The notes beneath the pieces were generated by a model. The model made no database searches. It was not told the origin of the DNA and saw only the letters and a program-made list of their open reading frames with translations. Positions 1 to 64,000 of a DNA stretch of 64,000 bases are shown piece by piece. A program made the position numbers and the translations under genes. Source of the stretch: Microthyrium microscopicum (lineage: Eukaryota); NCBI GenBank assembly GCA_010405405.1, contig MU004232.1, positions 577,481 to 641,480 of the forward strand, given 5' to 3'. How positions within the stretch are numbered: the stretch's first letter is position 1; every line of letters begins with the position of its first letter.

Positions 1-583
1 TTAGTATAGTCTTTTATTAAGATTACTATAATACTAGCAATATTATACTAAGGAATAAGATTTAAATCTTCTTCTTCTTTTAATACGTTAAAATCTTCTT
101 TATATAATATAGAGAATTAGTTTTTTTCTTACTATATTAAAGTTATAAATATATAGAAAGAAATAATATAGATATTAGAAGTATTCTTATCTTTCTTTTC
201 TATAACTACTTAGCCTTTATAATTAACTATAATAGAGTAGTATAAAGCTATATAGCCTTAGAAATAGTACTTAGAGTAGAAGCCTAATATTTACTAGCTT
301 TCTTAGAGTATAACTTTATACTTATTAACTTAAGGGTCTCTAAGGATAATATTATAGTTAGTAATTTTTATAATAAAGTATAAGACTTATTTAAGATAAA
401 TACTAATATATAAGGTAATAAATACTATATAAGTTATAGTAGTAATAATATAACTATTAGCTATCTTAGCTTAATATAGTCTTAATATTTTAATAGATTT
501 AAGACTATAAAGTTAGAGGTAATAAGAGTTAATAATACTAAATATACTACTACCTATATTAATAAAGATTTTTACTTTAGTAT

Positions 584-795
584 TATAAGGATCCTAGAGA
601 TACGGGAGCCGTAGTAGATTAAGATAGTATATTGAATGCAAAGCTAGGGAAGAGAGATCTAGAGCTACGGAAGCAAGCTGAAGTAGTAGATAGGATCCGC
701 GCACGGACCACCCGCACGTGACTATGACGTCACCGTGCAGGGGTAGCCCCTCCAGGGCAAGACCGCTGTCAAGCCTATGAAGAGGAATCATCACA
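584..795 (-). repeat. 3' LTR of the TRIM-like element
   Basis: Direct repeat of 4074-4285 with about 9 differences, all transitions. Adjacent to the PPT. Confidence 0.92.
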
Positions 796-1018
796 CGAGC
801 CCCCCTTTAAAATCAGTGCTCCTAAACTGAAACCTGCTCCTGCTTGCAAGAAGATCCTTTGAAAATTGACTGTGGAGTGGAAAACCTGCGGGAACCATGA
901 AGACAGGTAAAAAACCACTCTTTTGTTGTTATTGTGAAGCCATCGAGACGTACCGTGGATTGCCGTGTTTTGCCGGAGATCTTCCGCTTGGACCAAAAAT
1001 TGAATTTTGGGAATCTGC

Positions 1019-3692
1019 TAGTGATGCGGATTAAGGCACTTAATCCGTATGCCCTAATCCATAGTGTGCCCCGTTATAATACAGGTGTACTAGATCCGTA
1101 TAGATTAATGCATTTAATTAGTATAATAAGAGGACACGTAACGGATTTAGCATCTTTAGGACTTTATTAGGGTTAGTACAAGATTAGTCCTAATTAATCT
1201 CTCTCCTATTATACTATAATAACTTTATAAAGATTAGTCTTAACATTACTAAATAATTTTAATAGTATTTAGGTCCTAAAATAAAAATTTTTTAACGTCT
1301 ATATATTTATCTCATTATGCTCTATATAATAATACTAATCTTTTAGTAATTTAAAGCATATTTACATTATTAATCTACTTCTAAGAACACTACAATCTTT
1401 AATTAATTTCTTTACTATTATTTACTATATTACGCCGTAGAAGGCTAAATCAAACTCTATAAGAACGAGTAGATCTTCTATAATACTAGATATTACTCCT
1501 AAATACTAATATTACTACAACACCTTAATATTCCTATTACTATTACTAATATTAGCTAAATTGAAATTTTAATCGTTTTAAGAAATATACTCGTAAAGAG
1601 GGCTATCTTACAACTTCCTTATAAGCTCTACCCGCTAAGATTTAAGCTCCTATAGTAGTTTTACGTGCTTAAAAGCAAATACAATAAGACAAACGCTATA
1701 TAAAGAGGATTATTTAAGAAGCGCTTCCTTTGAATTCCTATAATAAAATATGTTATCTTACTACCTACGCGCATAAAGTTAAAAGCGCTTAATTAGTAGA
1801 TATTCCTACTTATTTACTACTATTAAGGCATTAAGTATTAGATCTTATTAAAGACATCTATAACAAGGATCTTATAAAGCTAAAAGCTATACTTAAATAC
1901 TAACTTTTCTTAAACTTCTTATTAGATAAAAGCGTAAATTAAGTAAGTTAATAGATAGCTAATTTCTATATTATAGTACTAGCACTTAGTTCTTTCTATC
2001 TTAAAGTCATTAATTTAGGTAGAGAACACGCTACAGCTATAGCGTTAACAATATATCTATTACACGCCCTAGAGAAGTAGACTAAAGAAGATTTTACGCG
2101 CGTTAATTTAATTAGCTCCAACACGTATAATACTATGCGTGCCGTTATAGATATGCTTTTAAAACACCCTTAAGAAGCCTTTAAGAAGTGTTCTTTTATA
2201 CTCTACGATTTTTATAGTCTTTAGCTTCTTATAAAAGATATTTTAAAAAGAATTCCTACTCTAGAAGCTATTTTAGCAAAGATTACTAAGCTTGTAGTCT
2301 AGTTTAGGACGAGGAAGCTATATTTTAGATAACTTTATAAGTTTTAACGTTAGAAGCTTATAGGTAGAACTTACGGTATTAGATTATTAGTAATTACTTG
2401 CTAGGGGTCCTAATTTAGTATTATTTAATTACTTTTACGTAGTAAGGCTATATTTAAAGCTTTTGCCTATTATATAAACGTACTAGGCAATACTACAGCG
2501 GCACAGGCTAAAAATAGACCAATTTTTAAGCTTATAAAGAGCTTATAGTTTTAGTACAATATAAGGTTCCTTTAACGGATTTGTAAGCCTCTTTACATTA
2601 CGTAAAAGAGCTTAGAGGGCTTAAAACACTATTTAGGCAAAGTAATTTAAAGGTAGAAGGCTATTAAAGCTAGCTAGTTAACACTTACTATAGAATATCC
2701 TAAAGTTACTAGAATTTATAGTATTTAATAAGAACTACTTTAATTTCTAGAGAAACGACTATAGGAGTAAATTACTAATAATAACTAACTAGCTAACGCA
2801 TTAAATCCCTCTACTATAAATCTTTTAAAACCTTTAGATATAAGTGCTTATTTAGCTTATCTTTAAGCTTTTGAAAGACGTTTTAAAGCTTATAATTCTA
2901 CGCTAAAAGATAATCAAGATAAAGCTTAAAAAGAGGCTAAAGAAGTTACTTTTGCATTCAGAGCTTTTAGGAATAAATAGGGTACTTTTATAATATCTAG
3001 TAATTAGGCTAAAGCATAGAATTACTAACAACTACTACATTTCTAAGAATGTCTTCAAATAGCTAGTCTAAAGTTATCTAGTATTACTATTAGGCTATTT
3101 AATACTATAGCTAACTCTATGCTCTCTAAAAGATCATTTTTAGTGATTAATTAGGTCTAAAATTCTTATTAAATATAATTAACTATAGATTGCGTAAATA
3201 TGTTAGTTTTTAGCTATATAAACAGCAAAAAGCTTAATTAGATAACAATATAACCTAGTACTTATTATATAGGTGGCGACCTATTTACACTAGTCTATTA
3301 GTATATATTTACTACTAATAAAGAAGACGCTCTTAATAAGCTATTTTATAAGCGCTAAAGATTAAATTCAATTAAGATAGAGGGTAGTAATAAAGATTAG
3401 CTAAATATATCTAATATTAAAGTTAAAGTCCGCGCTAGGGAAGAATTAACTTAGTAGGTATTAGCTAATATTATAAATTATATTTAAGAGTTGTAGCAAA
3501 TAATACTAGATTCTAATATAGGTCTTAACCTTTAAAACAATACTAAAAACATTATATTTAGTTAAGTAATTACAAAGTTATAAATTCTTCAAGATATTAA
3601 TGTTTTTAGTGAGCAGGATTCTAGCCCTCTGATTGGATAATTAGGTCTTAGCGGATTAACGGTATGCCCTCTAATCTAGAGCAGCATTACTA
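1019..3692 (+). mobile_element. hAT-superfamily DNA transposon with RIP-inactivated transposase
   Basis: 8-bp TSD GAATCTGC (1011-1018, 3693-3700); 9-bp TIRs TAGTGATGC / GCATTACTA (one RIP-type mismatch). De-RIPped + strand gives hAT motifs SDTCNTMRA (~2115-2143), CDSHGLQLLIKDIL (~2203-2245), ITRWGS (~2392) and ANSVPSERSF of the dimerisation domain (~3110-3140). Confidence 0.92.
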
Positions 3693-4073
3693 GAATCTGC
3701 TAACGTTCCCATCCCTTCTACTCCCATTATTTCGGTAGGATCCTGCCAACTACTAGTTCTTCTCGTCTCCTAAGGGACCACCCAAAAATCCTCTTAGGGA
3801 CCGTTTGTAGCGTCAGTACTCTAAGGAATAAACGTATATTAGGGAGTTTGGAATGTAGAGGAGTCGTTTTTGAATATTGGTGGGGCATGCGTCGACGCAG
3901 AGGCTATTTGGTAGTCCGAGCGTCCGCGGACACGTCATTGAATTTACGCGTTGAATTTCCGCGCTTTTTGGAATAGCTGCGCGCTCGCTTCGCGCGCTGA
4001 AGAGCCTATTCAAACCGATAGCTAGTTCCCGCGGGGTAAGCGCGGGAGTTGAAGTTTGAAGAGCTTTGCATTA

Positions 4074-4285
4074 TGTGAGGATCCTAGAGATACGGGAGCC
4101 GTAGTAGATTAAGATAGTATATTGAATGCAAAGCTAGAGAAGAGAGATCTAGAGCTACGGAAGCGAGCTGAAGTAGTAGATAGGATCCGCGCACGGACCA
4201 CCCGCACGTGACTATGACGTCACCGTGCAGGGGTAGCCCCTCCAGGGCAAGACTGCTGTCAAGCCTGTAAAGAGGAATTATTACA
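4074..4285 (-). repeat. 5' LTR of the TRIM-like element
   Basis: Direct repeat of 584-795. Followed on the minus strand by a PBS-like 11-mer at 4062-4072. Confidence 0.92.
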
Positions 4286-7170
4286 AGTATAGAAGCTATC
4301 TAAGAGAAAGATACTTCTTATAGTACTCTACTATTATTTTACTTTTAGAATAGTATTAGTTTCTAGTAATTAATTAATTAGTAAATAGGTAGTAAACACG
4401 CAAACTACTATTATACTATAATAAGGTTCTTCCTTAGATTTAGATTTACTTAAGTAAGCTTAAATAGCTTCTATCTAGTATTTCTTTTATTTATTTTATA
4501 CCTTATTAGAGTTTAGCTTATCTACGTATTAATATAGAGAAGCTACGCATTTCCTTAATATTAGCTATAAGTTAAAGGTATATTATTATTATCTTTTATA
4601 CTTAGAGTATAGTATAACTAAGAAGTATAAATTAAAGCTAATTTAGCTTAGATATTATTATTAAATATAGTATCTTTACCTTAGTAGAATATAGTTTTAG
4701 CTTATAGATTATAGCCTTTATTACTATATTATAGGTAGCGTTTTTCTTTCTTAAGGTATAAGAATAGAGTATTACTATAATATAGAATTATCTTTTAAGT
4801 ATTTTTATTTTTATTTTTATTTTTATTCTTATCCTTATTATTAAACTTCTTATAATTTAAGAAGTAATTAACTTATTATAGTTTCGTTATAAATTTAGCG
4901 TTTATAGTTACTTTACTAGTATAGAAATAGCTTATTAGCTCTTTAGTAATTATATTATATATATAAGTTAGTTTATTAGTATTAGATAAGTAAGCTTTAT
5001 TAGTTTTACTAGTAAACTTAACTAGGTAAGAGCTTAAGTTATTAGTCTTCTTTATCTTATTAAATAGATTCTATAACTAAAGGAGAGTAGCTTTACGCTT
5101 ATTAGTACTTTTAAAATAGTAATTAAGGTCGTTCTAAAACTCTACTATAGAAGTATATAGGTTAGGTATATTATATTAAGCGTAATTAATAATAAAGCTA
5201 ATAGTAAGGTCTTTATATTTACTATAAACCTAAATAGCTTAAGATAGCTTAGTAAGAAAAGTATATACTTTATAGTAAAGGTAGTCTTTAACTTTAAGCT
5301 TCTATTAAGGATATAAGTCTTACTTTTTACTATTATAAGTACTAAGATTTTACTACTCTTATATAGAGTTAGTCTTAGAGCTTACTAATACTTTTAAGAT
5401 AAGTATAGCACTCTTAGTATTAAGATAAAGATTTAAGTATAAATAGCTCTAAGAGGATAGTATAGTGTCTTCTTTATTAAAGTCTATTTAGTATACTAGT
5501 TTTTTAGTCTTATAGGTTAAGTTACTTAGTTAATCTTTAAGATCTTAGATTTTTCCTTTTAGAAGTATAATCTAATTACGCTTTTTAGTATAGAAGTTAT
5601 ATAGATACTTAATAATATCTATAACTCTAATTACTTTATAGTAATTAATTATATTTTATTCCTTAAGGTATAGTTATTACTTAATTAACTAATAAGCTTT
5701 ACTTATAATTTAAGTAGCTTTACTTTCTAAAGTATAGATATATTACTATAGAAGAGAATTTTGTATTATAGCGTTATTATATATAGTAGAGAGGTCTAAT
5801 ATACTATCTTTATTATATTAGTATTCTTTTAATAAATTTACTAAGTTAATATATATAGCTTTAAAAGTAATGCTTATAGCTTAGGTAGATTTAATGTAGT
5901 TATAGAATTATTTAAACTAAGTATTAGTATAAAAGCTAATACTATAAATAAAGCTTATTCTATCCTTAATAACTTCTAGCTCTATTTTGCCTTAAATATA
6001 GTAGAGTATAATAAGGTTAATAAGTATAGATCTAATCTTTCCTTCTAGGTTTAGAGACTCTTATACTTAGAATACTACTTAGTCTTATATAAGGTACGTA
6101 AAGATAATATAGGTTTAATCTTATAGAGTAATACTAATATATATTATAAAGTACTATAGATATTAACCTTTAAGAGTAATCTAATTAATTTAATCTTAGT
6201 CTAGTAGATATAGTTATACGTTATAATATACTACTTTCTTACCTTTATTCTTTTTAAATATATTCTAAGCGTTACCTTTAGGTTATTTAATAATATTTAA
6301 TAGGATTAGGGCTTAGGCTAGAGAAGGATAGTAAAAGTAGATAAAGGAATAGCGCTAGCTATAGCTATAAAGTAGTATAGGTATATTATTATTACTATTA
6401 AGGTTATTAATATTTAACTACTATATAGTAGACTAAGTCTCTTAGAGCTATTAAATTTTAGATTATAAGCACGTCTCTAACTAAAGACTACTAATTAGTT
6501 TGCTAGATATAGTCTATAAAATTAATATTATATAATAATAAGTAAGTAACACTAGTACGTAAGGTTTAGCTAAGGTCTTCTAAATAATTTACTTTATTAG
6601 AGTAGTAAGTTTAGAATAGAGTTTAAGCGTTTTATTTAAAAGTAATTCTTAATTTAGGTTTATTACTATTAATTTAAGTATATAGAAAGAGATATAGGTA
6701 TAGGACGAAGCTATTACTATAAGTCTAGTAGATATAGAGTAGAAGATGCTAAAATCTTCTTCTTAATTACTAATTAGTCTATACTAGTAGAGTTATTTAG
6801 TCCTTATACGTAAATCTTTACGCTAGTAGGGTTATTATTCTTATAGGTCTAAAGACCTATTTTTATATAGAATAGTAGATTTTAGACGCACAAATTATTA
6901 AATCTTATAATATTAGTAAGCACGTTTTAAAAAAAGGTTTTAAATATTAGAGTAATCTTAGTTTTATATTAGAGAGCTATAGATATAAGGAGTATAATCT
7001 AGATATAGATATAATTTAAGAAAACTAAGATAGAAAATCTAGAAGAGGGATTAGGGCTAATAGGAGATAAGCTCTATACTAGCTAAACCTTAGGCGCTAA
7101 GCCCTTAGTATTACGTAATAAGGATACTAGAGATCTTATAAAGAGATCTTAATAGAGAGGATCCGTAACA

Positions 7171-10100
7171 CTCTAAACCTAGTCTATTATAAGAGATAAA
7201 TATAACTAAAGGATTCTTATAGAATACTAATATATTTAGGCTAATTATAATGCTTAGTAGTTTTATATACCTTAGTACTAGCTTATAATATTTAAGATTA
7301 GAATAAAGATAGTAAAAGGCTACTTCTAGATAAAAGATTATTCTATATATAAATATAGGTAAGGTACCTATAAAAAAGAAAAGAAAAATTAACCTTTTAT
7401 TATCTTTTTTATAACTTTTCTTAATTATATTTATTTAAAGAAACTATTTATAAGAAATTACTTTTATTTATTATTAATTTAAGTAAACTATTATAAGTAA
7501 TAATAATTAAAATTAAACTTTTAGATCTTCTTAGTAATTCCTAAGACTATTACTAAGGTTATTTAAATATAATAAGCTATTTCTAAATCTTTCTAGTAAT
7601 TCCTAGAACTATTACTAAAAGCTTTCTTATAAAATATTTAATAGTAAGAAATAGGAAACCTAAATAACCTAAATTTCTAAGCTAACCTACTATTTTCTAG
7701 TTTTAAAATAATATAAGCCTAATACTACTTTTCTCTATTCCTTAGAAGATAATTAACTTTAAGAATCTAGTCCTATTTTTTTCTTTATATAAGTAAGCTA
7801 ATATACTTTTTCTTTATTAGAACTAAACGTAGTTAGTAAAGCTCCTAAATAACTTAAAAATAATATAGATAATAAGCTACTAGTAGAGCTATAAATAAAA
7901 GTAATAAGTAGTCTAATAACTACTTATATTAATTATATAGTACCTATACTTACTTTCTTTATTATAAATAAGTAATCTTATTTACTATTTAAGGTATAAT
8001 TTATATAAGCCTTATTAAATATAAAATTGCTCTTTATATCTTAAAAGACTATATAATTATACTAAGTAATAACTTCTTTATCTAAGAGCTTAAGTATATA
8101 GTAGTATTTATATTTATTATAATACTAGTTAAGTTAGTAACTCTAAATATAAGCTATAGCTACTTATAACTTATTACTATTAGATAATAAATTAGTTATT
8201 ACTATAGTAGCTAGCTTAGTCTAAGTAAGACTATACTTAACGTAATACTTAAGTAATACTAGGATTTCTTAAGAGATTTTAACTCTTTAATTCTAAAGAT
8301 TCTATAGAACTTAGATAAGCTTATTCTAAGTCTTCTTCTTATACGTTTATAGCTAGTAGTTTAAATAGATTAATTAACTACTTATTATAGTATAAGCTAT
8401 ATTATTAGGTAAATACTTATAAGTCTACTTATTAAGCTTCTTTAAGAGAGCTAAATAATAATCTAAACTAGGCTTTATCTTAATTTAAGGCTTAGATAAG
8501 GTCTTATATATATTATCTTACTTCTTTATAAGCTAATATAATAGTATCTTTATCTTTTCCTTACCTAAAGACTTAATATATTTTAGTTTATTCTTAGAAA
8601 TATTTAAGAAGCTAGTCTTACTAACTATATACTTATATATTTATAGAATACTATAAGTTTACTCTAGCTTAGGTATTATATAGTAATAATAGCCCTAACT
8701 ATATTCTTAGTTAATAACTTAGTATAAGGTTATTTTAAAGTATACTAAGTTATTTTAAATATACTAAAGTATATTTTTTACTACTTAAACTTAGGAATAT
8801 ATTATATTTTACTTTATATATACCTATATAGAATTAAGTAGTATAGTATTTAAGAAGTTATAGTCTAGACTAAAAGTATTAATAATATAAGTATTAAATA
8901 TTATAAATAGCTTAATCTTATTTTAATTTAGAAGACTTATTTCTTAAAGCTATTAAAGTATTACCTATATTAAAATATCTTCCTTAATAGAACTTATTTT
9001 TTATTTAGGTATTTCTTAAGTAGCTTATTTATAAGCTAACTTCTACTAATAAAAGAACTTACTCTTTAAGACTAAAGGATATTATCTAAACATAGGTAAT
9101 TATTTATAAGATTATTTTATTTTAGAATTAATATTATAGTAGCTTATAAAAGCTTACTAGTAAGCCTCCTTAGAAGAAGGATTTAAATAGCTAATACTCT
9201 ATTAATAACTAGATCTAACTAGAGAAAGTAAAAAGTAGTTATTATTATTCTTTATACTTAGGAATCTTAATATACTACTTTATTAGCTATAAGCTTTAGC
9301 TAGAAAAGATAAATATATAAATATATTTATAAATAATTATAGACGTTCTTTAAAATAAGGTTAAGTAACTAGACTTAGAAATTAAGTAGTAAAACTTAGA
9401 GCTTACTATAAAAATTTAGCTTAATTACGCTAAGCCTAAGAAACTTAAGAGTAAGTACTATACTTTCTAGATATTTTTAAAAATAATATAGTTAGCTTAG
9501 TATAAGGAGCTATCTTAAAAAGCTTTTATAATTAAGAGCTTAAGAAGAATTAAGGATTAAAGAAGAGGAATATATAGAGCTACTTATACTTAATAATATT
9601 AAAAGTATAAGAGAGAATCTACTTCTACTAGCTTAAAGTATTATAGAAGTATAATAAAAAAGAAGAAAAGAAGATAATAAATTATAAAGCTTTATAGATA
9701 TAGGATTAAGCTCTTATCTTATATTTATTTAGACTAGTAATTACTACCTAATTCTTTATTACTACCTATATATTACTTCTTATAAACTTTATTCTTTAAG
9801 GCCTTAGAGCATAGGTTATATATATCTCTTACTAGATTAAGTAGCCTTAATATATCTATATAAACTTCTTATAATTCCTTAATTTACTACTATTAATAGC
9901 CTCTATATAAATAAATCTTCTTAAAAAGATTAAGAACTATAAATACTTAAGTACTATTTATAATAGTTTAACTTAGATCTTAAGAAAAATCTTAGAAAGA
10001 TAATTCCTTAAAGATTACCTTATAGTATAACTAAAGTAATAGCTCTAGACCCTAAGTAAAAATTCTTTATTAATTATTATAATATTCTTTTTATTTTACT

Positions 10101-10260
10101 TATTTATTAAAGCTATAACTATAAGATTTATAATCTTAGAAAAGTTTACGTTAATAAGAAAGAATATTATAATAAAGAATATATTAAGGGATTAAATAAT
10201 CGTAGGACCTAATTAGGAATAATATAATTCCCTAATTAGCGTATCCTAAAAACTATATTA
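7171..10260. mobile_element. Heavily RIP-degraded repeat, possibly a Mutator-like DNA transposon
   Basis: Very AT-rich, TpA-saturated, sharp boundary with normal-GC sequence at ~10260. Faint de-RIPped LLC.WH-like (~8806-8830) and SWIM-like (~9245-9285) motifs on +. Hairpin-containing end at 10208-10246. Family assignment is weak. Confidence 0.5.
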
Positions 10261-11993
10261 GGCCCTTAGACTCCCATAGTAATTAACCACGCTTTATTTC
10301 TCATATTCTTACAACATTGTCTACATGTACCAACGCACGGATGTTGCTTCTCATCATCGCCTCCCAAGCCACCACCAATCAGAGTCCTCAGCCCCGCAGC
10401 GTACCTGACTACCAGTTGACTCCCCAGCTCTCTCTAACTTCATCTCCTCCATCCACCATTCAAGCATGTTTTGGGACTTGAGGCTGCCTACTAACACTTC
10501 CAAGTGAGCTCGAATATTGCCTCTGATCTCCCTCCATGCGAATTGAGCAATTAAAGCTTCAACGCAGCGCCACATGAGCCCCGGGTATAATATAGTCTCG
10601 GTCAGCGCTTACCATGTCCAATTTTCATTCTACCCTTGCGCAGCGGGATAAGATCTTGACTGGCTTCTGCACGAACTTAGGCTGAAGAGCTAGGAAAAGA
10701 AAGTGGAATGTCTCACTTGGGTAGTACCTTCCAACATATTCTCTCCATAGCAGGTGCATAAAAACATATCAATGGAGATTGCAATTCTACAAGCGACTTT
10801 CGATGCAATAGTGCTTCATGACCCAAAGTGCTGCACACGCAAATTACCGAAGAAGTAATCTTACTGGACTAAATAATCCCGTTTTGGCAAGTATCTACAT
10901 CATCCCAGGATGGACATGGCGATGTTACAGACGTCGTCCTCAACTCGGGAATCGTCAGTCACTGATGTATCGCTTTCTCTCTTGGTACATGCAACTTAGC
11001 AACTTCTCTTGCTTACATCGAGTATACTCAAACCCTTCAAAGGGGCAGTCTGATCATTAGCACCAATCTCAACTCCTTCCAACCCGTCCCTGTACACACC
11101 CTTATATGGCACATTTACATGCTGAAATTCTCTGAATATTTTTCAACTCCAGCTCAACTATTGATCTTTAGTCTCAAGGCGTCCATAAACTCCTCTGGCA
11201 ACTTCCCACTCTAGCAACATGTGCCTCTTCACACAGCAAAGTGGTGTTTGGCTGATCAAGTAACTCCAAGGCAAAGCTGCAGAGCGTGTGGGTATAAAGT
11301 CTCTCCACCACCACTCGAACACTATCTTTCTTACATCCACTTTCAAGACATTCTTGAGCAACCAAAAATCCATTTCACCAAGGTCTAGTATTCCCACAAG
11401 TCAACCCTCCAAAGACACACTCTTATCACAATTCTACGGAGCTTTAAAAGGCTTTTAGCCCCAAAAACAAGGTAGCAAGACTTCTCAAAGTCCGAAACAC
11501 CCAAGATCTAAATACCCAAATCACAGGTTGCCCCAGGCAGCCAAAAATTTCTCATTCTCCTCTCACACCCACCCTTAACATCGAAATATCACCAGCAGAT
11601 CCAGCAGCTTCATTCCAGTGTCCGTCTGGTCTCCTTCCGAGATTAGAAGCGGATACTGGCTTCATTGAGTCTTTGAGTAAGTCACGACTCACGAAATCAT
11701 CAACACTTATTTCCTCCAAAAGATCTGCAATTCACTCGAACTTTCCCACATCCACGATTCAAAAACATTCCCCCCACAAAAGCTTTCTCCAGAATCCACT
11801 CACACCACCAAGTACTATTTCCTCGAGCTCCTCAACCACTAAAATCGAACCAAAAGCTACCCTCCATCTCGCCAACCTTTATCTACGATACCTTCGCCCC
11901 AGAAACCACCCAAATCTCTACAAATCAAATCGAACTACCACCCTTATCATCGCCGACATTCCTTCAACAACTCCTCACCTCGAAATCAGAGTA

Positions 11994-14900
11994 ATGGCTG
12001 CCAACAAGCAATTTGCAGGCTTCGATCCAACTGATGACGACAATGACATAGCCGGCGAGATCACCGCGCCTCAAATGATCAGCTCTGAGCAGCCGAACAA
12101 GGCAGCGAAACCAGTTAGACGCATTGCGCCTATGACAATTACCTCAATCTCAAGCTCCGAAAAGCAGGAAATTCCTGGAAAAACAGCAAAAGAGCCGACT
12201 CCTATCGAATCAGCCGGGAACCAGAGCACTTTGAATCTACCAGCTGCTCAGGTGTCTACCATCGCATCTGATGGTAAATCAGGTCTTGCGAAAGAGCATA
12301 CTGCGAAAGAGCCTGCCGCGTCAGAAACTGGCAAAGAACCGGCAAAACAGACTCCAAAGGAGCCTCCAGAGCCGCCGGGAGAGCCGCCGGGAAAGCCGCC
12401 CGCCAAGGAAATAGCACTTCAACCCGCAGAAGAGCCAGCTCAAGAACCCGCAAAGGAACAGCCAGTGGTGGATGAAGTTGTACCATCCATTGAAAATGCC
12501 TTGGGACAATCAGCAAATCAAAATTCTGCTGATATTGAGATGTCCGATGCACCTTCTTCCAGCACAAACATCTTGAATAATCAACCAGATGTTGATATGA
12601 CGGATGCCCCTCCAGCTCCGGCAGTCAATTTCGAGGGTCGCGAGATCATTGATTTGGACGATGCTGATGACATTGCAATTGGTGGTGATGATAATGACTT
12701 CAGAATTTCCGATGCCTGGGGCATTATGAAAGATTTGCAAGGCCAACAAGAGAAAGAAACACAAAATGACTTCCAATTGGCACTGGAAAAAATCCAGGAG
12801 GAGGCTATGCGTGAAGCAAATCAACGAATTCTGGATCCTTTGGTGCGCTCAAAGCGTTCCAAACCTTCTAAGCGAGGTAAGATCCCCCCCAAATACCCAT
12901 ATTTCTTGACGATATTGGACAAGATCAAAAACGTCGCGGCTCCCATCGCATTCGATGGCTACCATCGCACTCGATGGTGGTTCAGCTTGTTGCGGCAGGT
13001 CATCTTGGAACAATAAATTATCTTTTCAAAGCGTGTCCACAAGCAATTTCACTCTCCAGGCGTGCTAACTAACAGATTCAAGTCCGAGATGACGACGATG
13101 ACGACGACGACGACGACCATTTGTACCACTCTTTCGAATTCGACGCCGCCGGCGATGAAGATGCTGTGATCTTCAAACGCGAAATGCACAAATTTCTTCA
13201 GAAAGAAAAGCAAGGCAAGCTAGGGTTCCTTGAGGATATTGAGTGGTCTCGCATCAAGAATCAAGAGCGTACTCGTCGCGAGAAGGTCAAGAATGATCGA
13301 ATACGTGAAGCCTACGAGCAAGAAGAAGAGCTGGCACGCGAGGAAGATCGTAGCCCCAATTTTGACCACATCAAGAAGAACTTCAGTCTGTACCACAATG
13401 ACGATGCTTCAGGCTTGTTCGTCCCTTTGAGCTCAAATCTCGGCAATGTTCGTGGCTCAATGCAGGATCTTCAAATGTCTGATAACGAACAGACATCTCC
13501 ATCTCCATCGAGCAATAGAACAGGCAAAGCTCCGAAAGCTCGGAAGAGTCCTACCGAGAAACGTGTGTCAAAGGTTAAGAAGAGCACGATCAAAGCCCTG
13601 GTAAGAGTTCCCTGCAACAATCCAAAAAAATCCAATGAGTCTAAATATACCGCGGCTCCCGTCGAATTCGATGGATCCACAGTGCATTTTACTGCTCATA
13701 TATAGTAATCTTAAACTAACAAATTCCAGGCTGGGACAATGCAGGAACTCGACGAACGAGACAAGCGCAAGACGGGAAAACGCGCAAAGACAGGTGGTAC
13801 CCGCAAAGGAAAGTCCAAAGCAAGTGGCAAAAAAGCTGCTACGGAAGATGATGATGAAGACGAGTCGGACTTTGCAGTGCTAGGCACTGCAAAAAGCCGC
13901 AAGAAGAAACCGCAAACTGCAAATATCGGAAGTTTGTTTAAACCAACAGACGTATTCAACCGGAGCGAGCATCTCGCAGTGGGCGAGACTGATGAAGGAC
14001 GACTCGGCATGCAGAAAGGCAGAAAAGACGTTGCCTTGAAAAACCTTATCGCTGGTATTCCTCTTGATCGTCAAGAAACAGCTAAAGTTGATAGTCGCCA
14101 CCTTCTGCAAGCCAGTAGCAAGTTTGACGGAACCGGTGCATGTCGTTCAGATGATACTGGTTGGAAATTGAAGGGAATGGTCTCTACCCTGAGACACTTC
14201 CAGATGCTAGGCGCTAGCTGGTGTCGTGAGCGAGGTAAGGTACATTCTTGCTGAATTTCAGTGCTTTTCGCTGACAGATATCAAGAGCGAGACAACGATG
14301 TGAAAGGGGGCCTCATCGCAGACGATATGGGGATGGGCAAAACAATAACAATGCTGGCTAACGTGGTCAATGGCCTACCTCCAAAAGCTTTTCACGGCGT
14401 TAGAGCTACGCTCATCATCTGTCCCAGCTCCCTCGTCGATCAGTGGATGTCTGAGGTGCGCAAACACTGCGATTTGAATCATTTGGGACAGGTATTGCGC
14501 TATAACAACCCAAAGCCAGGCTTGTCAATGTCCCTCGACGACATAGGCATGCTTTCCTCTGCCAGCATAGTGATAAGCACTCATAACGCTGTCGTTCGCT
14601 CCTGTCCCAAGATCACCTTCCCGAAGCACCTTGTAACTCAATTGGACAAGGAGAAATGGTTGTTTGACAATAGGGAGAAGTTTCGTGGTCAGCTCCATCG
14701 TATAGAGTGGTGAGTTTGACCCAAATAACGCTTTGGTGATCATACAGTAACGACTTTAGGCATCGTGTAGTCATTGATGAGGCTCATGTTCTCAAGAATC
14801 ATTTGTCACTGACTTCTCTTGCAATGCGAGAACTAATGGCTAAACACAAATGGTAAGCTAACTCAGTCTCATATCACATTCTTGACCACATTCGAAATAC

Positions 14901-17552
14901 TCCAAACCGAGTGGCGCTTACCAGCACATGTGACGGCTTATATGGGGATGTGTTTCCATAAGGTGCTATGGTTTCCGCCAGATGTGACGGCTTCCTTATC
15001 ATCTCTTCTGGTTTGCCTTGAAGGTTTCATTTGATCTTTTTATCGAACCTTGCTGACGTATGTGTACAGGTGTATTACAGGAACGCCGATTCACAATTCG
15101 CCCAAGGTAAGTTTTGATCGTGTGATGGCTCCCATAGCATTCTATGGCTACCATAGAACGCGGTCCGGGTTCGTGCTGAGAAGACTATTTGGTCTTTTCA
15201 GTGCAAATTGGCTTCGGTTTTACTCTTCCGTTATTTGACACTAACAAATCTCAGGAACTGTATCCATACTTCAGGTTCCTAGGAGTCAAGCATACTGGGG
15301 ATTTCCGAGTGTAAGTTCCTTCTTGCACGCATCTTTTGATGACACCATATCATGTTGTAGCTCCCATAGCACTCTATGTGTGCCATAAAGAGCGAGAGTA
15401 TTTCCAGCTGATAGACCAAATGATCTTTGGGCACTTGGGCTTAGTGGACATATTTCGCTTCTCAGACTAACAGAATTAGGTTCTGTCATAACTATGACAC
15501 CAAAAGCACTACCGGTCAGAACCGCCTACTCGCGCAGTTGAACAAGATCATGCTTCGACGAACTTACGCAGACTCCATGTTGGGGGAGGCAAGAAGACCT
15601 CATTACCATGATGCGCATGATTCTAACGTTAGAACAGGCTCTAGTCAAACTACCTCGCACAAGCAAGACGGAGACTTGGGTTACTTTAAACCGTAAGGAT
15701 CCCTCCGAGTAGATTGACTTGAGGTTTTTAGACGACGTTGAAATTATTACTTTCGTGGCTTTCCTCACACTTGATGGTTCCCATGACATGTTGTGGGATC
15801 CATCAGGAGCGCAAATCATCAAAACCGCCCGAGTAGACTTCTTTTGCCAATTGAAACTGACAAATTTCTAGCCGTCGAGCGTCAAGTATACACCGTTGTT
15901 CGAAACCGAATCATTGAACAGGCAAGCAATTTTGGAAAGATGTGTCTGCTTCACGTTACTTATCTAACCTTATTTTTATACAGATCAATAGCATGGTTCG
16001 GACCAATGCTAATCCTGCAGGTGGATTATCCCATTGTATTTTCACAATGATTTTACGTCTTCGCCAGATTACCAGTCACATCTTGCTTATCGAAGAGCTC
16101 ATGAAGGATCTGCTCCTGCCTGCAGACATTGCTAGTCTCGAAAAAATCAGCCAGACCTACTATAACACCGTGGCAGATCAGAAAACTATCGACACCATTC
16201 TTGCTTTGCGCCATGCTCTGAAATCCCACGAGAAGTGGCAGAAATCGACCTGTGAGGATGAAGATGACTTCCAGAACGAGCTTGCTGCTAAAGAATCCGG
16301 TCTGCGAACCGAAACCATTGGCGGCGGCTATGGTCTTGCTTACAACTTCAGCGAACTTCTCAGCAATCTGAAAAAGAACTCGCGCTGGGAAGAATTTCAC
16401 GACACGTACAAATGTATTGGCTGTCAAAAAGAAAAACCGGACCAAGCGAGAATAACAACGTGTGGGCATATGTATTGCGAGCCATGTGCTTTTGGTCTAC
16501 TCGTGAAACATGCTGGTCAAGGTGGAGTCATTGCACGCTGCGATGAATGCGGTGTCCAATTTGACCGTCTGGAGACCTGTGAGGCACACCCTTCCCTTAT
16601 GATATCATATCTAACTGAAAAAATAGTTAACACCAAAACACTTGAAGTCGGCTCCGTTGATACTACGCCCTTCTTGAACGACGATGGCTCCGAGCCAGAG
16701 ACAGAAGCTAGCAGTTCGCAAGGCAAGAAGCCCAAGAAGGTAAGATTTTCCATTGCCCTGATTCCATGAGGTTAAAACGAAATACTGCATTGTTCCAGAG
16801 CATTTTATGGCTACCATAGCTCTATATGACCAGAAATGCTCATATGTGAAAATTATACTGATGCTTCCCAGGCTCGACGAAAGAAAGACCGGAAGGCCGT
16901 ACCAAACTATTTAGCCGAGGAGCCTCTCCCATCAAGCAAGACTTTAGCTGTCAAGTGCCAGATCTTGAATTGGATTGAAGAAAATCCTGCCACGAAAGTC
17001 ATAATCTTCGTCCAATTCCTTGGCATGATCGAGATCCTCAAGCAGCTCGCTGCGGCCGAAGGCTGGCCAACTCTCCAATACCACGGCTCTATGACCATGG
17101 AGGAACGCACCAAGGTGATTGATGTGTTCGACAGCCACCCCGGCCCATGTATCTTCATTGCCTCCCTCAAATGTGGAGGAGTGGGTCTGAATCTCACCAT
17201 GGCATCCAAGGTCATCATGCTAGAACCCTGGTGGAATTGGGCGATCGAACAACAAGCCTTTGGTCGTATCTTCCGGATTGGGCAGAAACAGCAAACAGCA
17301 CTGCTTCGTGTGTTTGCGAAGGACACCATTGACGAGCGCATGTATCAGATGCAGGAGCAGAAGAGTGCCAAGATTGATGCGGTTATGAAGAACCAAGGGA
17401 AGAACATGGCGCCAAGCGAGCTGTTGAAGCTGTTTGGTAATATCCAGTCTGGTGATGATGGCGAATACTTCGTCATGTGTGACGAGACTGCACCCGCGAA
17501 GGCACCAATGTTCGAAGACGGTGCATATCTGCAGTGGGATACGGAGAAGTAG
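11994..17552 (+). CDS. SNF2-family ATPase with inserted RING finger (RAD5/RAD16/ULS1-like), 12 exons
   Basis: Motifs GGLIADDMGMGKT, VIDEAH, ITGTPIHN, MLRRT, RING (C..C...CGH.YC..C...C..C), SLKCGGVGLNLT, EPWWN..IEQQAFGRIFRIGQ. Frame-consistent introns: 12877-13082, 13601-13729, 14235-14285, 14710-14759, 14853-15069, 15107-15254, 15311-15479, 15589-15637 (GC-AG), 15693-15871, 15922-15983 (GC-AG), 16740-16871. Confidence 0.92.
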
Positions 17553-17980
17553 GTGCTACCTGTGGGCCAAGTTGAAGGATGAAGAGTTTTGAAACTGGCG
17601 GTGTTGCGGGAGGAGTGTGGTGAAGAAACTCGACAAAAAAAAATTAGTGTACGGTGTTGGCAAACCTTAAGCTTGCGATTGTAGTTGAATCAATGTAAGG
17701 TTGGGTTATTACTATGATCTTCGAAAATCAGTTTTGTGTATATCCAGGTCCTCGAAGTTCTGCTGGTGAGCGAATGCATGAGCATTATCCCCATCGCGTC
17801 TACCATAAGAGCTGCCATCGGGCATCGCACGCGATGGAATATGTTCCTCTTGAGCTGAGATCACGAACATCTTGCTGAATGTCAAAAGTAGCGTAGCATG
17901 CTCATTCGAATCGCTAAATCCTACAAACACTCATACGACTACAACATGAAACGCCGAACAATCAAACCATCCATCATACT

Positions 17981-19686
17981 TTACAAAATTTCATAAGGCT
18001 CCTTCCCCTCCCCAAACAACAAATGCGGCTTCCGCTTCGCAACATCAAGCACAGTCTGCGCAAACACGGAATTAGCCCAGGCGAACCAACTTCGTGTTGT
18101 ATCGCCTCCGAACATGACATGCACACTCTCGTTGATCAGTCCCAGACTCGACACATTCCGCACTGCTTCAATACACCTGCTAATTTCTATATCATCCTCG
18201 CTCGTCATGGCCTGCAACAGCACGCTCATCGGCCATGCATGCTGTAGTCCAATATGTGGACCGCCGATGCCTGCAAAATTTGCGCCTTTGAGGTAGTAGG
18301 GGTTGCCAGCCTGGCTAAGGACCATACGCCGCGTGTTTTGGTAGACCTCGTTGGAAGAGGGCAGGAAGCCCATGAGGGGAAGGGCAAGAAGGGAGGGGAG
18401 ATTAGCGTCATCCATGAAGATGCGGCTGCCGTAGCCGTCAACTTCGTAGGCGAAGACACGGCCGAAGACAGGGTGAGTGAAGACTGCGTGGTCCCAAATA
18501 CCCTTTTCGATAGATGCTGCAACTGATGCCATCTTTTCGTGCAATGCGGTCGTGTCTGCGTCCTTCTTGGGAGCAGACTTGTTGAGGAGCGCGGCGGTGG
18601 CTTTGAGCTCGACGGCCATCATAGCATTCGCGGGGACGAGAAAGCCAAGGATGGTGGCATCATCAGAGGGCCGGAAGGCGGAGCGGATGAGCCCGGTGTT
18701 ATTGGCGAGCGGGTTGCCGACGCCAGTAAGGGATAGGGTTTCAGTGCCTGTGTTGGTGTTGCGCTGGAAGGTGTACATGTTGCGCTCGTAGTCACCGTTT
18801 TCGTCAAAGGTGGAGCGGGCTTGGGCTTCGAGGGTGTCCATGATGGTGTTGGCGGCTTTGAACCAGCGCTTGGTCAGGAAAGCCGTGGATCCAGTGGAGT
18901 TATGGAATTGGTTGGAGAGACGAAGGAAGGCAGCGAGACTATCTAGTTCCCATTTGCATTCAAAGACTCTGGATGGTTCGTAGAAGGGGTGAGTTGAGTC
19001 CATTTGGCCATTGCCGGTCGGATCAAGACCTGAGGGGGGTGGCGGTTGGAAAGCATTGCAATATGGACTTTCGATGACATATTCAGCTTGGGTATTGATT
19101 GCACCGAGGATCAAGTTCTCGAGAGCTTTGTCTTTCTTTGCCAGAGTCTGATACTGGGCTAGCTGATTTGTAGAGTCTCGAAGCCATTCAGCATTGATGT
19201 CTCCAGTCACAATGAATGACTGAGGACCTTCCCATTTGCCTTCATTCAAGCTATAGTATGTGTCCGAGTAGGCCTTTGATCGCTCCTTCTTTGGCTGAGT
19301 TCCATCAACATGCCATCGCACAGTGGTGTCCAGAGTATTGGGAAACGCATTTTCGAAGAGCCGGGCAATATCCTTGTCCTGTATTCTCTCGTTCAAATCT
19401 TGTATGACTGTTTCGACTAGGGGCGACGAAAATGTGCGGCATTGGGGAGCGGGTCGTTGAAAGGGCAGTCGTAGTGTACCGAGCGAGAAGGGAGGGCTAT
19501 TGGGTATTAGCAGGAGCGCAACGGCACCCGTATTGTCATTACTTACTGTTGATGTGAGGAGTACGAACGATAGTCAGGACAAGCTGCCGCATATCTCTCT
19601 TTATCCATGAGCGGATCTTGCTGAAGCGCACCAAGCGCATGAGCGCTGGTCGCAATTGCGCTCGCAACAGTCACATGGAGCAACAT
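17981..19686 (-). CDS. Glycoside hydrolase family 125 (DUF1237, exo-alpha-1,6-mannosidase-like), probably secreted
   Basis: Motifs TGDINAEWLRDS, ECKWELDSL, FRPSDDA, MDDANLPSLL, GGPH, RSWFAWANS. Hydrophobic N-terminus from ATG 19686; intron 19497-19546. Confidence 0.93.
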
Positions 19687-20224
19687 GGAGCAGCTGTCAC
19701 GATTGACACAACGAAGTGGGCAATTGCAAAGCGAGACTTGCCATGCTCTGGCGCATTAAATGGCAAGTAGTAAGGTGTTTATTGCAAGTGCATATATGAG
19801 ACACCTGCCGCTTAGTCGAGAGTCGTTAAAGTTGCCGGCCTCTGATTGGTTCAAGCATCTCACCTCTTTTGATATTCAAAGAATTGCGATAATGACTCTA
19901 TACTTTAATTGAGATGGTTATTCGAGGTTAAGATATCCTGCCAGTTCAAAGCTATTTTACTCATTGTGATTTTCAGCCACTTCTAGAAGCACATTGATTG
20001 ATATTACAGCTGGATGGGTACGCAGCGAACCACTCCGTCCTTACATTGGGCCATTACCCAAAAGACTGCTAGAGACAAGAATTGTAGTTTCATAGCATAG
20101 CATATGATCATTGCGAGATAATGGAAGTAGCTGGTATTTAAGATTCGGCATCTGGGGTATATTGGGTATCTTGAAGGGCGCGTAGTTTACATGTCATAAA
20201 ATCGTTGTCGGCAATGGTACTGTC

Positions 20225-20578
20225 TCATTCGATCTTGTCTTCATCAACTGCAGCTCCCTCGGCGGTGTTCGATTCCTTATTGTCGGTTGTTTCTGTAGGC
20301 TGGTCGCCCATAACGCCCTCGAATGTGCTCCATAATGCTTCAACATTGCTGAATTCATTGCCAACAGCGATGATAGCCTCCATCGAGCGATTGAGACGGT
20401 TGAGGTTCGTCAGAACGCTGTCCATTGACTATAAATAACGTTAAATTGTGCCCGCATGAATGAGTCTCTGGATGCCACGTACTTGGGCGATTTCGCTGAC
20501 GAGCATGGCTCGTTGGGAGTGGAAGTAGCTGCTCTGAGCCTCATCAGTTGCCGAGCTGGAGTTGTTATGTGACGCCAT
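20225..20578 (-). CDS. DAD1: DASH/Dam1 kinetochore complex subunit Dad1
   Basis: Spliced protein [52 protein letters not shown] matches the Dad1 signature; intron 20429-20482. Confidence 0.92.
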
Positions 20579-20877
20579 GATGGAATGTATCCGACGTCTT
20601 GCTCTGAATTATCGAGATGATCTGGAAATGCGTTGATGGTTGATGAATATTCGCGGCGCGTCTTCCGCATGTCGCGTCAATTGGTGTAGAAGAAATCCGG
20701 CTTTAAAGCCTTGGATAATTTCTTATCCCCGTGTATAATTTTGCAACTTCATTCAAAGTCACCGACTTTCGGACAACTGTTTATGACTGTTTATGACTCA
20801 GTCCAATCCCTTTCTCAGAGTAATCGTACATATAAGCTCGGTACGTAGCCTGAATCATTGAGCTCCACAATGTCGCC

Positions 20878-23821
20878 ATGCACTCAACAGCTCGGCTCCT
20901 TGCCCAATCGCCCCTGATCCGTCTAGCCAATGCCTCCTTCTACCGTTCTTACCCACCAACTCCCTCAACCGCTCTCTTTCCCAATCTCACCCTCGAGCTA
21001 CCTGTCCATGGTGAAAGCTGGGGTGTCATCGGCGCCAGCAGCAATGTACGCACCGACTTTTTACGAACACTTCATGGCCAATTCCTAGTCGATCCACCGA
21101 ACGCGCGCAGCTATCCATACCTCGCGACTCAGGAAGGCAAACTACGCAATCCAAATGTCGCGCTACAATACGTCGGCTTTGATGCCGAGCGTGGGACAAG
21201 CGGGCTGCGTGGTGCATATCTGAGCCAGCGTTATGAGAGTAAGCGGGACATTGGCGACTTTTCCCTGCGCGACTACTTGACAGGTCATACGGAGCTCAAC
21301 GATGTCATATTCGGTGCATATGACAAAACAGTTGAGCCATCAAGCGTATTATTTGCACAGGTCGTCGAGGATCTGAAGCTACAGCGTTTGCTAGATATGC
21401 CTGTGGCCAATTTGAGTAATGGACAGACAAGACGAAGTCGGATTGCAAAGGCGCTGTTGGCTGAACCACTGGCGTTGTTTCTCGATAGCCCGTTCATGGG
21501 TCTAGATGTCCATACGGTCGAGCACTTGTCGGATGTGCTACAATTGCTGGCACACGGTGTTGAAGGACCACGAGTAGTACTAAGCTTGCGAACCGATGAG
21601 CACATGCCGAATTGGTTGAGTAAGCTGGTTTTACTGACAAATGATCATCGAGTCAGGTCGTTCAATACAATCGCAGAGACAATGAAAGATATGCGAAGCA
21701 TTAGTGAGACCAGCCTGCTGGCAGAAAGAGCTGGGAGTGGATCCCTAGGAGAAACGAGTAAAGGGCAATTGTCAAGCGCAGAAACTCAGCTTCTGGAAGA
21801 TGCAAGGAACATGATAAGCACGCTGAATCCCGGCACCTGGAAAATCTACAATAAAGCTGCAGCGCTAAAATTGGCGCAGCGTAATCTTGAATCTGGAAAA
21901 GGCCTATCAAATAAGGGAATGAGTTCAAAAGATGGGTTTTTACTGATTGATTCCCATCCCATCCCGGAAGGGGAGCCACTCATAGAGATGGAGGGAGTCC
22001 GCGTGGCGTATGGCGATAGAGTTGTCCTAGGTAATTGGAAGGAAGAAAATCAACAGACTGATGGTCTCTGGTGGACCGTTCATCGAGGCCAGCGATGGGG
22101 AGTGTTTGGACCCAATGGTAAGATTTATTCTTCTCTACTACCTCTTCAATGGTACTGACCTTTTGTTAGGTTCCGGCAAAACCACGATCACTGCCCTGAT
22201 ATCTTCAGACCACCCGCAAAGCTACTCCCTGCCGATCAAATTCTTTGGTCGAAATCGCCTCCCTAGCCCTGGTCAGCCTGCTATATCTTTCTGGGACATT
22301 CAAAAGCGCATAGGATTCTCTTCGCCCGAGCTACACGCGTTCTTTCCCAAACATCTGACTGTCCGCCAGGCGCTGGAATCGGCCTTTGCTGATACACCCC
22401 TAACACGGCCTCACATCACCCCAACCCAGGATCTAGCAATCAGCGCTACTCTCCGCTGGTTTCAGAACGATTTATGTCCCGAGCTTGGCCGTACAGCCCA
22501 ACAGACTGAAGAGCTGCATCGGCCCATCGTAGAAGATGTCTTCCGTCAAGCAATAGAAAACGCCAAACGCAAACGCGAAGTGCGCTTCCGCGAACGTGCA
22601 AGATTACTCCGCGATAGCTTCATTGAGGATGAAGTCATGTCCAACATCAACCTCTCCTGGGCTCTAGAAAAAACCTTTGGGCAGCTCTCCTTCGGAGCCC
22701 AACGAATCCTGCTTTTCCTGCGCGCTATCATTAAGCGCCCTGACATCATCATCCTCGACGAAGCCTTTAGCGGCATGGACCCATTTACCGTGCAAAAATG
22801 CCACACGTTTCTCGCCCATGGCGACACCATGGCACTCCGTCTCGCCCCAGCCCGCATGCCCTTGCCATACTCGTCTGACGTTGGCCGCTGTGGCATCAGT
22901 CGCATCCCACCACTCTCGCCCGAACAAGCGCTCGTAATCATTGCGCATCGCGAAATGGAAGTTCCTGGCTGCGTGCGCCAATGGATTTGTCTTCCCGAGC
23001 CAGGCGAAGGTGTGGCACGCACAGGAGTACTTGACGGGCCCGTCGAACTGGACACGAACCGCTGGCGTACTATCTGGAATCTGCCGCTATATGAAACATC
23101 GCTCCATATGCAACACCGACGTGGCACGCGGAAAGGCAAGAGCTGGTTTATGGACTTTTATGCTAGGCGGACGCCCGAGCAGCAAGCCAAGCGAAACCAG
23201 CAGATTGTCCGCTACTACCGTTCACACCTGCCACAATACTATCTATCTTACAGCCGTAGGTATACTATCCGAGCAGAGCAAACCATAAAGGACTATCGAA
23301 TCGCAGCAAAGAAGAGGCTGGATGTATACGAGGCGTTAGTGAGCCCGAGAGAAAAGTTCGAGATGAGATTCGCTTGGGTGGTAGGGGCGGTACAACCAGC
23401 GATCCAAAGGGTCGCTAATCTCAAGAGGGAATGTTTAAAGATAATAGGGTGGGAGCACATGAAGGTAAGAAGAAGGACTAAGCAAGAGATTGAGGCAGAT
23501 AAACAGAAAGAAATCACGAAGAGAATAATGCATAATATGAGACAGGCCAAATATAGTAGGAAGAAACGGGAGGCGAAAAGAGCCTTGAAAGAAGCTCAAG
23601 GGACGGCATCTGACTCGGCATTGCCCAGAACACCTATAGAGATCCAATTCGACGCGCTAAAGGCCCAAGGCTCAATAGCTAATCCTAGACATCTACCAAA
23701 AGAGTCGAAAAGGCCACAGGGTGGACCTATAGGTATGAGAAGGCCCCAGCCGATGAAGGCCAAAATTCCACTGGCAGGGCGAACTAGAAAAGTCTCATCA
23801 GAAACAGGTTCCCCAACCTGA
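20878..23821 (+). CDS. ModF/YDR061W-like soluble ABC ATPase with two nucleotide-binding domains
   Basis: LSNGQTRR signature; spliced Walker A GPNGSGKT (intron 22118-22169); SDHPQSYS; GFSSPELH; LSFGAQR...IIILDEAFSGMD. First Walker A is degenerate; no transmembrane segments. Confidence 0.88.
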
Positions 23822-23957
23822 TGATATCGAAACCATCATTAGACACGTCATCAATGCATTCATAATACTGTTATCTTATACCTCTCAGATTCATATTCAT
23901 GTCCTTCATACGCCATATCAATGGTATACTTCTCCCACGTAAGCCTTAGATTCACAA

Positions 23958-26900
23958 TCAACCACGACTGCCCCTATATCCAGTACTCTCACTAATCCAC
24001 TCCCCATCCAAGCACTTGCTGACTCTCGCCAATACACGCCGACCACCCATCATCCCCTCAAACATCTTCACCCGTTCCGACGCACTCATCTTTATGAACG
24101 CTGGCAACCCAAAGGGCGCTACCACATCCCCTGTCTCTCCGAAAAGCGACTCTCCAACCATCGCAACATCTGCTTCCGTCTCAGCGTCTGGTCTCTTCAG
24201 CGCCGTCAGCACAGCTCCCGCCGCATATGCATTCAACCCCGCCCGTCTCAATATCTGTTCCCAACCAGACTCCTCCGCCGCCACCGGCCCATCTACTCCA
24301 TGGCTCTCCATGATCCACGCTGCCATGCCCGCCAATTCAGTCGGTCCGCCTGGCACTAGCTGCACATGCACGTCACCACCAAGTCTAGCCACCACGCCTT
24401 GCAGTGCGGCAAAATGTGTGCTCTGTGATGCACTGAGTGGTGTGGACACCGCAGCGTTCTGGCTTACGAGCACAACTAGACGTTCGCTGCGTATTGCTGC
24501 TTGGGCGAGACGCGTGCGGAAGGAATTGAGTTGTGGACGGTTGCCGGGTAGGCTAAGCTGGGTGGTTTGAGAGAGCGTTGTTATGAGAAGAGCGGTGGAT
24601 GGGGAAAGGAGGATGTCAGCTTCAGCAGTGGGATCGTATGATATACGTGTAGCTTTAGAGGTTGGTAGGGAGAGATTGGGTGGTGAGTGATTGAGGGCGG
24701 TAAAGTCACGCTCAATGAACGTTGCTACTGGGAGGGCGTTGGCGATGAGGCGGTAGAGGGGGCGCTGAGTTCGAAGGAGATTGGTGGATATGATGAATGT
24801 ACGGGCGGGTTGATCTGGTCTGAGTTGTGGAAGAGTGAATGTGGTGCTGGTTCTGACTGGCTGGGAGTGTTGGTCGGGTATATTGACGGTGCTGTGAGTT
24901 ATTCTTCTTGTGTCTTCGATATCTGCTGGCTTGGGGACTTCAATGCCTCTGAGAGCGAAGAACTTGTGGAGCCCATCAGTTGCAGAAAACTTGCTGTGGC
25001 TTATAGTGTCATGATTTGGTTGCTTCCGATCAAATCTCTGAAGTGTCAAGGACTCGACCTCTGTTTGAGATATTGGGATTGCCGTAGAGGTCTTTGAGAC
25101 TTTCTGTCGGCCCTGCAGTTGGAGGCCGCCCATCATATCTGCCTTTCTCTTCCGAACCACAAAGTCAACGTTTTGCTCATCATGAGAGAAATCACCTAGC
25201 TCCAAGTCGTCTTCCTCATCATCTAATTCGCTCAAGACTTGGAGACTGTTGGAGGTTACAATAAGAGAATCGCTTGAGACAACGTCTTCCAAAGTCATGT
25301 ACTCCAAGATTGGCCCTAGAAAAGCCAATTGATCGATTTTCTCGTTAATTGCAACCTTTCCAAGGCGATCGGGAAATGGGCGCCATTTCAGTTGCCGCTC
25401 TATCTTTGAAGCGCCTGGCCATGTGGAATATAGTTTGACTAACTCCTTGGAAGATTGACGAAGGAGGCCACGCTGGGCATGCAGACCGTTAGAAAGTGGC
25501 AATCGTTCAGTCTTACCGGCGGCGAACAGGCTCAACCATGGTGGAGTCGGAGCAGTAAAGTCCAAGACTGGCACCTCAAGTCGCAACGTGGAGTCTGCTT
25601 CGTTCAAAACCTCATGTGTCAGCTTTTGGTTGGCAGCATCAGCCAGTGGCTTCATGACTTCCTCTCCATCAGGCATATTATCGCTAGTTCTGCCGTCCCA
25701 TTGCGCTGTATGATGTGAGATAGATTCCAGAACATTCTGAACGGACTCGCTTTTAACTCTCGAGCTTGGGCTAGTTAGTTCCGCAGCAGGGACAGGAACG
25801 TCCAGTCGAAAGTCAGATATTTTGACAGGGACAAACTTTGGTGAGCTCGACTCCAGGATAGACTGCATAGGCGTGTATATCTTGCTGATGTCCACATGAA
25901 GGTCCTGGCTGTCAAACATCGCGTCTTCCTCCAAGATCTTTTGATTGACATCCTCCAGTTGCTTTACGTCCGGGTCTGTCGTTTCTGAAAATGGCTGCAA
26001 GTTTAACTTTGGAGATGAGAGATTGGCACCCCAATCATCCTCCTCGAGCGGCATCATCGGCGGCGTAATCGACCGCACTCGCGTACTCTATGGAACATGT
26101 CAGCCATCACTCCCTCAAAATCTCGCAATCAATAACTTACCCGCTTGTACGTAACAACGGGATTCATCATCTTGTATCCGTCCTTCTCAACCCATCCATC
26201 CTGTTGTGTCTCCATCAGAAACATCATTCCCTCTTTGTAGACCTTGAGTTTCTCCCCGCTGATCTCCGCCATCTTCTCCTCAGGCAGTGTCTGCCAACTC
26301 TCCGGCCACTCCATGCCTTCATCCAGCTCAACATCCACCGGCGCAAACGGCAATGCCATATTCTCCAAAAATGGCTTCTGCAAGCGGCTGAAGCGCAGCA
26401 AGTCAAGCTCATCATCCGTTGAAAGTAGAGGCACCTCCAATCTCCGTTCCTCCTCCTTTCTCCTGGCAACCATTTTATGATCTGCGGGACCCATTTCGAA
26501 CACTGGGAATTCACCCGGCTGAACAATAACATCCTGCAGCATCCGCATGGCGCCGCGGTCCACGCCCAACATTTCCTTCATCCAGCACTCATCGCCATCC
26601 TTGACGTCAAAGAATCGACGTATGGCCCATCCGAGCTCTTCATCCGCAGTAGATTCTTCACCAACAGCCCAGAATACCTTATTCTCCGCGAGATCATCTA
26701 GCGGCGGACAGGACAGGTAGTCACGCGTCAAGCCGTACTTTTGCGCGAACAGCCGCGCTGAGAGGTCTTCATCGTCCGTATCGTCATCAGATGCATGGTG
26801 GCTAGATGTAGAGTCGCCAAATGCCGAAGGGCCAGATGCAGTACGCCGGTCAACGCCGTCCGAGGAAAGAGGGGCTTGCTGTGCGATCTGATTTTGCGCG

Positions 26901-26977
26901 GCGAATGGCGGACTAGATGAGAAAACACTGGAGCTCGGGAGGCCGGAGGAGACAATGATGGGGTGCGCGGGATCCAT
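23958..26977 (-). CDS. Conserved fungal protein with C-terminal XPF/ERCC4-like region, possibly a Zip2/SHOC1 meiotic crossover factor
   Basis: Two long ORFs joined by intron 26088-26140. C-terminal FIERDF...EADILLSPSTALLITTL and WEQILRRAGLNAYAA segments recall ascomycete Zip2-like proteins. The gene is solid, the identity is tentative. Confidence 0.6.
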
Positions 26978-27967
26978 ACTGCGCGGGTTGTCAATGGAGA
27001 AGAATGAAGAAGAATGAAGAATCGAGCGACTCTTGAAAACAAGGCTGCAAAGAAGAGATGAAGTTAGAATAAGCATACTAGACCACCTTCCGAAAATGGC
27101 AGCCTCTAGCTTCATGTCCCAAAGAGGCAATCGTGATAGTACCCAGAAAATATGCATGGTCTGAACACATCAGGAAACATCAACGTGTATATAATCTTTG
27201 GATTACTACCTAAAGCCTCATCAGCCACGGCCTAAAAGCCCTTTCATCAGGTCTAAAAAACCACATTTCTGGTCAAGAAAGAACAACGTTCTATATCAAA
27301 AGGCAGGTTTCGGGAGGACCCTATTTGTGGTGCTTTGTATTCTCCAGCCAGGCAGACAGCATGAGATATTTGTTGTTTCATTAATTACAAAATTTGGTAT
27401 CGGTTACATTCAAAATCAAGATCCAAAGGGTGAATATCGCGAACAACAAAAAGATCTACTCAAAAAGGGGGTATCTGCAAACGAATGCAAGTATTACAAT
27501 ACTATTGGGTAATTGGTATGCTAAATGGAAAGAAGAGGTGAGGCTGGAAGTAGCTGTAGAGGTCGTGATGAGGGTTGTGGAGTGTATCGTGGGTACTCCG
27601 GCTGCAGATGTGAAGAGTGTGAAAGCCAAGGGCCTTGGAATGCAAATCGACTGGTTCGCTCGTATACTGATGATTGATTGAATGGTGATGAATGAAGCCT
27701 CGTCAAGCAGATAAAACAGAATAGACAGAAAGGAAATTGAAGTGAAGGTAGTAGCTCATATAGCCATTGGAAGTGGCAAAGAAAATGTTTAGTGAACGTA
27801 GTGGTACCCCAAAGGGGAGCAAGAGAAACAGATAGGAAATAATAGTGAAGGTGGGTAACATGAAGTCATGTTTACAAGAGAGGCTTCATTTGGTCAGTCA
27901 TTCAATTCGAACTCAAAGTATTGAGCAGTGGTAGGAGAAATGCATCGTCAAGTCGTAAAGCAGCAAT

Positions 27968-30900
27968 CTATTGAGTAATAGTCGCGCCTGAGGATGACTT
28001 TGTGTTCAAGGGTTCCGTAGATCCTTTTCTGGAGACTTCGACGAGCTTGGCACTAGGCGTACGTGTATGTTTTACACTGGTGGCACGTTGAAGCAGTGGC
28101 TCTTCAGTTCCAGGAGAGATGCCATCGTCTTCATGGTCAACCTTGAGCTCTTTGCTGAGAGCAGCGTCGGAATCGCCGGCGGCAAGTACATCTTTGAGCA
28201 GACCTTCGCTGCTTTGAATGCGGATGCCCTTTTTTATGGCAGGTTGTCTAGCAAGCTCACCATAGACTTTGAAGTTTGTACCTGGCTCGTCTGCTAGATC
28301 CCCATATACACCACGAGCACCAACCTCGCCACTCGGGGTGCGGTTAACGAATGATGGCTCCTCGAAGTGGTAACGCTGTGGCGTAGTTTCCTCGTTCGAA
28401 TGCAGCTCATCCTTCAAGGCAGTGAGGCGTCGGTAGTAGTCGTCATCAATGACGGTCTCGTGAGCGTCTTCTGTTGGCGTGTTTCGGCCGCTTTGTCTGT
28501 GATCCCGGTGTGAATCTGAGTTGCGCTGTGACACTGATTCTCGAAGCGAGGCGGGGCTGCGCAGTGTACCACTTCGGCTTGACAGGCCGCGTTTTGCTGG
28601 CTTTCCTGTGAGCCATGATCCTTCCGAGTCTACGCTAGCGAGCGATCTGGTAAGTGGGTTTGACAGTCGGCCCGGTGATTTTCCACGCGGTCCGTCATCT
28701 TCTGGATCATATGCAGATTGCTCGCTAATACGGTGGTGTGAGATTGGTGTAATCATGGCACCTCGTGATAAATCCATGTGTAGCTGACCTGGGTCGGGAT
28801 GAGGTGAGTGCACCCGTGATTCCGGCGGGGAAGGTAGCTGATTGTTCTCAAGTGCATGTATTTTCAGGCCGGGAAGATCTTCCTGGAAGCGGGAGTGTGA
28901 TCGAACGGATGGAGCTATTCGAGAACTGCCGTCTTGTGACAGCGATGCTCTTTGATGAGAAGCACCAGAGGGTATCGCTTGTGTGCCGTGGCCTTCCACT
29001 GGTGTGGCTTGATCATCGCGCCAGATTACTTTGAAGGCAGCGTCTGATCGACGTTTATTGCTGGTGGCGTCAGAAGTTGATCTATCGCGAGACTTGCGTT
29101 TGTCACCCCGGCGAAAGAACGAAAGTAGGAGCGATGGTCGTCGCTTCCGTTTTTTCTCTGTGACTTCCTCTTCAACATTGACAGGCTCGTTTCTGATGCT
29201 TTCTGGTACTTGAGGAAGCGCCGTAACTGGTTCAGACATTCCCTGATTAGCATGTTGAGGCATTTGTGGGGAAAACGAGGAATATTTGCCGATAGGATCT
29301 CTATGGATGGTCGGAGGAACAGCAACCTCCGCGTCATGAAGATGGGAAGGGAAGGAGCTTGCGAAAGGCGAGGAAACTGGTGTTTCAATATCACTACCCA
29401 TCCCGAGAAGAGGAAGACCAGGAATCTCGTCGCTGTCAGTTGGTAAGAGCGGAGAAACCCGGTGCTCCTGCTTTGGCTCTTCTGGCGTCGAATGCTCCAC
29501 ATGAGAATCAACCACCGCTTTAGACGGCATGAATTCTTCTGGGGCTTCTACGGATCCAAAATCCAGGACAGGCTCAGGTGAGCTCATGCTAGGTCGCGGG
29601 TCTTCTGGTATATTGTGATGTTCTCGTGATGTTTGGGGATGTTCCAGTGGTGACGGCTGTTCGTGTACAGGTTGTAGTTGCGGGAAAGGCTCTCGTGTCG
29701 GCTCAGATACATCTTCCATGGGCGTATCACGGGAAATTTCTGGAAGTTGTGGAGCATCTACTCCTAGTCCTGCTGGACGTTCTGCTCCTGACCTCGACCT
29801 CGAGCGTGTCCGTCGGCGTTCTCGATGTCGTTTGCCAGCTCGTGCTGCTACTACTGTTCCAGCTACACCTGTTGTCGCAACATCGGCAGGTCCTATGTCG
29901 TGATCGGTTCCATCCTCACCAGCCTCTTCTCTAGCACGATCTTTTTCTGCCCGTCTTTCCAACCGTCTTCGAAGCTTTTCCGCATCTCGCTCTCCTTTCT
30001 TCTCTTTTCGTCGCGTTTCTCGTTCCATAGCAGCACGAAGTTCGCCAGAGTCGAGGTCATCAGCTATGTCGTCAACACGTTTTCCCTTCTTGACAGGTTC
30101 TTTTCCGGAAGAAGCTTGTTGATGCTTTGCTCCCACTGATTTGCTGGAAAGGTGTGGATATCCAGTATTCATCATGTATGGGTCGGAAACTTTTATAACT
30201 GGACGAGGTGACAGCATGTCTCTAATGCTTATCCGGTACATTCTCCCATCCGTGCCGCTATGTCGTGATGACATTCCAGAGTCTGGACGAGGTAGCGAGA
30301 TATTCGAGACAGGATTATCAAAGTTTCGATTCAACCCGTCCCGTAATCTTTTGCTGTCTTTTCTTAGGATACCACCGTCTCCGCGACCCCGTGGACGAGG
30401 GGACACTGCTGGCGCGCTCATGATTCTAATTTCTTCTTCCCGAACCGGATCGGAGCCTCGTCGTTTTTTGCTAAGTTTACGATTGATGTCCGTATGTATG
30501 CGTTTTTGCGACGGCGTTCTTGAAAGAATACTCTTCTTATTGCTGTGTCCAGGAGGCATTTGGAGAGGTTGATTCGGAGTTGCCAATCGCGAATGTGATG
30601 ACTGGAGTCGAAAGTCGTATGGAATGTCTGCGGTCTCCCTAGTGGCAGGCCGAAGATGGGGACTTGTCCTGAGCCGTCTACTTTGGGGCAAGGCGGTTAT
30701 ATCCTCCACGCTGTTTTGAGACATGCGCGAAGGCCGTCTATGTGCGAATTGAGAGTTCATCGGTGAAACGGGCGCAATGGGGTCCAGAGTTGAAGACTGC
30801 ATCATTCCGGTGTCGCCTTGTTTCGTAGAGGCGGTTCCTCTTCGCGATCGTTGATTGCTTCCCTTGCTGGGTCTTCGCTTCGAAGAGGGAGCGGGTTCTG

Positions 30901-30988
30901 AGGGAGGATGTGAGGGAGGTATGTTTGTAGGAAGTTCGTCAGCTTGAGACTCCCGGCGGGAGCGCTTTCCGAATGGCCAAATAGCCAT
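27968..30988 (-). CDS. Hypothetical 1006-aa largely disordered protein
   Basis: Single uninterrupted ORF starting MAIWPFGKR; S/P/R-rich with a coiled-coil stretch and SLASVDSEGSWLTG motif. Confidence 0.85.
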   Translation of the reverse strand: MAIWPFGKRSRRESQADELPTNIPPSHPPSEPAPSSKRRPSKGSNQRSRRGTASTKQGDTGMMQSSTLDPIAPVSPMNSQFAHRRPSRMSQNSVEDITALPQSRRLRTSPHLRPATRETADIPYDFRLQSSHSRLATPNQPLQMPPGHSNKKSILSRTPSQKRIHTDINRKLSKKRRGSDPVREEEIRIMSAPAVSPRPRGRGDGGILRKDSKRLRDGLNRNFDNPVSNISLPRPDSGMSSRHSGTDGRMYRISIRDMLSPRPVIKVSDPYMMNTGYPHLSSKSVGAKHQQASSGKEPVKKGKRVDDIADDLDSGELRAAMERETRRKEKKGERDAEKLRRRLERRAEKDRAREEAGEDGTDHDIGPADVATTGVAGTVVAARAGKRHRERRRTRSRSRSGAERPAGLGVDAPQLPEISRDTPMEDVSEPTREPFPQLQPVHEQPSPLEHPQTSREHHNIPEDPRPSMSSPEPVLDFGSVEAPEEFMPSKAVVDSHVEHSTPEEPKQEHRVSPLLPTDSDEIPGLPLLGMGSDIETPVSSPFASSFPSHLHDAEVAVPPTIHRDPIGKYSSFSPQMPQHANQGMSEPVTALPQVPESIRNEPVNVEEEVTEKKRKRRPSLLLSFFRRGDKRKSRDRSTSDATSNKRRSDAAFKVIWRDDQATPVEGHGTQAIPSGASHQRASLSQDGSSRIAPSVRSHSRFQEDLPGLKIHALENNQLPSPPESRVHSPHPDPGQLHMDLSRGAMITPISHHRISEQSAYDPEDDGPRGKSPGRLSNPLTRSLASVDSEGSWLTGKPAKRGLSSRSGTLRSPASLRESVSQRNSDSHRDHRQSGRNTPTEDAHETVIDDDYYRRLTALKDELHSNEETTPQRYHFEEPSFVNRTPSGEVGARGVYGDLADEPGTNFKVYGELARQPAIKKGIRIQSSEGLLKDVLAAGDSDAALSKELKVDHEDDGISPGTEEPLLQRATSVKHTRTPSAKLVEVSRKGSTEPLNTKSSSGATITQ

Positions 30989-33900
30989 GTTTAGGTATAC
31001 TAGATGGTACTACAGAATGGGGCCGAGCTGAAGTGGATTCCATGAGGCTAATGCGACATTGGTACGGAGTATATCCAAAACGGTGAGGTAGGATGGCCTA
31101 AAGGCGCGAGATCGCCTTAGACCAGGTCGCGTATTTGGTAGACAATGGAGAAAATCGGTTCGTCAAGGACGGACTCGCGGAGGAGTGGAGAGGTACTCAG
31201 GTGGGTGTGTAACCTGAGAAAAGAACCACAGAACCAGAGTCAAAGGCAAGAGTCTGAGCGCTCAAGTGCCAGGCCAACCAAAACCACCGGGTGGCAGCCA
31301 CAGAGAGATGTAGTTACGGTATAAAAGAAGCTTTGACAATCGTAGGCGATTTGATGGACAGCCTCTTAAAGATGTGCGCGCTTCTTTGGGTTAGCAAGAG
31401 CAATCGCGCGTGTTTAGGTTGCGGTGTAATGCCCGTGCTGGTCGCGGCGCAATCAGTGAGTGGGTCGGCAGGCTGAGACGGGCTGACAAAATTACCAGAG
31501 AGAGAAAGGCGTGATAACAATGATGGAATAAAGAAAGCTGGCGCTAATCATTCATAAACAATTGCAGCGCTGAAGGAGGAGAAGTAGAGGCCTGATTAGG
31601 TAGAGAGTGAGAAGGTGAAATTGGATATTTGAAACTGGTGACAATGGCTGGCAGTGGTCAATGGTCATTCAGTCAGGAGAGGCTCCGGTCGACAGATCAG
31701 GCTCTTTCAGGGAAAATAGGGAAATTAGCAGGCGGACAATTACCGACCCAAACGGAGCCAAAAGAACGGCAGACGACTTTAAGCCTGGCTTAAACGACGT
31801 GGGGACGCAAGGGCGACGACGAATAACAGCTGGGCAAGAAGAGCGCCAGCGAGTCAAAATCAACCCTTTTGCTCCACTGACACGGCTGTGGCGTTTTCCA
31901 GCTTGAAATTCCGCGATGAGGATCCTTGGAAATCTTCCAGAAAAAGCACAGTCGTACAGAAAGAGACTTGGAGACTTGGAGACTTGGATGAAGTTGGGAA
32001 TATTGGCAAAAACCTGGTCGAATTGTATGTTGTAGCTTGTACTTTACAGTAGAGATGCAGGTCAGCTTGCAGCGTGGTCGATCGTTAATCGTCAGTAACA
32101 AGTGCTAGATATGCGGGCTTTGCTGCATGCCAGGCTCTTGGGTTTGTAGGACTGTTTTTGAGACACGCTGACTGTCACGGCTGAGAAACAGGCCTGTCAG
32201 TTTTCAAAACACTTTTTGCACTTCTGCTTCGAACCTTGGACCTTGGATTCTTTTTTGGTTGAGTTTTTGAGGAGAATGGGGATACGCAAGCCGCAAAACC
32301 GATGTGGATATTGACTTTTTGCAGCGATAACTGGTTGAGCTGCAAGTCTGTGATACCACAAATTCCAGAATCCAGATCAGTCTTTGTCCTTGTTTCTTCT
32401 ACCTGCTGCAGACCTCGGCGAGTACGGCGGCCTTATATTCGGTTTTTGGGCTGAACGTTGGCGCCGCGAGAGACAGGCAACGCAATTGATGAAAAGAACC
32501 AACCTCCTTGATGGTTTATGACAGATCAAGATGCAAAATATTTGCAGCGTCAGGCAATCGCATGGGTCCCATACACTCCTTATTTAATCTGAGATTACTT
32601 TCTACTCCCGTCTTCTTTACAGGCCCAGGCCTACCAGGCTTAGGACCAGGCGGGTTGACCGGATTGAAACAAATATAACCACTACAATATAGGAAAGCAG
32701 CTTGTGTGACGCACCTCCTGGTTCACAGAATGGCAGTGCCCATACTCTCTATCCTAGTAGATTGATTGATGTGTGCTGCATTAGGATTATGGAGCCAACT
32801 CCGGGGTCTGGAGTAAGAATAGTCATGCACATATTGAGCCTTCTGTCAAGTATCTCAAGACTGTCTGCCTCGCATTGAATGCCCATGGCCAATCCTGCTA
32901 CGCTGTTGATACTTCAGCTATTGCCCCCTTTCTCATATCACTAACTGACTGGGTAGAGCCAAGGAAACAACTTCGAGTTTACCGTAATCTATACAAGACC
33001 ACACGTTGTAGGTACTCCAAGACCGGTGCTTTGCAAAGACCGGTTGACTTTCAAAAGCTCCAGTTTGATCCTCATAAATTTTGGTTGGTCAAGTCACCCA
33101 TTGGCTCATAGCCTCACCATCGTCGGACGAAATTCTCCGTCTTTAGCTCCCGATTACCGCTCTTAGTCTACTTCAACCGCTTAGATCCAGCTAAACGCGT
33201 TCGTTGAGCAACTTGAGATAATTTATACTTTTCGGAAGTCTTCTCTGTCGTAAAGCCTCCGCCTAGCGCTGCCAGAAGCTTGACCAGATTATGCAAAGCG
33301 GTAGTCCTTCGTCATTCAGACTAGCCTCTCGATATCTGGTCCAGGATAACCTACAATATGCCGCGGTCTATACAGATCGTTCCAGGGATTCTTTGCTCAA
33401 TGGCTGTCATGATTAATTAATTATGGAGCCTCTTCCCAATGTCCATGGATTATTTGTACGATAAGATCCAACAGAAGTTCGTGTCAGCCGTGGAATACAA
33501 TTCTCTCACCTCTGTACAACTTCCGAAATGCTTCCAAAAATCCAACAGAGCCTCATCTCAGCCCTATTGCGGCTCGGCGACGTACAGCAGATCATCCAAC
33601 AATAGCACCCGTCGTGCCCGTCATCTACCTGATTTTTGTGCTGATTAGACCAGAAATACATGCCCTATCTGCGGAACAAAGCCTGCACGATCTCCAATAG
33701 TGCAGAATCTTGGGTGCTAAGATATGCGCAGACTGGCAAGGGCTTTCAAGCTGTCAGACGTCGGAGAGTCGGCATTTGTGCTCAAATGTCTGTAGCTTTT
33801 GAAGCTATGCTGTTGCCTATGAGCTTGGGTTTAAAGTTTGAGTAAATATTTGGGAACGGTATATCAATTCTCAACGTAATGATGAGGTGTTGATAATGAA

Positions 33901-34993
33901 TCGTGAGGCAAACAAGGAGTTTGAATTTTGAGCTGCGAGTAAAATTCCTTCAACGTCATGGTAATAAGCAAGAGAGAGTTGAAGAATGCGGCGTTACATC
34001 GACAATATCGATCCTTGATACGAATAGCTGGTTATTGTAGAGTACAACCAACTAAACGACATCCACCAAGACACCAACCCCCAATCAGAGCGGGCACTTA
34101 TATAGGTAGCTGAATTATTGTTGTCTTACGATATGATATGCTGTAGTTAGACTAGCCCACAAGCCTGCTTGATATATGAGATATATCAGATATGCTAAAT
34201 CGCTATAACACACAGCATGAAATGACTATTAGTATGGCCCGAAAGAAGTTGAAGGTCGGTTGAGTTAGACTGCCTCAGTCGAAGTTTATCGACTATATTT
34301 GCAACAGATAATACGACTCTATCCAACATAATCATTTTCTAGGTTCATTAGGTGGAGTGTTCTTATTTTCCCACCGTGACCCATATCATCGATTTCAAGA
34401 CCAACTGACTGGAAATGATATCGGAACTGCTTCAAGCCATAGTATTATGTTTGCTTTCTCTAGAATGATCTCTCAAATCCATTAACATTTACTTGTTGAT
34501 ATTTGGTTGCGCTACCATACATGACCAACGGATTGATAGGGTTCTGTGGGGTTAGTGGAGTTTCAAGGACAGTCCCATATTAAGCATAAATTTTCAGCCT
34601 CATTGATATCTCCACCTCCTCTATCACTAAAATAACATATCAGACTCCATTAAACTTCAACTGCCGCGCAAATCTATCTTCAAGATGCAACTGCTTCTCA
34701 TGGTCTTACATGAGGGGCGTAGCCCCACTCAGCGGGGAAGCTTCCAACGATGATCAGCACATAGCAGAAAGACCAAGAGCGGTGTCGGGCAACAACCATC
34801 GGATGCATCAAAAGCGAGATCGCTCAACTTCAACGCTTCGTGAAAAATAATGTGAAAGCAACTTCTAGCTGTTGAGTCAATCAACTAGTTCCACGGCTGA
34901 AGTTTGCCTGCCTTTCACACGCGACTCAACTGTTCAGCCCCCGTCAAGACCGCCTTCTCACGACATCTTGATCGCAAGCTCAAGCTGGACACG

Positions 34994-36703
34994 ATGGCGA
35001 CGGAAATGAGCGATCTGTCGGCACAAGGGAAGAAGTTTAGCGAGAAGACGGGCGAGGACTATCGAGATGATGCAGGCGCTGCGTCCGATGATGGCGAGAT
35101 GGACGTGTTGGAGTTCACGCCATTGGAGAAGCGGACGTTGTTGAAGAAGTTGAATTGGCGGGTTGTGGGCTTGATCTCGTTTTTATATCTGTTGAGCTTT
35201 TTGGATCGGTCGAGTATGTCCATTCAAATTATATGGTTTGGAACAGTCTTCTAATGGATTGTATAGATATTGGAAACGCTAAGATTGCTGGGCTGATGAC
35301 GGACCTGAAACTCAACGATGAACAGTATGGTTGGCTTTTGACGGCTTTTTATATCACATACATCACATTCGAGTGGATGGCATTACTGTAAGTTGGATAA
35401 AGAGAAAGTAAAAGAGATCGTATTAAGTGATACGCAGGTTCAAACTAGTACGACCGCATGTATATCTCACAATTGTCGTGCTATGTTGGGGAATCATTGC
35501 TTCTTTGCAATCCCTCACTACCAACTTCACTCAAATCCTGCTCCTACGGACGAGTCTGGGAATTGCAGAAGCAGCTTTTTGCGGCGTCCCATTCTACCTC
35601 TCATTTTTCTTTCGCCGAGAAGAACTGGCCTCTCGCATTGGACTATTCATTGCTGCCGCACCATTGGCAACATCATGCGCAAGTAGCATTGCCTGGGTCA
35701 TCACCAGTCTCGCATCGATTAGCCCGATTGCTCCATGGCGACTCCTGTTCCTTGTCGAAGGCTTCCCGAGTGTTATAGTAGCATGGTACTGCTTCCACAA
35801 CGTAGCCGATTCACCAGGTACTGCCTGGTTCCTAACTCCAAAAGAGCGCGAATATGCTGTATTACGACTTCAAGAACCCGGCTCGACTCTAGGAGAAGAA
35901 TCCCACGATGAAAAGCGCTCAAACAACCGCAAATCTAAGAGCGGAATCAACTTTTCCGAAATTGCAGAAACTTTGCGCGATCCCAAATCCTACCTCACAG
36001 CCGTAAGTCGAAAACCAGTCCCGCTCCAGCAATCCAAACTAACCATCTGTAGGCCATGTATTTCAGCTGCAACGTCGCTTTCTCCTCCATGCCCGTCTTC
36101 CTACCCACCATAATCCAACAAATGGGTCATACACAAGTAATGGCTCAAGCCCTCTCCGCGCCTCCTTACCTCGTCGCCTTTGTCGTCGTACTTAGCGTAT
36201 CATACATATCCGATAAGCGCGGCGCACGTTCGCCCTATATCGTCTTCTTTGCGCTCATGGCTTCCGCGGGCTACGCGCTCATCGTTCTCGCCGGCGTACT
36301 CGGTCTACCCAATTGGATCCGCTATTTTGGACTATACCCAGCATGCATCGGCTTCTTCACATGCATCACACTATTGCTCGCGTGGACGCTGAATAACCAA
36401 GAATCTGAGTCGAAGAAGGGTACGGGTATAGCCATCTTACAATTTCTGGGACAGTGTGGACCGTTGGTGGGTACGAGACTATTCCCGGCGACGGATGGCC
36501 CGTTGTATGTGAGAGGTATGGCGACTTGCTCGGCGTTTATGGCAGGCGTCGCGTGTTTGGCGTTGTCGTTGCGGGTGTTATTGAAGAGGGAGAATGAAAG
36601 ACGTATTAATCAGGCGATGGCGCAAGATATTGCGCTTGGAGAGGACGTCGAGGAGCCGTTGGTTGGGCCGGATCGTGGTGGGCCATTTATGAACATCTTG
36701 TAA
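34994..36703 (+). CDS. MFS transporter, anion:cation symporter (Dal5/Tna1-like) family
   Basis: LYLLSFLDRS/NIGNAKIAG, YLSFFFRREELASRIG, WRLLFLVEG motifs, multiple hydrophobic helices; three short introns near 35215, 35390 and 36003. Confidence 0.92.
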
Positions 36704-37890
36704 TTTTATGGTATAATGTCTGATGAGTTATGATAAAGGCGTACAAGCCTTGGATATGCATATGCTTTCTCCAATTCTCATAAGCATATTACCTTTTAAT
36801 TCATTGTGTTGCGTATGGAAAATGCGCCAGAGTACGCTGGCACGTTCGACTTGCTGTCGTATGTGATACCATCCATGGAAGTAGTAATTCCAAACATTCC
36901 ATGAAAAATTGTAGAGAAAACCTCCAGAAAATCATGAAGCATGTTGCGGGTTTAGCCGAATTTCCGGAAGTGTTTGGAGGCAATGGAGTAGCGTGGGTTG
37001 AAAAGATCTAGACTCTCGTCCAACTTCTCTCAACCCAAAATTCTTCGCTATCACAATCCTCTCTGACCTCGAGTTTTATTCTCCTGCAGTGCATATATCG
37101 AAGACCTTGGCTACCATGCGACCATGATACGCGTGGGCATTATCCAATAACACCTTCGACGAACCTTCGGCGTACATTCCAAGCACGGGATGACTGGCAT
37201 TGGCGCATCGTGAGCCTCAATTGTCAGCAATTTCTTCCTTGCATTTTCTCATCCACCAGGGACAGCACAGCTCTATAAAGGACACTGCTATATCTGGATA
37301 CTTGGGCATCATCTCTCAGCCTTACCAAGACACTGGGTTCTCCGCGGTGCAAAAGGTTGTGGATTGGTTTGCTCTGATTGGTCTATAAAACTCCTTATCT
37401 CGAATCTAACCCGCGCTGCCGATTTTACCCACATAACCCACACTTACACCATCACAGTTCAAACAAGTCTGAGGCCTTTTGATTCAAGTCCCAATATCGT
37501 ACTCTTGAAGCGATTGCGATTGCATTTCTCAACGTCTGCATATCAACCAACCAACCGCTATCGGTGTCGCAATACAACTAACGAGTGAGGACCTACATAT
37601 TGCTAATCCTCAAGGCGATCCTACTTCACTGGCAATCTACATATGCTACCCCAGGTTCAGACGCAGCAAGCTATTCCTTTTAATGCGCGGAATTGTCGTC
37701 CGAGTCAATACAGCTCCGGATGATAAATCAAACCAATAAACCTAGTCTTCGACTTGATTACAATAAGCCTTGACACGCTTTGGCAGCAAGATCTGGCCGC
37801 CGGGCTATCTGATCTCCTCATATCGTATCATCTTTTCAATATATCAAACGTCATTCATTATCTATCGCCAGCCTTGCTGATTCCGAGGAC

Positions 37891-40811
37891 ATGGAATCCG
37901 GCTTTCAGGCCAACTCCGATACGCATGGTAAAACACCTGCAAAGCCAGCGCGTAGGGGTAAGCGCAAGGAACCAAGTGGAGAAGAGGCCTCTAAGCGGCG
38001 ATGTGTGAGTACTGCTTGTATAGGTGCGCCTTTTGCCAACATTCCCCTTTTTTCTTAGATTACTAAGTAATTCTAGCTTGTAGAAGACGGAAGTCTAAGT
38101 AAGCGTAACCCCGTAAGATACAGGAGTCAGTTTGTTGACTGTTTGTGTGATAGATGTGATGGCAACTTACCAGCTTGTGCTGCATGCTCATCAGTCTACT
38201 ACACTGAATGTGTGTATGATCCCAACTCGGATCATAGGCGCAAAGGTGTATATCGCAAAGATGAAAAATTAAAACCTCGAAATACAACTCTGGAGGTTTT
38301 GATGCAGGCTCTACTCAATGGTACGGAAGACAAAGCATTCGACCTCTTGAGGCAAATCCGCGCCTGCGAAAGCCTGGATGCCGTCGCAGAAGGTATTCTT
38401 GCTAAGGGAGATGAAGATGATGAAGATGAAGAAGTCCTTGCTGAAATGGACGAGTCTGCGCTAGTTTCACCAACCTTTGAAACTCATCTTTCAAATAAAA
38501 TGGGCGCCCTTCAAGTAGAGGGAGGAAGTGCAAGATATATCGGTGGCACATCTAATCTCCTATTCCTATCAGACCCTGATCGAGACTTTAGCACAACTAG
38601 CACAGAACCTTCCATGGATCCATATTTTGAAGATGATGAGGATCCTATAACGTCTTGGACTACGATTACCAAGGACCCAACGCTCATAAAACACTTATTG
38701 AAAATGTACTTCACCTGGCATTATCCCTACTTTACGACACTATCAAGGAACCTATTTCTAAGAGATTTTCATCGAGGACGTCTGTCTGTCGCAAACGATC
38801 GTAGGAAACTGGAATACTGCACACCATTGCTGGTCAATGCTATGCTAGCTTTAGGTTGCCATTTCACTGGATGGCCTGATGCGAGGGAAGATCGAGAGGA
38901 TTCTGCGACTGCTGGTAATCATTTCTTCAAGGTATGTACTGAGACTTGAATATGGGTAGCAATACTGACGCTATGTAGGAGGCAAAACGACTGTTTATGA
39001 TCAACGACGAGTACGAAAAGGCAAAATTGCCAACTGTTCAAGCACTTGCTCTTATGTCTGTTCGTGAGGCAGGTTGTGGACGAGAAGCAAAAGGTTGGGT
39101 TTATAGCGGTATGAGTTTTCGTATGGCCTGTGATTTGGGCCTGAATCTCGATTCTGGTCTTATACCTGGCGCAAGAGAGTCTGGACTTGACGAGGAAGAA
39201 GTTGATGCGCGGCGCATGACATTCTGGGGATGCTTTCTCTTTGATAAGTGCGTGTACTCTTTCCTCGCAACATCATTCGCTAACTGTGTAGGTGCTGGTC
39301 AAATTATCTTGGACGATTACCACAATTACCAATGTCCATTGTTACAGTGCCAAAATTTGATGTCTTTCCAGATGAAGATTCGCAAATATGGGCCGCATAT
39401 ACAGACTCTGGATCTAATCAAGCTCATGCTCAACCAGCAAGAACAAGAGCTGTGGCACTACATATATCAGCTTTGTGCGAGATATCAGGCGATCTTATGA
39501 CTGAATTTTACAACCCTATCGACATAGATAAAGCGAAAGTAAAACAATCCGAGCTCAAGAAACTCAGCGAAATTCATCAGCGTCTAGAATCCTGGCGAAG
39601 AAATCTACCAGTTGAGATGGAGCCTAAAGAAGGAGGGTTACCAAATATGCTAGTCATGCAGTACGTCTTTTCCATATGATATGACTAAGTATGTAGTCGA
39701 GACTAACACTGTTTAGTATGTTCTTCCAGCTTCTATATATCCATCTCTTCCGCCCATTCTTGAAGTATAACCAAGCAACATCACCTCTCCCACCAAATGT
39801 TTCTCCTCGTCGACTTTGTACCCAAGCTGCGACGGCTATATCGAAACTCTTACGACTTTATAAACGATCTCATGGCTTACGACAAATCTGTAACGTAGCA
39901 GTGTACATAGCTCATAGCGCCTGTACAGTAAGTTCTATCCCTTCTGCACTCCGTTTCATGCTCGTCTCCATCCAACCCTCCTCGAAGTCAGCATTTAAAC
40001 CCCCATACTAACTGTATCTTAGATTCATCTCCTCAATCTACCAGATAAGAATGCCAAACGCGACATCACCCACGGCGTCAAACACCTCGAAGAAATAGCC
40101 GAATCCTGGCTTTGCGCCCGCCGCACTCTTGCCATCCTCTCAGTCCTCTCCCGTCAATGGTCTGTCCAACTTCCTGACGAAGCCGCTGCCGTCCTCGCCC
40201 GGACAGACACTAAATTCGCAGCCTGGAACCGCGATATTACTGCCCGCTACCCATCCAGCAAACCTAGCCTCTCCAACACCATGTCTCCCAGTCCGGCCCA
40301 CCAGGTCCTTGTACCGAACCCCAACATCTTTGCCTCTGCCTCTCAACGCACCTCCCCGAACTTTAGGCCATTACCCACGAGCCCGGAAAGCTTACCACCA
40401 CAAAATGCTGCAGAATTGCTCAGAGGGCATCCAAGTACGACAAATTCGACGCCACAAGCACAGGTCAGCCCCTACTCGTCTGACTCGAGAGGAAGTTTGG
40501 ATATCACCAGTGGACATAGTCCGTCTGCGGTTCTGGGCGCCGGTGTGGATCAATTGCTGAGAAGTGATGGAAACGAGTGGTGGATGAAGGATCAGAACCA
40601 ACTCGCCGCTGGCTTTGCGCAGTGGAGTGCAGCGGATGATAGTATGTGGCGGACAGGTAGTGTTGGTGGTGGGATCGTGGGTGCGGGAGTGACAAGTCCG
40701 AATATGCCAACTACTATGGGACTGGATGAGGCTGGATTGGCGAGGCTATTTGCAATGAATGGTGGGAGCGCTGGCATGGGATATCCGAATGAGAGTGAAT
40801 GGTATATGTGA
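37891..40811 (+). CDS. Zn(II)2Cys6 transcription factor with fungal-specific TF domain (NirA-like family)
   Basis: Spliced binuclear cluster KRRCVSTACIACRRRKSKCDG..PACAAC......CVYDPNSDHRRKG; YFTWHYPYF, TVQALALMSVREAGCGRE..GWVYSG, RRMTFWGCFLFDK. Several introns; start codon uncertain. Confidence 0.9.
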
Positions 40812-40984
40812 TGAGACTTATGCGGAATGAAAAGACATGTCGAATAGAATAATGTTATAGATACTCAATGTACACCTGATTAGAATCTACTTCAACTCAC
40901 TTGCATACGACTTGTACATCATGATTGGTACAGTGTACTTGATATTTTCCCGTTATCAGTTAGTTCTATCTGCGCTTTCTATAA

Positions 40985-42500
40985 TTGCGCATTTTGGCTG
41001 CAGCGCATTTTTGGTGTGTAGCGCATTTATATAGAAGTTATCTTGGTGGGGTAGCGCATTTATATAGAGCGCATTTATATAGAGCGCATTTATATAGAGC
41101 GCATTTATATAGAGCGCATTTATATAGAGCACATTTATATAGAGCGCATTTTTGGTGAGCAGCGCATTTTGGTAAGCAGCGCTACACACCATAAACGCGC
41201 TGCTCACCAAAAATGCGCTCTATATAAATGCGCTCTATATAAATGCGCTCTACCAAATTGCGCTGGGCTGCACGCAAATTGCGCTGCCATAGCTACCCCA
41301 CCAAGATGGCTTCTATACAAATGCGCTACACTATAATGCGCTCTACACCTAAATTGCGCTGCACACCATAAATGCGCTGCCCACCAAAATGCGCTATACC
41401 AAAATGCGCTGGGCTGCACGCAAAATGCGCTGCGGTAGCTTCGCGAAGCTACCCCACCAAGAAGGCTTCTCTATAAATGCGCTGCAACACCAAAAGTGCG
41501 CTCTATATAAATGCGCTACCCCACTAGGATAGCTTCTATATAAATGCGCTGCAACCCCAAAATGCGCTCACCTAAATTGCGCTGGCTGCACGCAAAATGC
41601 GCTACTCTATGAATGCGCTCTATATAATTGCGCTCTATATAAATGCGCTACCCGCCAAGATGACTTCTATATAAATGCGCTGCAACACCAAAAACGCGCT
41701 GCACCCAAATTGCGCTGCACACCATAAACGCGCTGCCCACCAAAATGCGCTGCCCACCAAAATGCGCTGCCCACCAAAATGCGCTGCCCACCAAAATGCG
41801 CTGCCCACCAAAACTGCGCTCTCTATAAATGCGCTGCCATAGCTTCACTAAGCTACCCCACCAAGAAGGCTTCTATATAAATGCGCTGCAAGTTCAACAC
41901 CAAATTGCGCTGGGCTGTACGCAAAATGCGCTACACTATAAATGCGCTCCACACCAAAATGCGTTGAGCTGCACGCAAATTGCGCTGTACACCATAAATG
42001 CGCTCACCACAAATGCGCTCACCATATTTGCGCTCTACCAAAATGCGCTGAGCTGCACGCAAATTGCGCTGTACACCAAAAATGCGCTGCCTCACTAAAC
42101 ATGCGCTCACCAAAACTGCGCTCACCAGAAATGCGTTCACCATATTTGCGCTGCCCCACCAAAAATGCGCTTCACTCAGCACCAAGTCTGCGCTCACCAT
42201 ATTTGCGCTGCCTCACTAAATTGCGCTCTAACAAACTGCGCTCTACCAAATTGCGCTATACACTGAGTCTACGCTCACCAAATTTGCGCTGCCCCACCAA
42301 ATTGCGCTGCACCAAATTGCGCTCTGCACCAAAAATGCGCTCACCAAATTGCGCTCCCCATAAATGCGCTCCCCATAAATGCGCTCCCCATAAATGCGCT
42401 CCCCATAAATGCGCTCCCCAGTAATGCGCTCCCTATAAATACGCTCTGACAAGAGTGGGCTCTCTATAAATACGCTCTGACAAGAGTGGGCTCTCTATCT
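40985..42500. repeat. Complex satellite array built on the core AAATGCGCT (units ~15-20 bp), orientation switching at ~41180
   Basis: Dozens of aaatgcgct/aattgcgct cores; near-perfect 15-bp tandem AGCGCATTTATATAG at 41052-41148; 17-bp tandem at ~41730-41820; 15-bp tandem at ~42350-42425; 31-bp duplication at ~42433-42497. Confidence 0.95.
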
Positions 42501-43146
42501 GGGACTCATGTTTGTATATCATGAGATTCTCTGATGTAGCGTGGCATATCTTTTTGTTCATCACCTACTCCTTCCCCTGATTCTCCATATGCTGCATTTA
42601 TAGGACCAACACGAATGATCCGGAAGCCACTTCACGAATCCCTCCGACACTCTGCCGTAAATTTCATCGAATCAGAAGACTGTAATCCACCGCCAGTGAG
42701 GTACATGAACCAATAGGATCATATTCGGGCTCCGGGTCATGCTCAAAAGTCAAAAAAAGCTTTTTTGGCCTTGACTCATCTATCCATATCATGGAAGTAA
42801 TGATAGAGTGGCATGTGTAAGAAGGACTTCTCGAAATTTTTCGAATATTTTGATGTTTTGATGTGGAAAAAAGCACTGGCAATGCTACATCTGCAGCGGT
42901 GAGCCTTATGTTATGTTATGGGACGAGGAGAGCCGATGGCGAAGCGTCTAGCAGCTCATTGGCTACGGGAAGGTGCTTTGGTGGGTTTGGATGGTGTAAA
43001 AAGTCCTTGGTAGGAGCTACTTTGGGGCTAGAGAGCTTGAGGTGATTCTGGGTTACGTTCTAGAATGGTTTACTTTGTCACTATGAAAATATTGGACTGT
43101 GAACATTGCATTGTTGGTCGTGGCTTTTCTGTGAACGTGTTAAGGA

Positions 43147-43265
43147 AGCGCATTTATAGGAAGCGCATTTATCATGAACGCATTTTTGGTGAGCGCATTT
43201 TTGGTGAGCGCATTTTTGGTGAGCGCATTTTTGGTGAGGCAGCGCATATTTGGAGAGCGCACTTT
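43147..43265 (-). repeat. Second block of the GCGC-core satellite, inverted relative to 41190-42430
   Basis: GAGCGCATTTTTGGT tandem copies plus AAGCGCATTTAT variants. Confidence 0.93.
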
Positions 43266-43516
43266 TGCTGTAGCGAAATCTGATTCAGAGTACTTATCAA
43301 TACTTATTGTACCCAGCATTGAACGGACCGACCTCGTCTGAACTACTTATCGGCTGCGTGCCCCTTGGAGTCATTGCATCAATGGACAACATAATTCAAG
43401 CATCTCTGCTCATGAATTCCAGCCTTATCCACACATGGCGATGTAGCAATGATATGGTCACCGGATTCATGGGGATTTGGCAATCGCAATAATCTGGTCA
43501 GTAAAAAATCTGGACA

Positions 43517-43838
43517 GAATCACCCCCGACGGGAAACATCACACTTGATTCGCAATATCGCATTTGAATGGCAATGTCGCACTTGATGGGCGATATCACA
43601 CTTGATGGGCAATATCACACTTGATGGGCAATATCACACTTGATGGGCAATGACGCATTCGATGGGAAATATCGCATTCGATGGACAACATCACATTCGA
43701 TGGAAAATATCGCAGCCAATGGGTGATATCGGATTCGATGGGTACTATCGGATTCGCTAGGTACTATCACATTCGGTGGGCAATACCGCGTTCGATGGGC
43801 AATACCGCATTCGATGGGACATGTCGCACTTGGTATCA
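43517..43838. repeat. 19-bp palindromic minisatellite, ~17 copies, consensus ATATCGCATTCGATGGGCA
   Basis: Regular 19-bp period; core ATCG-N4-CGAT alternates with ATCA-CACT-TGAT. Confidence 0.93.
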
Positions 43839-44384
43839 TTTAGTCGGTTGTTGCCATGCCTATAAGTTACATTTGTCTTAACTAGAAGCCTTCAATACGC
43901 ATTGGGAACCTGTGTCCCCCTTTTCATCCATTATAAAGAAGTATTTATACGTAGTTGCTCTAGTATGGCATTAAACAACTAATATGAAATTTAGCTGCTG
44001 CCTGTAATACATTCTACATTTTGAATCTAGCACCGTGTAGAATTTTCCAGCGAAAGTTATGCATACCACTCACGAGCAGTCGTTGCAGTGTTTGGCTTAA
44101 AGCAGAACGACGTGGGTTGAGATTGGTCAAATGAAATTCAGAGTTAAGCTGATATACCTTAGAAGAACTCCTTCTGCTTTTCTCCTACTGTATTCATTCC
44201 TCATTTAAATAGTTATTTCAACTTTTGTCTATGGCTAAACGGAAAAGCTCATGCCTTTTTATGACATGCAAGCTGGTTGGGCAAATTGTAAAAGCCCACC
44301 TTGCGTTACATAGGCAGTAGAGGAGGGATTAAAAGCAGAATTAAACGATGTCCTATTTTGCTAGTGGGTTACTGCTCCCAATAT

Positions 44385-44484
44385 GGAAGGAGCGACTCTA
44401 CTCTACTGTAGGTCCGGAAGGAGCGACTCTACTCTACTGTAGGTCCGGAAGGAGCGACCTACTATCAATGCAGGAGGAGCGACC
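44385..44484 (+). repeat. 31-bp tandem repeat (2 full copies plus 2 partial GGAGCGAC copies)
   Basis: GGAAGGAGCGACTCTACTCTACTGTAGGTCC at 44385 and 44416; partial copies at 44447 and 44473. Confidence 0.9.
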
Positions 44485-45786
44485 CTGCCTTGAAGTTGTC
44501 AGGTGTTAGATCTTGCAGAATATGTTGAAGAATCAAAAACAATATCTTGCTATACCACCGCTACAGCCCACAAATTAAACTCAAGCATTTCGAACTTTCG
44601 TTGCAGCCCGGAGATACAATTTTACACCCATAATAAGTGATGATCGCAGACCCTCTCCCCTCTATGTCAACCTTTACTCCTGAGGAATCCACCAATCATA
44701 GCCAAAATAGCCCACATCTTAGCCATCGAAAAATTGGTATTGTCGATTTAGCGTCCCAGATATTAAGTATTTATTCTGAGAAAAGACAACAGGGGGTGTG
44801 TCTCAGCGACCATCACTTTTTTATTATGGGTTTATCCTTTCAAACTGCTTCTTATTATTAATCATTCTGCTCGTTTTTGAGATACCTTCATGGTTATTAA
44901 AGTCTATCACTTTCTGCGACGTAAAATGTATAGCAGCAAGACCAGTAGAGTAACTGCCTCTCCTTATGCAGTCGAGATCCAGATCTCTGAGCCTCTTAAT
45001 CAAGCACTGTACGTGCGTGCCTAAAAGTCAGCTCGGCGGTTCATAGGTTGACGTGTCAGTTACAGCTTCGGGTGTACCTCTAGAGAAAAGATATGTACTG
45101 ATATCCTTTTTTCGTCTTGTTTACAACTTGAAGACACCACCGTGTGTTTATTCTCGATGGTTTGCTATTATCTTCTCCTTAGCGCGTCATTCTTCGACTT
45201 TTGGAGCTAGGTATAACTACCCTATTGAAGAGGGAGCATGTAATGAAGACGAAGTCGTAGTAAGTAAGATGATGGAATAAGGAAGCTATCTAGCTTCCGA
45301 TCCCTGAAGGGGATGGAATATCTATCTGACCCTAGCCTACCTCTTTAGGAATAGGTAAGAGCTATGATCTAACGTCACGTATCACCTATGAATGTCGAAT
45401 ATACCGCTTTTCTTCTAGATCTAAGCAAAGCTCCTCAAAGCATAAGTTCGAGCTGAGAAGATCGCATTCGTAGAACGGCAAGGGGTATTCATCCACGACC
45501 ATAAGACAAACTATGGAGATGCTAACGGTTCAAGACCGTCATAGACTAGCATGAGACTATAATACTTCAAAATTGGATACGGTGTGCTATAGTTACACCT
45601 TCCAACAATTTAAGTTATTGGTTGGACGATCACATCTCAAGACGTGTATTTCCGGAAGCCTCATCGGCAATATCAGGAATAAGCTAGCAGTCAGCAACAA
45701 AACTAGTGAAAACGTGATACTTAAAGCACATTCGAACTGGATACTAAGTATCCCACTCGAACTTTCACATTTCAGTCTTTCCCAGA

Positions 45787-47107
45787 ATGCTCACGACACC
45801 AAAAATTGCAATAATCGGTGCCGGCCCATCAGGCCTAACGCTAGCTCGCATTCTCTACTCCAAAGGCCTCCAAACAATCACCGTATTCGAAGGCGAAGCA
45901 TCCCGACATGTCCGTTCCCAAGGAGGATCCCTCGACCTCCATCCTACTTCCGGTCAACTCGCGCTCAAAGAAGGCGGTATTTACGATCAATTTTTGAAGC
46001 ACGCGCGGGTTGAGGGCCAGGATTTGAAGCTTGCGGATAGGGATGGAAAAGTTTGGTTGAACGTGGCCGATAGGGATACTGGCAAGCCGGAGATTGATAG
46101 AGAAAAACTGAGAGATATTCTGCTGGACTCTTTGCCGAACGGTATAGTGCAATGGGGGAAGCGAGTAAAGAGCGTGGATGTTGAACTAGAAGATGAGAGA
46201 CCTCAGGGACTGGTGCGGTTCGAGGATGGATCGCAGGAGAGCGGGTATGATTTGATTGTTGGTGCCGATGGCGCATGGTCGAAAGTTCGGCCGCTTGTGA
46301 CGCATATTCCACCATTCTACTCTGGTGTTGCTGGCATTGATATCAGACTCGATGAAGCGGATACACGACATTCTGAGATATCGAAGATGGTGGGAAGAGG
46401 AAGTTACTTTGTGTTTGGTGAGGAGGAGAGACGAGTGCTACTGTGTCAGCGTAATGGTGATGGGAGTATTAGAATTTATGCAGTTGGGAGTGCACCAGAG
46501 AGCTGGGTTAAGGGGCCTGGATATGACTTTGACGATGTTGAAGCTGTGCAGAAGGCGTTCTTAAATGACTATGGGAGTTGGGCTCCTGAGCATAAGAGAA
46601 TATTTGAGGATTTGAACTTCAAGGAAGGAGACTCAATCACACCGAGGGCGCTTTATATGCTTCCCGTGGGACTGAAATGGCCGACGAGAGTTGGAGTAAC
46701 GCTTTTGGGCGATGCGGCGCACTTGATGACACCATTTGCTGGACAAGGAGTTAATCAGGCGATGCAGGATGGGATGGAGTTGGCGTTATGTATACTTGCA
46801 AGCCTGGATGATTTAACAACGGCAGTGAGGAAGTACGAGGAGGATATGTTTCCACGAGCTCAACAGTGGACTCAACGGACGTGGGATAGTCTACAGGCAC
46901 GGTAAGTACTCCTACTCGTGAAGACTGTTGAGAAAAGCATGAGATCTACTCGAATATTAGAACCACATATTTGAGCCTTGTACTGACATTCAGAGCAGAT
47001 TTGCACCAGGAGGCATCGCTGGATTCTGTACCATGTTTAAAGATAGAGTCAAGAAGGAAGAGAAAGCTGTGGAATTCAAGGAGAATGATTATATTGCAGA
47101 GACATGA
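45787..47107 (+). CDS. FAD-dependent monooxygenase (TetX/salicylate hydroxylase-like)
   Basis: IAIIGAGPSGL, QGGSLDLH, PEIDR, DLIVGADGAWS, LLGDAAHLMTPFAGQGVN; intron 46902-46998. Confidence 0.93.
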
Positions 47108-47503
47108 GGGATCTCGAGATTGCTTTAAGTAAGCATATCTACCTCTTGGCCATCAAGACTATTACCTGAAAAGGGTCAGTATCAAAATCATCACACTCAA
47201 TCGAAATGATCGCGAAATTGTAGGAGAATAAGGAGCTACTAAGCAGTTCCCTAGGCCTCACGTAAGAATGATACAGTATAGAACTCGCTCACCTGAGTAT
47301 CCTCTCGCCAAGTCGCGAATTTGAGCAATGTCCTTTTCCGCCTCCTCAAGATCCTCATCTTCATCATCAATGAATTCGTGCATCTGCATTTTCTCTTTAA
47401 AACTTTCCTTTTGCTGTAGCATTATCAATATAAAGTCAGATCATCAGTCAAGCATAGACAAACCACTAAGTTATTCCAATACGATTTTAGATATCCTGGT
47501 ACT

Positions 47504-48424
47504 TCATCTCGATTTGTGAAACGGAGAAAGAAAACTATAATCTCTGGAATTAGCGGTAGGAATGGCATGTAGATCATTCAAGTCGATACCTTCATTGTGT
47601 TTGACCTGCTTGCTAATGGTTTGCTGCATAGCGAGGTTTTTTATCCCGAAAAAGCGAAATATTTTTTCCCATTCGAAAAGCGCATCAATTTCCGGTGGCG
47701 AAGATTTCAGATGCCCACGATCGGGTGTACCAGAGATTTGACAAACTTCTTCAAGGTGTTGACAAACAGCTTGAAGGGCCCGATCATCAATCCAGTCCAC
47801 GCTCAGTTGAATTTGCACTCTTCCTTCGACAGTGACAGCCAATTTAGCTTCATCGTTGTATTTGTGTATAGCCATGAAGATGATTTCGCTTGGATAGTCC
47901 TCCACAACTAGATGGAAGTCGTGCTTGCTACCGTCGCCAACAGCAATATCGATTGGAGTTGAGGACAATAGCTCATGGCCAAGTCCTTTATGAATCGCTG
48001 TCAGAAGCAGATGAGGCGACTGTCTATTGATAAACCAGGTGTATGCTCGAGGGACACTGTCCCCAAAATCCATTTCTTCGCGCGCTTCTTCGTAATCGGA
48101 GTCATGTTTGATATTGTTCTTCTGAGTTTGTGGCTCGGTCAAGGTCATCTGATCGAGTTGGTTGGTGGCCATGTCTAGGCTGCGATCATCCAAGCTCAGG
48201 AGTATATCGCTTAATGCCTTGCGGTATACGCACAATTGGTTCCACTGTTGCTGTAATTGTTCTTCTCTTCTATTTCTGCGCGGCCGTCTTTTGTGTTGAG
48301 TCGGCTGGGCCGTGATTGGATCTTTCTTTCCTGTTTGCGGCACCAACTTGGCCACGCCATTTTGCTTCGCGCGCTTTGCTTTGATAGGCGCCTTTGACTT
48401 GACACTCTTTGGCTTTTGCTTCAT
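47504..48424 (-). CDS. Hypothetical protein with basic N-terminus; distant relative of the downstream BTB-like family
   Basis: Long ORF from MKQKPKS; segments VVEDYPSEII, DDRALQAVCQHL and LFEWEKIFRFFG parallel the family motifs. 3' end may be spliced further toward ~47290. Confidence 0.6.
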   Translation of the reverse strand: MKQKPKSVKSKAPIKAKRAKQNGVAKLVPQTGKKDPITAQPTQHKRRPRRNRREEQLQQQWNQLCVYRKALSDILLSLDDRSLDMATNQLDQMTLTEPQTQKNNIKHDSDYEEAREEMDFGDSVPRAYTWFINRQSPHLLLTAIHKGLGHELLSSTPIDIAVGDGSKHDFHLVVEDYPSEIIFMAIHKYNDEAKLAVTVEGRVQIQLSVDWIDDRALQAVCQHLEEVCQISGTPDRGHLKSSPPEIDALFEWEKIFRFFGIKNLAMQQTISKQVKHNEGIDLNDLHAIPTANSRDYSFLSPFHKSR

Positions 48425-49305
48425 GGCGGCGCGGGGATGACAAGAATCGGAGCTGAAAGGGGAAAGTGTGAATTCTTGGAGCCAACAGGCAAAGATGCTA
48501 TGCGCAACAAGCAAAAACCCGAACTGCAAAAGAAGACGTCTGCGATACTCGAGAGAAGTTCTCGATATTTCAGATGACAATGATTGATGATGTGAGGTTG
48601 GAGGGTGGCGTTGGAAACATTGGAACTTTAGGTAAAGGTGCTGGATTGGCATTGCGTTTGGTTGGAAGGGGAAAGAGCAGGTGGTCATGAGGCAGGAAAG
48701 GGTAGGCCGCAATGCGCTTCCGTAGCAGGAGCAACTGGTGGATGGCAGCTTCCCAATAAAGAAAGTAGAACATGAGAATTAAGACAGCTCTTATGATTGC
48801 GATCCCCTTTCTTCCGGTTATCTAAGCAACCTTACTGATATTAAGCCGGATTGAAATGCAAACATTACTGAAACTTGGCTTTGTTACTGAGGTTTCCCTC
48901 TAAGACAATAACAAATTTTCTTAAATATTGCTGAGCACGAGGTTCTTGGATGAAAACGTAAGTTACGGAGATCTTGAATTTTGGAATCATGAATATATGG
49001 GGAAGACAACTGGCAGAGACTCTACATTTTGATTCAAGCAGTTGTACTATCAAAACTGATATTACATGATGGCTCCATTGCCGGTTTTAGAGTTTTGAGT
49101 GGAGCTCTAGTATCAAGTTCTAGAAAACACAATGGTCGAATGTTGGTTCGGAGAGGGAGCTCACAAGAGAATCGAAGCATGAAAAAGAATATCAATTTGG
49201 TAGAGTAAAGCATCAATTCATCATGAAGGTACTCGTAGCTATTTTGTCCTACAACAAGATAACTCATACACTGTCGCTATCGCACACCTATCAGACCGCC
49301 TCGTA

Positions 49306-50124
49306 TTACTTCTCATTCTTCCCACCCTGTGACGCCTGCTGCTTGCCCCGAGCTTGTCGAAGCTTCCTCAACTCATCCAATCTCTCCTTCGCCTCCTTGT
49401 CACTCATCTTGGCCTCGACCTCCGCCAAGCGCATTAGCAAAGCCGGACGCTCGTGTCGGAAGGAGCTCCGCACACCCTTGACCTTAGGAATGGGAGTCGA
49501 AGGATCCATGAGGACCAACGCCGTCGCCTCAAGAAAGGTCTGGATCAATGGGTGATCAAACTTGACAAACCAGCATAGCTCACGCATCTCATCGACCATT
49601 AAGGCAGCGCGTTCCATGTATTGCACCATGTGAGGCTCGATACGAGAAGCCCAGCCCTTTTGTCCCATGGCAATGAATGTCCGATGATAGGACAGCAGAT
49701 GCGTAAAGTTGGTCACTTTGAAGGTTAGGACGGGGAGATCAGTGGTGCCTTCCTCCACACTGAAGACGTCCAAGAGCCAGCCAGAAACGTGACGCATTGC
49801 GAGATCGTTGACAGACCACTGCGGTAGTATTTGTTGTTTGTTGGCACGGTAGGTCAATCCCGGAGCGACGGTTGCCATGATCTTGCTTGGGTGTTTTGTT
49901 TGGATACGGTCGTTGCTCTCATCCCACTCAAGCTCAAGATTTGTTGGGAGTGAAAGCATATGAGCCTGACGGAAGAGATAGGTTTGGATGGAGGGAATTA
50001 CGGGTGGTATTTCGATGGCGATGTGTAGGATACCGGACGGGTTGGCACTTTTTGGTCCAACGCCATGGACGTAAGGTGTTGCTTTTCGTACTGGTACGGC
50101 AGCTCGAACAGTCTTGCCGGACAT
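49306..50124 (-). CDS. Tandem family member 1, unknown function (BTB/POZ-like)
   Basis: Intronless ORF; motifs HLLSYHRTFIAMGQKGWASRIEP, FLEATAL, FRHERP, charged C-terminus. Confidence 0.82.
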   Translation of the reverse strand: MSGKTVRAAVPVRKATPYVHGVGPKSANPSGILHIAIEIPPVIPSIQTYLFRQAHMLSLPTNLELEWDESNDRIQTKHPSKIMATVAPGLTYRANKQQILPQWSVNDLAMRHVSGWLLDVFSVEEGTTDLPVLTFKVTNFTHLLSYHRTFIAMGQKGWASRIEPHMVQYMERAALMVDEMRELCWFVKFDHPLIQTFLEATALVLMDPSTPIPKVKGVRSSFRHERPALLMRLAEVEAKMSDKEAKERLDELRKLRQARGKQQASQGGKNEK

Positions 50125-52712
50125 GCTGTGTGCTTTGGCTTGATGTTTGGAAGTATGAGAAAGCGTTGAGATGGTTGGAGCAAAAGTAGACGCGAGCACA
50201 GATGCTTTGCTTGTTATGATGGAGAACTGAGGTTGGAGAGTTGTTGGGTCGAAGGGAGATGGAGGATGGTACAAGAGTTTGAGGATGATTATATATATAG
50301 ACAAGCGAATACGCAGTCACTGCAGTTACTCTAGCGGCTTATGGTCACTTGTGGGTATCTATCCCAGACTACCTGATAGTATGGGAACTCATAGTCGCCT
50401 GTGAAGATCTAGCCGAGAACCCGCCTAAAGACATAGCGATTTAAATAACTCTCATACGTATCCAATTGACAAGCTGCATCAGCTGCATCAGTGAAGTCAA
50501 GCAGTATGTTTGAGGTGAAGAACAAACATAGCATCAAAATGGAAGACTGTCAAGAACGAACCTTGAGGAACCACCTTGATGATATCCTGAAGGGATAAGA
50601 TTAGGAGCTAGTGTTGGTGAGTGAATGACACAAGTTTAATAGCTACTAACAATTGAACTACGTCCTACCACTACAGATCCCTCAAATGATTGTCTCAGCA
50701 AGTTTTACAGGAGCAAAAAGAAGCTTACAATCATTATGCCTATGTGCAGCATGCAGAACCATCCGGAGATGGCGATTCTTGTTCCAAATAGACGAGCCTT
50801 TTGGAATTGATACCCTCTGAAGGTGAGAGATTTCATAAGCTCAATTGGGTCGAAGCGAGATCAGCATCATCGTAAGGTCAGCATGAAAGACATATCAAGT
50901 GGTCATTTTGATCGATGCTTTCGGGTTTTTTGATCAGCGCCAGCCTCGAGCCTTCCTTTTTCAACTCATGAGAACAGAATGAATCTTGCCTGAGAGCTCA
51001 GAAGTTGGCTGCTAAAGATGCACCTACTTCGACGACGTGGAAATGTTTGTACGAACGATGGCTCTTCAAGTAACCAAGCAAATTACAATTTCAGTTTATT
51101 TGAGCCGAAAAGTATCAAAACAGCCGGTAGTTGCACTTGCTTGAAATCAATAACAAACTGGACGATGCAATGCCAAGCATTCAGGGGTAATTGTAAACAA
51201 AGCAATCAGATCACTCTGTACTCTTCGTAACGTCTGGAAATACTTGTTCGATGCCAAAGAATAGCGATAAAAAGTAAATTGTATGCTTTTGTAGTTGTGC
51301 TAATGTTTATTGAGGGTTTCACCTCTGTTATGAGTGTGCTAGAACACCAGGAGAGCTGATATGACCGTCAAATCTCTCAATGACCTCCTACCCTCCTCGT
51401 GATCACGAATTTTCTATGCCTCTATCCTTCTCGGCACAATTCCCGGATAGGATACGTCCGTGATCAAACCGCTGTAAGATTTTCGCCATCCGTACATGCG
51501 GCTTCATGCCGAAGGACGAATCTGAGATCACTGAACACCACCTCTGATTCCTGACGCAATTGTCCACAACACACGATAGACTTGTAAGCTCACTTGTAGA
51601 CTAACGGGATCATTCCGCGGCAATCAGCTTCCAAAGAGATCGGACTGACCACGATCAATGCAAAATCCCCGAAGTAGAATGATTATGGTAGCAAAAGTAC
51701 TATCAGAAAAGGAGTTGACGACCTGTGACGCTTGAAGGACTCCATGATAATCAGATATCTTATTCTTGGAATAGGCGAGTTCGCAAGGAAGCGGGCAAGA
51801 TTTAGCAGTTCCTGAAAAAGCATGGATTAAATACCCTCGCTACGAAGTCTAGTCTCTCATCTTTTACGGCACCTGCAGACTGATAAAAGTTAGACATGTT
51901 TTTCTAGAAATATGAATTTCTTCAATAGCTACATTGACCTTGTTTCCAACAATAACTCAAGAACATAGCCAATTTCTCACACAACCACGATTGATGACTT
52001 GACCACCAACATAAATGAACCAAGGCCATCTCTGCTTTCTGTCGCAACCGCTCGTACTATACATTCGCGACGACGGGCTTTCTCGCTGCACCGATTGTTT
52101 ACCATTTTGAATTCGACTGGCCTTCTTCGCTTCGAAGCGGGCGATTGCTGCTTCACTGCCGGTATATGTGATCTTGCAGTCGGTAGTTGCCCCCAGGTCA
52201 TTCAAGCTGCCATTTTCCACAAAACGCTAAGCCAAAATCTTCTCAGCACTCATATATGATCATTATTGATGTCTTTTCGAGTGCCTCGTTTCGCGGCTCC
52301 AAGCGAGTTCAGGTTGTACGGACGTTTACGGATCTTAATGGTATGTGTTCAGTTATCAACCAACGGATGCAGCTCTAAGTTCTGTTTGGATTACAACGGT
52401 GACTTGGTCGTGTCGAAGAGTTGTTCCAGACATTTGACATTCAAGTCTCCATTCCAAACGGGCACAACATTCTGTCCATATGGCCCCTTTTTCCGCATCC
52501 AATTTCGAAATGGGGAGCCTAGGCCGGATTTGCCATCATTCAAACCCGGGGTCTTGCTCTATTCAGAGTTCTCGTACCTGAAGTAATAGCTACCATCAGG
52601 AGAAATTGAAGTCTACTCTTGAATGGCCAAACGGTTGAAGAAATTGGTCTGCATCGATGGAACAACTAGCAAACCTGCGTCTTTCTGATAGTTGTGCTTC
52701 TGAAAACATTCT

Positions 52713-53087
52713 CTATTCGCCGGTGGCAGCCTGTACTTTTTCGAGGCGCATGAGAAACTTTGGGCGGTGTTGAACAAAGAAGCTGATAGATGCCTTGGTT
52801 TTGGCCACAGCTGTATCTTTACTGACTAATATAAGTGACGTTCACTCTAGCAGTACCTGAAAGAGTGGATGGTCGTATTCGACATAGTGAAAGAAGTCGT
52901 TCATGTCGGGGGTAGAGATCGCAACATTTTTGGGGTACGTGGTGAGCGGCGTCTCAACAATGCTTGGCCACTTGGTATGACCCATGGCGACAAAGGTGCG
53001 CCAATAGGAAAGCAGACACTGGACCTGGAGCAGAGGGGGGTTCGATGGGAGGTTATCGTTCTGACCATTCCTTAATTCGATGTGCAT
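52713..53087 (-). pseudogene. Truncated paralog of the tandem family
   Basis: LLSYWRTFVAMGHTKWPSIVE...YDHPLFQVLLE, in-frame TGA at 52842-52844, then homology continues (FFVQHRPKFLMRLEKVQAATGE*). No N-terminal half seen. Confidence 0.82.
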
Positions 53088-53999
53088 GTCTATAAAGAGC
53101 GTTGGTCTCGATGATTGTAGGAGTGAGTTATATAGAACAAGGTGAAAGAGGGACTAAGGATTATATTAAGGCGCTTAGGAAGATCTGAGTATGCCAGAAA
53201 GCGATAATAGAATCATTGTAGTGCTAATCGTTCTTTGCACTGTGGGTACAGGCTTCGTCCCTGGATTTATATGGTAGATTCAACCGTGGATGGCTGACAA
53301 CGATTGCTAGACTTGAAGTATGTTGAATGTTTTATAATCGAATTGTGATATGACTGCTTAAGGATTGTCCAACATTGCTCGAAAACTTTCTATGGTTCAA
53401 GGAATCATGAAGTTTCTTGGACGTATTGACCAGGTCACAGGTATCTTGCCACGAACAAAGCTTCTCAAGCTCCAAACATTCATGAGCCAAGGGCGTCAAC
53501 AGCCGAAGGGTCATGGGGTTGATACGCTACAAAGATATTCATGTTTGTGCCAAAGAAATCTGCAGGGTTAACATGAGAGAATCTGGTTCCATGGCCTCAC
53601 TCGCAAGATTAACATGTTTGATGATCATCGCCTAGCAAACTAATTAGACTGGTAAGTATCAAGACCAAACGCTTGGAGCAGCCTCATCATGATAACAAAG
53701 TGCTGTGGAAACTGCACGTTTCATGGCATCAGATTGGTAGTTGGTCAATTGGATATCATATCAGAGAAGATTTCAGCGCGCAAGTCAGTAAAAGCAAAAC
53801 ACCTTCATTGTATGTGCATTTTCACGTTGTTGATACTTTGAACAGCTAGTTGACAGTACAATTTCAATTCTATACTATCACTAACAGAGGCATCATAGCC
53901 TTCCAAGGATCTATTCCACTGTCCAAAGACCCGTCCGCTTGTCAAATCCATGACCAACGACCCTTATCGCTATTTCTCCGCGCCATAAGCTCACATATT

Positions 54000-54869
54000 C
54001 TAATTAGTGTGTGCAGACGCCTTCTTCACAGCAGGAACTTTCTTTCTACTCTCGACCTGCCGAGCCTTCATGGCATCAAATCGATCGATGGCCTTCTCGT
54101 CTCCGGTCTCGGCTTGTAGCTTTACGAGGCGCCAGAGATAGCGAGGGCGCTCTTGATGGAAGAAACCAAGGATCTTCTTTGCCACTGGAATTGGTGTCGA
54201 GTCGTCAGTGAGTAGGAGGGCCATCGATTCCAAGAGAACCTGGCACATGGGATGGTGGTAGTCCACGTACCAGAAGAATTCCTGGTACTCTGGATACTGA
54301 AGGGCGACTTGCTTGATATAGCGGGTGATGAGTTTCTCCATCTTGCCAGTCCAAGGGGCATGGCCCATTGCTGAGAAGACGCGCCAATAAGCTAGCAAGT
54401 GCTGGAACCCCAGGATTTCGACCGAGTGACAAGGGAGCTGAAGTTCACCGTCCTGCGCTTCAGGTTCAAGTGTGCTTACCACTTCCAGAAGCCATGTGGT
54501 GATGACAATCATTGCCTCGTTGTATACGCTCCATGCCGGTAAAATTTGCTTGCCGCTGGCGAGGTTGGTCGTGATGAGGTTTGGACAGATTGTTTCCAAT
54601 AATTTAGTAGGGTAGCCCTTTTGGATCACCAATTCTCCGCACTTCTTTCCTGTGTTATCTTCAAGCAAGAGGACCAAATCGGCGCGAGGCGAGTTCAGGA
54701 GATCTTGTCGAAATCCAGGGCTTTTGATACCCCGAATCGCAGGCGCAAACTCCATCACTATTTTGATGATATCGGAGAGATCGTCCGCAAATGTCTTACG
54801 GTCAGGACCAAGAGGCGCAACATATGGCGAGATCATATCACAAAACACGTCGGAATTTGAAGAAGCCAA
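54000..54869 (-). CDS. Tandem family member 2, unknown function (BTB/POZ-like)
   Basis: HLLAYWRVFSAMGHAPW, LLESMAL, FHQERPRYLWRL..LQAETGD. ORF opens at TTG 54869; first ATG at 54836. Confidence 0.82.
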   Translation of the reverse strand: MASSNSDVFCDMISPYVAPLGPDRKTFADDLSDIIKIVMEFAPAIRGIKSPGFRQDLLNSPRADLVLLLEDNTGKKCGELVIQKGYPTKLLETICPNLITTNLASGKQILPAWSVYNEAMIVITTWLLEVVSTLEPEAQDGELQLPCHSVEILGFQHLLAYWRVFSAMGHAPWTGKMEKLITRYIKQVALQYPEYQEFFWYVDYHHPMCQVLLESMALLLTDDSTPIPVAKKILGFFHQERPRYLWRLVKLQAETGDEKAIDRFDAMKARQVESRKKVPAVKKASAHTN

Positions 54870-55113
54870 TTACTCATAACAATCAAACAGTTAATTGCTA
54901 TACCTAGCAAGGTATCTACAAACTTCCTCGCCAAGTGCTGAAATCAATCGGCAGCTGGAATCCACAGATAATTCATAATGGTTGGAGAAGAGAAAATAGT
55001 ATCCGTAAACCGGCACATAGCTCTGTTCTCGAAACCCTGCAAAATGAAGGTCGTGCCTCCGCCACATATATTTGAACCACCAAAACCGCAAGACCACAAG
55101 GGAATGACAGCGC

Positions 55114-55893
55114 TTAGACGACCCATCGTCGAATGTATCCATCTTCCTCAGCGCGTTGCTCCTCGCGCAAGGCTTCCAACTCCTTGATCGACTGTGCATC
55201 GCCAGTCTCAGCCTGGTACTCTGTCAGGGCCCAATATAAGTCATATCTCTCGGTGCGAAAGAGTTCGCGGAAGGCATGACGAGCGACTGGAGACATGTTG
55301 GGATCAACCAATCGAGAGGCAGTAGCCTCCAGGAAGGCGTGGGTGAGAGATTGGTTGTAGTAAGTGTGTTTAAGGACCAAGCGCATCTCGTCAATGGTCA
55401 TTTCGGTGTTGTTGAAGTACTGGATGAGCAGCGGCTCAAACTGGCTGGCCCAATGATATTGGCCCATTGCAATGAACGTACGCCAGTACGCCATCATGTG
55501 GTCAAGGTCGTGAATGGTCAGTGTACGGACAGGAAGGTTTCGATGATCGGTAGACTCAACGATTCGTCGTAGCCATGATAAGTGTAGACGGAGAACGCGA
55601 GCATCTCCACCACCAACTCGAATCACCTGTTGCTTGGTGATTGGATTGTACTCCGACAGTTTTGGTGACAGTGTTCGAAGGAGTTCAATGGGATAATCCC
55701 AAGCGACCTCAATATCGTTCAGAGGTTTGCCGTTGGCGTCCTTTTGCTTCAGAACGACGGTTGCGTGGGGAGGTTTCGCCATTTTCATGCGATTCTGAGA
55801 GGATCGAATACCTGCCAGAGCAGGTTGGAGAACTACCTGGGTACCGATGACTCCTGAAGGGTGGGTAGTGTCAGGCATGACGGTGGAAGACAT
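55114..55893 (-). CDS. Tandem family member 3, unknown function (BTB/POZ-like)
   Basis: HMMAYWRTFIAMGQYHWASQFEP, FLEATA, FRTERYDLYWAL...QAETGD. Confidence 0.85.
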   Translation of the reverse strand: MSSTVMPDTTHPSGVIGTQVVLQPALAGIRSSQNRMKMAKPPHATVVLKQKDANGKPLNDIEVAWDYPIELLRTLSPKLSEYNPITKQQVIRVGGGDARVLRLHLSWLRRIVESTDHRNLPVRTLTIHDLDHMMAYWRTFIAMGQYHWASQFEPLLIQYFNNTEMTIDEMRLVLKHTYYNQSLTHAFLEATASRLVDPNMSPVARHAFRELFRTERYDLYWALTEYQAETGDAQSIKELEALREEQRAEEDGYIRRWVV

Positions 55894-56799
55894 CTTGGCT
55901 GCGAGGCACCCTTAGTAAACGAAAGATCGAGATCATTTTTTGACTTACCAATGGTGTATTGAACGGAAGTTGAATTGGAGTTGAGAAATGTAAGAGATCT
56001 ATGATCTGGAAGGAAAAGTTGAGCGAGATGATCGAAGGCGTCGAGTGTTGGGGTGGAGAGTGGTGGAGATTGGTTGAGGAAGAATCGAGGATCAAGTCGA
56101 GGGCAAGAGGTTTTATAGCATGAAAGACTGGACAAAATCAGCTTCAGTGACATTGAGAGGCTGTCCAGTGACTGGAATATTTTGAGGTAGGTGTAGTTGG
56201 AGTGACCTTCAGCGACTCGGCGTCTAAAGGTAGATTCAAGAAGTCACAGGCTCGATTATATAGGTGGATGAATTGGGGCAAGTAATTTGAGGTAGCATAT
56301 ATCAAGACGGGCAAGAAGGAATCCAAACAGCAGATTTTCTCAGATATGATGGATCTAGGTGAGGTGAAAGCAAGGAATTATCTGAAGCGTAACTGATACC
56401 ACCTCGTCAAGCATCCATACCTATTTTTTAAGATTCTCCAGAAGACTGGAAAGGAGACCAGTCACCAGAGTCCGCTCTCTGCTTCACAAAAATACTATAA
56501 GCTGCCACTTCACTTTGGAAGATTGTGGGCTAGGTATCATTTATAATGGAGAGAAAACATATGAGGAAAGAAATATAAAGATCAGATCAAATCCGAGTAG
56601 AATGCGAGTTCAGCTTAGATTTGCAAAGAGACAATCTATTGAGGCGACTCAAAACGTTGATTCTATACGCTTGATAAAATATTGTCTCATGAGTCCACCG
56701 ACGTTCAGCGATATGAATGGAAGGAAATGTTTGACCCATGGCCTAACACCTGCGAAAACAACGGTGATGTTGCAAAGTAATCCAATAGCCCACATGGCC

Positions 56800-57110
56800 C
56801 ATGGATGAATCTGTATTGGCGCGGCGTTCCTCTCGCATGTCCCCTAGCTCTTTGAGAGACCGAACATCTCCGTTGATGGCTTGTAGCTCCGTCAGGGACC
56901 ATAGACAGTCGGGTCGTTCTAGTCGGAAAAGCTCCCGAGTAGCTTGTCGCTCCAGTATGGTTTCCGTTTTAAAATACGAAATGTTGTGATCTATAAGAAG
57001 GCCTGAGGGAATGCTTACTTGTAGGAGGTATAGCGAAGAACCACGCGCATCTCCACAACCGTCGAAAGCAATTCTTCAACGTGTTCAGCCATCAAGGGTT
57101 CCAGCATGAA
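56800..57110 (-). pseudogene. Decayed 3' half of a tandem-family paralog, closest to member 4
   Basis: LEPLMAEHVE...EMRVVLRYTSYK* then, after a disruption, LERQATRELFRLERPDCLWSLTELQAINGDVRSLKEL..MREERRAN. Confidence 0.8.
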
Positions 57111-57541
57111 AGAGAGATGGATGGGAGTGAAGAGGTGTTCTTTCATTCCACACTCAACGTCTTGAAGTGACCAATCTTGCATTTGCGATATGCTTGTCCA
57201 AGCGCCATAAGCAATCAGACCGCTCATTCTGGAAGATATAGCGAATTGAAGTTAAAGGGGAATTAGCGCTAGGAGAGAGAACTAGAAGGGAAACATAAAG
57301 ACGTTAGTTGACATATCGTCTTGGGGATAGAAATAGAGTTCAATGTGAACTTAAGAAGAGGCAAGTTTTTGAGCAAAAGAAAGGATGGATTCTCTTTGTA
57401 CAATAAGGCAGTCCTTGAAATGACTATTCAGGAGCAGCCGACATTCACTCTCTAGTCACGATAGCAAAAGAAAGGACTGCCATCGTTCCACACCCGTCCA
57501 TCCGAACAAACAACTGCGGTTTTGAAAGGTAACTCATTAGC

Positions 57542-58351
57542 CTAGATTGACCATCGGTGAAATTCGTCTCCGTTAGCGCGGCGGCGCTCCTCCTTCATTT
57601 TGGCTAACTCATCAATAGATTTGATGTCCCCTGTCTGAGCCTGAAGCTTAGTCAGAGACCACAAGTAATCCGGGCGCTCCATCCGGAAGAGCTCTCGAAT
57701 GGCATGGCGCTCCAGTGGCTCGATATCCTTGTCGACCAGGCGGACGGCCGTAGCCTTTAGGAAGGTGTTGGTGAAGCTCTGCTTCGAGTAGGTGAATCGT
57801 AGAATCTGGCGCATGTCTGCAAGGTCCAATTCAGTCGCCTCAACATACTGAACCATTAATCTCTCGATTTGGCTAGCCCACTTGGCGTGACCCATGGCTA
57901 GAAATGTACGCCAGTATGCGAACATGTGATCGAATGGAGAATTTTCTGGGACCTGAATGACATAGGAAGGTAAGGGTGGAGCATGAGTCGCGTTGAGGAG
58001 AGTATTGACTAAAGTCAAGAGCCATGGGAGGATTAGGCACAGTACGCGCTCATCTGCACAGCCTGCTGCGATCTCCAATCGAGACTTGTCCTTGGTGAGC
58101 TTGCCGAATCTCGATCCAATCATCTTGAGTACAGCAATTGGAAAGTCGTGAGCGATGACGGCCTCTTCGATTGCTTTTCCATTATCGTCCTCTTGCAATA
58201 GCACGACTGCGGCGGTGGGTGAGGTTTCTAGCTCATGGGGAGTTTGGGGAGATCGAATTCCTCGGATGGCGGGCTCGATTGTGATGATGGCGCCTGTGAC
58301 CACGGAAGTAGCAGAGGCGGCAGTCGAGGCGTGCATGGCAACTGTTGACAT
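57542..58351 (-). CDS. Tandem family member 4, unknown function (BTB/POZ-like)
   Basis: HMFAYWRTFLAMGHAKWASQIE, FLKATA, FRMERPDYLWSLTKLQAQTGD. Confidence 0.85.
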   Translation of the reverse strand: MSTVAMHASTAASATSVVTGAIITIEPAIRGIRSPQTPHELETSPTAAVVLLQEDDNGKAIEEAVIAHDFPIAVLKMIGSRFGKLTKDKSRLEIAAGCADERVLCLILPWLLTLVNTLLNATHAPPLPSYVIQVPENSPFDHMFAYWRTFLAMGHAKWASQIERLMVQYVEATELDLADMRQILRFTYSKQSFTNTFLKATAVRLVDKDIEPLERHAIRELFRMERPDYLWSLTKLQAQTGDIKSIDELAKMKEERRRANGDEFHRWSI

Positions 58352-58551
58352 TTTGAGTCTGCAAAGCATATTAGATAAAATGTACATCAAGGATTAGATT
58401 GAAATACATTTGCTTGTGGTAATCGAAGGCAGGAAATACAGAGTAAACTTTGAAGGGGATTGAAAAGCAGGAGACTGGAGAGCAGATAAATATTGGTTCT
58501 TGGATCAGAGAATGATGGTCAAAAGTTGAAGAATTGTTTGTGGATCAAATT

Positions 58552-58722
58552 GGTTCGAGGGACTTTATACCTTCGAGGACCGACGAAAATTTTCCGCGTC
58601 GGTGACATTGCCATGACGCCTCAGTGATGTTTCTACAAAGATCCAGTCAAGCGTGGTTTTGAGGTTGATATTTGTGATATAGTGTCTGTGGTGGCGATAG
58701 CAAAGTCGATAGAGGCAGGCGC
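58552..58722 (-). promoter_or_regulatory. Conserved TATA-containing promoter of tandem family member 4
   Basis: + strand TTTATACC.TCGAGGAC, GGTGACAT and GAGGCAGGCGC recur in the same order upstream of member 5 (61811-61981) and partly of member 3 (56096-56155). Confidence 0.65.
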
Positions 58723-59399
58723 GGTAGTGGTTGGCGAAACGACCCGCCCCAATAGGACGAAGGTGAGTAGAAAGAAGGCGTATATATAGAGCAGTGACAC
58801 TTAGACTTCAAACATTGTAGCTGCCGCAATTGGGGTAGTAAGCAAATGTTTCTCGACAGCAACTGTATTCAACACTATTTCCAGATTACCCCTTCCCGAC
58901 AAGCATCCGGTATATTCGTGTTTATGAGGTGATGGTGAAGAAACATGGAATTCGCTAGCATCTCATCATGTTTATAAAGGAGAGATATGTTGCGAGAGCG
59001 GCTCTTTCTCAAAGGCAACCTCAACTGCTCGTGTACAAGCTAGGCCGTGTATAAACACTTGTAGAACCCAGATATCAAAACAAGAAGACATAATCTTCAA
59101 TACAACAAGTTGCAAATGATACAAGTGATACAGCTTCAAGCTCATCCAGTAGGAAGTAATCGGGATGAAAGTTATATTCGAAGGCTAGAGGATGATAAAG
59201 TAGGTAAATTCGATGCTCAATGCTAGTCAGCTTGTATTTATCTTTCTCCCAGCTTTAGTAGTTGCAGATGTCTAGCATATCACGGGAAAGAAGCAAAGAA
59301 AGCTACCCGACCAACCAGTGCCGCCTTCGAAATTTGACCTTTGAAGAGATCGCTCGGATATACCAGGAAGATCTTTGAGTAGGTACTGGTATTTGCGAG

Positions 59400-59483
59400 T
59401 GTATTCGACGAATGTAATGTTGTGAAGGCACGCCAGTAGGTGAGGATGTGCTGCAAGTGTTTCATAAGGATATCCATGCTCAA
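59400..59483 (-). pseudogene. Small relic of a tandem-family paralog
   Basis: KHLQHILTYWRAFTTL matches the family core (e.g. GFQHLLAYWRVFSAM); flanks not alignable by eye. Confidence 0.5.
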
Positions 59484-60697
59484 GCTTCAGAGCCATCCTT
59501 CATGTGCTTCTTCCTCGTATGAGGCCGGGCAGCAGCTTTCGCATCGCCATTCAGGAGAGGGAATTACTTGTAGTCTTTGAAAAATCACAAAGATGTGTCA
59601 ATTTAGTTTTTTTGAGAAGGGCGGTCATTCGTGATATCGAATAATGAGAACTTCACTCCGATGGCAAACAGAATATTTGGTTGCTTACGTCGCAATCGAT
59701 CAACTAAATAAAAGTTTGTGCTTATAGTCTTCTTCCGGATCCTTTGTTTATGCCATTTGACATATCGAAGCAGTCAAAAGGTACAATATATGCTTTCTTT
59801 GGGTATATACTGACATCTCAAACCCCTAATACTTATCAAACCAAACCAACGTCTTTGCCGGGTATCACAGACTCGTATATACATTTGAGTTTGGCCCTTA
59901 GACCTGCTTGCTTGAAGCAGGCGGTGCTTTGTGAACAAGCCCATTACTCAAGTCTTACCCCCATTCGCTTGTTCTACAGCTTTTGTGGTAAATGGATCTG
60001 AGTTCCACTAAACATTGCATACAGTTGTGCAAGGTAGTAAAGATGTTGCTACTGCTTATGAAGAAGAATTAGGCCAGCTTCGTGGGTGGGATGCAATAAC
60101 GGGTGACAAAAAACCCGAGCTAGTGAAAGAGTTACAAAGAACCTTGTCTCTGTATGAGACAATGAACTGAGTAATTCTAATAGTTTTGAGCGTCACACGT
60201 CCAGACAGGCACAAGAAGATAATTTCTGATACCAATTGTAGCATATCTTTTAAACTATGTAGTATGGGGCATGGGAAGGGATATACATGAGCAATCAATT
60301 TTGAGAATTTCCTTGGTAAATTCCACCCTTCCATCCAGCACCCTTCATGATAAGCAAGTAACATCAACTTTCAGAGTATTTCCTTTGGACCTGTTCGCCT
60401 TTCCATGCAGCAAGTACCCTCATAATGAGCCAGCAAGCCAGCAAGCCAGCAAAAAGAGTTTTTCTTTGAAGCTTTTCCTCGAATGTTTTCCTTCTTAACA
60501 CAGCAAGCACCCTCATAGAGAACCAGTAAAAGTATGTGGGATTTCTCGAATCTTTGTAACTTCCAAAGCAGCAAGCAGACTCCTGACAAACAAGCAAGAA
60601 GTCCCGGGCGTTCCTTCAACAGAAGCATGTTAACACATCATGCGACTGTGAATTCAAAGAAACCAAGCAAACTAAGCTCCGATCTCCTTGAGAGCAC

Positions 60698-61585
60698 TCA
60701 ATCATTTCGACGATTGCCATTGCGCTTTTTAGCCTGTGCCAGAGCGATGTTCCACAGGTTGTTGGGGTTCTCACGCTCCTTCTCACGTTGCTTGCGCTCC
60801 TTCTGACGCTGCTCACGCTCCTTCTCCATATCACGAAGGCGAGAGTAGGCAGCCGCATCGCCAGTGTCAGCCTCGAGGCGGGCCAAGCGCAAGCGATGTT
60901 CGGGACGATCCTCGTTGAAGAAGTTACGAATTTTTGCGATGGAATCAGGTGATGTCTGTGGATCGACGAGATACTCAGCAGTCGTCTCAAGAAGCACTTC
61001 GGTGAGGGTCTCGCGAGCGTTTGAGTACCAGAAGTACTCGCGCATATCTTCAACGGGCAAGACGTTGGCGCGAAGGTATCGTGCCATATATGGCTCAATC
61101 TGGTTTGCCCAGGCACGGTGACCCAGGACTTTGAAAGTGCGCCACCATCCAAGCATTAGGCGGAATGAAGTGAGAACAATAGGCAGTGTGCCAAGGCGTC
61201 TCGCACCTGCCCATTCTGGAGCTCGTAAGATCCGAAGGAGCCATTGTGCAATAATTGTGAGTGAAGTGGAATGGCCTTGCCACGCCTTGATGATCTGTTT
61301 GGTGCCGCTCGCATCCATAGAAACAAGAGAAGGTGCGATCGCTTCGAATATGGCCTTTGGAAACCGTGGCATGAGAACCTTTTCCTCTTTAGGAGTGCCG
61401 TCATCATTCTCCTGCAGCTGGACTAGAGTGATTGGAGCTGAATTCAGCCATAATTGTCGATTGGCATGGGTACCAATTCCATGAAAGCGAGGCGGAAGTT
61501 GGATAGTGGTTTCTAGAACGCCGGAGGGATCGTTTTGGCCATTCAGAGGCTGGATGTCAGGCGGAGAAGAGTTTGAGGATACCAT
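60698..61585 (-). CDS. Tandem family member 5, unknown function (BTB/POZ-like)
   Basis: LMLGWWRTFKVLGHRAWANQIEP, LLETTA, FNEDRPEHRLRLARLEADTGD, charged coiled-coil tail. Confidence 0.85.
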   Translation of the reverse strand: MVSSNSSPPDIQPLNGQNDPSGVLETTIQLPPRFHGIGTHANRQLWLNSAPITLVQLQENDDGTPKEEKVLMPRFPKAIFEAIAPSLVSMDASGTKQIIKAWQGHSTSLTIIAQWLLRILRAPEWAGARRLGTLPIVLTSFRLMLGWWRTFKVLGHRAWANQIEPYMARYLRANVLPVEDMREYFWYSNARETLTEVLLETTAEYLVDPQTSPDSIAKIRNFFNEDRPEHRLRLARLEADTGDAAAYSRLRDMEKEREQRQKERKQREKERENPNNLWNIALAQAKKRNGNRRND

Positions 61586-63127
61586 TTCGAAGACTGATGG
61601 CAGGAATGTATTTGGCAGGTAGTAGGTGGTAGGTGAAGTTGAGTTGATTTGGTGTAAGAGGTGCAAGAACCCTGCGGGTGTGCTTTGATTAGACTAAATA
61701 AGGTTTGAAGGACAGTATTGGAAGTTTTGATGAGAGAAGACCGAGAGTGGATGTTTGATCGGATGGTGGAGTGGATGGAGCGAGAGGGAGAAGAATTGAA
61801 GAACAGGATGGGTCGAGAGATTTTATACCATCGAGGACGGAACTTTCTTGGCACCAGTTACATTAAAGGTGTGTCCGGTGACATATCTACAGCAGTGAAT
61901 ATGGCTAAGCGGGAGTTTGAGGTGGGTTTTTAGTGAATTGGTGTCGATGGTGGAGCGAGGAAGGTGGATCGAGGCAGGCGCATTATACGATTGAAAGAAA
62001 GTGACCTTCTTCAAGAAAATTAAGGTTGCATATATAAGAACATGACGGCAGGGACTAGTTTGGTCTGTAGCTTCCAGATATAGACGCGACAAAGCGAGGT
62101 GACGAGAATATTACATTTCCTGACACCTCGAAAGCACCTCAAGGAGGACAGACGCAGACCAGAAGCGCGTTATCTTCGTGGAGAATAACAGTATCAAGAA
62201 CATGCCCAGCCTTAAACACTGTAGTCTACTTGCTCCATGATCTTGAAAGCGCTCGTTATCATGAGGTCTCCAGCTTCTCCGCCTTCAAATGCGTCGCAAA
62301 TAGCTGGGATCAAAATGTGCAGAGAAGACGCATGAGGACGTCAGGGACTGAAGCAGAGCCTAGGTCAGAAAGCAGGCGAAAAGAACCTCAATGTAAGAAG
62401 AAGATAGCTTTGTGCAAAGCGCAACATGGATAGTAGTTTTATCTAGTAAAATGGTCGAACGACTTGTCAGCAGCGGCTCTTATCAATGGTATCTCACGTT
62501 CGGCAAAGAGGAGGGAAAATGGAGTCTATATGATCCTTTTATCTTCACGAGGCTATGGGATCAATTGCTATTCTCCTTCGCGCAAACATAAGCACACACA
62601 AACATGATACTAACGCGGCACACCGTTTGAAAGCGCTCGTGGGTCATATGGTGTTCCAAAACCCTGCTTTCTGAAATGACGATGGGCGATGCGCTATGCG
62701 CTCGCTTTTTGGAATGATATCGGGAATGCCTGATAAACGTAGGTCTAGTTCAACACCAATTAAATGACCTCTGTGATCAGCGGTGCCTCCTCCAGATACT
62801 ACGACATGAGCGGCTCGCTAGGTTTTGCCGTCATGTTTTAGTATCGATAATTGACAATTACAACTTTGAAAGAAGAGAAGGTGACTGGTTGGTCGAGCTT
62901 TTGATCAGGTAGTCAGGCCACTTACAATTACCATGATCAAGTCGTCAGCTGTCGCTAAGAAAAGCGCAGTCATTGCTGTGCTGAGCCTTATATATACCGC
63001 TATCTGTGAAGTCAAGATCAAGAGAATCCCGAATCAAGTTATCTGCTCGTCTAAAGTTATCTGGTCGACAGACAACTTTCAAGAGGGCCTGCTTGTTCAC
63101 CGAATTGAACATCTTTATTGCTTCCCT

Positions 63128-64000
63128 ATGCTTCGACATTGCAGTCACTCCGCTGTTCAATTTGAACCATCCCAAGAAGCCATAGATGCTGGCTTTGACT
63201 GGCAAAGTGAATCAGAGCGGGCCAAGGCGGCTGGTACAATCAAAGCTGAGAAAGAATACGAAATTCGAGAAGGAAATCCTGAGCCAGGCACCAAATTGAA
63301 GTGGTCGAGGCAGTCTAAACTTCCAGATGAAGAACCCTATTTTCCAGCCCCGGTTCTGCTCACACGCAAGGAGGTTGAATCAAATCAGAACTGTCCCTAT
63401 CAGTCTCTGGAAAATTGGATAGCGTCGAGAAGTTCTTGGTATAGACACCCAGACAAAGAGAATGTGTACATTGCATGGATGGAGGCAAGTTATGCTAAAT
63501 GATCTTGGTTACGGTACTTACCTTTTTTTGATAAAGCTCGGTTGTCAACTAGCATTTATAAGGGATCTTACATATGGCAGAAAGCGCATCCGAGAATTGA
63601 TGTGCCATTGCATCGTTACTGCCCATTGTAACTGACAAATCGATAGGATCCTGAAGGGCCTGTCGCTTCTCTGGAATCATGGATCAAGCCCCAGTTTGAA
63701 TCCCAGGAACAGATTCACTCAAACAAGTTCGATAGCGATGACCTCTTTTTCTACCTTAAAGATTTCTACTATCCTCGTGGTTTCAAACTAATCGGAGGGA
63801 AACTTGGTCTCACGCTTCACTATCGCCATACAGTGGATGAATTACTGAACGACCGGGGATGTATTGGCATGACGTGGAAGGAGGCATTCTTCCCTATCAG
63901 ATACAGAGAGTGTCCAGATAGGTAAGTAGACGAAAACACCGACGCAACTGATGATAAAACATCTTGACATCGAAACCAGTTCCTCCAAATTGGCAAAGTC
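63128..64000 (+). CDS. Fungal archaemetzincin-like (peptidase M54) protein, 5' part only
   Basis: CSHSAVQFEPS..A..AGF, FPAPVLL......CPYQSL..W, NVYIA, YLKDFY and IRYRECPD resemble the N-terminal half of fungal archaemetzincin-like proteins. Probable GC-AG intron ~63485-63646. The catalytic HEXXH is not in the window. Confidence 0.55.

Follow-up and report, generated by a model that had tools for sequence, protein, structure and literature searches.

The closest described counterparts of the introns analysed here are found in fungi. Introner-like elements are multi-copy, structured introns of about twice the regular intron length, which show compensatory changes, degenerate to ordinary introns and occur in Dothideomycetes (PMC3609843). 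They are described in van der Burgt et al. 2012 (as cited in PMC3609843), Collemare et al. 2013 (PMC3609843), and Collemare et al. 2015 (PMC4457414). The route proposed for such elements in the literature combines reverse splicing, reverse transcription, and recombination. Same-gene intron duplications (SGDs) are few, with at most 16 introns per species, and have ordinary length and folding energy (PMC3609843). As for the sister (stw)introns of Hypoxylaceae, PMC8469720 presents them as a proliferated, internally symmetrical family that integrates seamlessly without flanking duplications, is functional on the coding strand only, and has a symmetry that decays in older copies. A sequence-only reading of the window (the whole stretch of DNA analysed, 64 kb) had reported a 19-bp-periodic palindrome in the long introns of one SNF2-RING gene and knew of no described system matching it. 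Fungal introner-like elements and sister introns (PMC3609843, PMC8469720) contradict the latter statement. We give about an even chance to the explanation that the long introns are sister introns which, much like introner-like elements, arose in a burst specific to this lineage and were copied within one gene. Among the options offered by the sequence-only reading, relics of an intron-targeting mobile element is the best supported.

According to Pfam and a spliced contig, the SNF2 / RING / Helicase_C gene has a transcribed span of 11648..17700 on the plus strand, and its protein matches PF00176, PF14634 (weakly), and PF00271. The annotated CDS occupies 12540..17552 on the plus strand; the same frame is open upstream of the annotated start, with an ATG at 11994, from which the intact spliced ORF counts 1372 aa. 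The NCBI protein P0001 (1190 aa), whose name is that of a Dothideomycete, is 100% identical to the gene product. A single 6504-nt contig of the public run X5 skips 12 introns with 0 mismatches, while DNA run X3 contains none of these joints. The junctions of P0001, an NCBI protein model, match the X5 splice joints, and all 12 introns are supported. The two sources agree and confirm that all listed segments are true spliced introns of one gene, as the sequence-only reading had taken them to be; its count of 11, however, has to be raised to 12, since a 48-nt intron at 16579-16626 had been overlooked. With 12 introns in 4.1 kb of CDS, intron density equals 2.9 per kb; the ORFs of neighbouring genes (530–1013 aa) show 0–1 evident intron each.

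The introns of the gene fall into two length classes, seven long (129–217 nt) and five short (48–62 nt), the long ones being about twice the length of regular introns or more, as in introner-like elements. Among the neighbouring genes' introns, 13 of 15 plausible predicted ones, picked by hand from a noisy list of 259 candidates, are shorter than 100 nt, and none of the 15 has a motif match. All short introns lie on the plus strand. Introns 3 (14235..14285, 51 nt) and 4 (14710..14759, 50 nt) are given by X5 joints; the position of intron 4 may be common to some homologues, and the homologue ORFs P0060, P0063, and P0068 start just past it. Introns 8 (15589..15637, 49 nt) and 10 (15922..15983, 62 nt) are of the GC-AG type, and their X5 joints (15586>15636 and 15917>15980, respectively) are each ambiguous by 4. 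The former is placed by its GC..AG ends and the P0001 junction LGE|ALV, and the latter has the junction IIEQ|INS. The remaining short intron (16579..16626, 48 nt) separates pieces 15980-16578 and 16627-16737 of X5 record 9, with the P0001 junction LET|FNT. The sequence-only statement that short introns lack the motif holds for all five, including the overlooked one, with scores of 8–12 against the intron-1 core.

Membership of the other introns was scored by local alignment to this core, with 2000 random 180-nt window segments as the null (99th percentile 20, maximum 21). All seven long introns are on the plus strand. Intron 1 (12877..13082, 206 nt; contiguous pieces in X5 record 9, P0001 junction KR|VRDD) has its core at 12938-12977, consisting of two perfect hairpin units with a 6-bp stem and a 4-nt loop, 19 bp apart. 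The highest score belongs to intron 6 (15107..15254, 148 nt; core 15127-15165) and equals 47, followed by intron 2 (13601..13729, 129 nt) with 32, the last intron (16740..16871, 132 nt; the 12th, formerly counted as 11th) with 28, and intron 7 (15311..15479, 169 nt) with 24. These four, all delimited by X5 joints, outscore all 2000 random segments; the second scores listed for intron 7 and the last intron are 36 and 40, respectively. Intron 2 carries one unit (13659-13674), and its segment 13651-13674 has 92% identity to 12935-12958 of intron 1; units lie at 15345, 15364, and 15383 in intron 7 and at 16795 and 16814 in the last intron. Intron 6 contains a second hairpin of 13-14 bp at about 15172-15203. 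Intron 9 (15693..15871, 179 nt; X5 joint), with degenerate units at 15762, 15781, and 15800 and a repeat similarity of 71% identity, scores 22 against the intron-1 core, where the null maximum is 21, but just 13 against that of intron 6, and its membership is marginal. Intron 5 (14853..15069, 217 nt) scores 14, which 35% of the null equals or exceeds, i.e., noise level. Its units at 14921 and 14975 centre on CACATGTG, a different palindrome, and the unit at 14956-14971 may be inverted; it is not demonstrably a family member. Thus, five introns (1, 2, 6, 7, and the last), perhaps six, have a common core far above chance, and not all seven as had been claimed. Introns 2, 6, 7, 9, and 12 score higher against the intron-1 core in sense orientation, while intron 5 is ambiguous.

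Searching the window for CCATCG-N4-CGATGG with at most 2 mismatches yields 10 matches versus 1.44 ± 1.06 expected, a number reached by 0 of 100 shuffles. Four of them are in long introns (12943, 12962, 13659, and 15132), and the other six are at 12259, 17822, 22524 (unrelated), and three times within a tandem array at 43.67–43.74 kb. Scanning for palindromes whose arms have no more than 1 mismatch and that include CCAT or ATGG gives 9 matches; 6 of these belong to the long introns, whose total length is 1.8% of the window. The coordinates and sequence strings of the sequence-only reading are correct; as for its repeat units, 7 of 16 have at most 1 arm mismatch, while many others are half-sites. 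The 19-bp period is similarly true in part: among the introns, Tandem Repeats Finder reports it for intron 1 only (score 66), and autocorrelation over the full long introns peaks at lag 19 (0.309), in contrast to the flanks, where lag 19 is not the peak (0.279). No other part of the long introns is as well kept as the core. Summed 5′ flank similarity is 233 versus 218 ± 9 (reached by 20 of 300 shuffles), and summed 3′ flank similarity is 266 versus 237 ± 10 (1 of 300). The earlier description of the rest of each intron as unrelated is therefore nearly right, apart from the residual 3′ similarity. Few 8-mers are common to the introns outside the core; introns 5 and 6 hold the window's only two 1-mismatch matches to the box ATTTGRTCTTTT, at similar offsets from the core. 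Since the flanks are almost unrelated, the core is either constrained or younger than the introns.

The closest homologues are uninterrupted database ORFs of about 1,000 aa, with about 36% identity to the window's protein, that cross intron positions 3–12. Among them, P0084 and P0062 (2nd and 8th by bit score among the 40 matches listed) and P0083 are single ORFs of 1004–1033 aa on JGI contigs of 23, 61, and 5 kb, each aligning in one piece over these positions. Of 27 non-NCBI ORFs, 14 extend across introns 5 and 6 and 20 across intron 9, and none of these has a gap there. The V/L starts of the homologue ORFs, their leaders, which resemble introns, and the sizes of their contigs suggest that they are unspliced calls on DNA. 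They also do without short introns 3, 8, 10, and the 48-nt one, so introns may have been lost in other lineages.

The main rival to intron copying, a possible but rather doubtful one, is a short dispersed repeat, consisting of 2–3 units of a genome-wide 19-bp minisatellite or of a small non-autonomous element containing them, that landed in pre-existing introns and survived where insertion was tolerated (long introns, the 3′ region, and the non-conserved exon 1 or 5′ UTR), so that the introns would not be copies of each other. Indeed, the motif is not private to the SNF2-RING gene. Exon 1 contains a two-unit 39-nt copy (12236..12274, plus strand) that is transcribed and not spliced out, with scores of 20-21 and, in the orientation test, 27 on the plus and 17 on the minus strand; it belongs to the 5′ UTR with the annotated start, whereas translation from the ATG at 11994 would make it coding. 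Some 250 nt beyond the stop codon, a degenerate copy (17787..17837) lies where the gene and its convergent neighbour overlap, and repeat-rich intergenic DNA at 43527..43838 holds a tandem array of 15.5 copies of a sister 19-bp unit, ATCGCAYTYGATGGGCAAT, of the same family. Beyond the window, matches to the 40-bp core lie on at least 7 further contigs of the source assembly, where the depth bin of the core (6257 versus 1077) gives an arithmetic estimate of roughly two dozen copies, and also on other contigs of the transcript-like run; the flanks of the matches on other contigs agree poorly (0.47–0.67). This pattern suits a dispersed repeat, as do the nearly unrelated intron flanks and the absence of the 19-nt periodicity outside the core, and in three fungi apparent multi-copy introns turned out to be repeats inserted in regular introns (PMC3609843). 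Such a repeat, however, leaves nine copies within one 6-kb transcription unit unexplained, given that, array aside, none lies in roughly 45 kb of the window's other genes and intergenic DNA. Likewise, with the seven introns as a profile, nhmmer recovers in the 64-kb window these introns and the array, and nothing else. Occurrence outside introns, which the sequence-only reading had named as counting against its claim, is thus observed in the array and other contigs, but not in the window's other genes; a metagenome scan returned distant SNF2 genes only. In addition, 5 of 5 clear copies are in sense orientation, and without the 40–60-nt core the introns are still 90–160 nt long, exceeding the local norm two- to threefold, so that this explanation must assume a longer insert or unusual pre-existing introns. 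Moreover, homologous ORFs continue unbroken across the intron positions, so the host introns themselves would be lineage-specific gains.

Two further explanations concern the symmetry of the core and could be true of either origin in the first case. In that case, which we regard as unlikely, the hairpins are a selected functional RNA part that tunes splicing, serves as an autoregulatory platform for an RNA-binding protein, or yields a stable intronic or small RNA. The core is far better conserved than the remainder of each intron and concentrated in one transcription unit, and the 6-bp hairpin is the sole consensus structure common to the long introns. Across three sequence types, the inner pairs of the first hairpin are kept in 7 of 7 introns (CG:4/AU:3 and GC:4/AU:2/GU:1, 0 broken), and the arm covariation score of 0.321 (versus 0.200 ± 0.041) is reached by 3 of 500 shuffles. 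The arms do change together, as had been noticed, but indecisively: the units are related to each other, independent events are few (as few as two independent double changes suffice), and related sequences without constraint reach such shuffle counts in 5–25% of trials. Template switching at quasi-palindromes can restore symmetry through mutation alone. There is no G·U excess (7 G·U versus 10 A·C cells) and hence no sign of pairing selected in the sense RNA, and the distance of the hairpin to the donor (25–103 nt) and to the branch point varies. Units also occur in the intergenic array and other transcripts. The two Rfam matches (E-values 0.26 and 0.68) are below gathering thresholds and neither is on the motif. 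Whole-intron folding is weak, barely better than shuffles, with z of −1.01, −1.38, −0.92, −3.25 (intron 6), +0.13, −0.69, and −0.81 for the long introns (mean about −1.1); the short introns range between −1.36 and +0.29. The other explanation, phased DNA sites 19 bp apart for a dimeric DNA-binding protein acting on the chromatin or transcription of the gene, fits the palindromic form and tandem spacing but is very improbable. The half-sites vary in concert (TCG/CGA, TAG/CTA, TCA/TGA), which a sequence-specific protein would not tolerate, and the compensating changes at two inner pairs (CG/AU, GC/AU) point to base pairing and not to a half-site recognised by a protein, disfavouring the binding-site option of the sequence-only reading. 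Besides, the array palindrome is just 4 bp per arm, and the copies keep one orientation relative to transcription, which is irrelevant to a palindromic DNA site.

Copying of introns within the gene agrees with introner-like elements in several respects. The long introns are canonical spliceosomal introns, two to four times longer than the surrounding regular ones, mutually related and degenerating, with a symmetrical hairpin-forming sequence and compensatory changes; the host is a Dothideomycete, and the positions are uninterrupted in homologues, as far as ORFs inferred to be unspliced can tell. In contrast, introner-like elements are nearly identical to one another and are defined by their spread, in tens to hundreds of copies, across unrelated genes. 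The copies here are only moderately alike (core about 70–92% identity, flanks near random) and are confined to one gene; no such intron is present in the window's other genes. The overall predicted folding energy is also not clearly below that of shuffled sequence, and the core occurs in a non-intronic tandem array as well. Similarly to SGDs (PMC3609843), the related introns lie in one gene with intervening exons unduplicated. The exons follow one another as non-repeated parts of a single SNF2 / RING / helicase protein, collinear with homologues, and since they are parts of one SNF2 domain, the option of intron transposition within the same transcript applies. Unlike SGDs, however, there are five to seven such introns in a single gene, long and hairpin-bearing. 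With the Hypoxylaceae sister introns, the long introns share proliferation, internal symmetry, and lack of flanking duplications; those (stw)introns, however, have 45–55-nt terminal inverted repeats spanning the intron and many nested twins, while here a 16-nt internal hairpin is repeated at 19 nt, and no terminal inverted repeats or twin-intron structure were seen in the long introns. Some introners of algae and other eukaryotes are non-autonomous DNA transposons. Like these, the long introns are intron-sized inserts bringing or creating splice sites. Inspection of their junctions, however, revealed neither terminal inverted repeats nor a common target-site duplication, apart from AG, a possible one, in 3 of 7; the gene's inverted-repeat list contains none spanning intron ends. 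The two absences rule against a transposon-type (MITE-like) introner.

Taken as sister introns, the long introns would be degenerate copies of one intron-sized sequence that multiplied inside the SNF2-RING gene in the lineage of the window's organism, by an introner-like process or same-gene intron duplication. Every copy would bring a complete set of splice signals, namely a GTAAG donor, a CTRAC branch point, and an AG acceptor. Such signals (GTAAG, CTRAC/CTGAT, and AG) are found in 7 of 7 long introns; the GTAAG bias over the short ones (1 of 5) is a weak point because 9 of 15 predicted introns of the neighbours have this donor as well. The copies would retain 1–3 of the 19-nt units, each foldable into a 6-bp stem with a 4-nt loop, and in 5 of 7 long introns these units sit about 50–70 nt from the donor. 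Copying would probably proceed via RNA: an excised intron would be reverse-spliced into the same transcript or locus, with reverse transcription and recombination to follow, and the hairpin may aid persistence or reinsertion of the excised intron. The core itself may descend from a genome-wide 19-bp minisatellite family. Read as sister copies, the introns of this gene would be a variant form of the introner-like introns already known from fungi.

The region at 11.6-17.7 kb of the + strand is a single gene, in which Pfam reports an SNF2-related domain (PF00176, E = 2.7e-19), Helicase_C (PF00271, E = 8e-20), and a weak RING match under the cut-off (PF14634, E = 1e-3). Its C-terminal exon has 100% identity with a 1190-aa NCBI protein of Microthyrium microscopicum, a Dothideomycete of the order Microthyriales, and the nearest other relatives of the SNF2-RING protein show ~36% identity over the whole protein. 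Four public sequencing runs were aligned to 11400-17700. In run X5, a contig of 6504 nt agrees with the exons throughout (0 mismatches) and leaves out 12 segments; that X5 is RNA is a guess, and it is treated as transcript-like because its contig is without all 12 introns. None of the 12 splice joints is seen in the source DNA run, the possible source of the window, and runs X6 and X7 contain just short identical pieces, thus providing no independent relative.

With boundaries placed within the ambiguity of the spliced alignment, the skipped segments on the + strand comprise seven long introns of 129-217 nt (intron 1, 12877-13082; 2, 13601-13729; 5, 14853-15069; 6, 15107-15254; 7, 15311-15479; 9, 15693-15871; and 12, 16740-16871) and five short ones of 48-62 nt (intron 3, 14235-14285; 4, 14710-14759; 8, 15589-15637; 10, 15922-15983; and 11, 16579-16626). 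Two of the five short introns, 8 and 10, have GC-AG ends with a GCAAG donor, as placed from the X5 contig together with the annotated protein junctions. All intron junctions are consistent with the NCBI protein, and removal of the 12 segments leaves one open frame. The spliced contig, the protein junctions, and the intact frame together bear out the sequence-only reading that these are true introns of one gene; its tally, however, missed the 48-nt intron 11 and has to be raised to 12. This intron sits within the RING-bearing exon; being divisible by three in length and free of in-frame stops, it would on retention add 16 residues with the frame unbroken.

As for the gene ends, the frame of the annotated start at 12540 stays open for ~1.1 kb further upstream (11448-12540) with an in-frame ATG at 11994, and the transcript-like contig extends upstream to 11648; the database model (1190 aa) may therefore lack ~182 residues of the true protein, which would then have 1372 aa. 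Past 17700 the contig extends for ~1.9 kb (17552-19590 region) and so covers a convergent gene on the - strand (17984-19573); probably the two genes overlap at their 3' ends or became joined in assembly. The 5' side of the SNF2-RING gene adjoins an AT-rich block (1-10400, 20-31% G+C versus 42-53% across the remaining window) that lacks long ORFs, is crowded with short tandem repeats of AT-rich sequence, and resembles a decayed repeat or RIP-type region.

The motif CCATCG-N4-CGATGG, a 16-nt palindrome that forms a 19-nt unit with its 3-nt spacer, is clearly enriched. Allowing for ≤2 mismatches, it has 10 matches in the window versus 1.44 expected, a number reached by 0 of 100 shuffles, and the long introns, with 1.8% of the window, contain six of its nine near-perfect palindromes of this kind. 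A position weight matrix trained on the intron units scores those same units highly by circularity, and hence only its matches elsewhere were counted. With the intron-1 core (12938-12977) as a probe and 2000 random 180-nt window segments as the null (maximum score 21), introns 2, 6, 7, and 12 score 32, 47, 24, and 28, respectively. Intron 9 has 22 against this probe and just 13 against the intron-6 core, while intron 5 stays at noise level (14), its only links to the family being one possibly inverted unit and a flank box common to intron 6. The claim that all seven long introns carry the motif holds for introns 1, 2, 6, 7, and 12, marginally for intron 9, and not distinguishably from noise for intron 5, and many of the units originally listed are half-sites. 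The short introns score 8-12, in agreement with the reported absence of the motif from them. With the same probe, the sense orientation gives the better score for introns 2, 6, 7, 9, and 12, with intron 5 ambiguous. Over the full long introns, autocorrelation peaks at lag 19 (0.309); the flanks are without this signal, and a reading of them as decayed 19-nt arrays was rejected on that ground.

Similarity outside the core is much lower. A multiple alignment hints at weak similarity along the long introns; the summed local alignment score is 233 versus 218 ± 9 for the 5' flanks (reached by 20 of 300 shuffles) and 266 versus 237 ± 10 for the 3' flanks (1 of 300). Given this weak similarity and the few 8-mers shared outside the core, the core is kept much better than the rest of the intron. 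Short intron 3 was also considered as a shrunken family member and rejected, as the five 8-mers it has in common with the long introns cannot be told from chance (0-6 for control introns).

Regarding structure, the sole helix that RNAalifold retains across the seven long introns is the first 6-bp stem with its 4-nt loop. Its two inner pairs vary without a broken pair (CG in 4 and AU in 3 introns; GC in 4, AU in 2, and GU in 1), and 76% of cells pair over all 16 units. The suggested covariation of the arms obtains a score of 0.321 versus 0.200 ± 0.041, which 3 of 500 shuffles reach and which drops sharply when the partner is slid, but the units are related, and related sequences can score so without constraint, two independent double changes being sufficient. 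Because both half-sites change in concert, base pairing is favored over a protein that reads a fixed half-site, and the proposed phased DNA binding sites lose ground accordingly. The G·U cells do not exceed the A·C cells (7 versus 10); no G·U excess specific to sense RNA was found, and the counts give no specific pointer to pairing in sense RNA. Whole-intron folding differs little from shuffled controls; the exception is intron 6 (z = −3.25), which has a second hairpin of 13-14 bp. A search of Rfam returned no family match, leaving a snoRNA or miRNA within the long introns without support from that database.

Copies of the core also occur outside the long introns. A two-unit copy in exon 1 (12236-12274) is transcribed and unspliced, lying in the 5' UTR under the annotated start and being coding if ATG 11994 is used, and a degenerate copy follows the stop codon (17787-17837). 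A 15.5-copy tandem array of a sister unit, ATCGCAYTYGATGGGCAAT, with the same 19-bp period occupies 43527-43838; its palindrome has just 4 bp per arm, and its two CpG sites decay without strict coupling. Directly adjoining this array is a compound minisatellite of ~2.3 kb (40980-43270) with the 9-mer AAATGCGCT / AGCGCATTT every 15-18 bp, whose blocks in both orientations form long inverted repeats with 78-94% complementarity. Beyond the window, at least seven other contigs of the source DNA run, among the matches listed, contain a match to the 40-bp core, and the flanks of these copies show poor mutual agreement. Read depth in that run is 6257 in the bin over the core versus 1077, which by arithmetic corresponds to roughly two dozen further copies; the core is present in contigs of X5 as well. 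A profile of the seven long introns found nothing in the remaining window, 15 hand-picked plausible introns of other window genes gave 0 motif matches, and the core dimer pattern had 0 matches in both prokaryote genomes and viral contigs. The motif is therefore peculiar to this gene with respect to other genes of the window, but not with respect to the array and the other contigs.

The age of the intron positions was addressed with homologous reading frames. A protein search returned 27 ORFs from non-NCBI sources; they begin with V or L and have leader peptides of intron-like character, features that suggest ORF calling on unspliced DNA. The set includes P0062, P0083, and P0084, each a single ORF (1004-1033 aa), from JGI contigs of 61, 5, and 23 kb, respectively, whose alignments are unbroken from the intron-3 through the intron-12 position; in the list of 40 hits, P0084 is 2nd and P0062 8th by bit score. 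Introns 5 and 6 are spanned by 14 of the 27 ORFs and intron 9 by 20, in every case without a gap at these positions. ORF starts also give hints of introns at or near positions 4 and 6 in other fungi: P0060, P0063, and P0068 begin just past short intron 4, whose position may thus be older and shared, and P0055 begins ~two residues past intron 6, so that its source organism could have an intron nearby. A metagenome search for orthologous DNA gave 80 loci, all distant (≤52% identity over short stretches, ~36% over 100 aa) and none informative on intron positions; reading through exon 2 into intron 2 gave an ORF that, used as bait for unspliced ORFs of relatives, had no match. The gene has 12 introns in a 4.1-kb CDS versus 0-1 evident in neighbor genes (ORFs of 530-1013 aa). 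Together with the uninterrupted homologous ORFs, this density suggests that the SNF2-RING gene underwent a lineage-specific intron burst, parallel loss elsewhere being also possible.

The best fit to these observations is that the long introns are a sister family copied within the SNF2-RING gene, as proposed for fungal introner-like elements (ILEs). An RNA-mediated copying route would account for copies in the sense orientation with seamless junctions, all within a single transcription unit. According to the main rival explanation, existing introns and untranslated parts later took up a short dispersed repeat from the 19-bp family. It fits the tandem array at 43527-43838, the non-intronic copies, and the unrelated intron flanks; however, it explains neither the concentration in one gene nor the excess intron length left after core removal. 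Possibly the hairpins are also functional, which is compatible with either origin and has the covariation as its one supporting point. A more specific form of within-gene copying, which we consider rather unlikely, is a cis-multiplying family in which an excised, hairpin-protected intron would reverse-splice preferentially into the transcript or locus of its own gene. The SNF2-RING gene would thereby have gained 5-7 sister introns and its neighbors none, and self-propagation would depend on the 19-nt hairpin module, maintained through compensatory changes.

The sequence-only reading knew of no described system of this type, a claim that falls because the introner-like kind has already been described; overall, its observation is confirmed in part and its interpretation likewise supported in part. 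Fungal ILEs, present in Dothideomycetes, are multi-copy, structured, about twice as long as regular introns, and carry compensatory changes; in sequence and length they decay to the point of resembling ordinary introns. A class of "same gene duplications" is described as well, half of which exon duplication does not explain, this half being ascribed to within-transcript transposition (PMC3609843). Internally symmetrical proliferating introns without flanking duplications are described for Hypoxylaceae (PMC8469720). A limited literature search found no introner report for Microthyriales or the genus Microthyrium. Compared with ILEs as described, the locus is unusual in having 5-7 sister introns in a single gene with no copies in neighboring genes, and in a conserved 19-nt hairpin module common to introns and a genomic minisatellite.

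Fungal ILEs are the main model for spliceosomal intron gain. To our knowledge, the origin of new spliceosomal introns is still argued from indirect evidence, and we know of no established mechanism of ILE spread nor of any observation of the route proposed for fungi. Several sister introns side by side in one gene of a member of Microthyriales, with a small conserved hairpin and positions uninterrupted in homologous reading frames, form a compact test case for intron gain. Combined with the whole genome and the structures of orthologues, the locus could address whether copying is kept within the transcript, whether the hairpin is the conserved working part, and whether the short GC-AG introns of the gene are decayed copies. 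If the core is an ordinary dispersed minisatellite lodged in introns, the case is routine repeat biology; if cis multiplication is true, the locus would preserve, at the scale of one gene, a natural trace of the mechanism by which fungi are proposed to gain introns.
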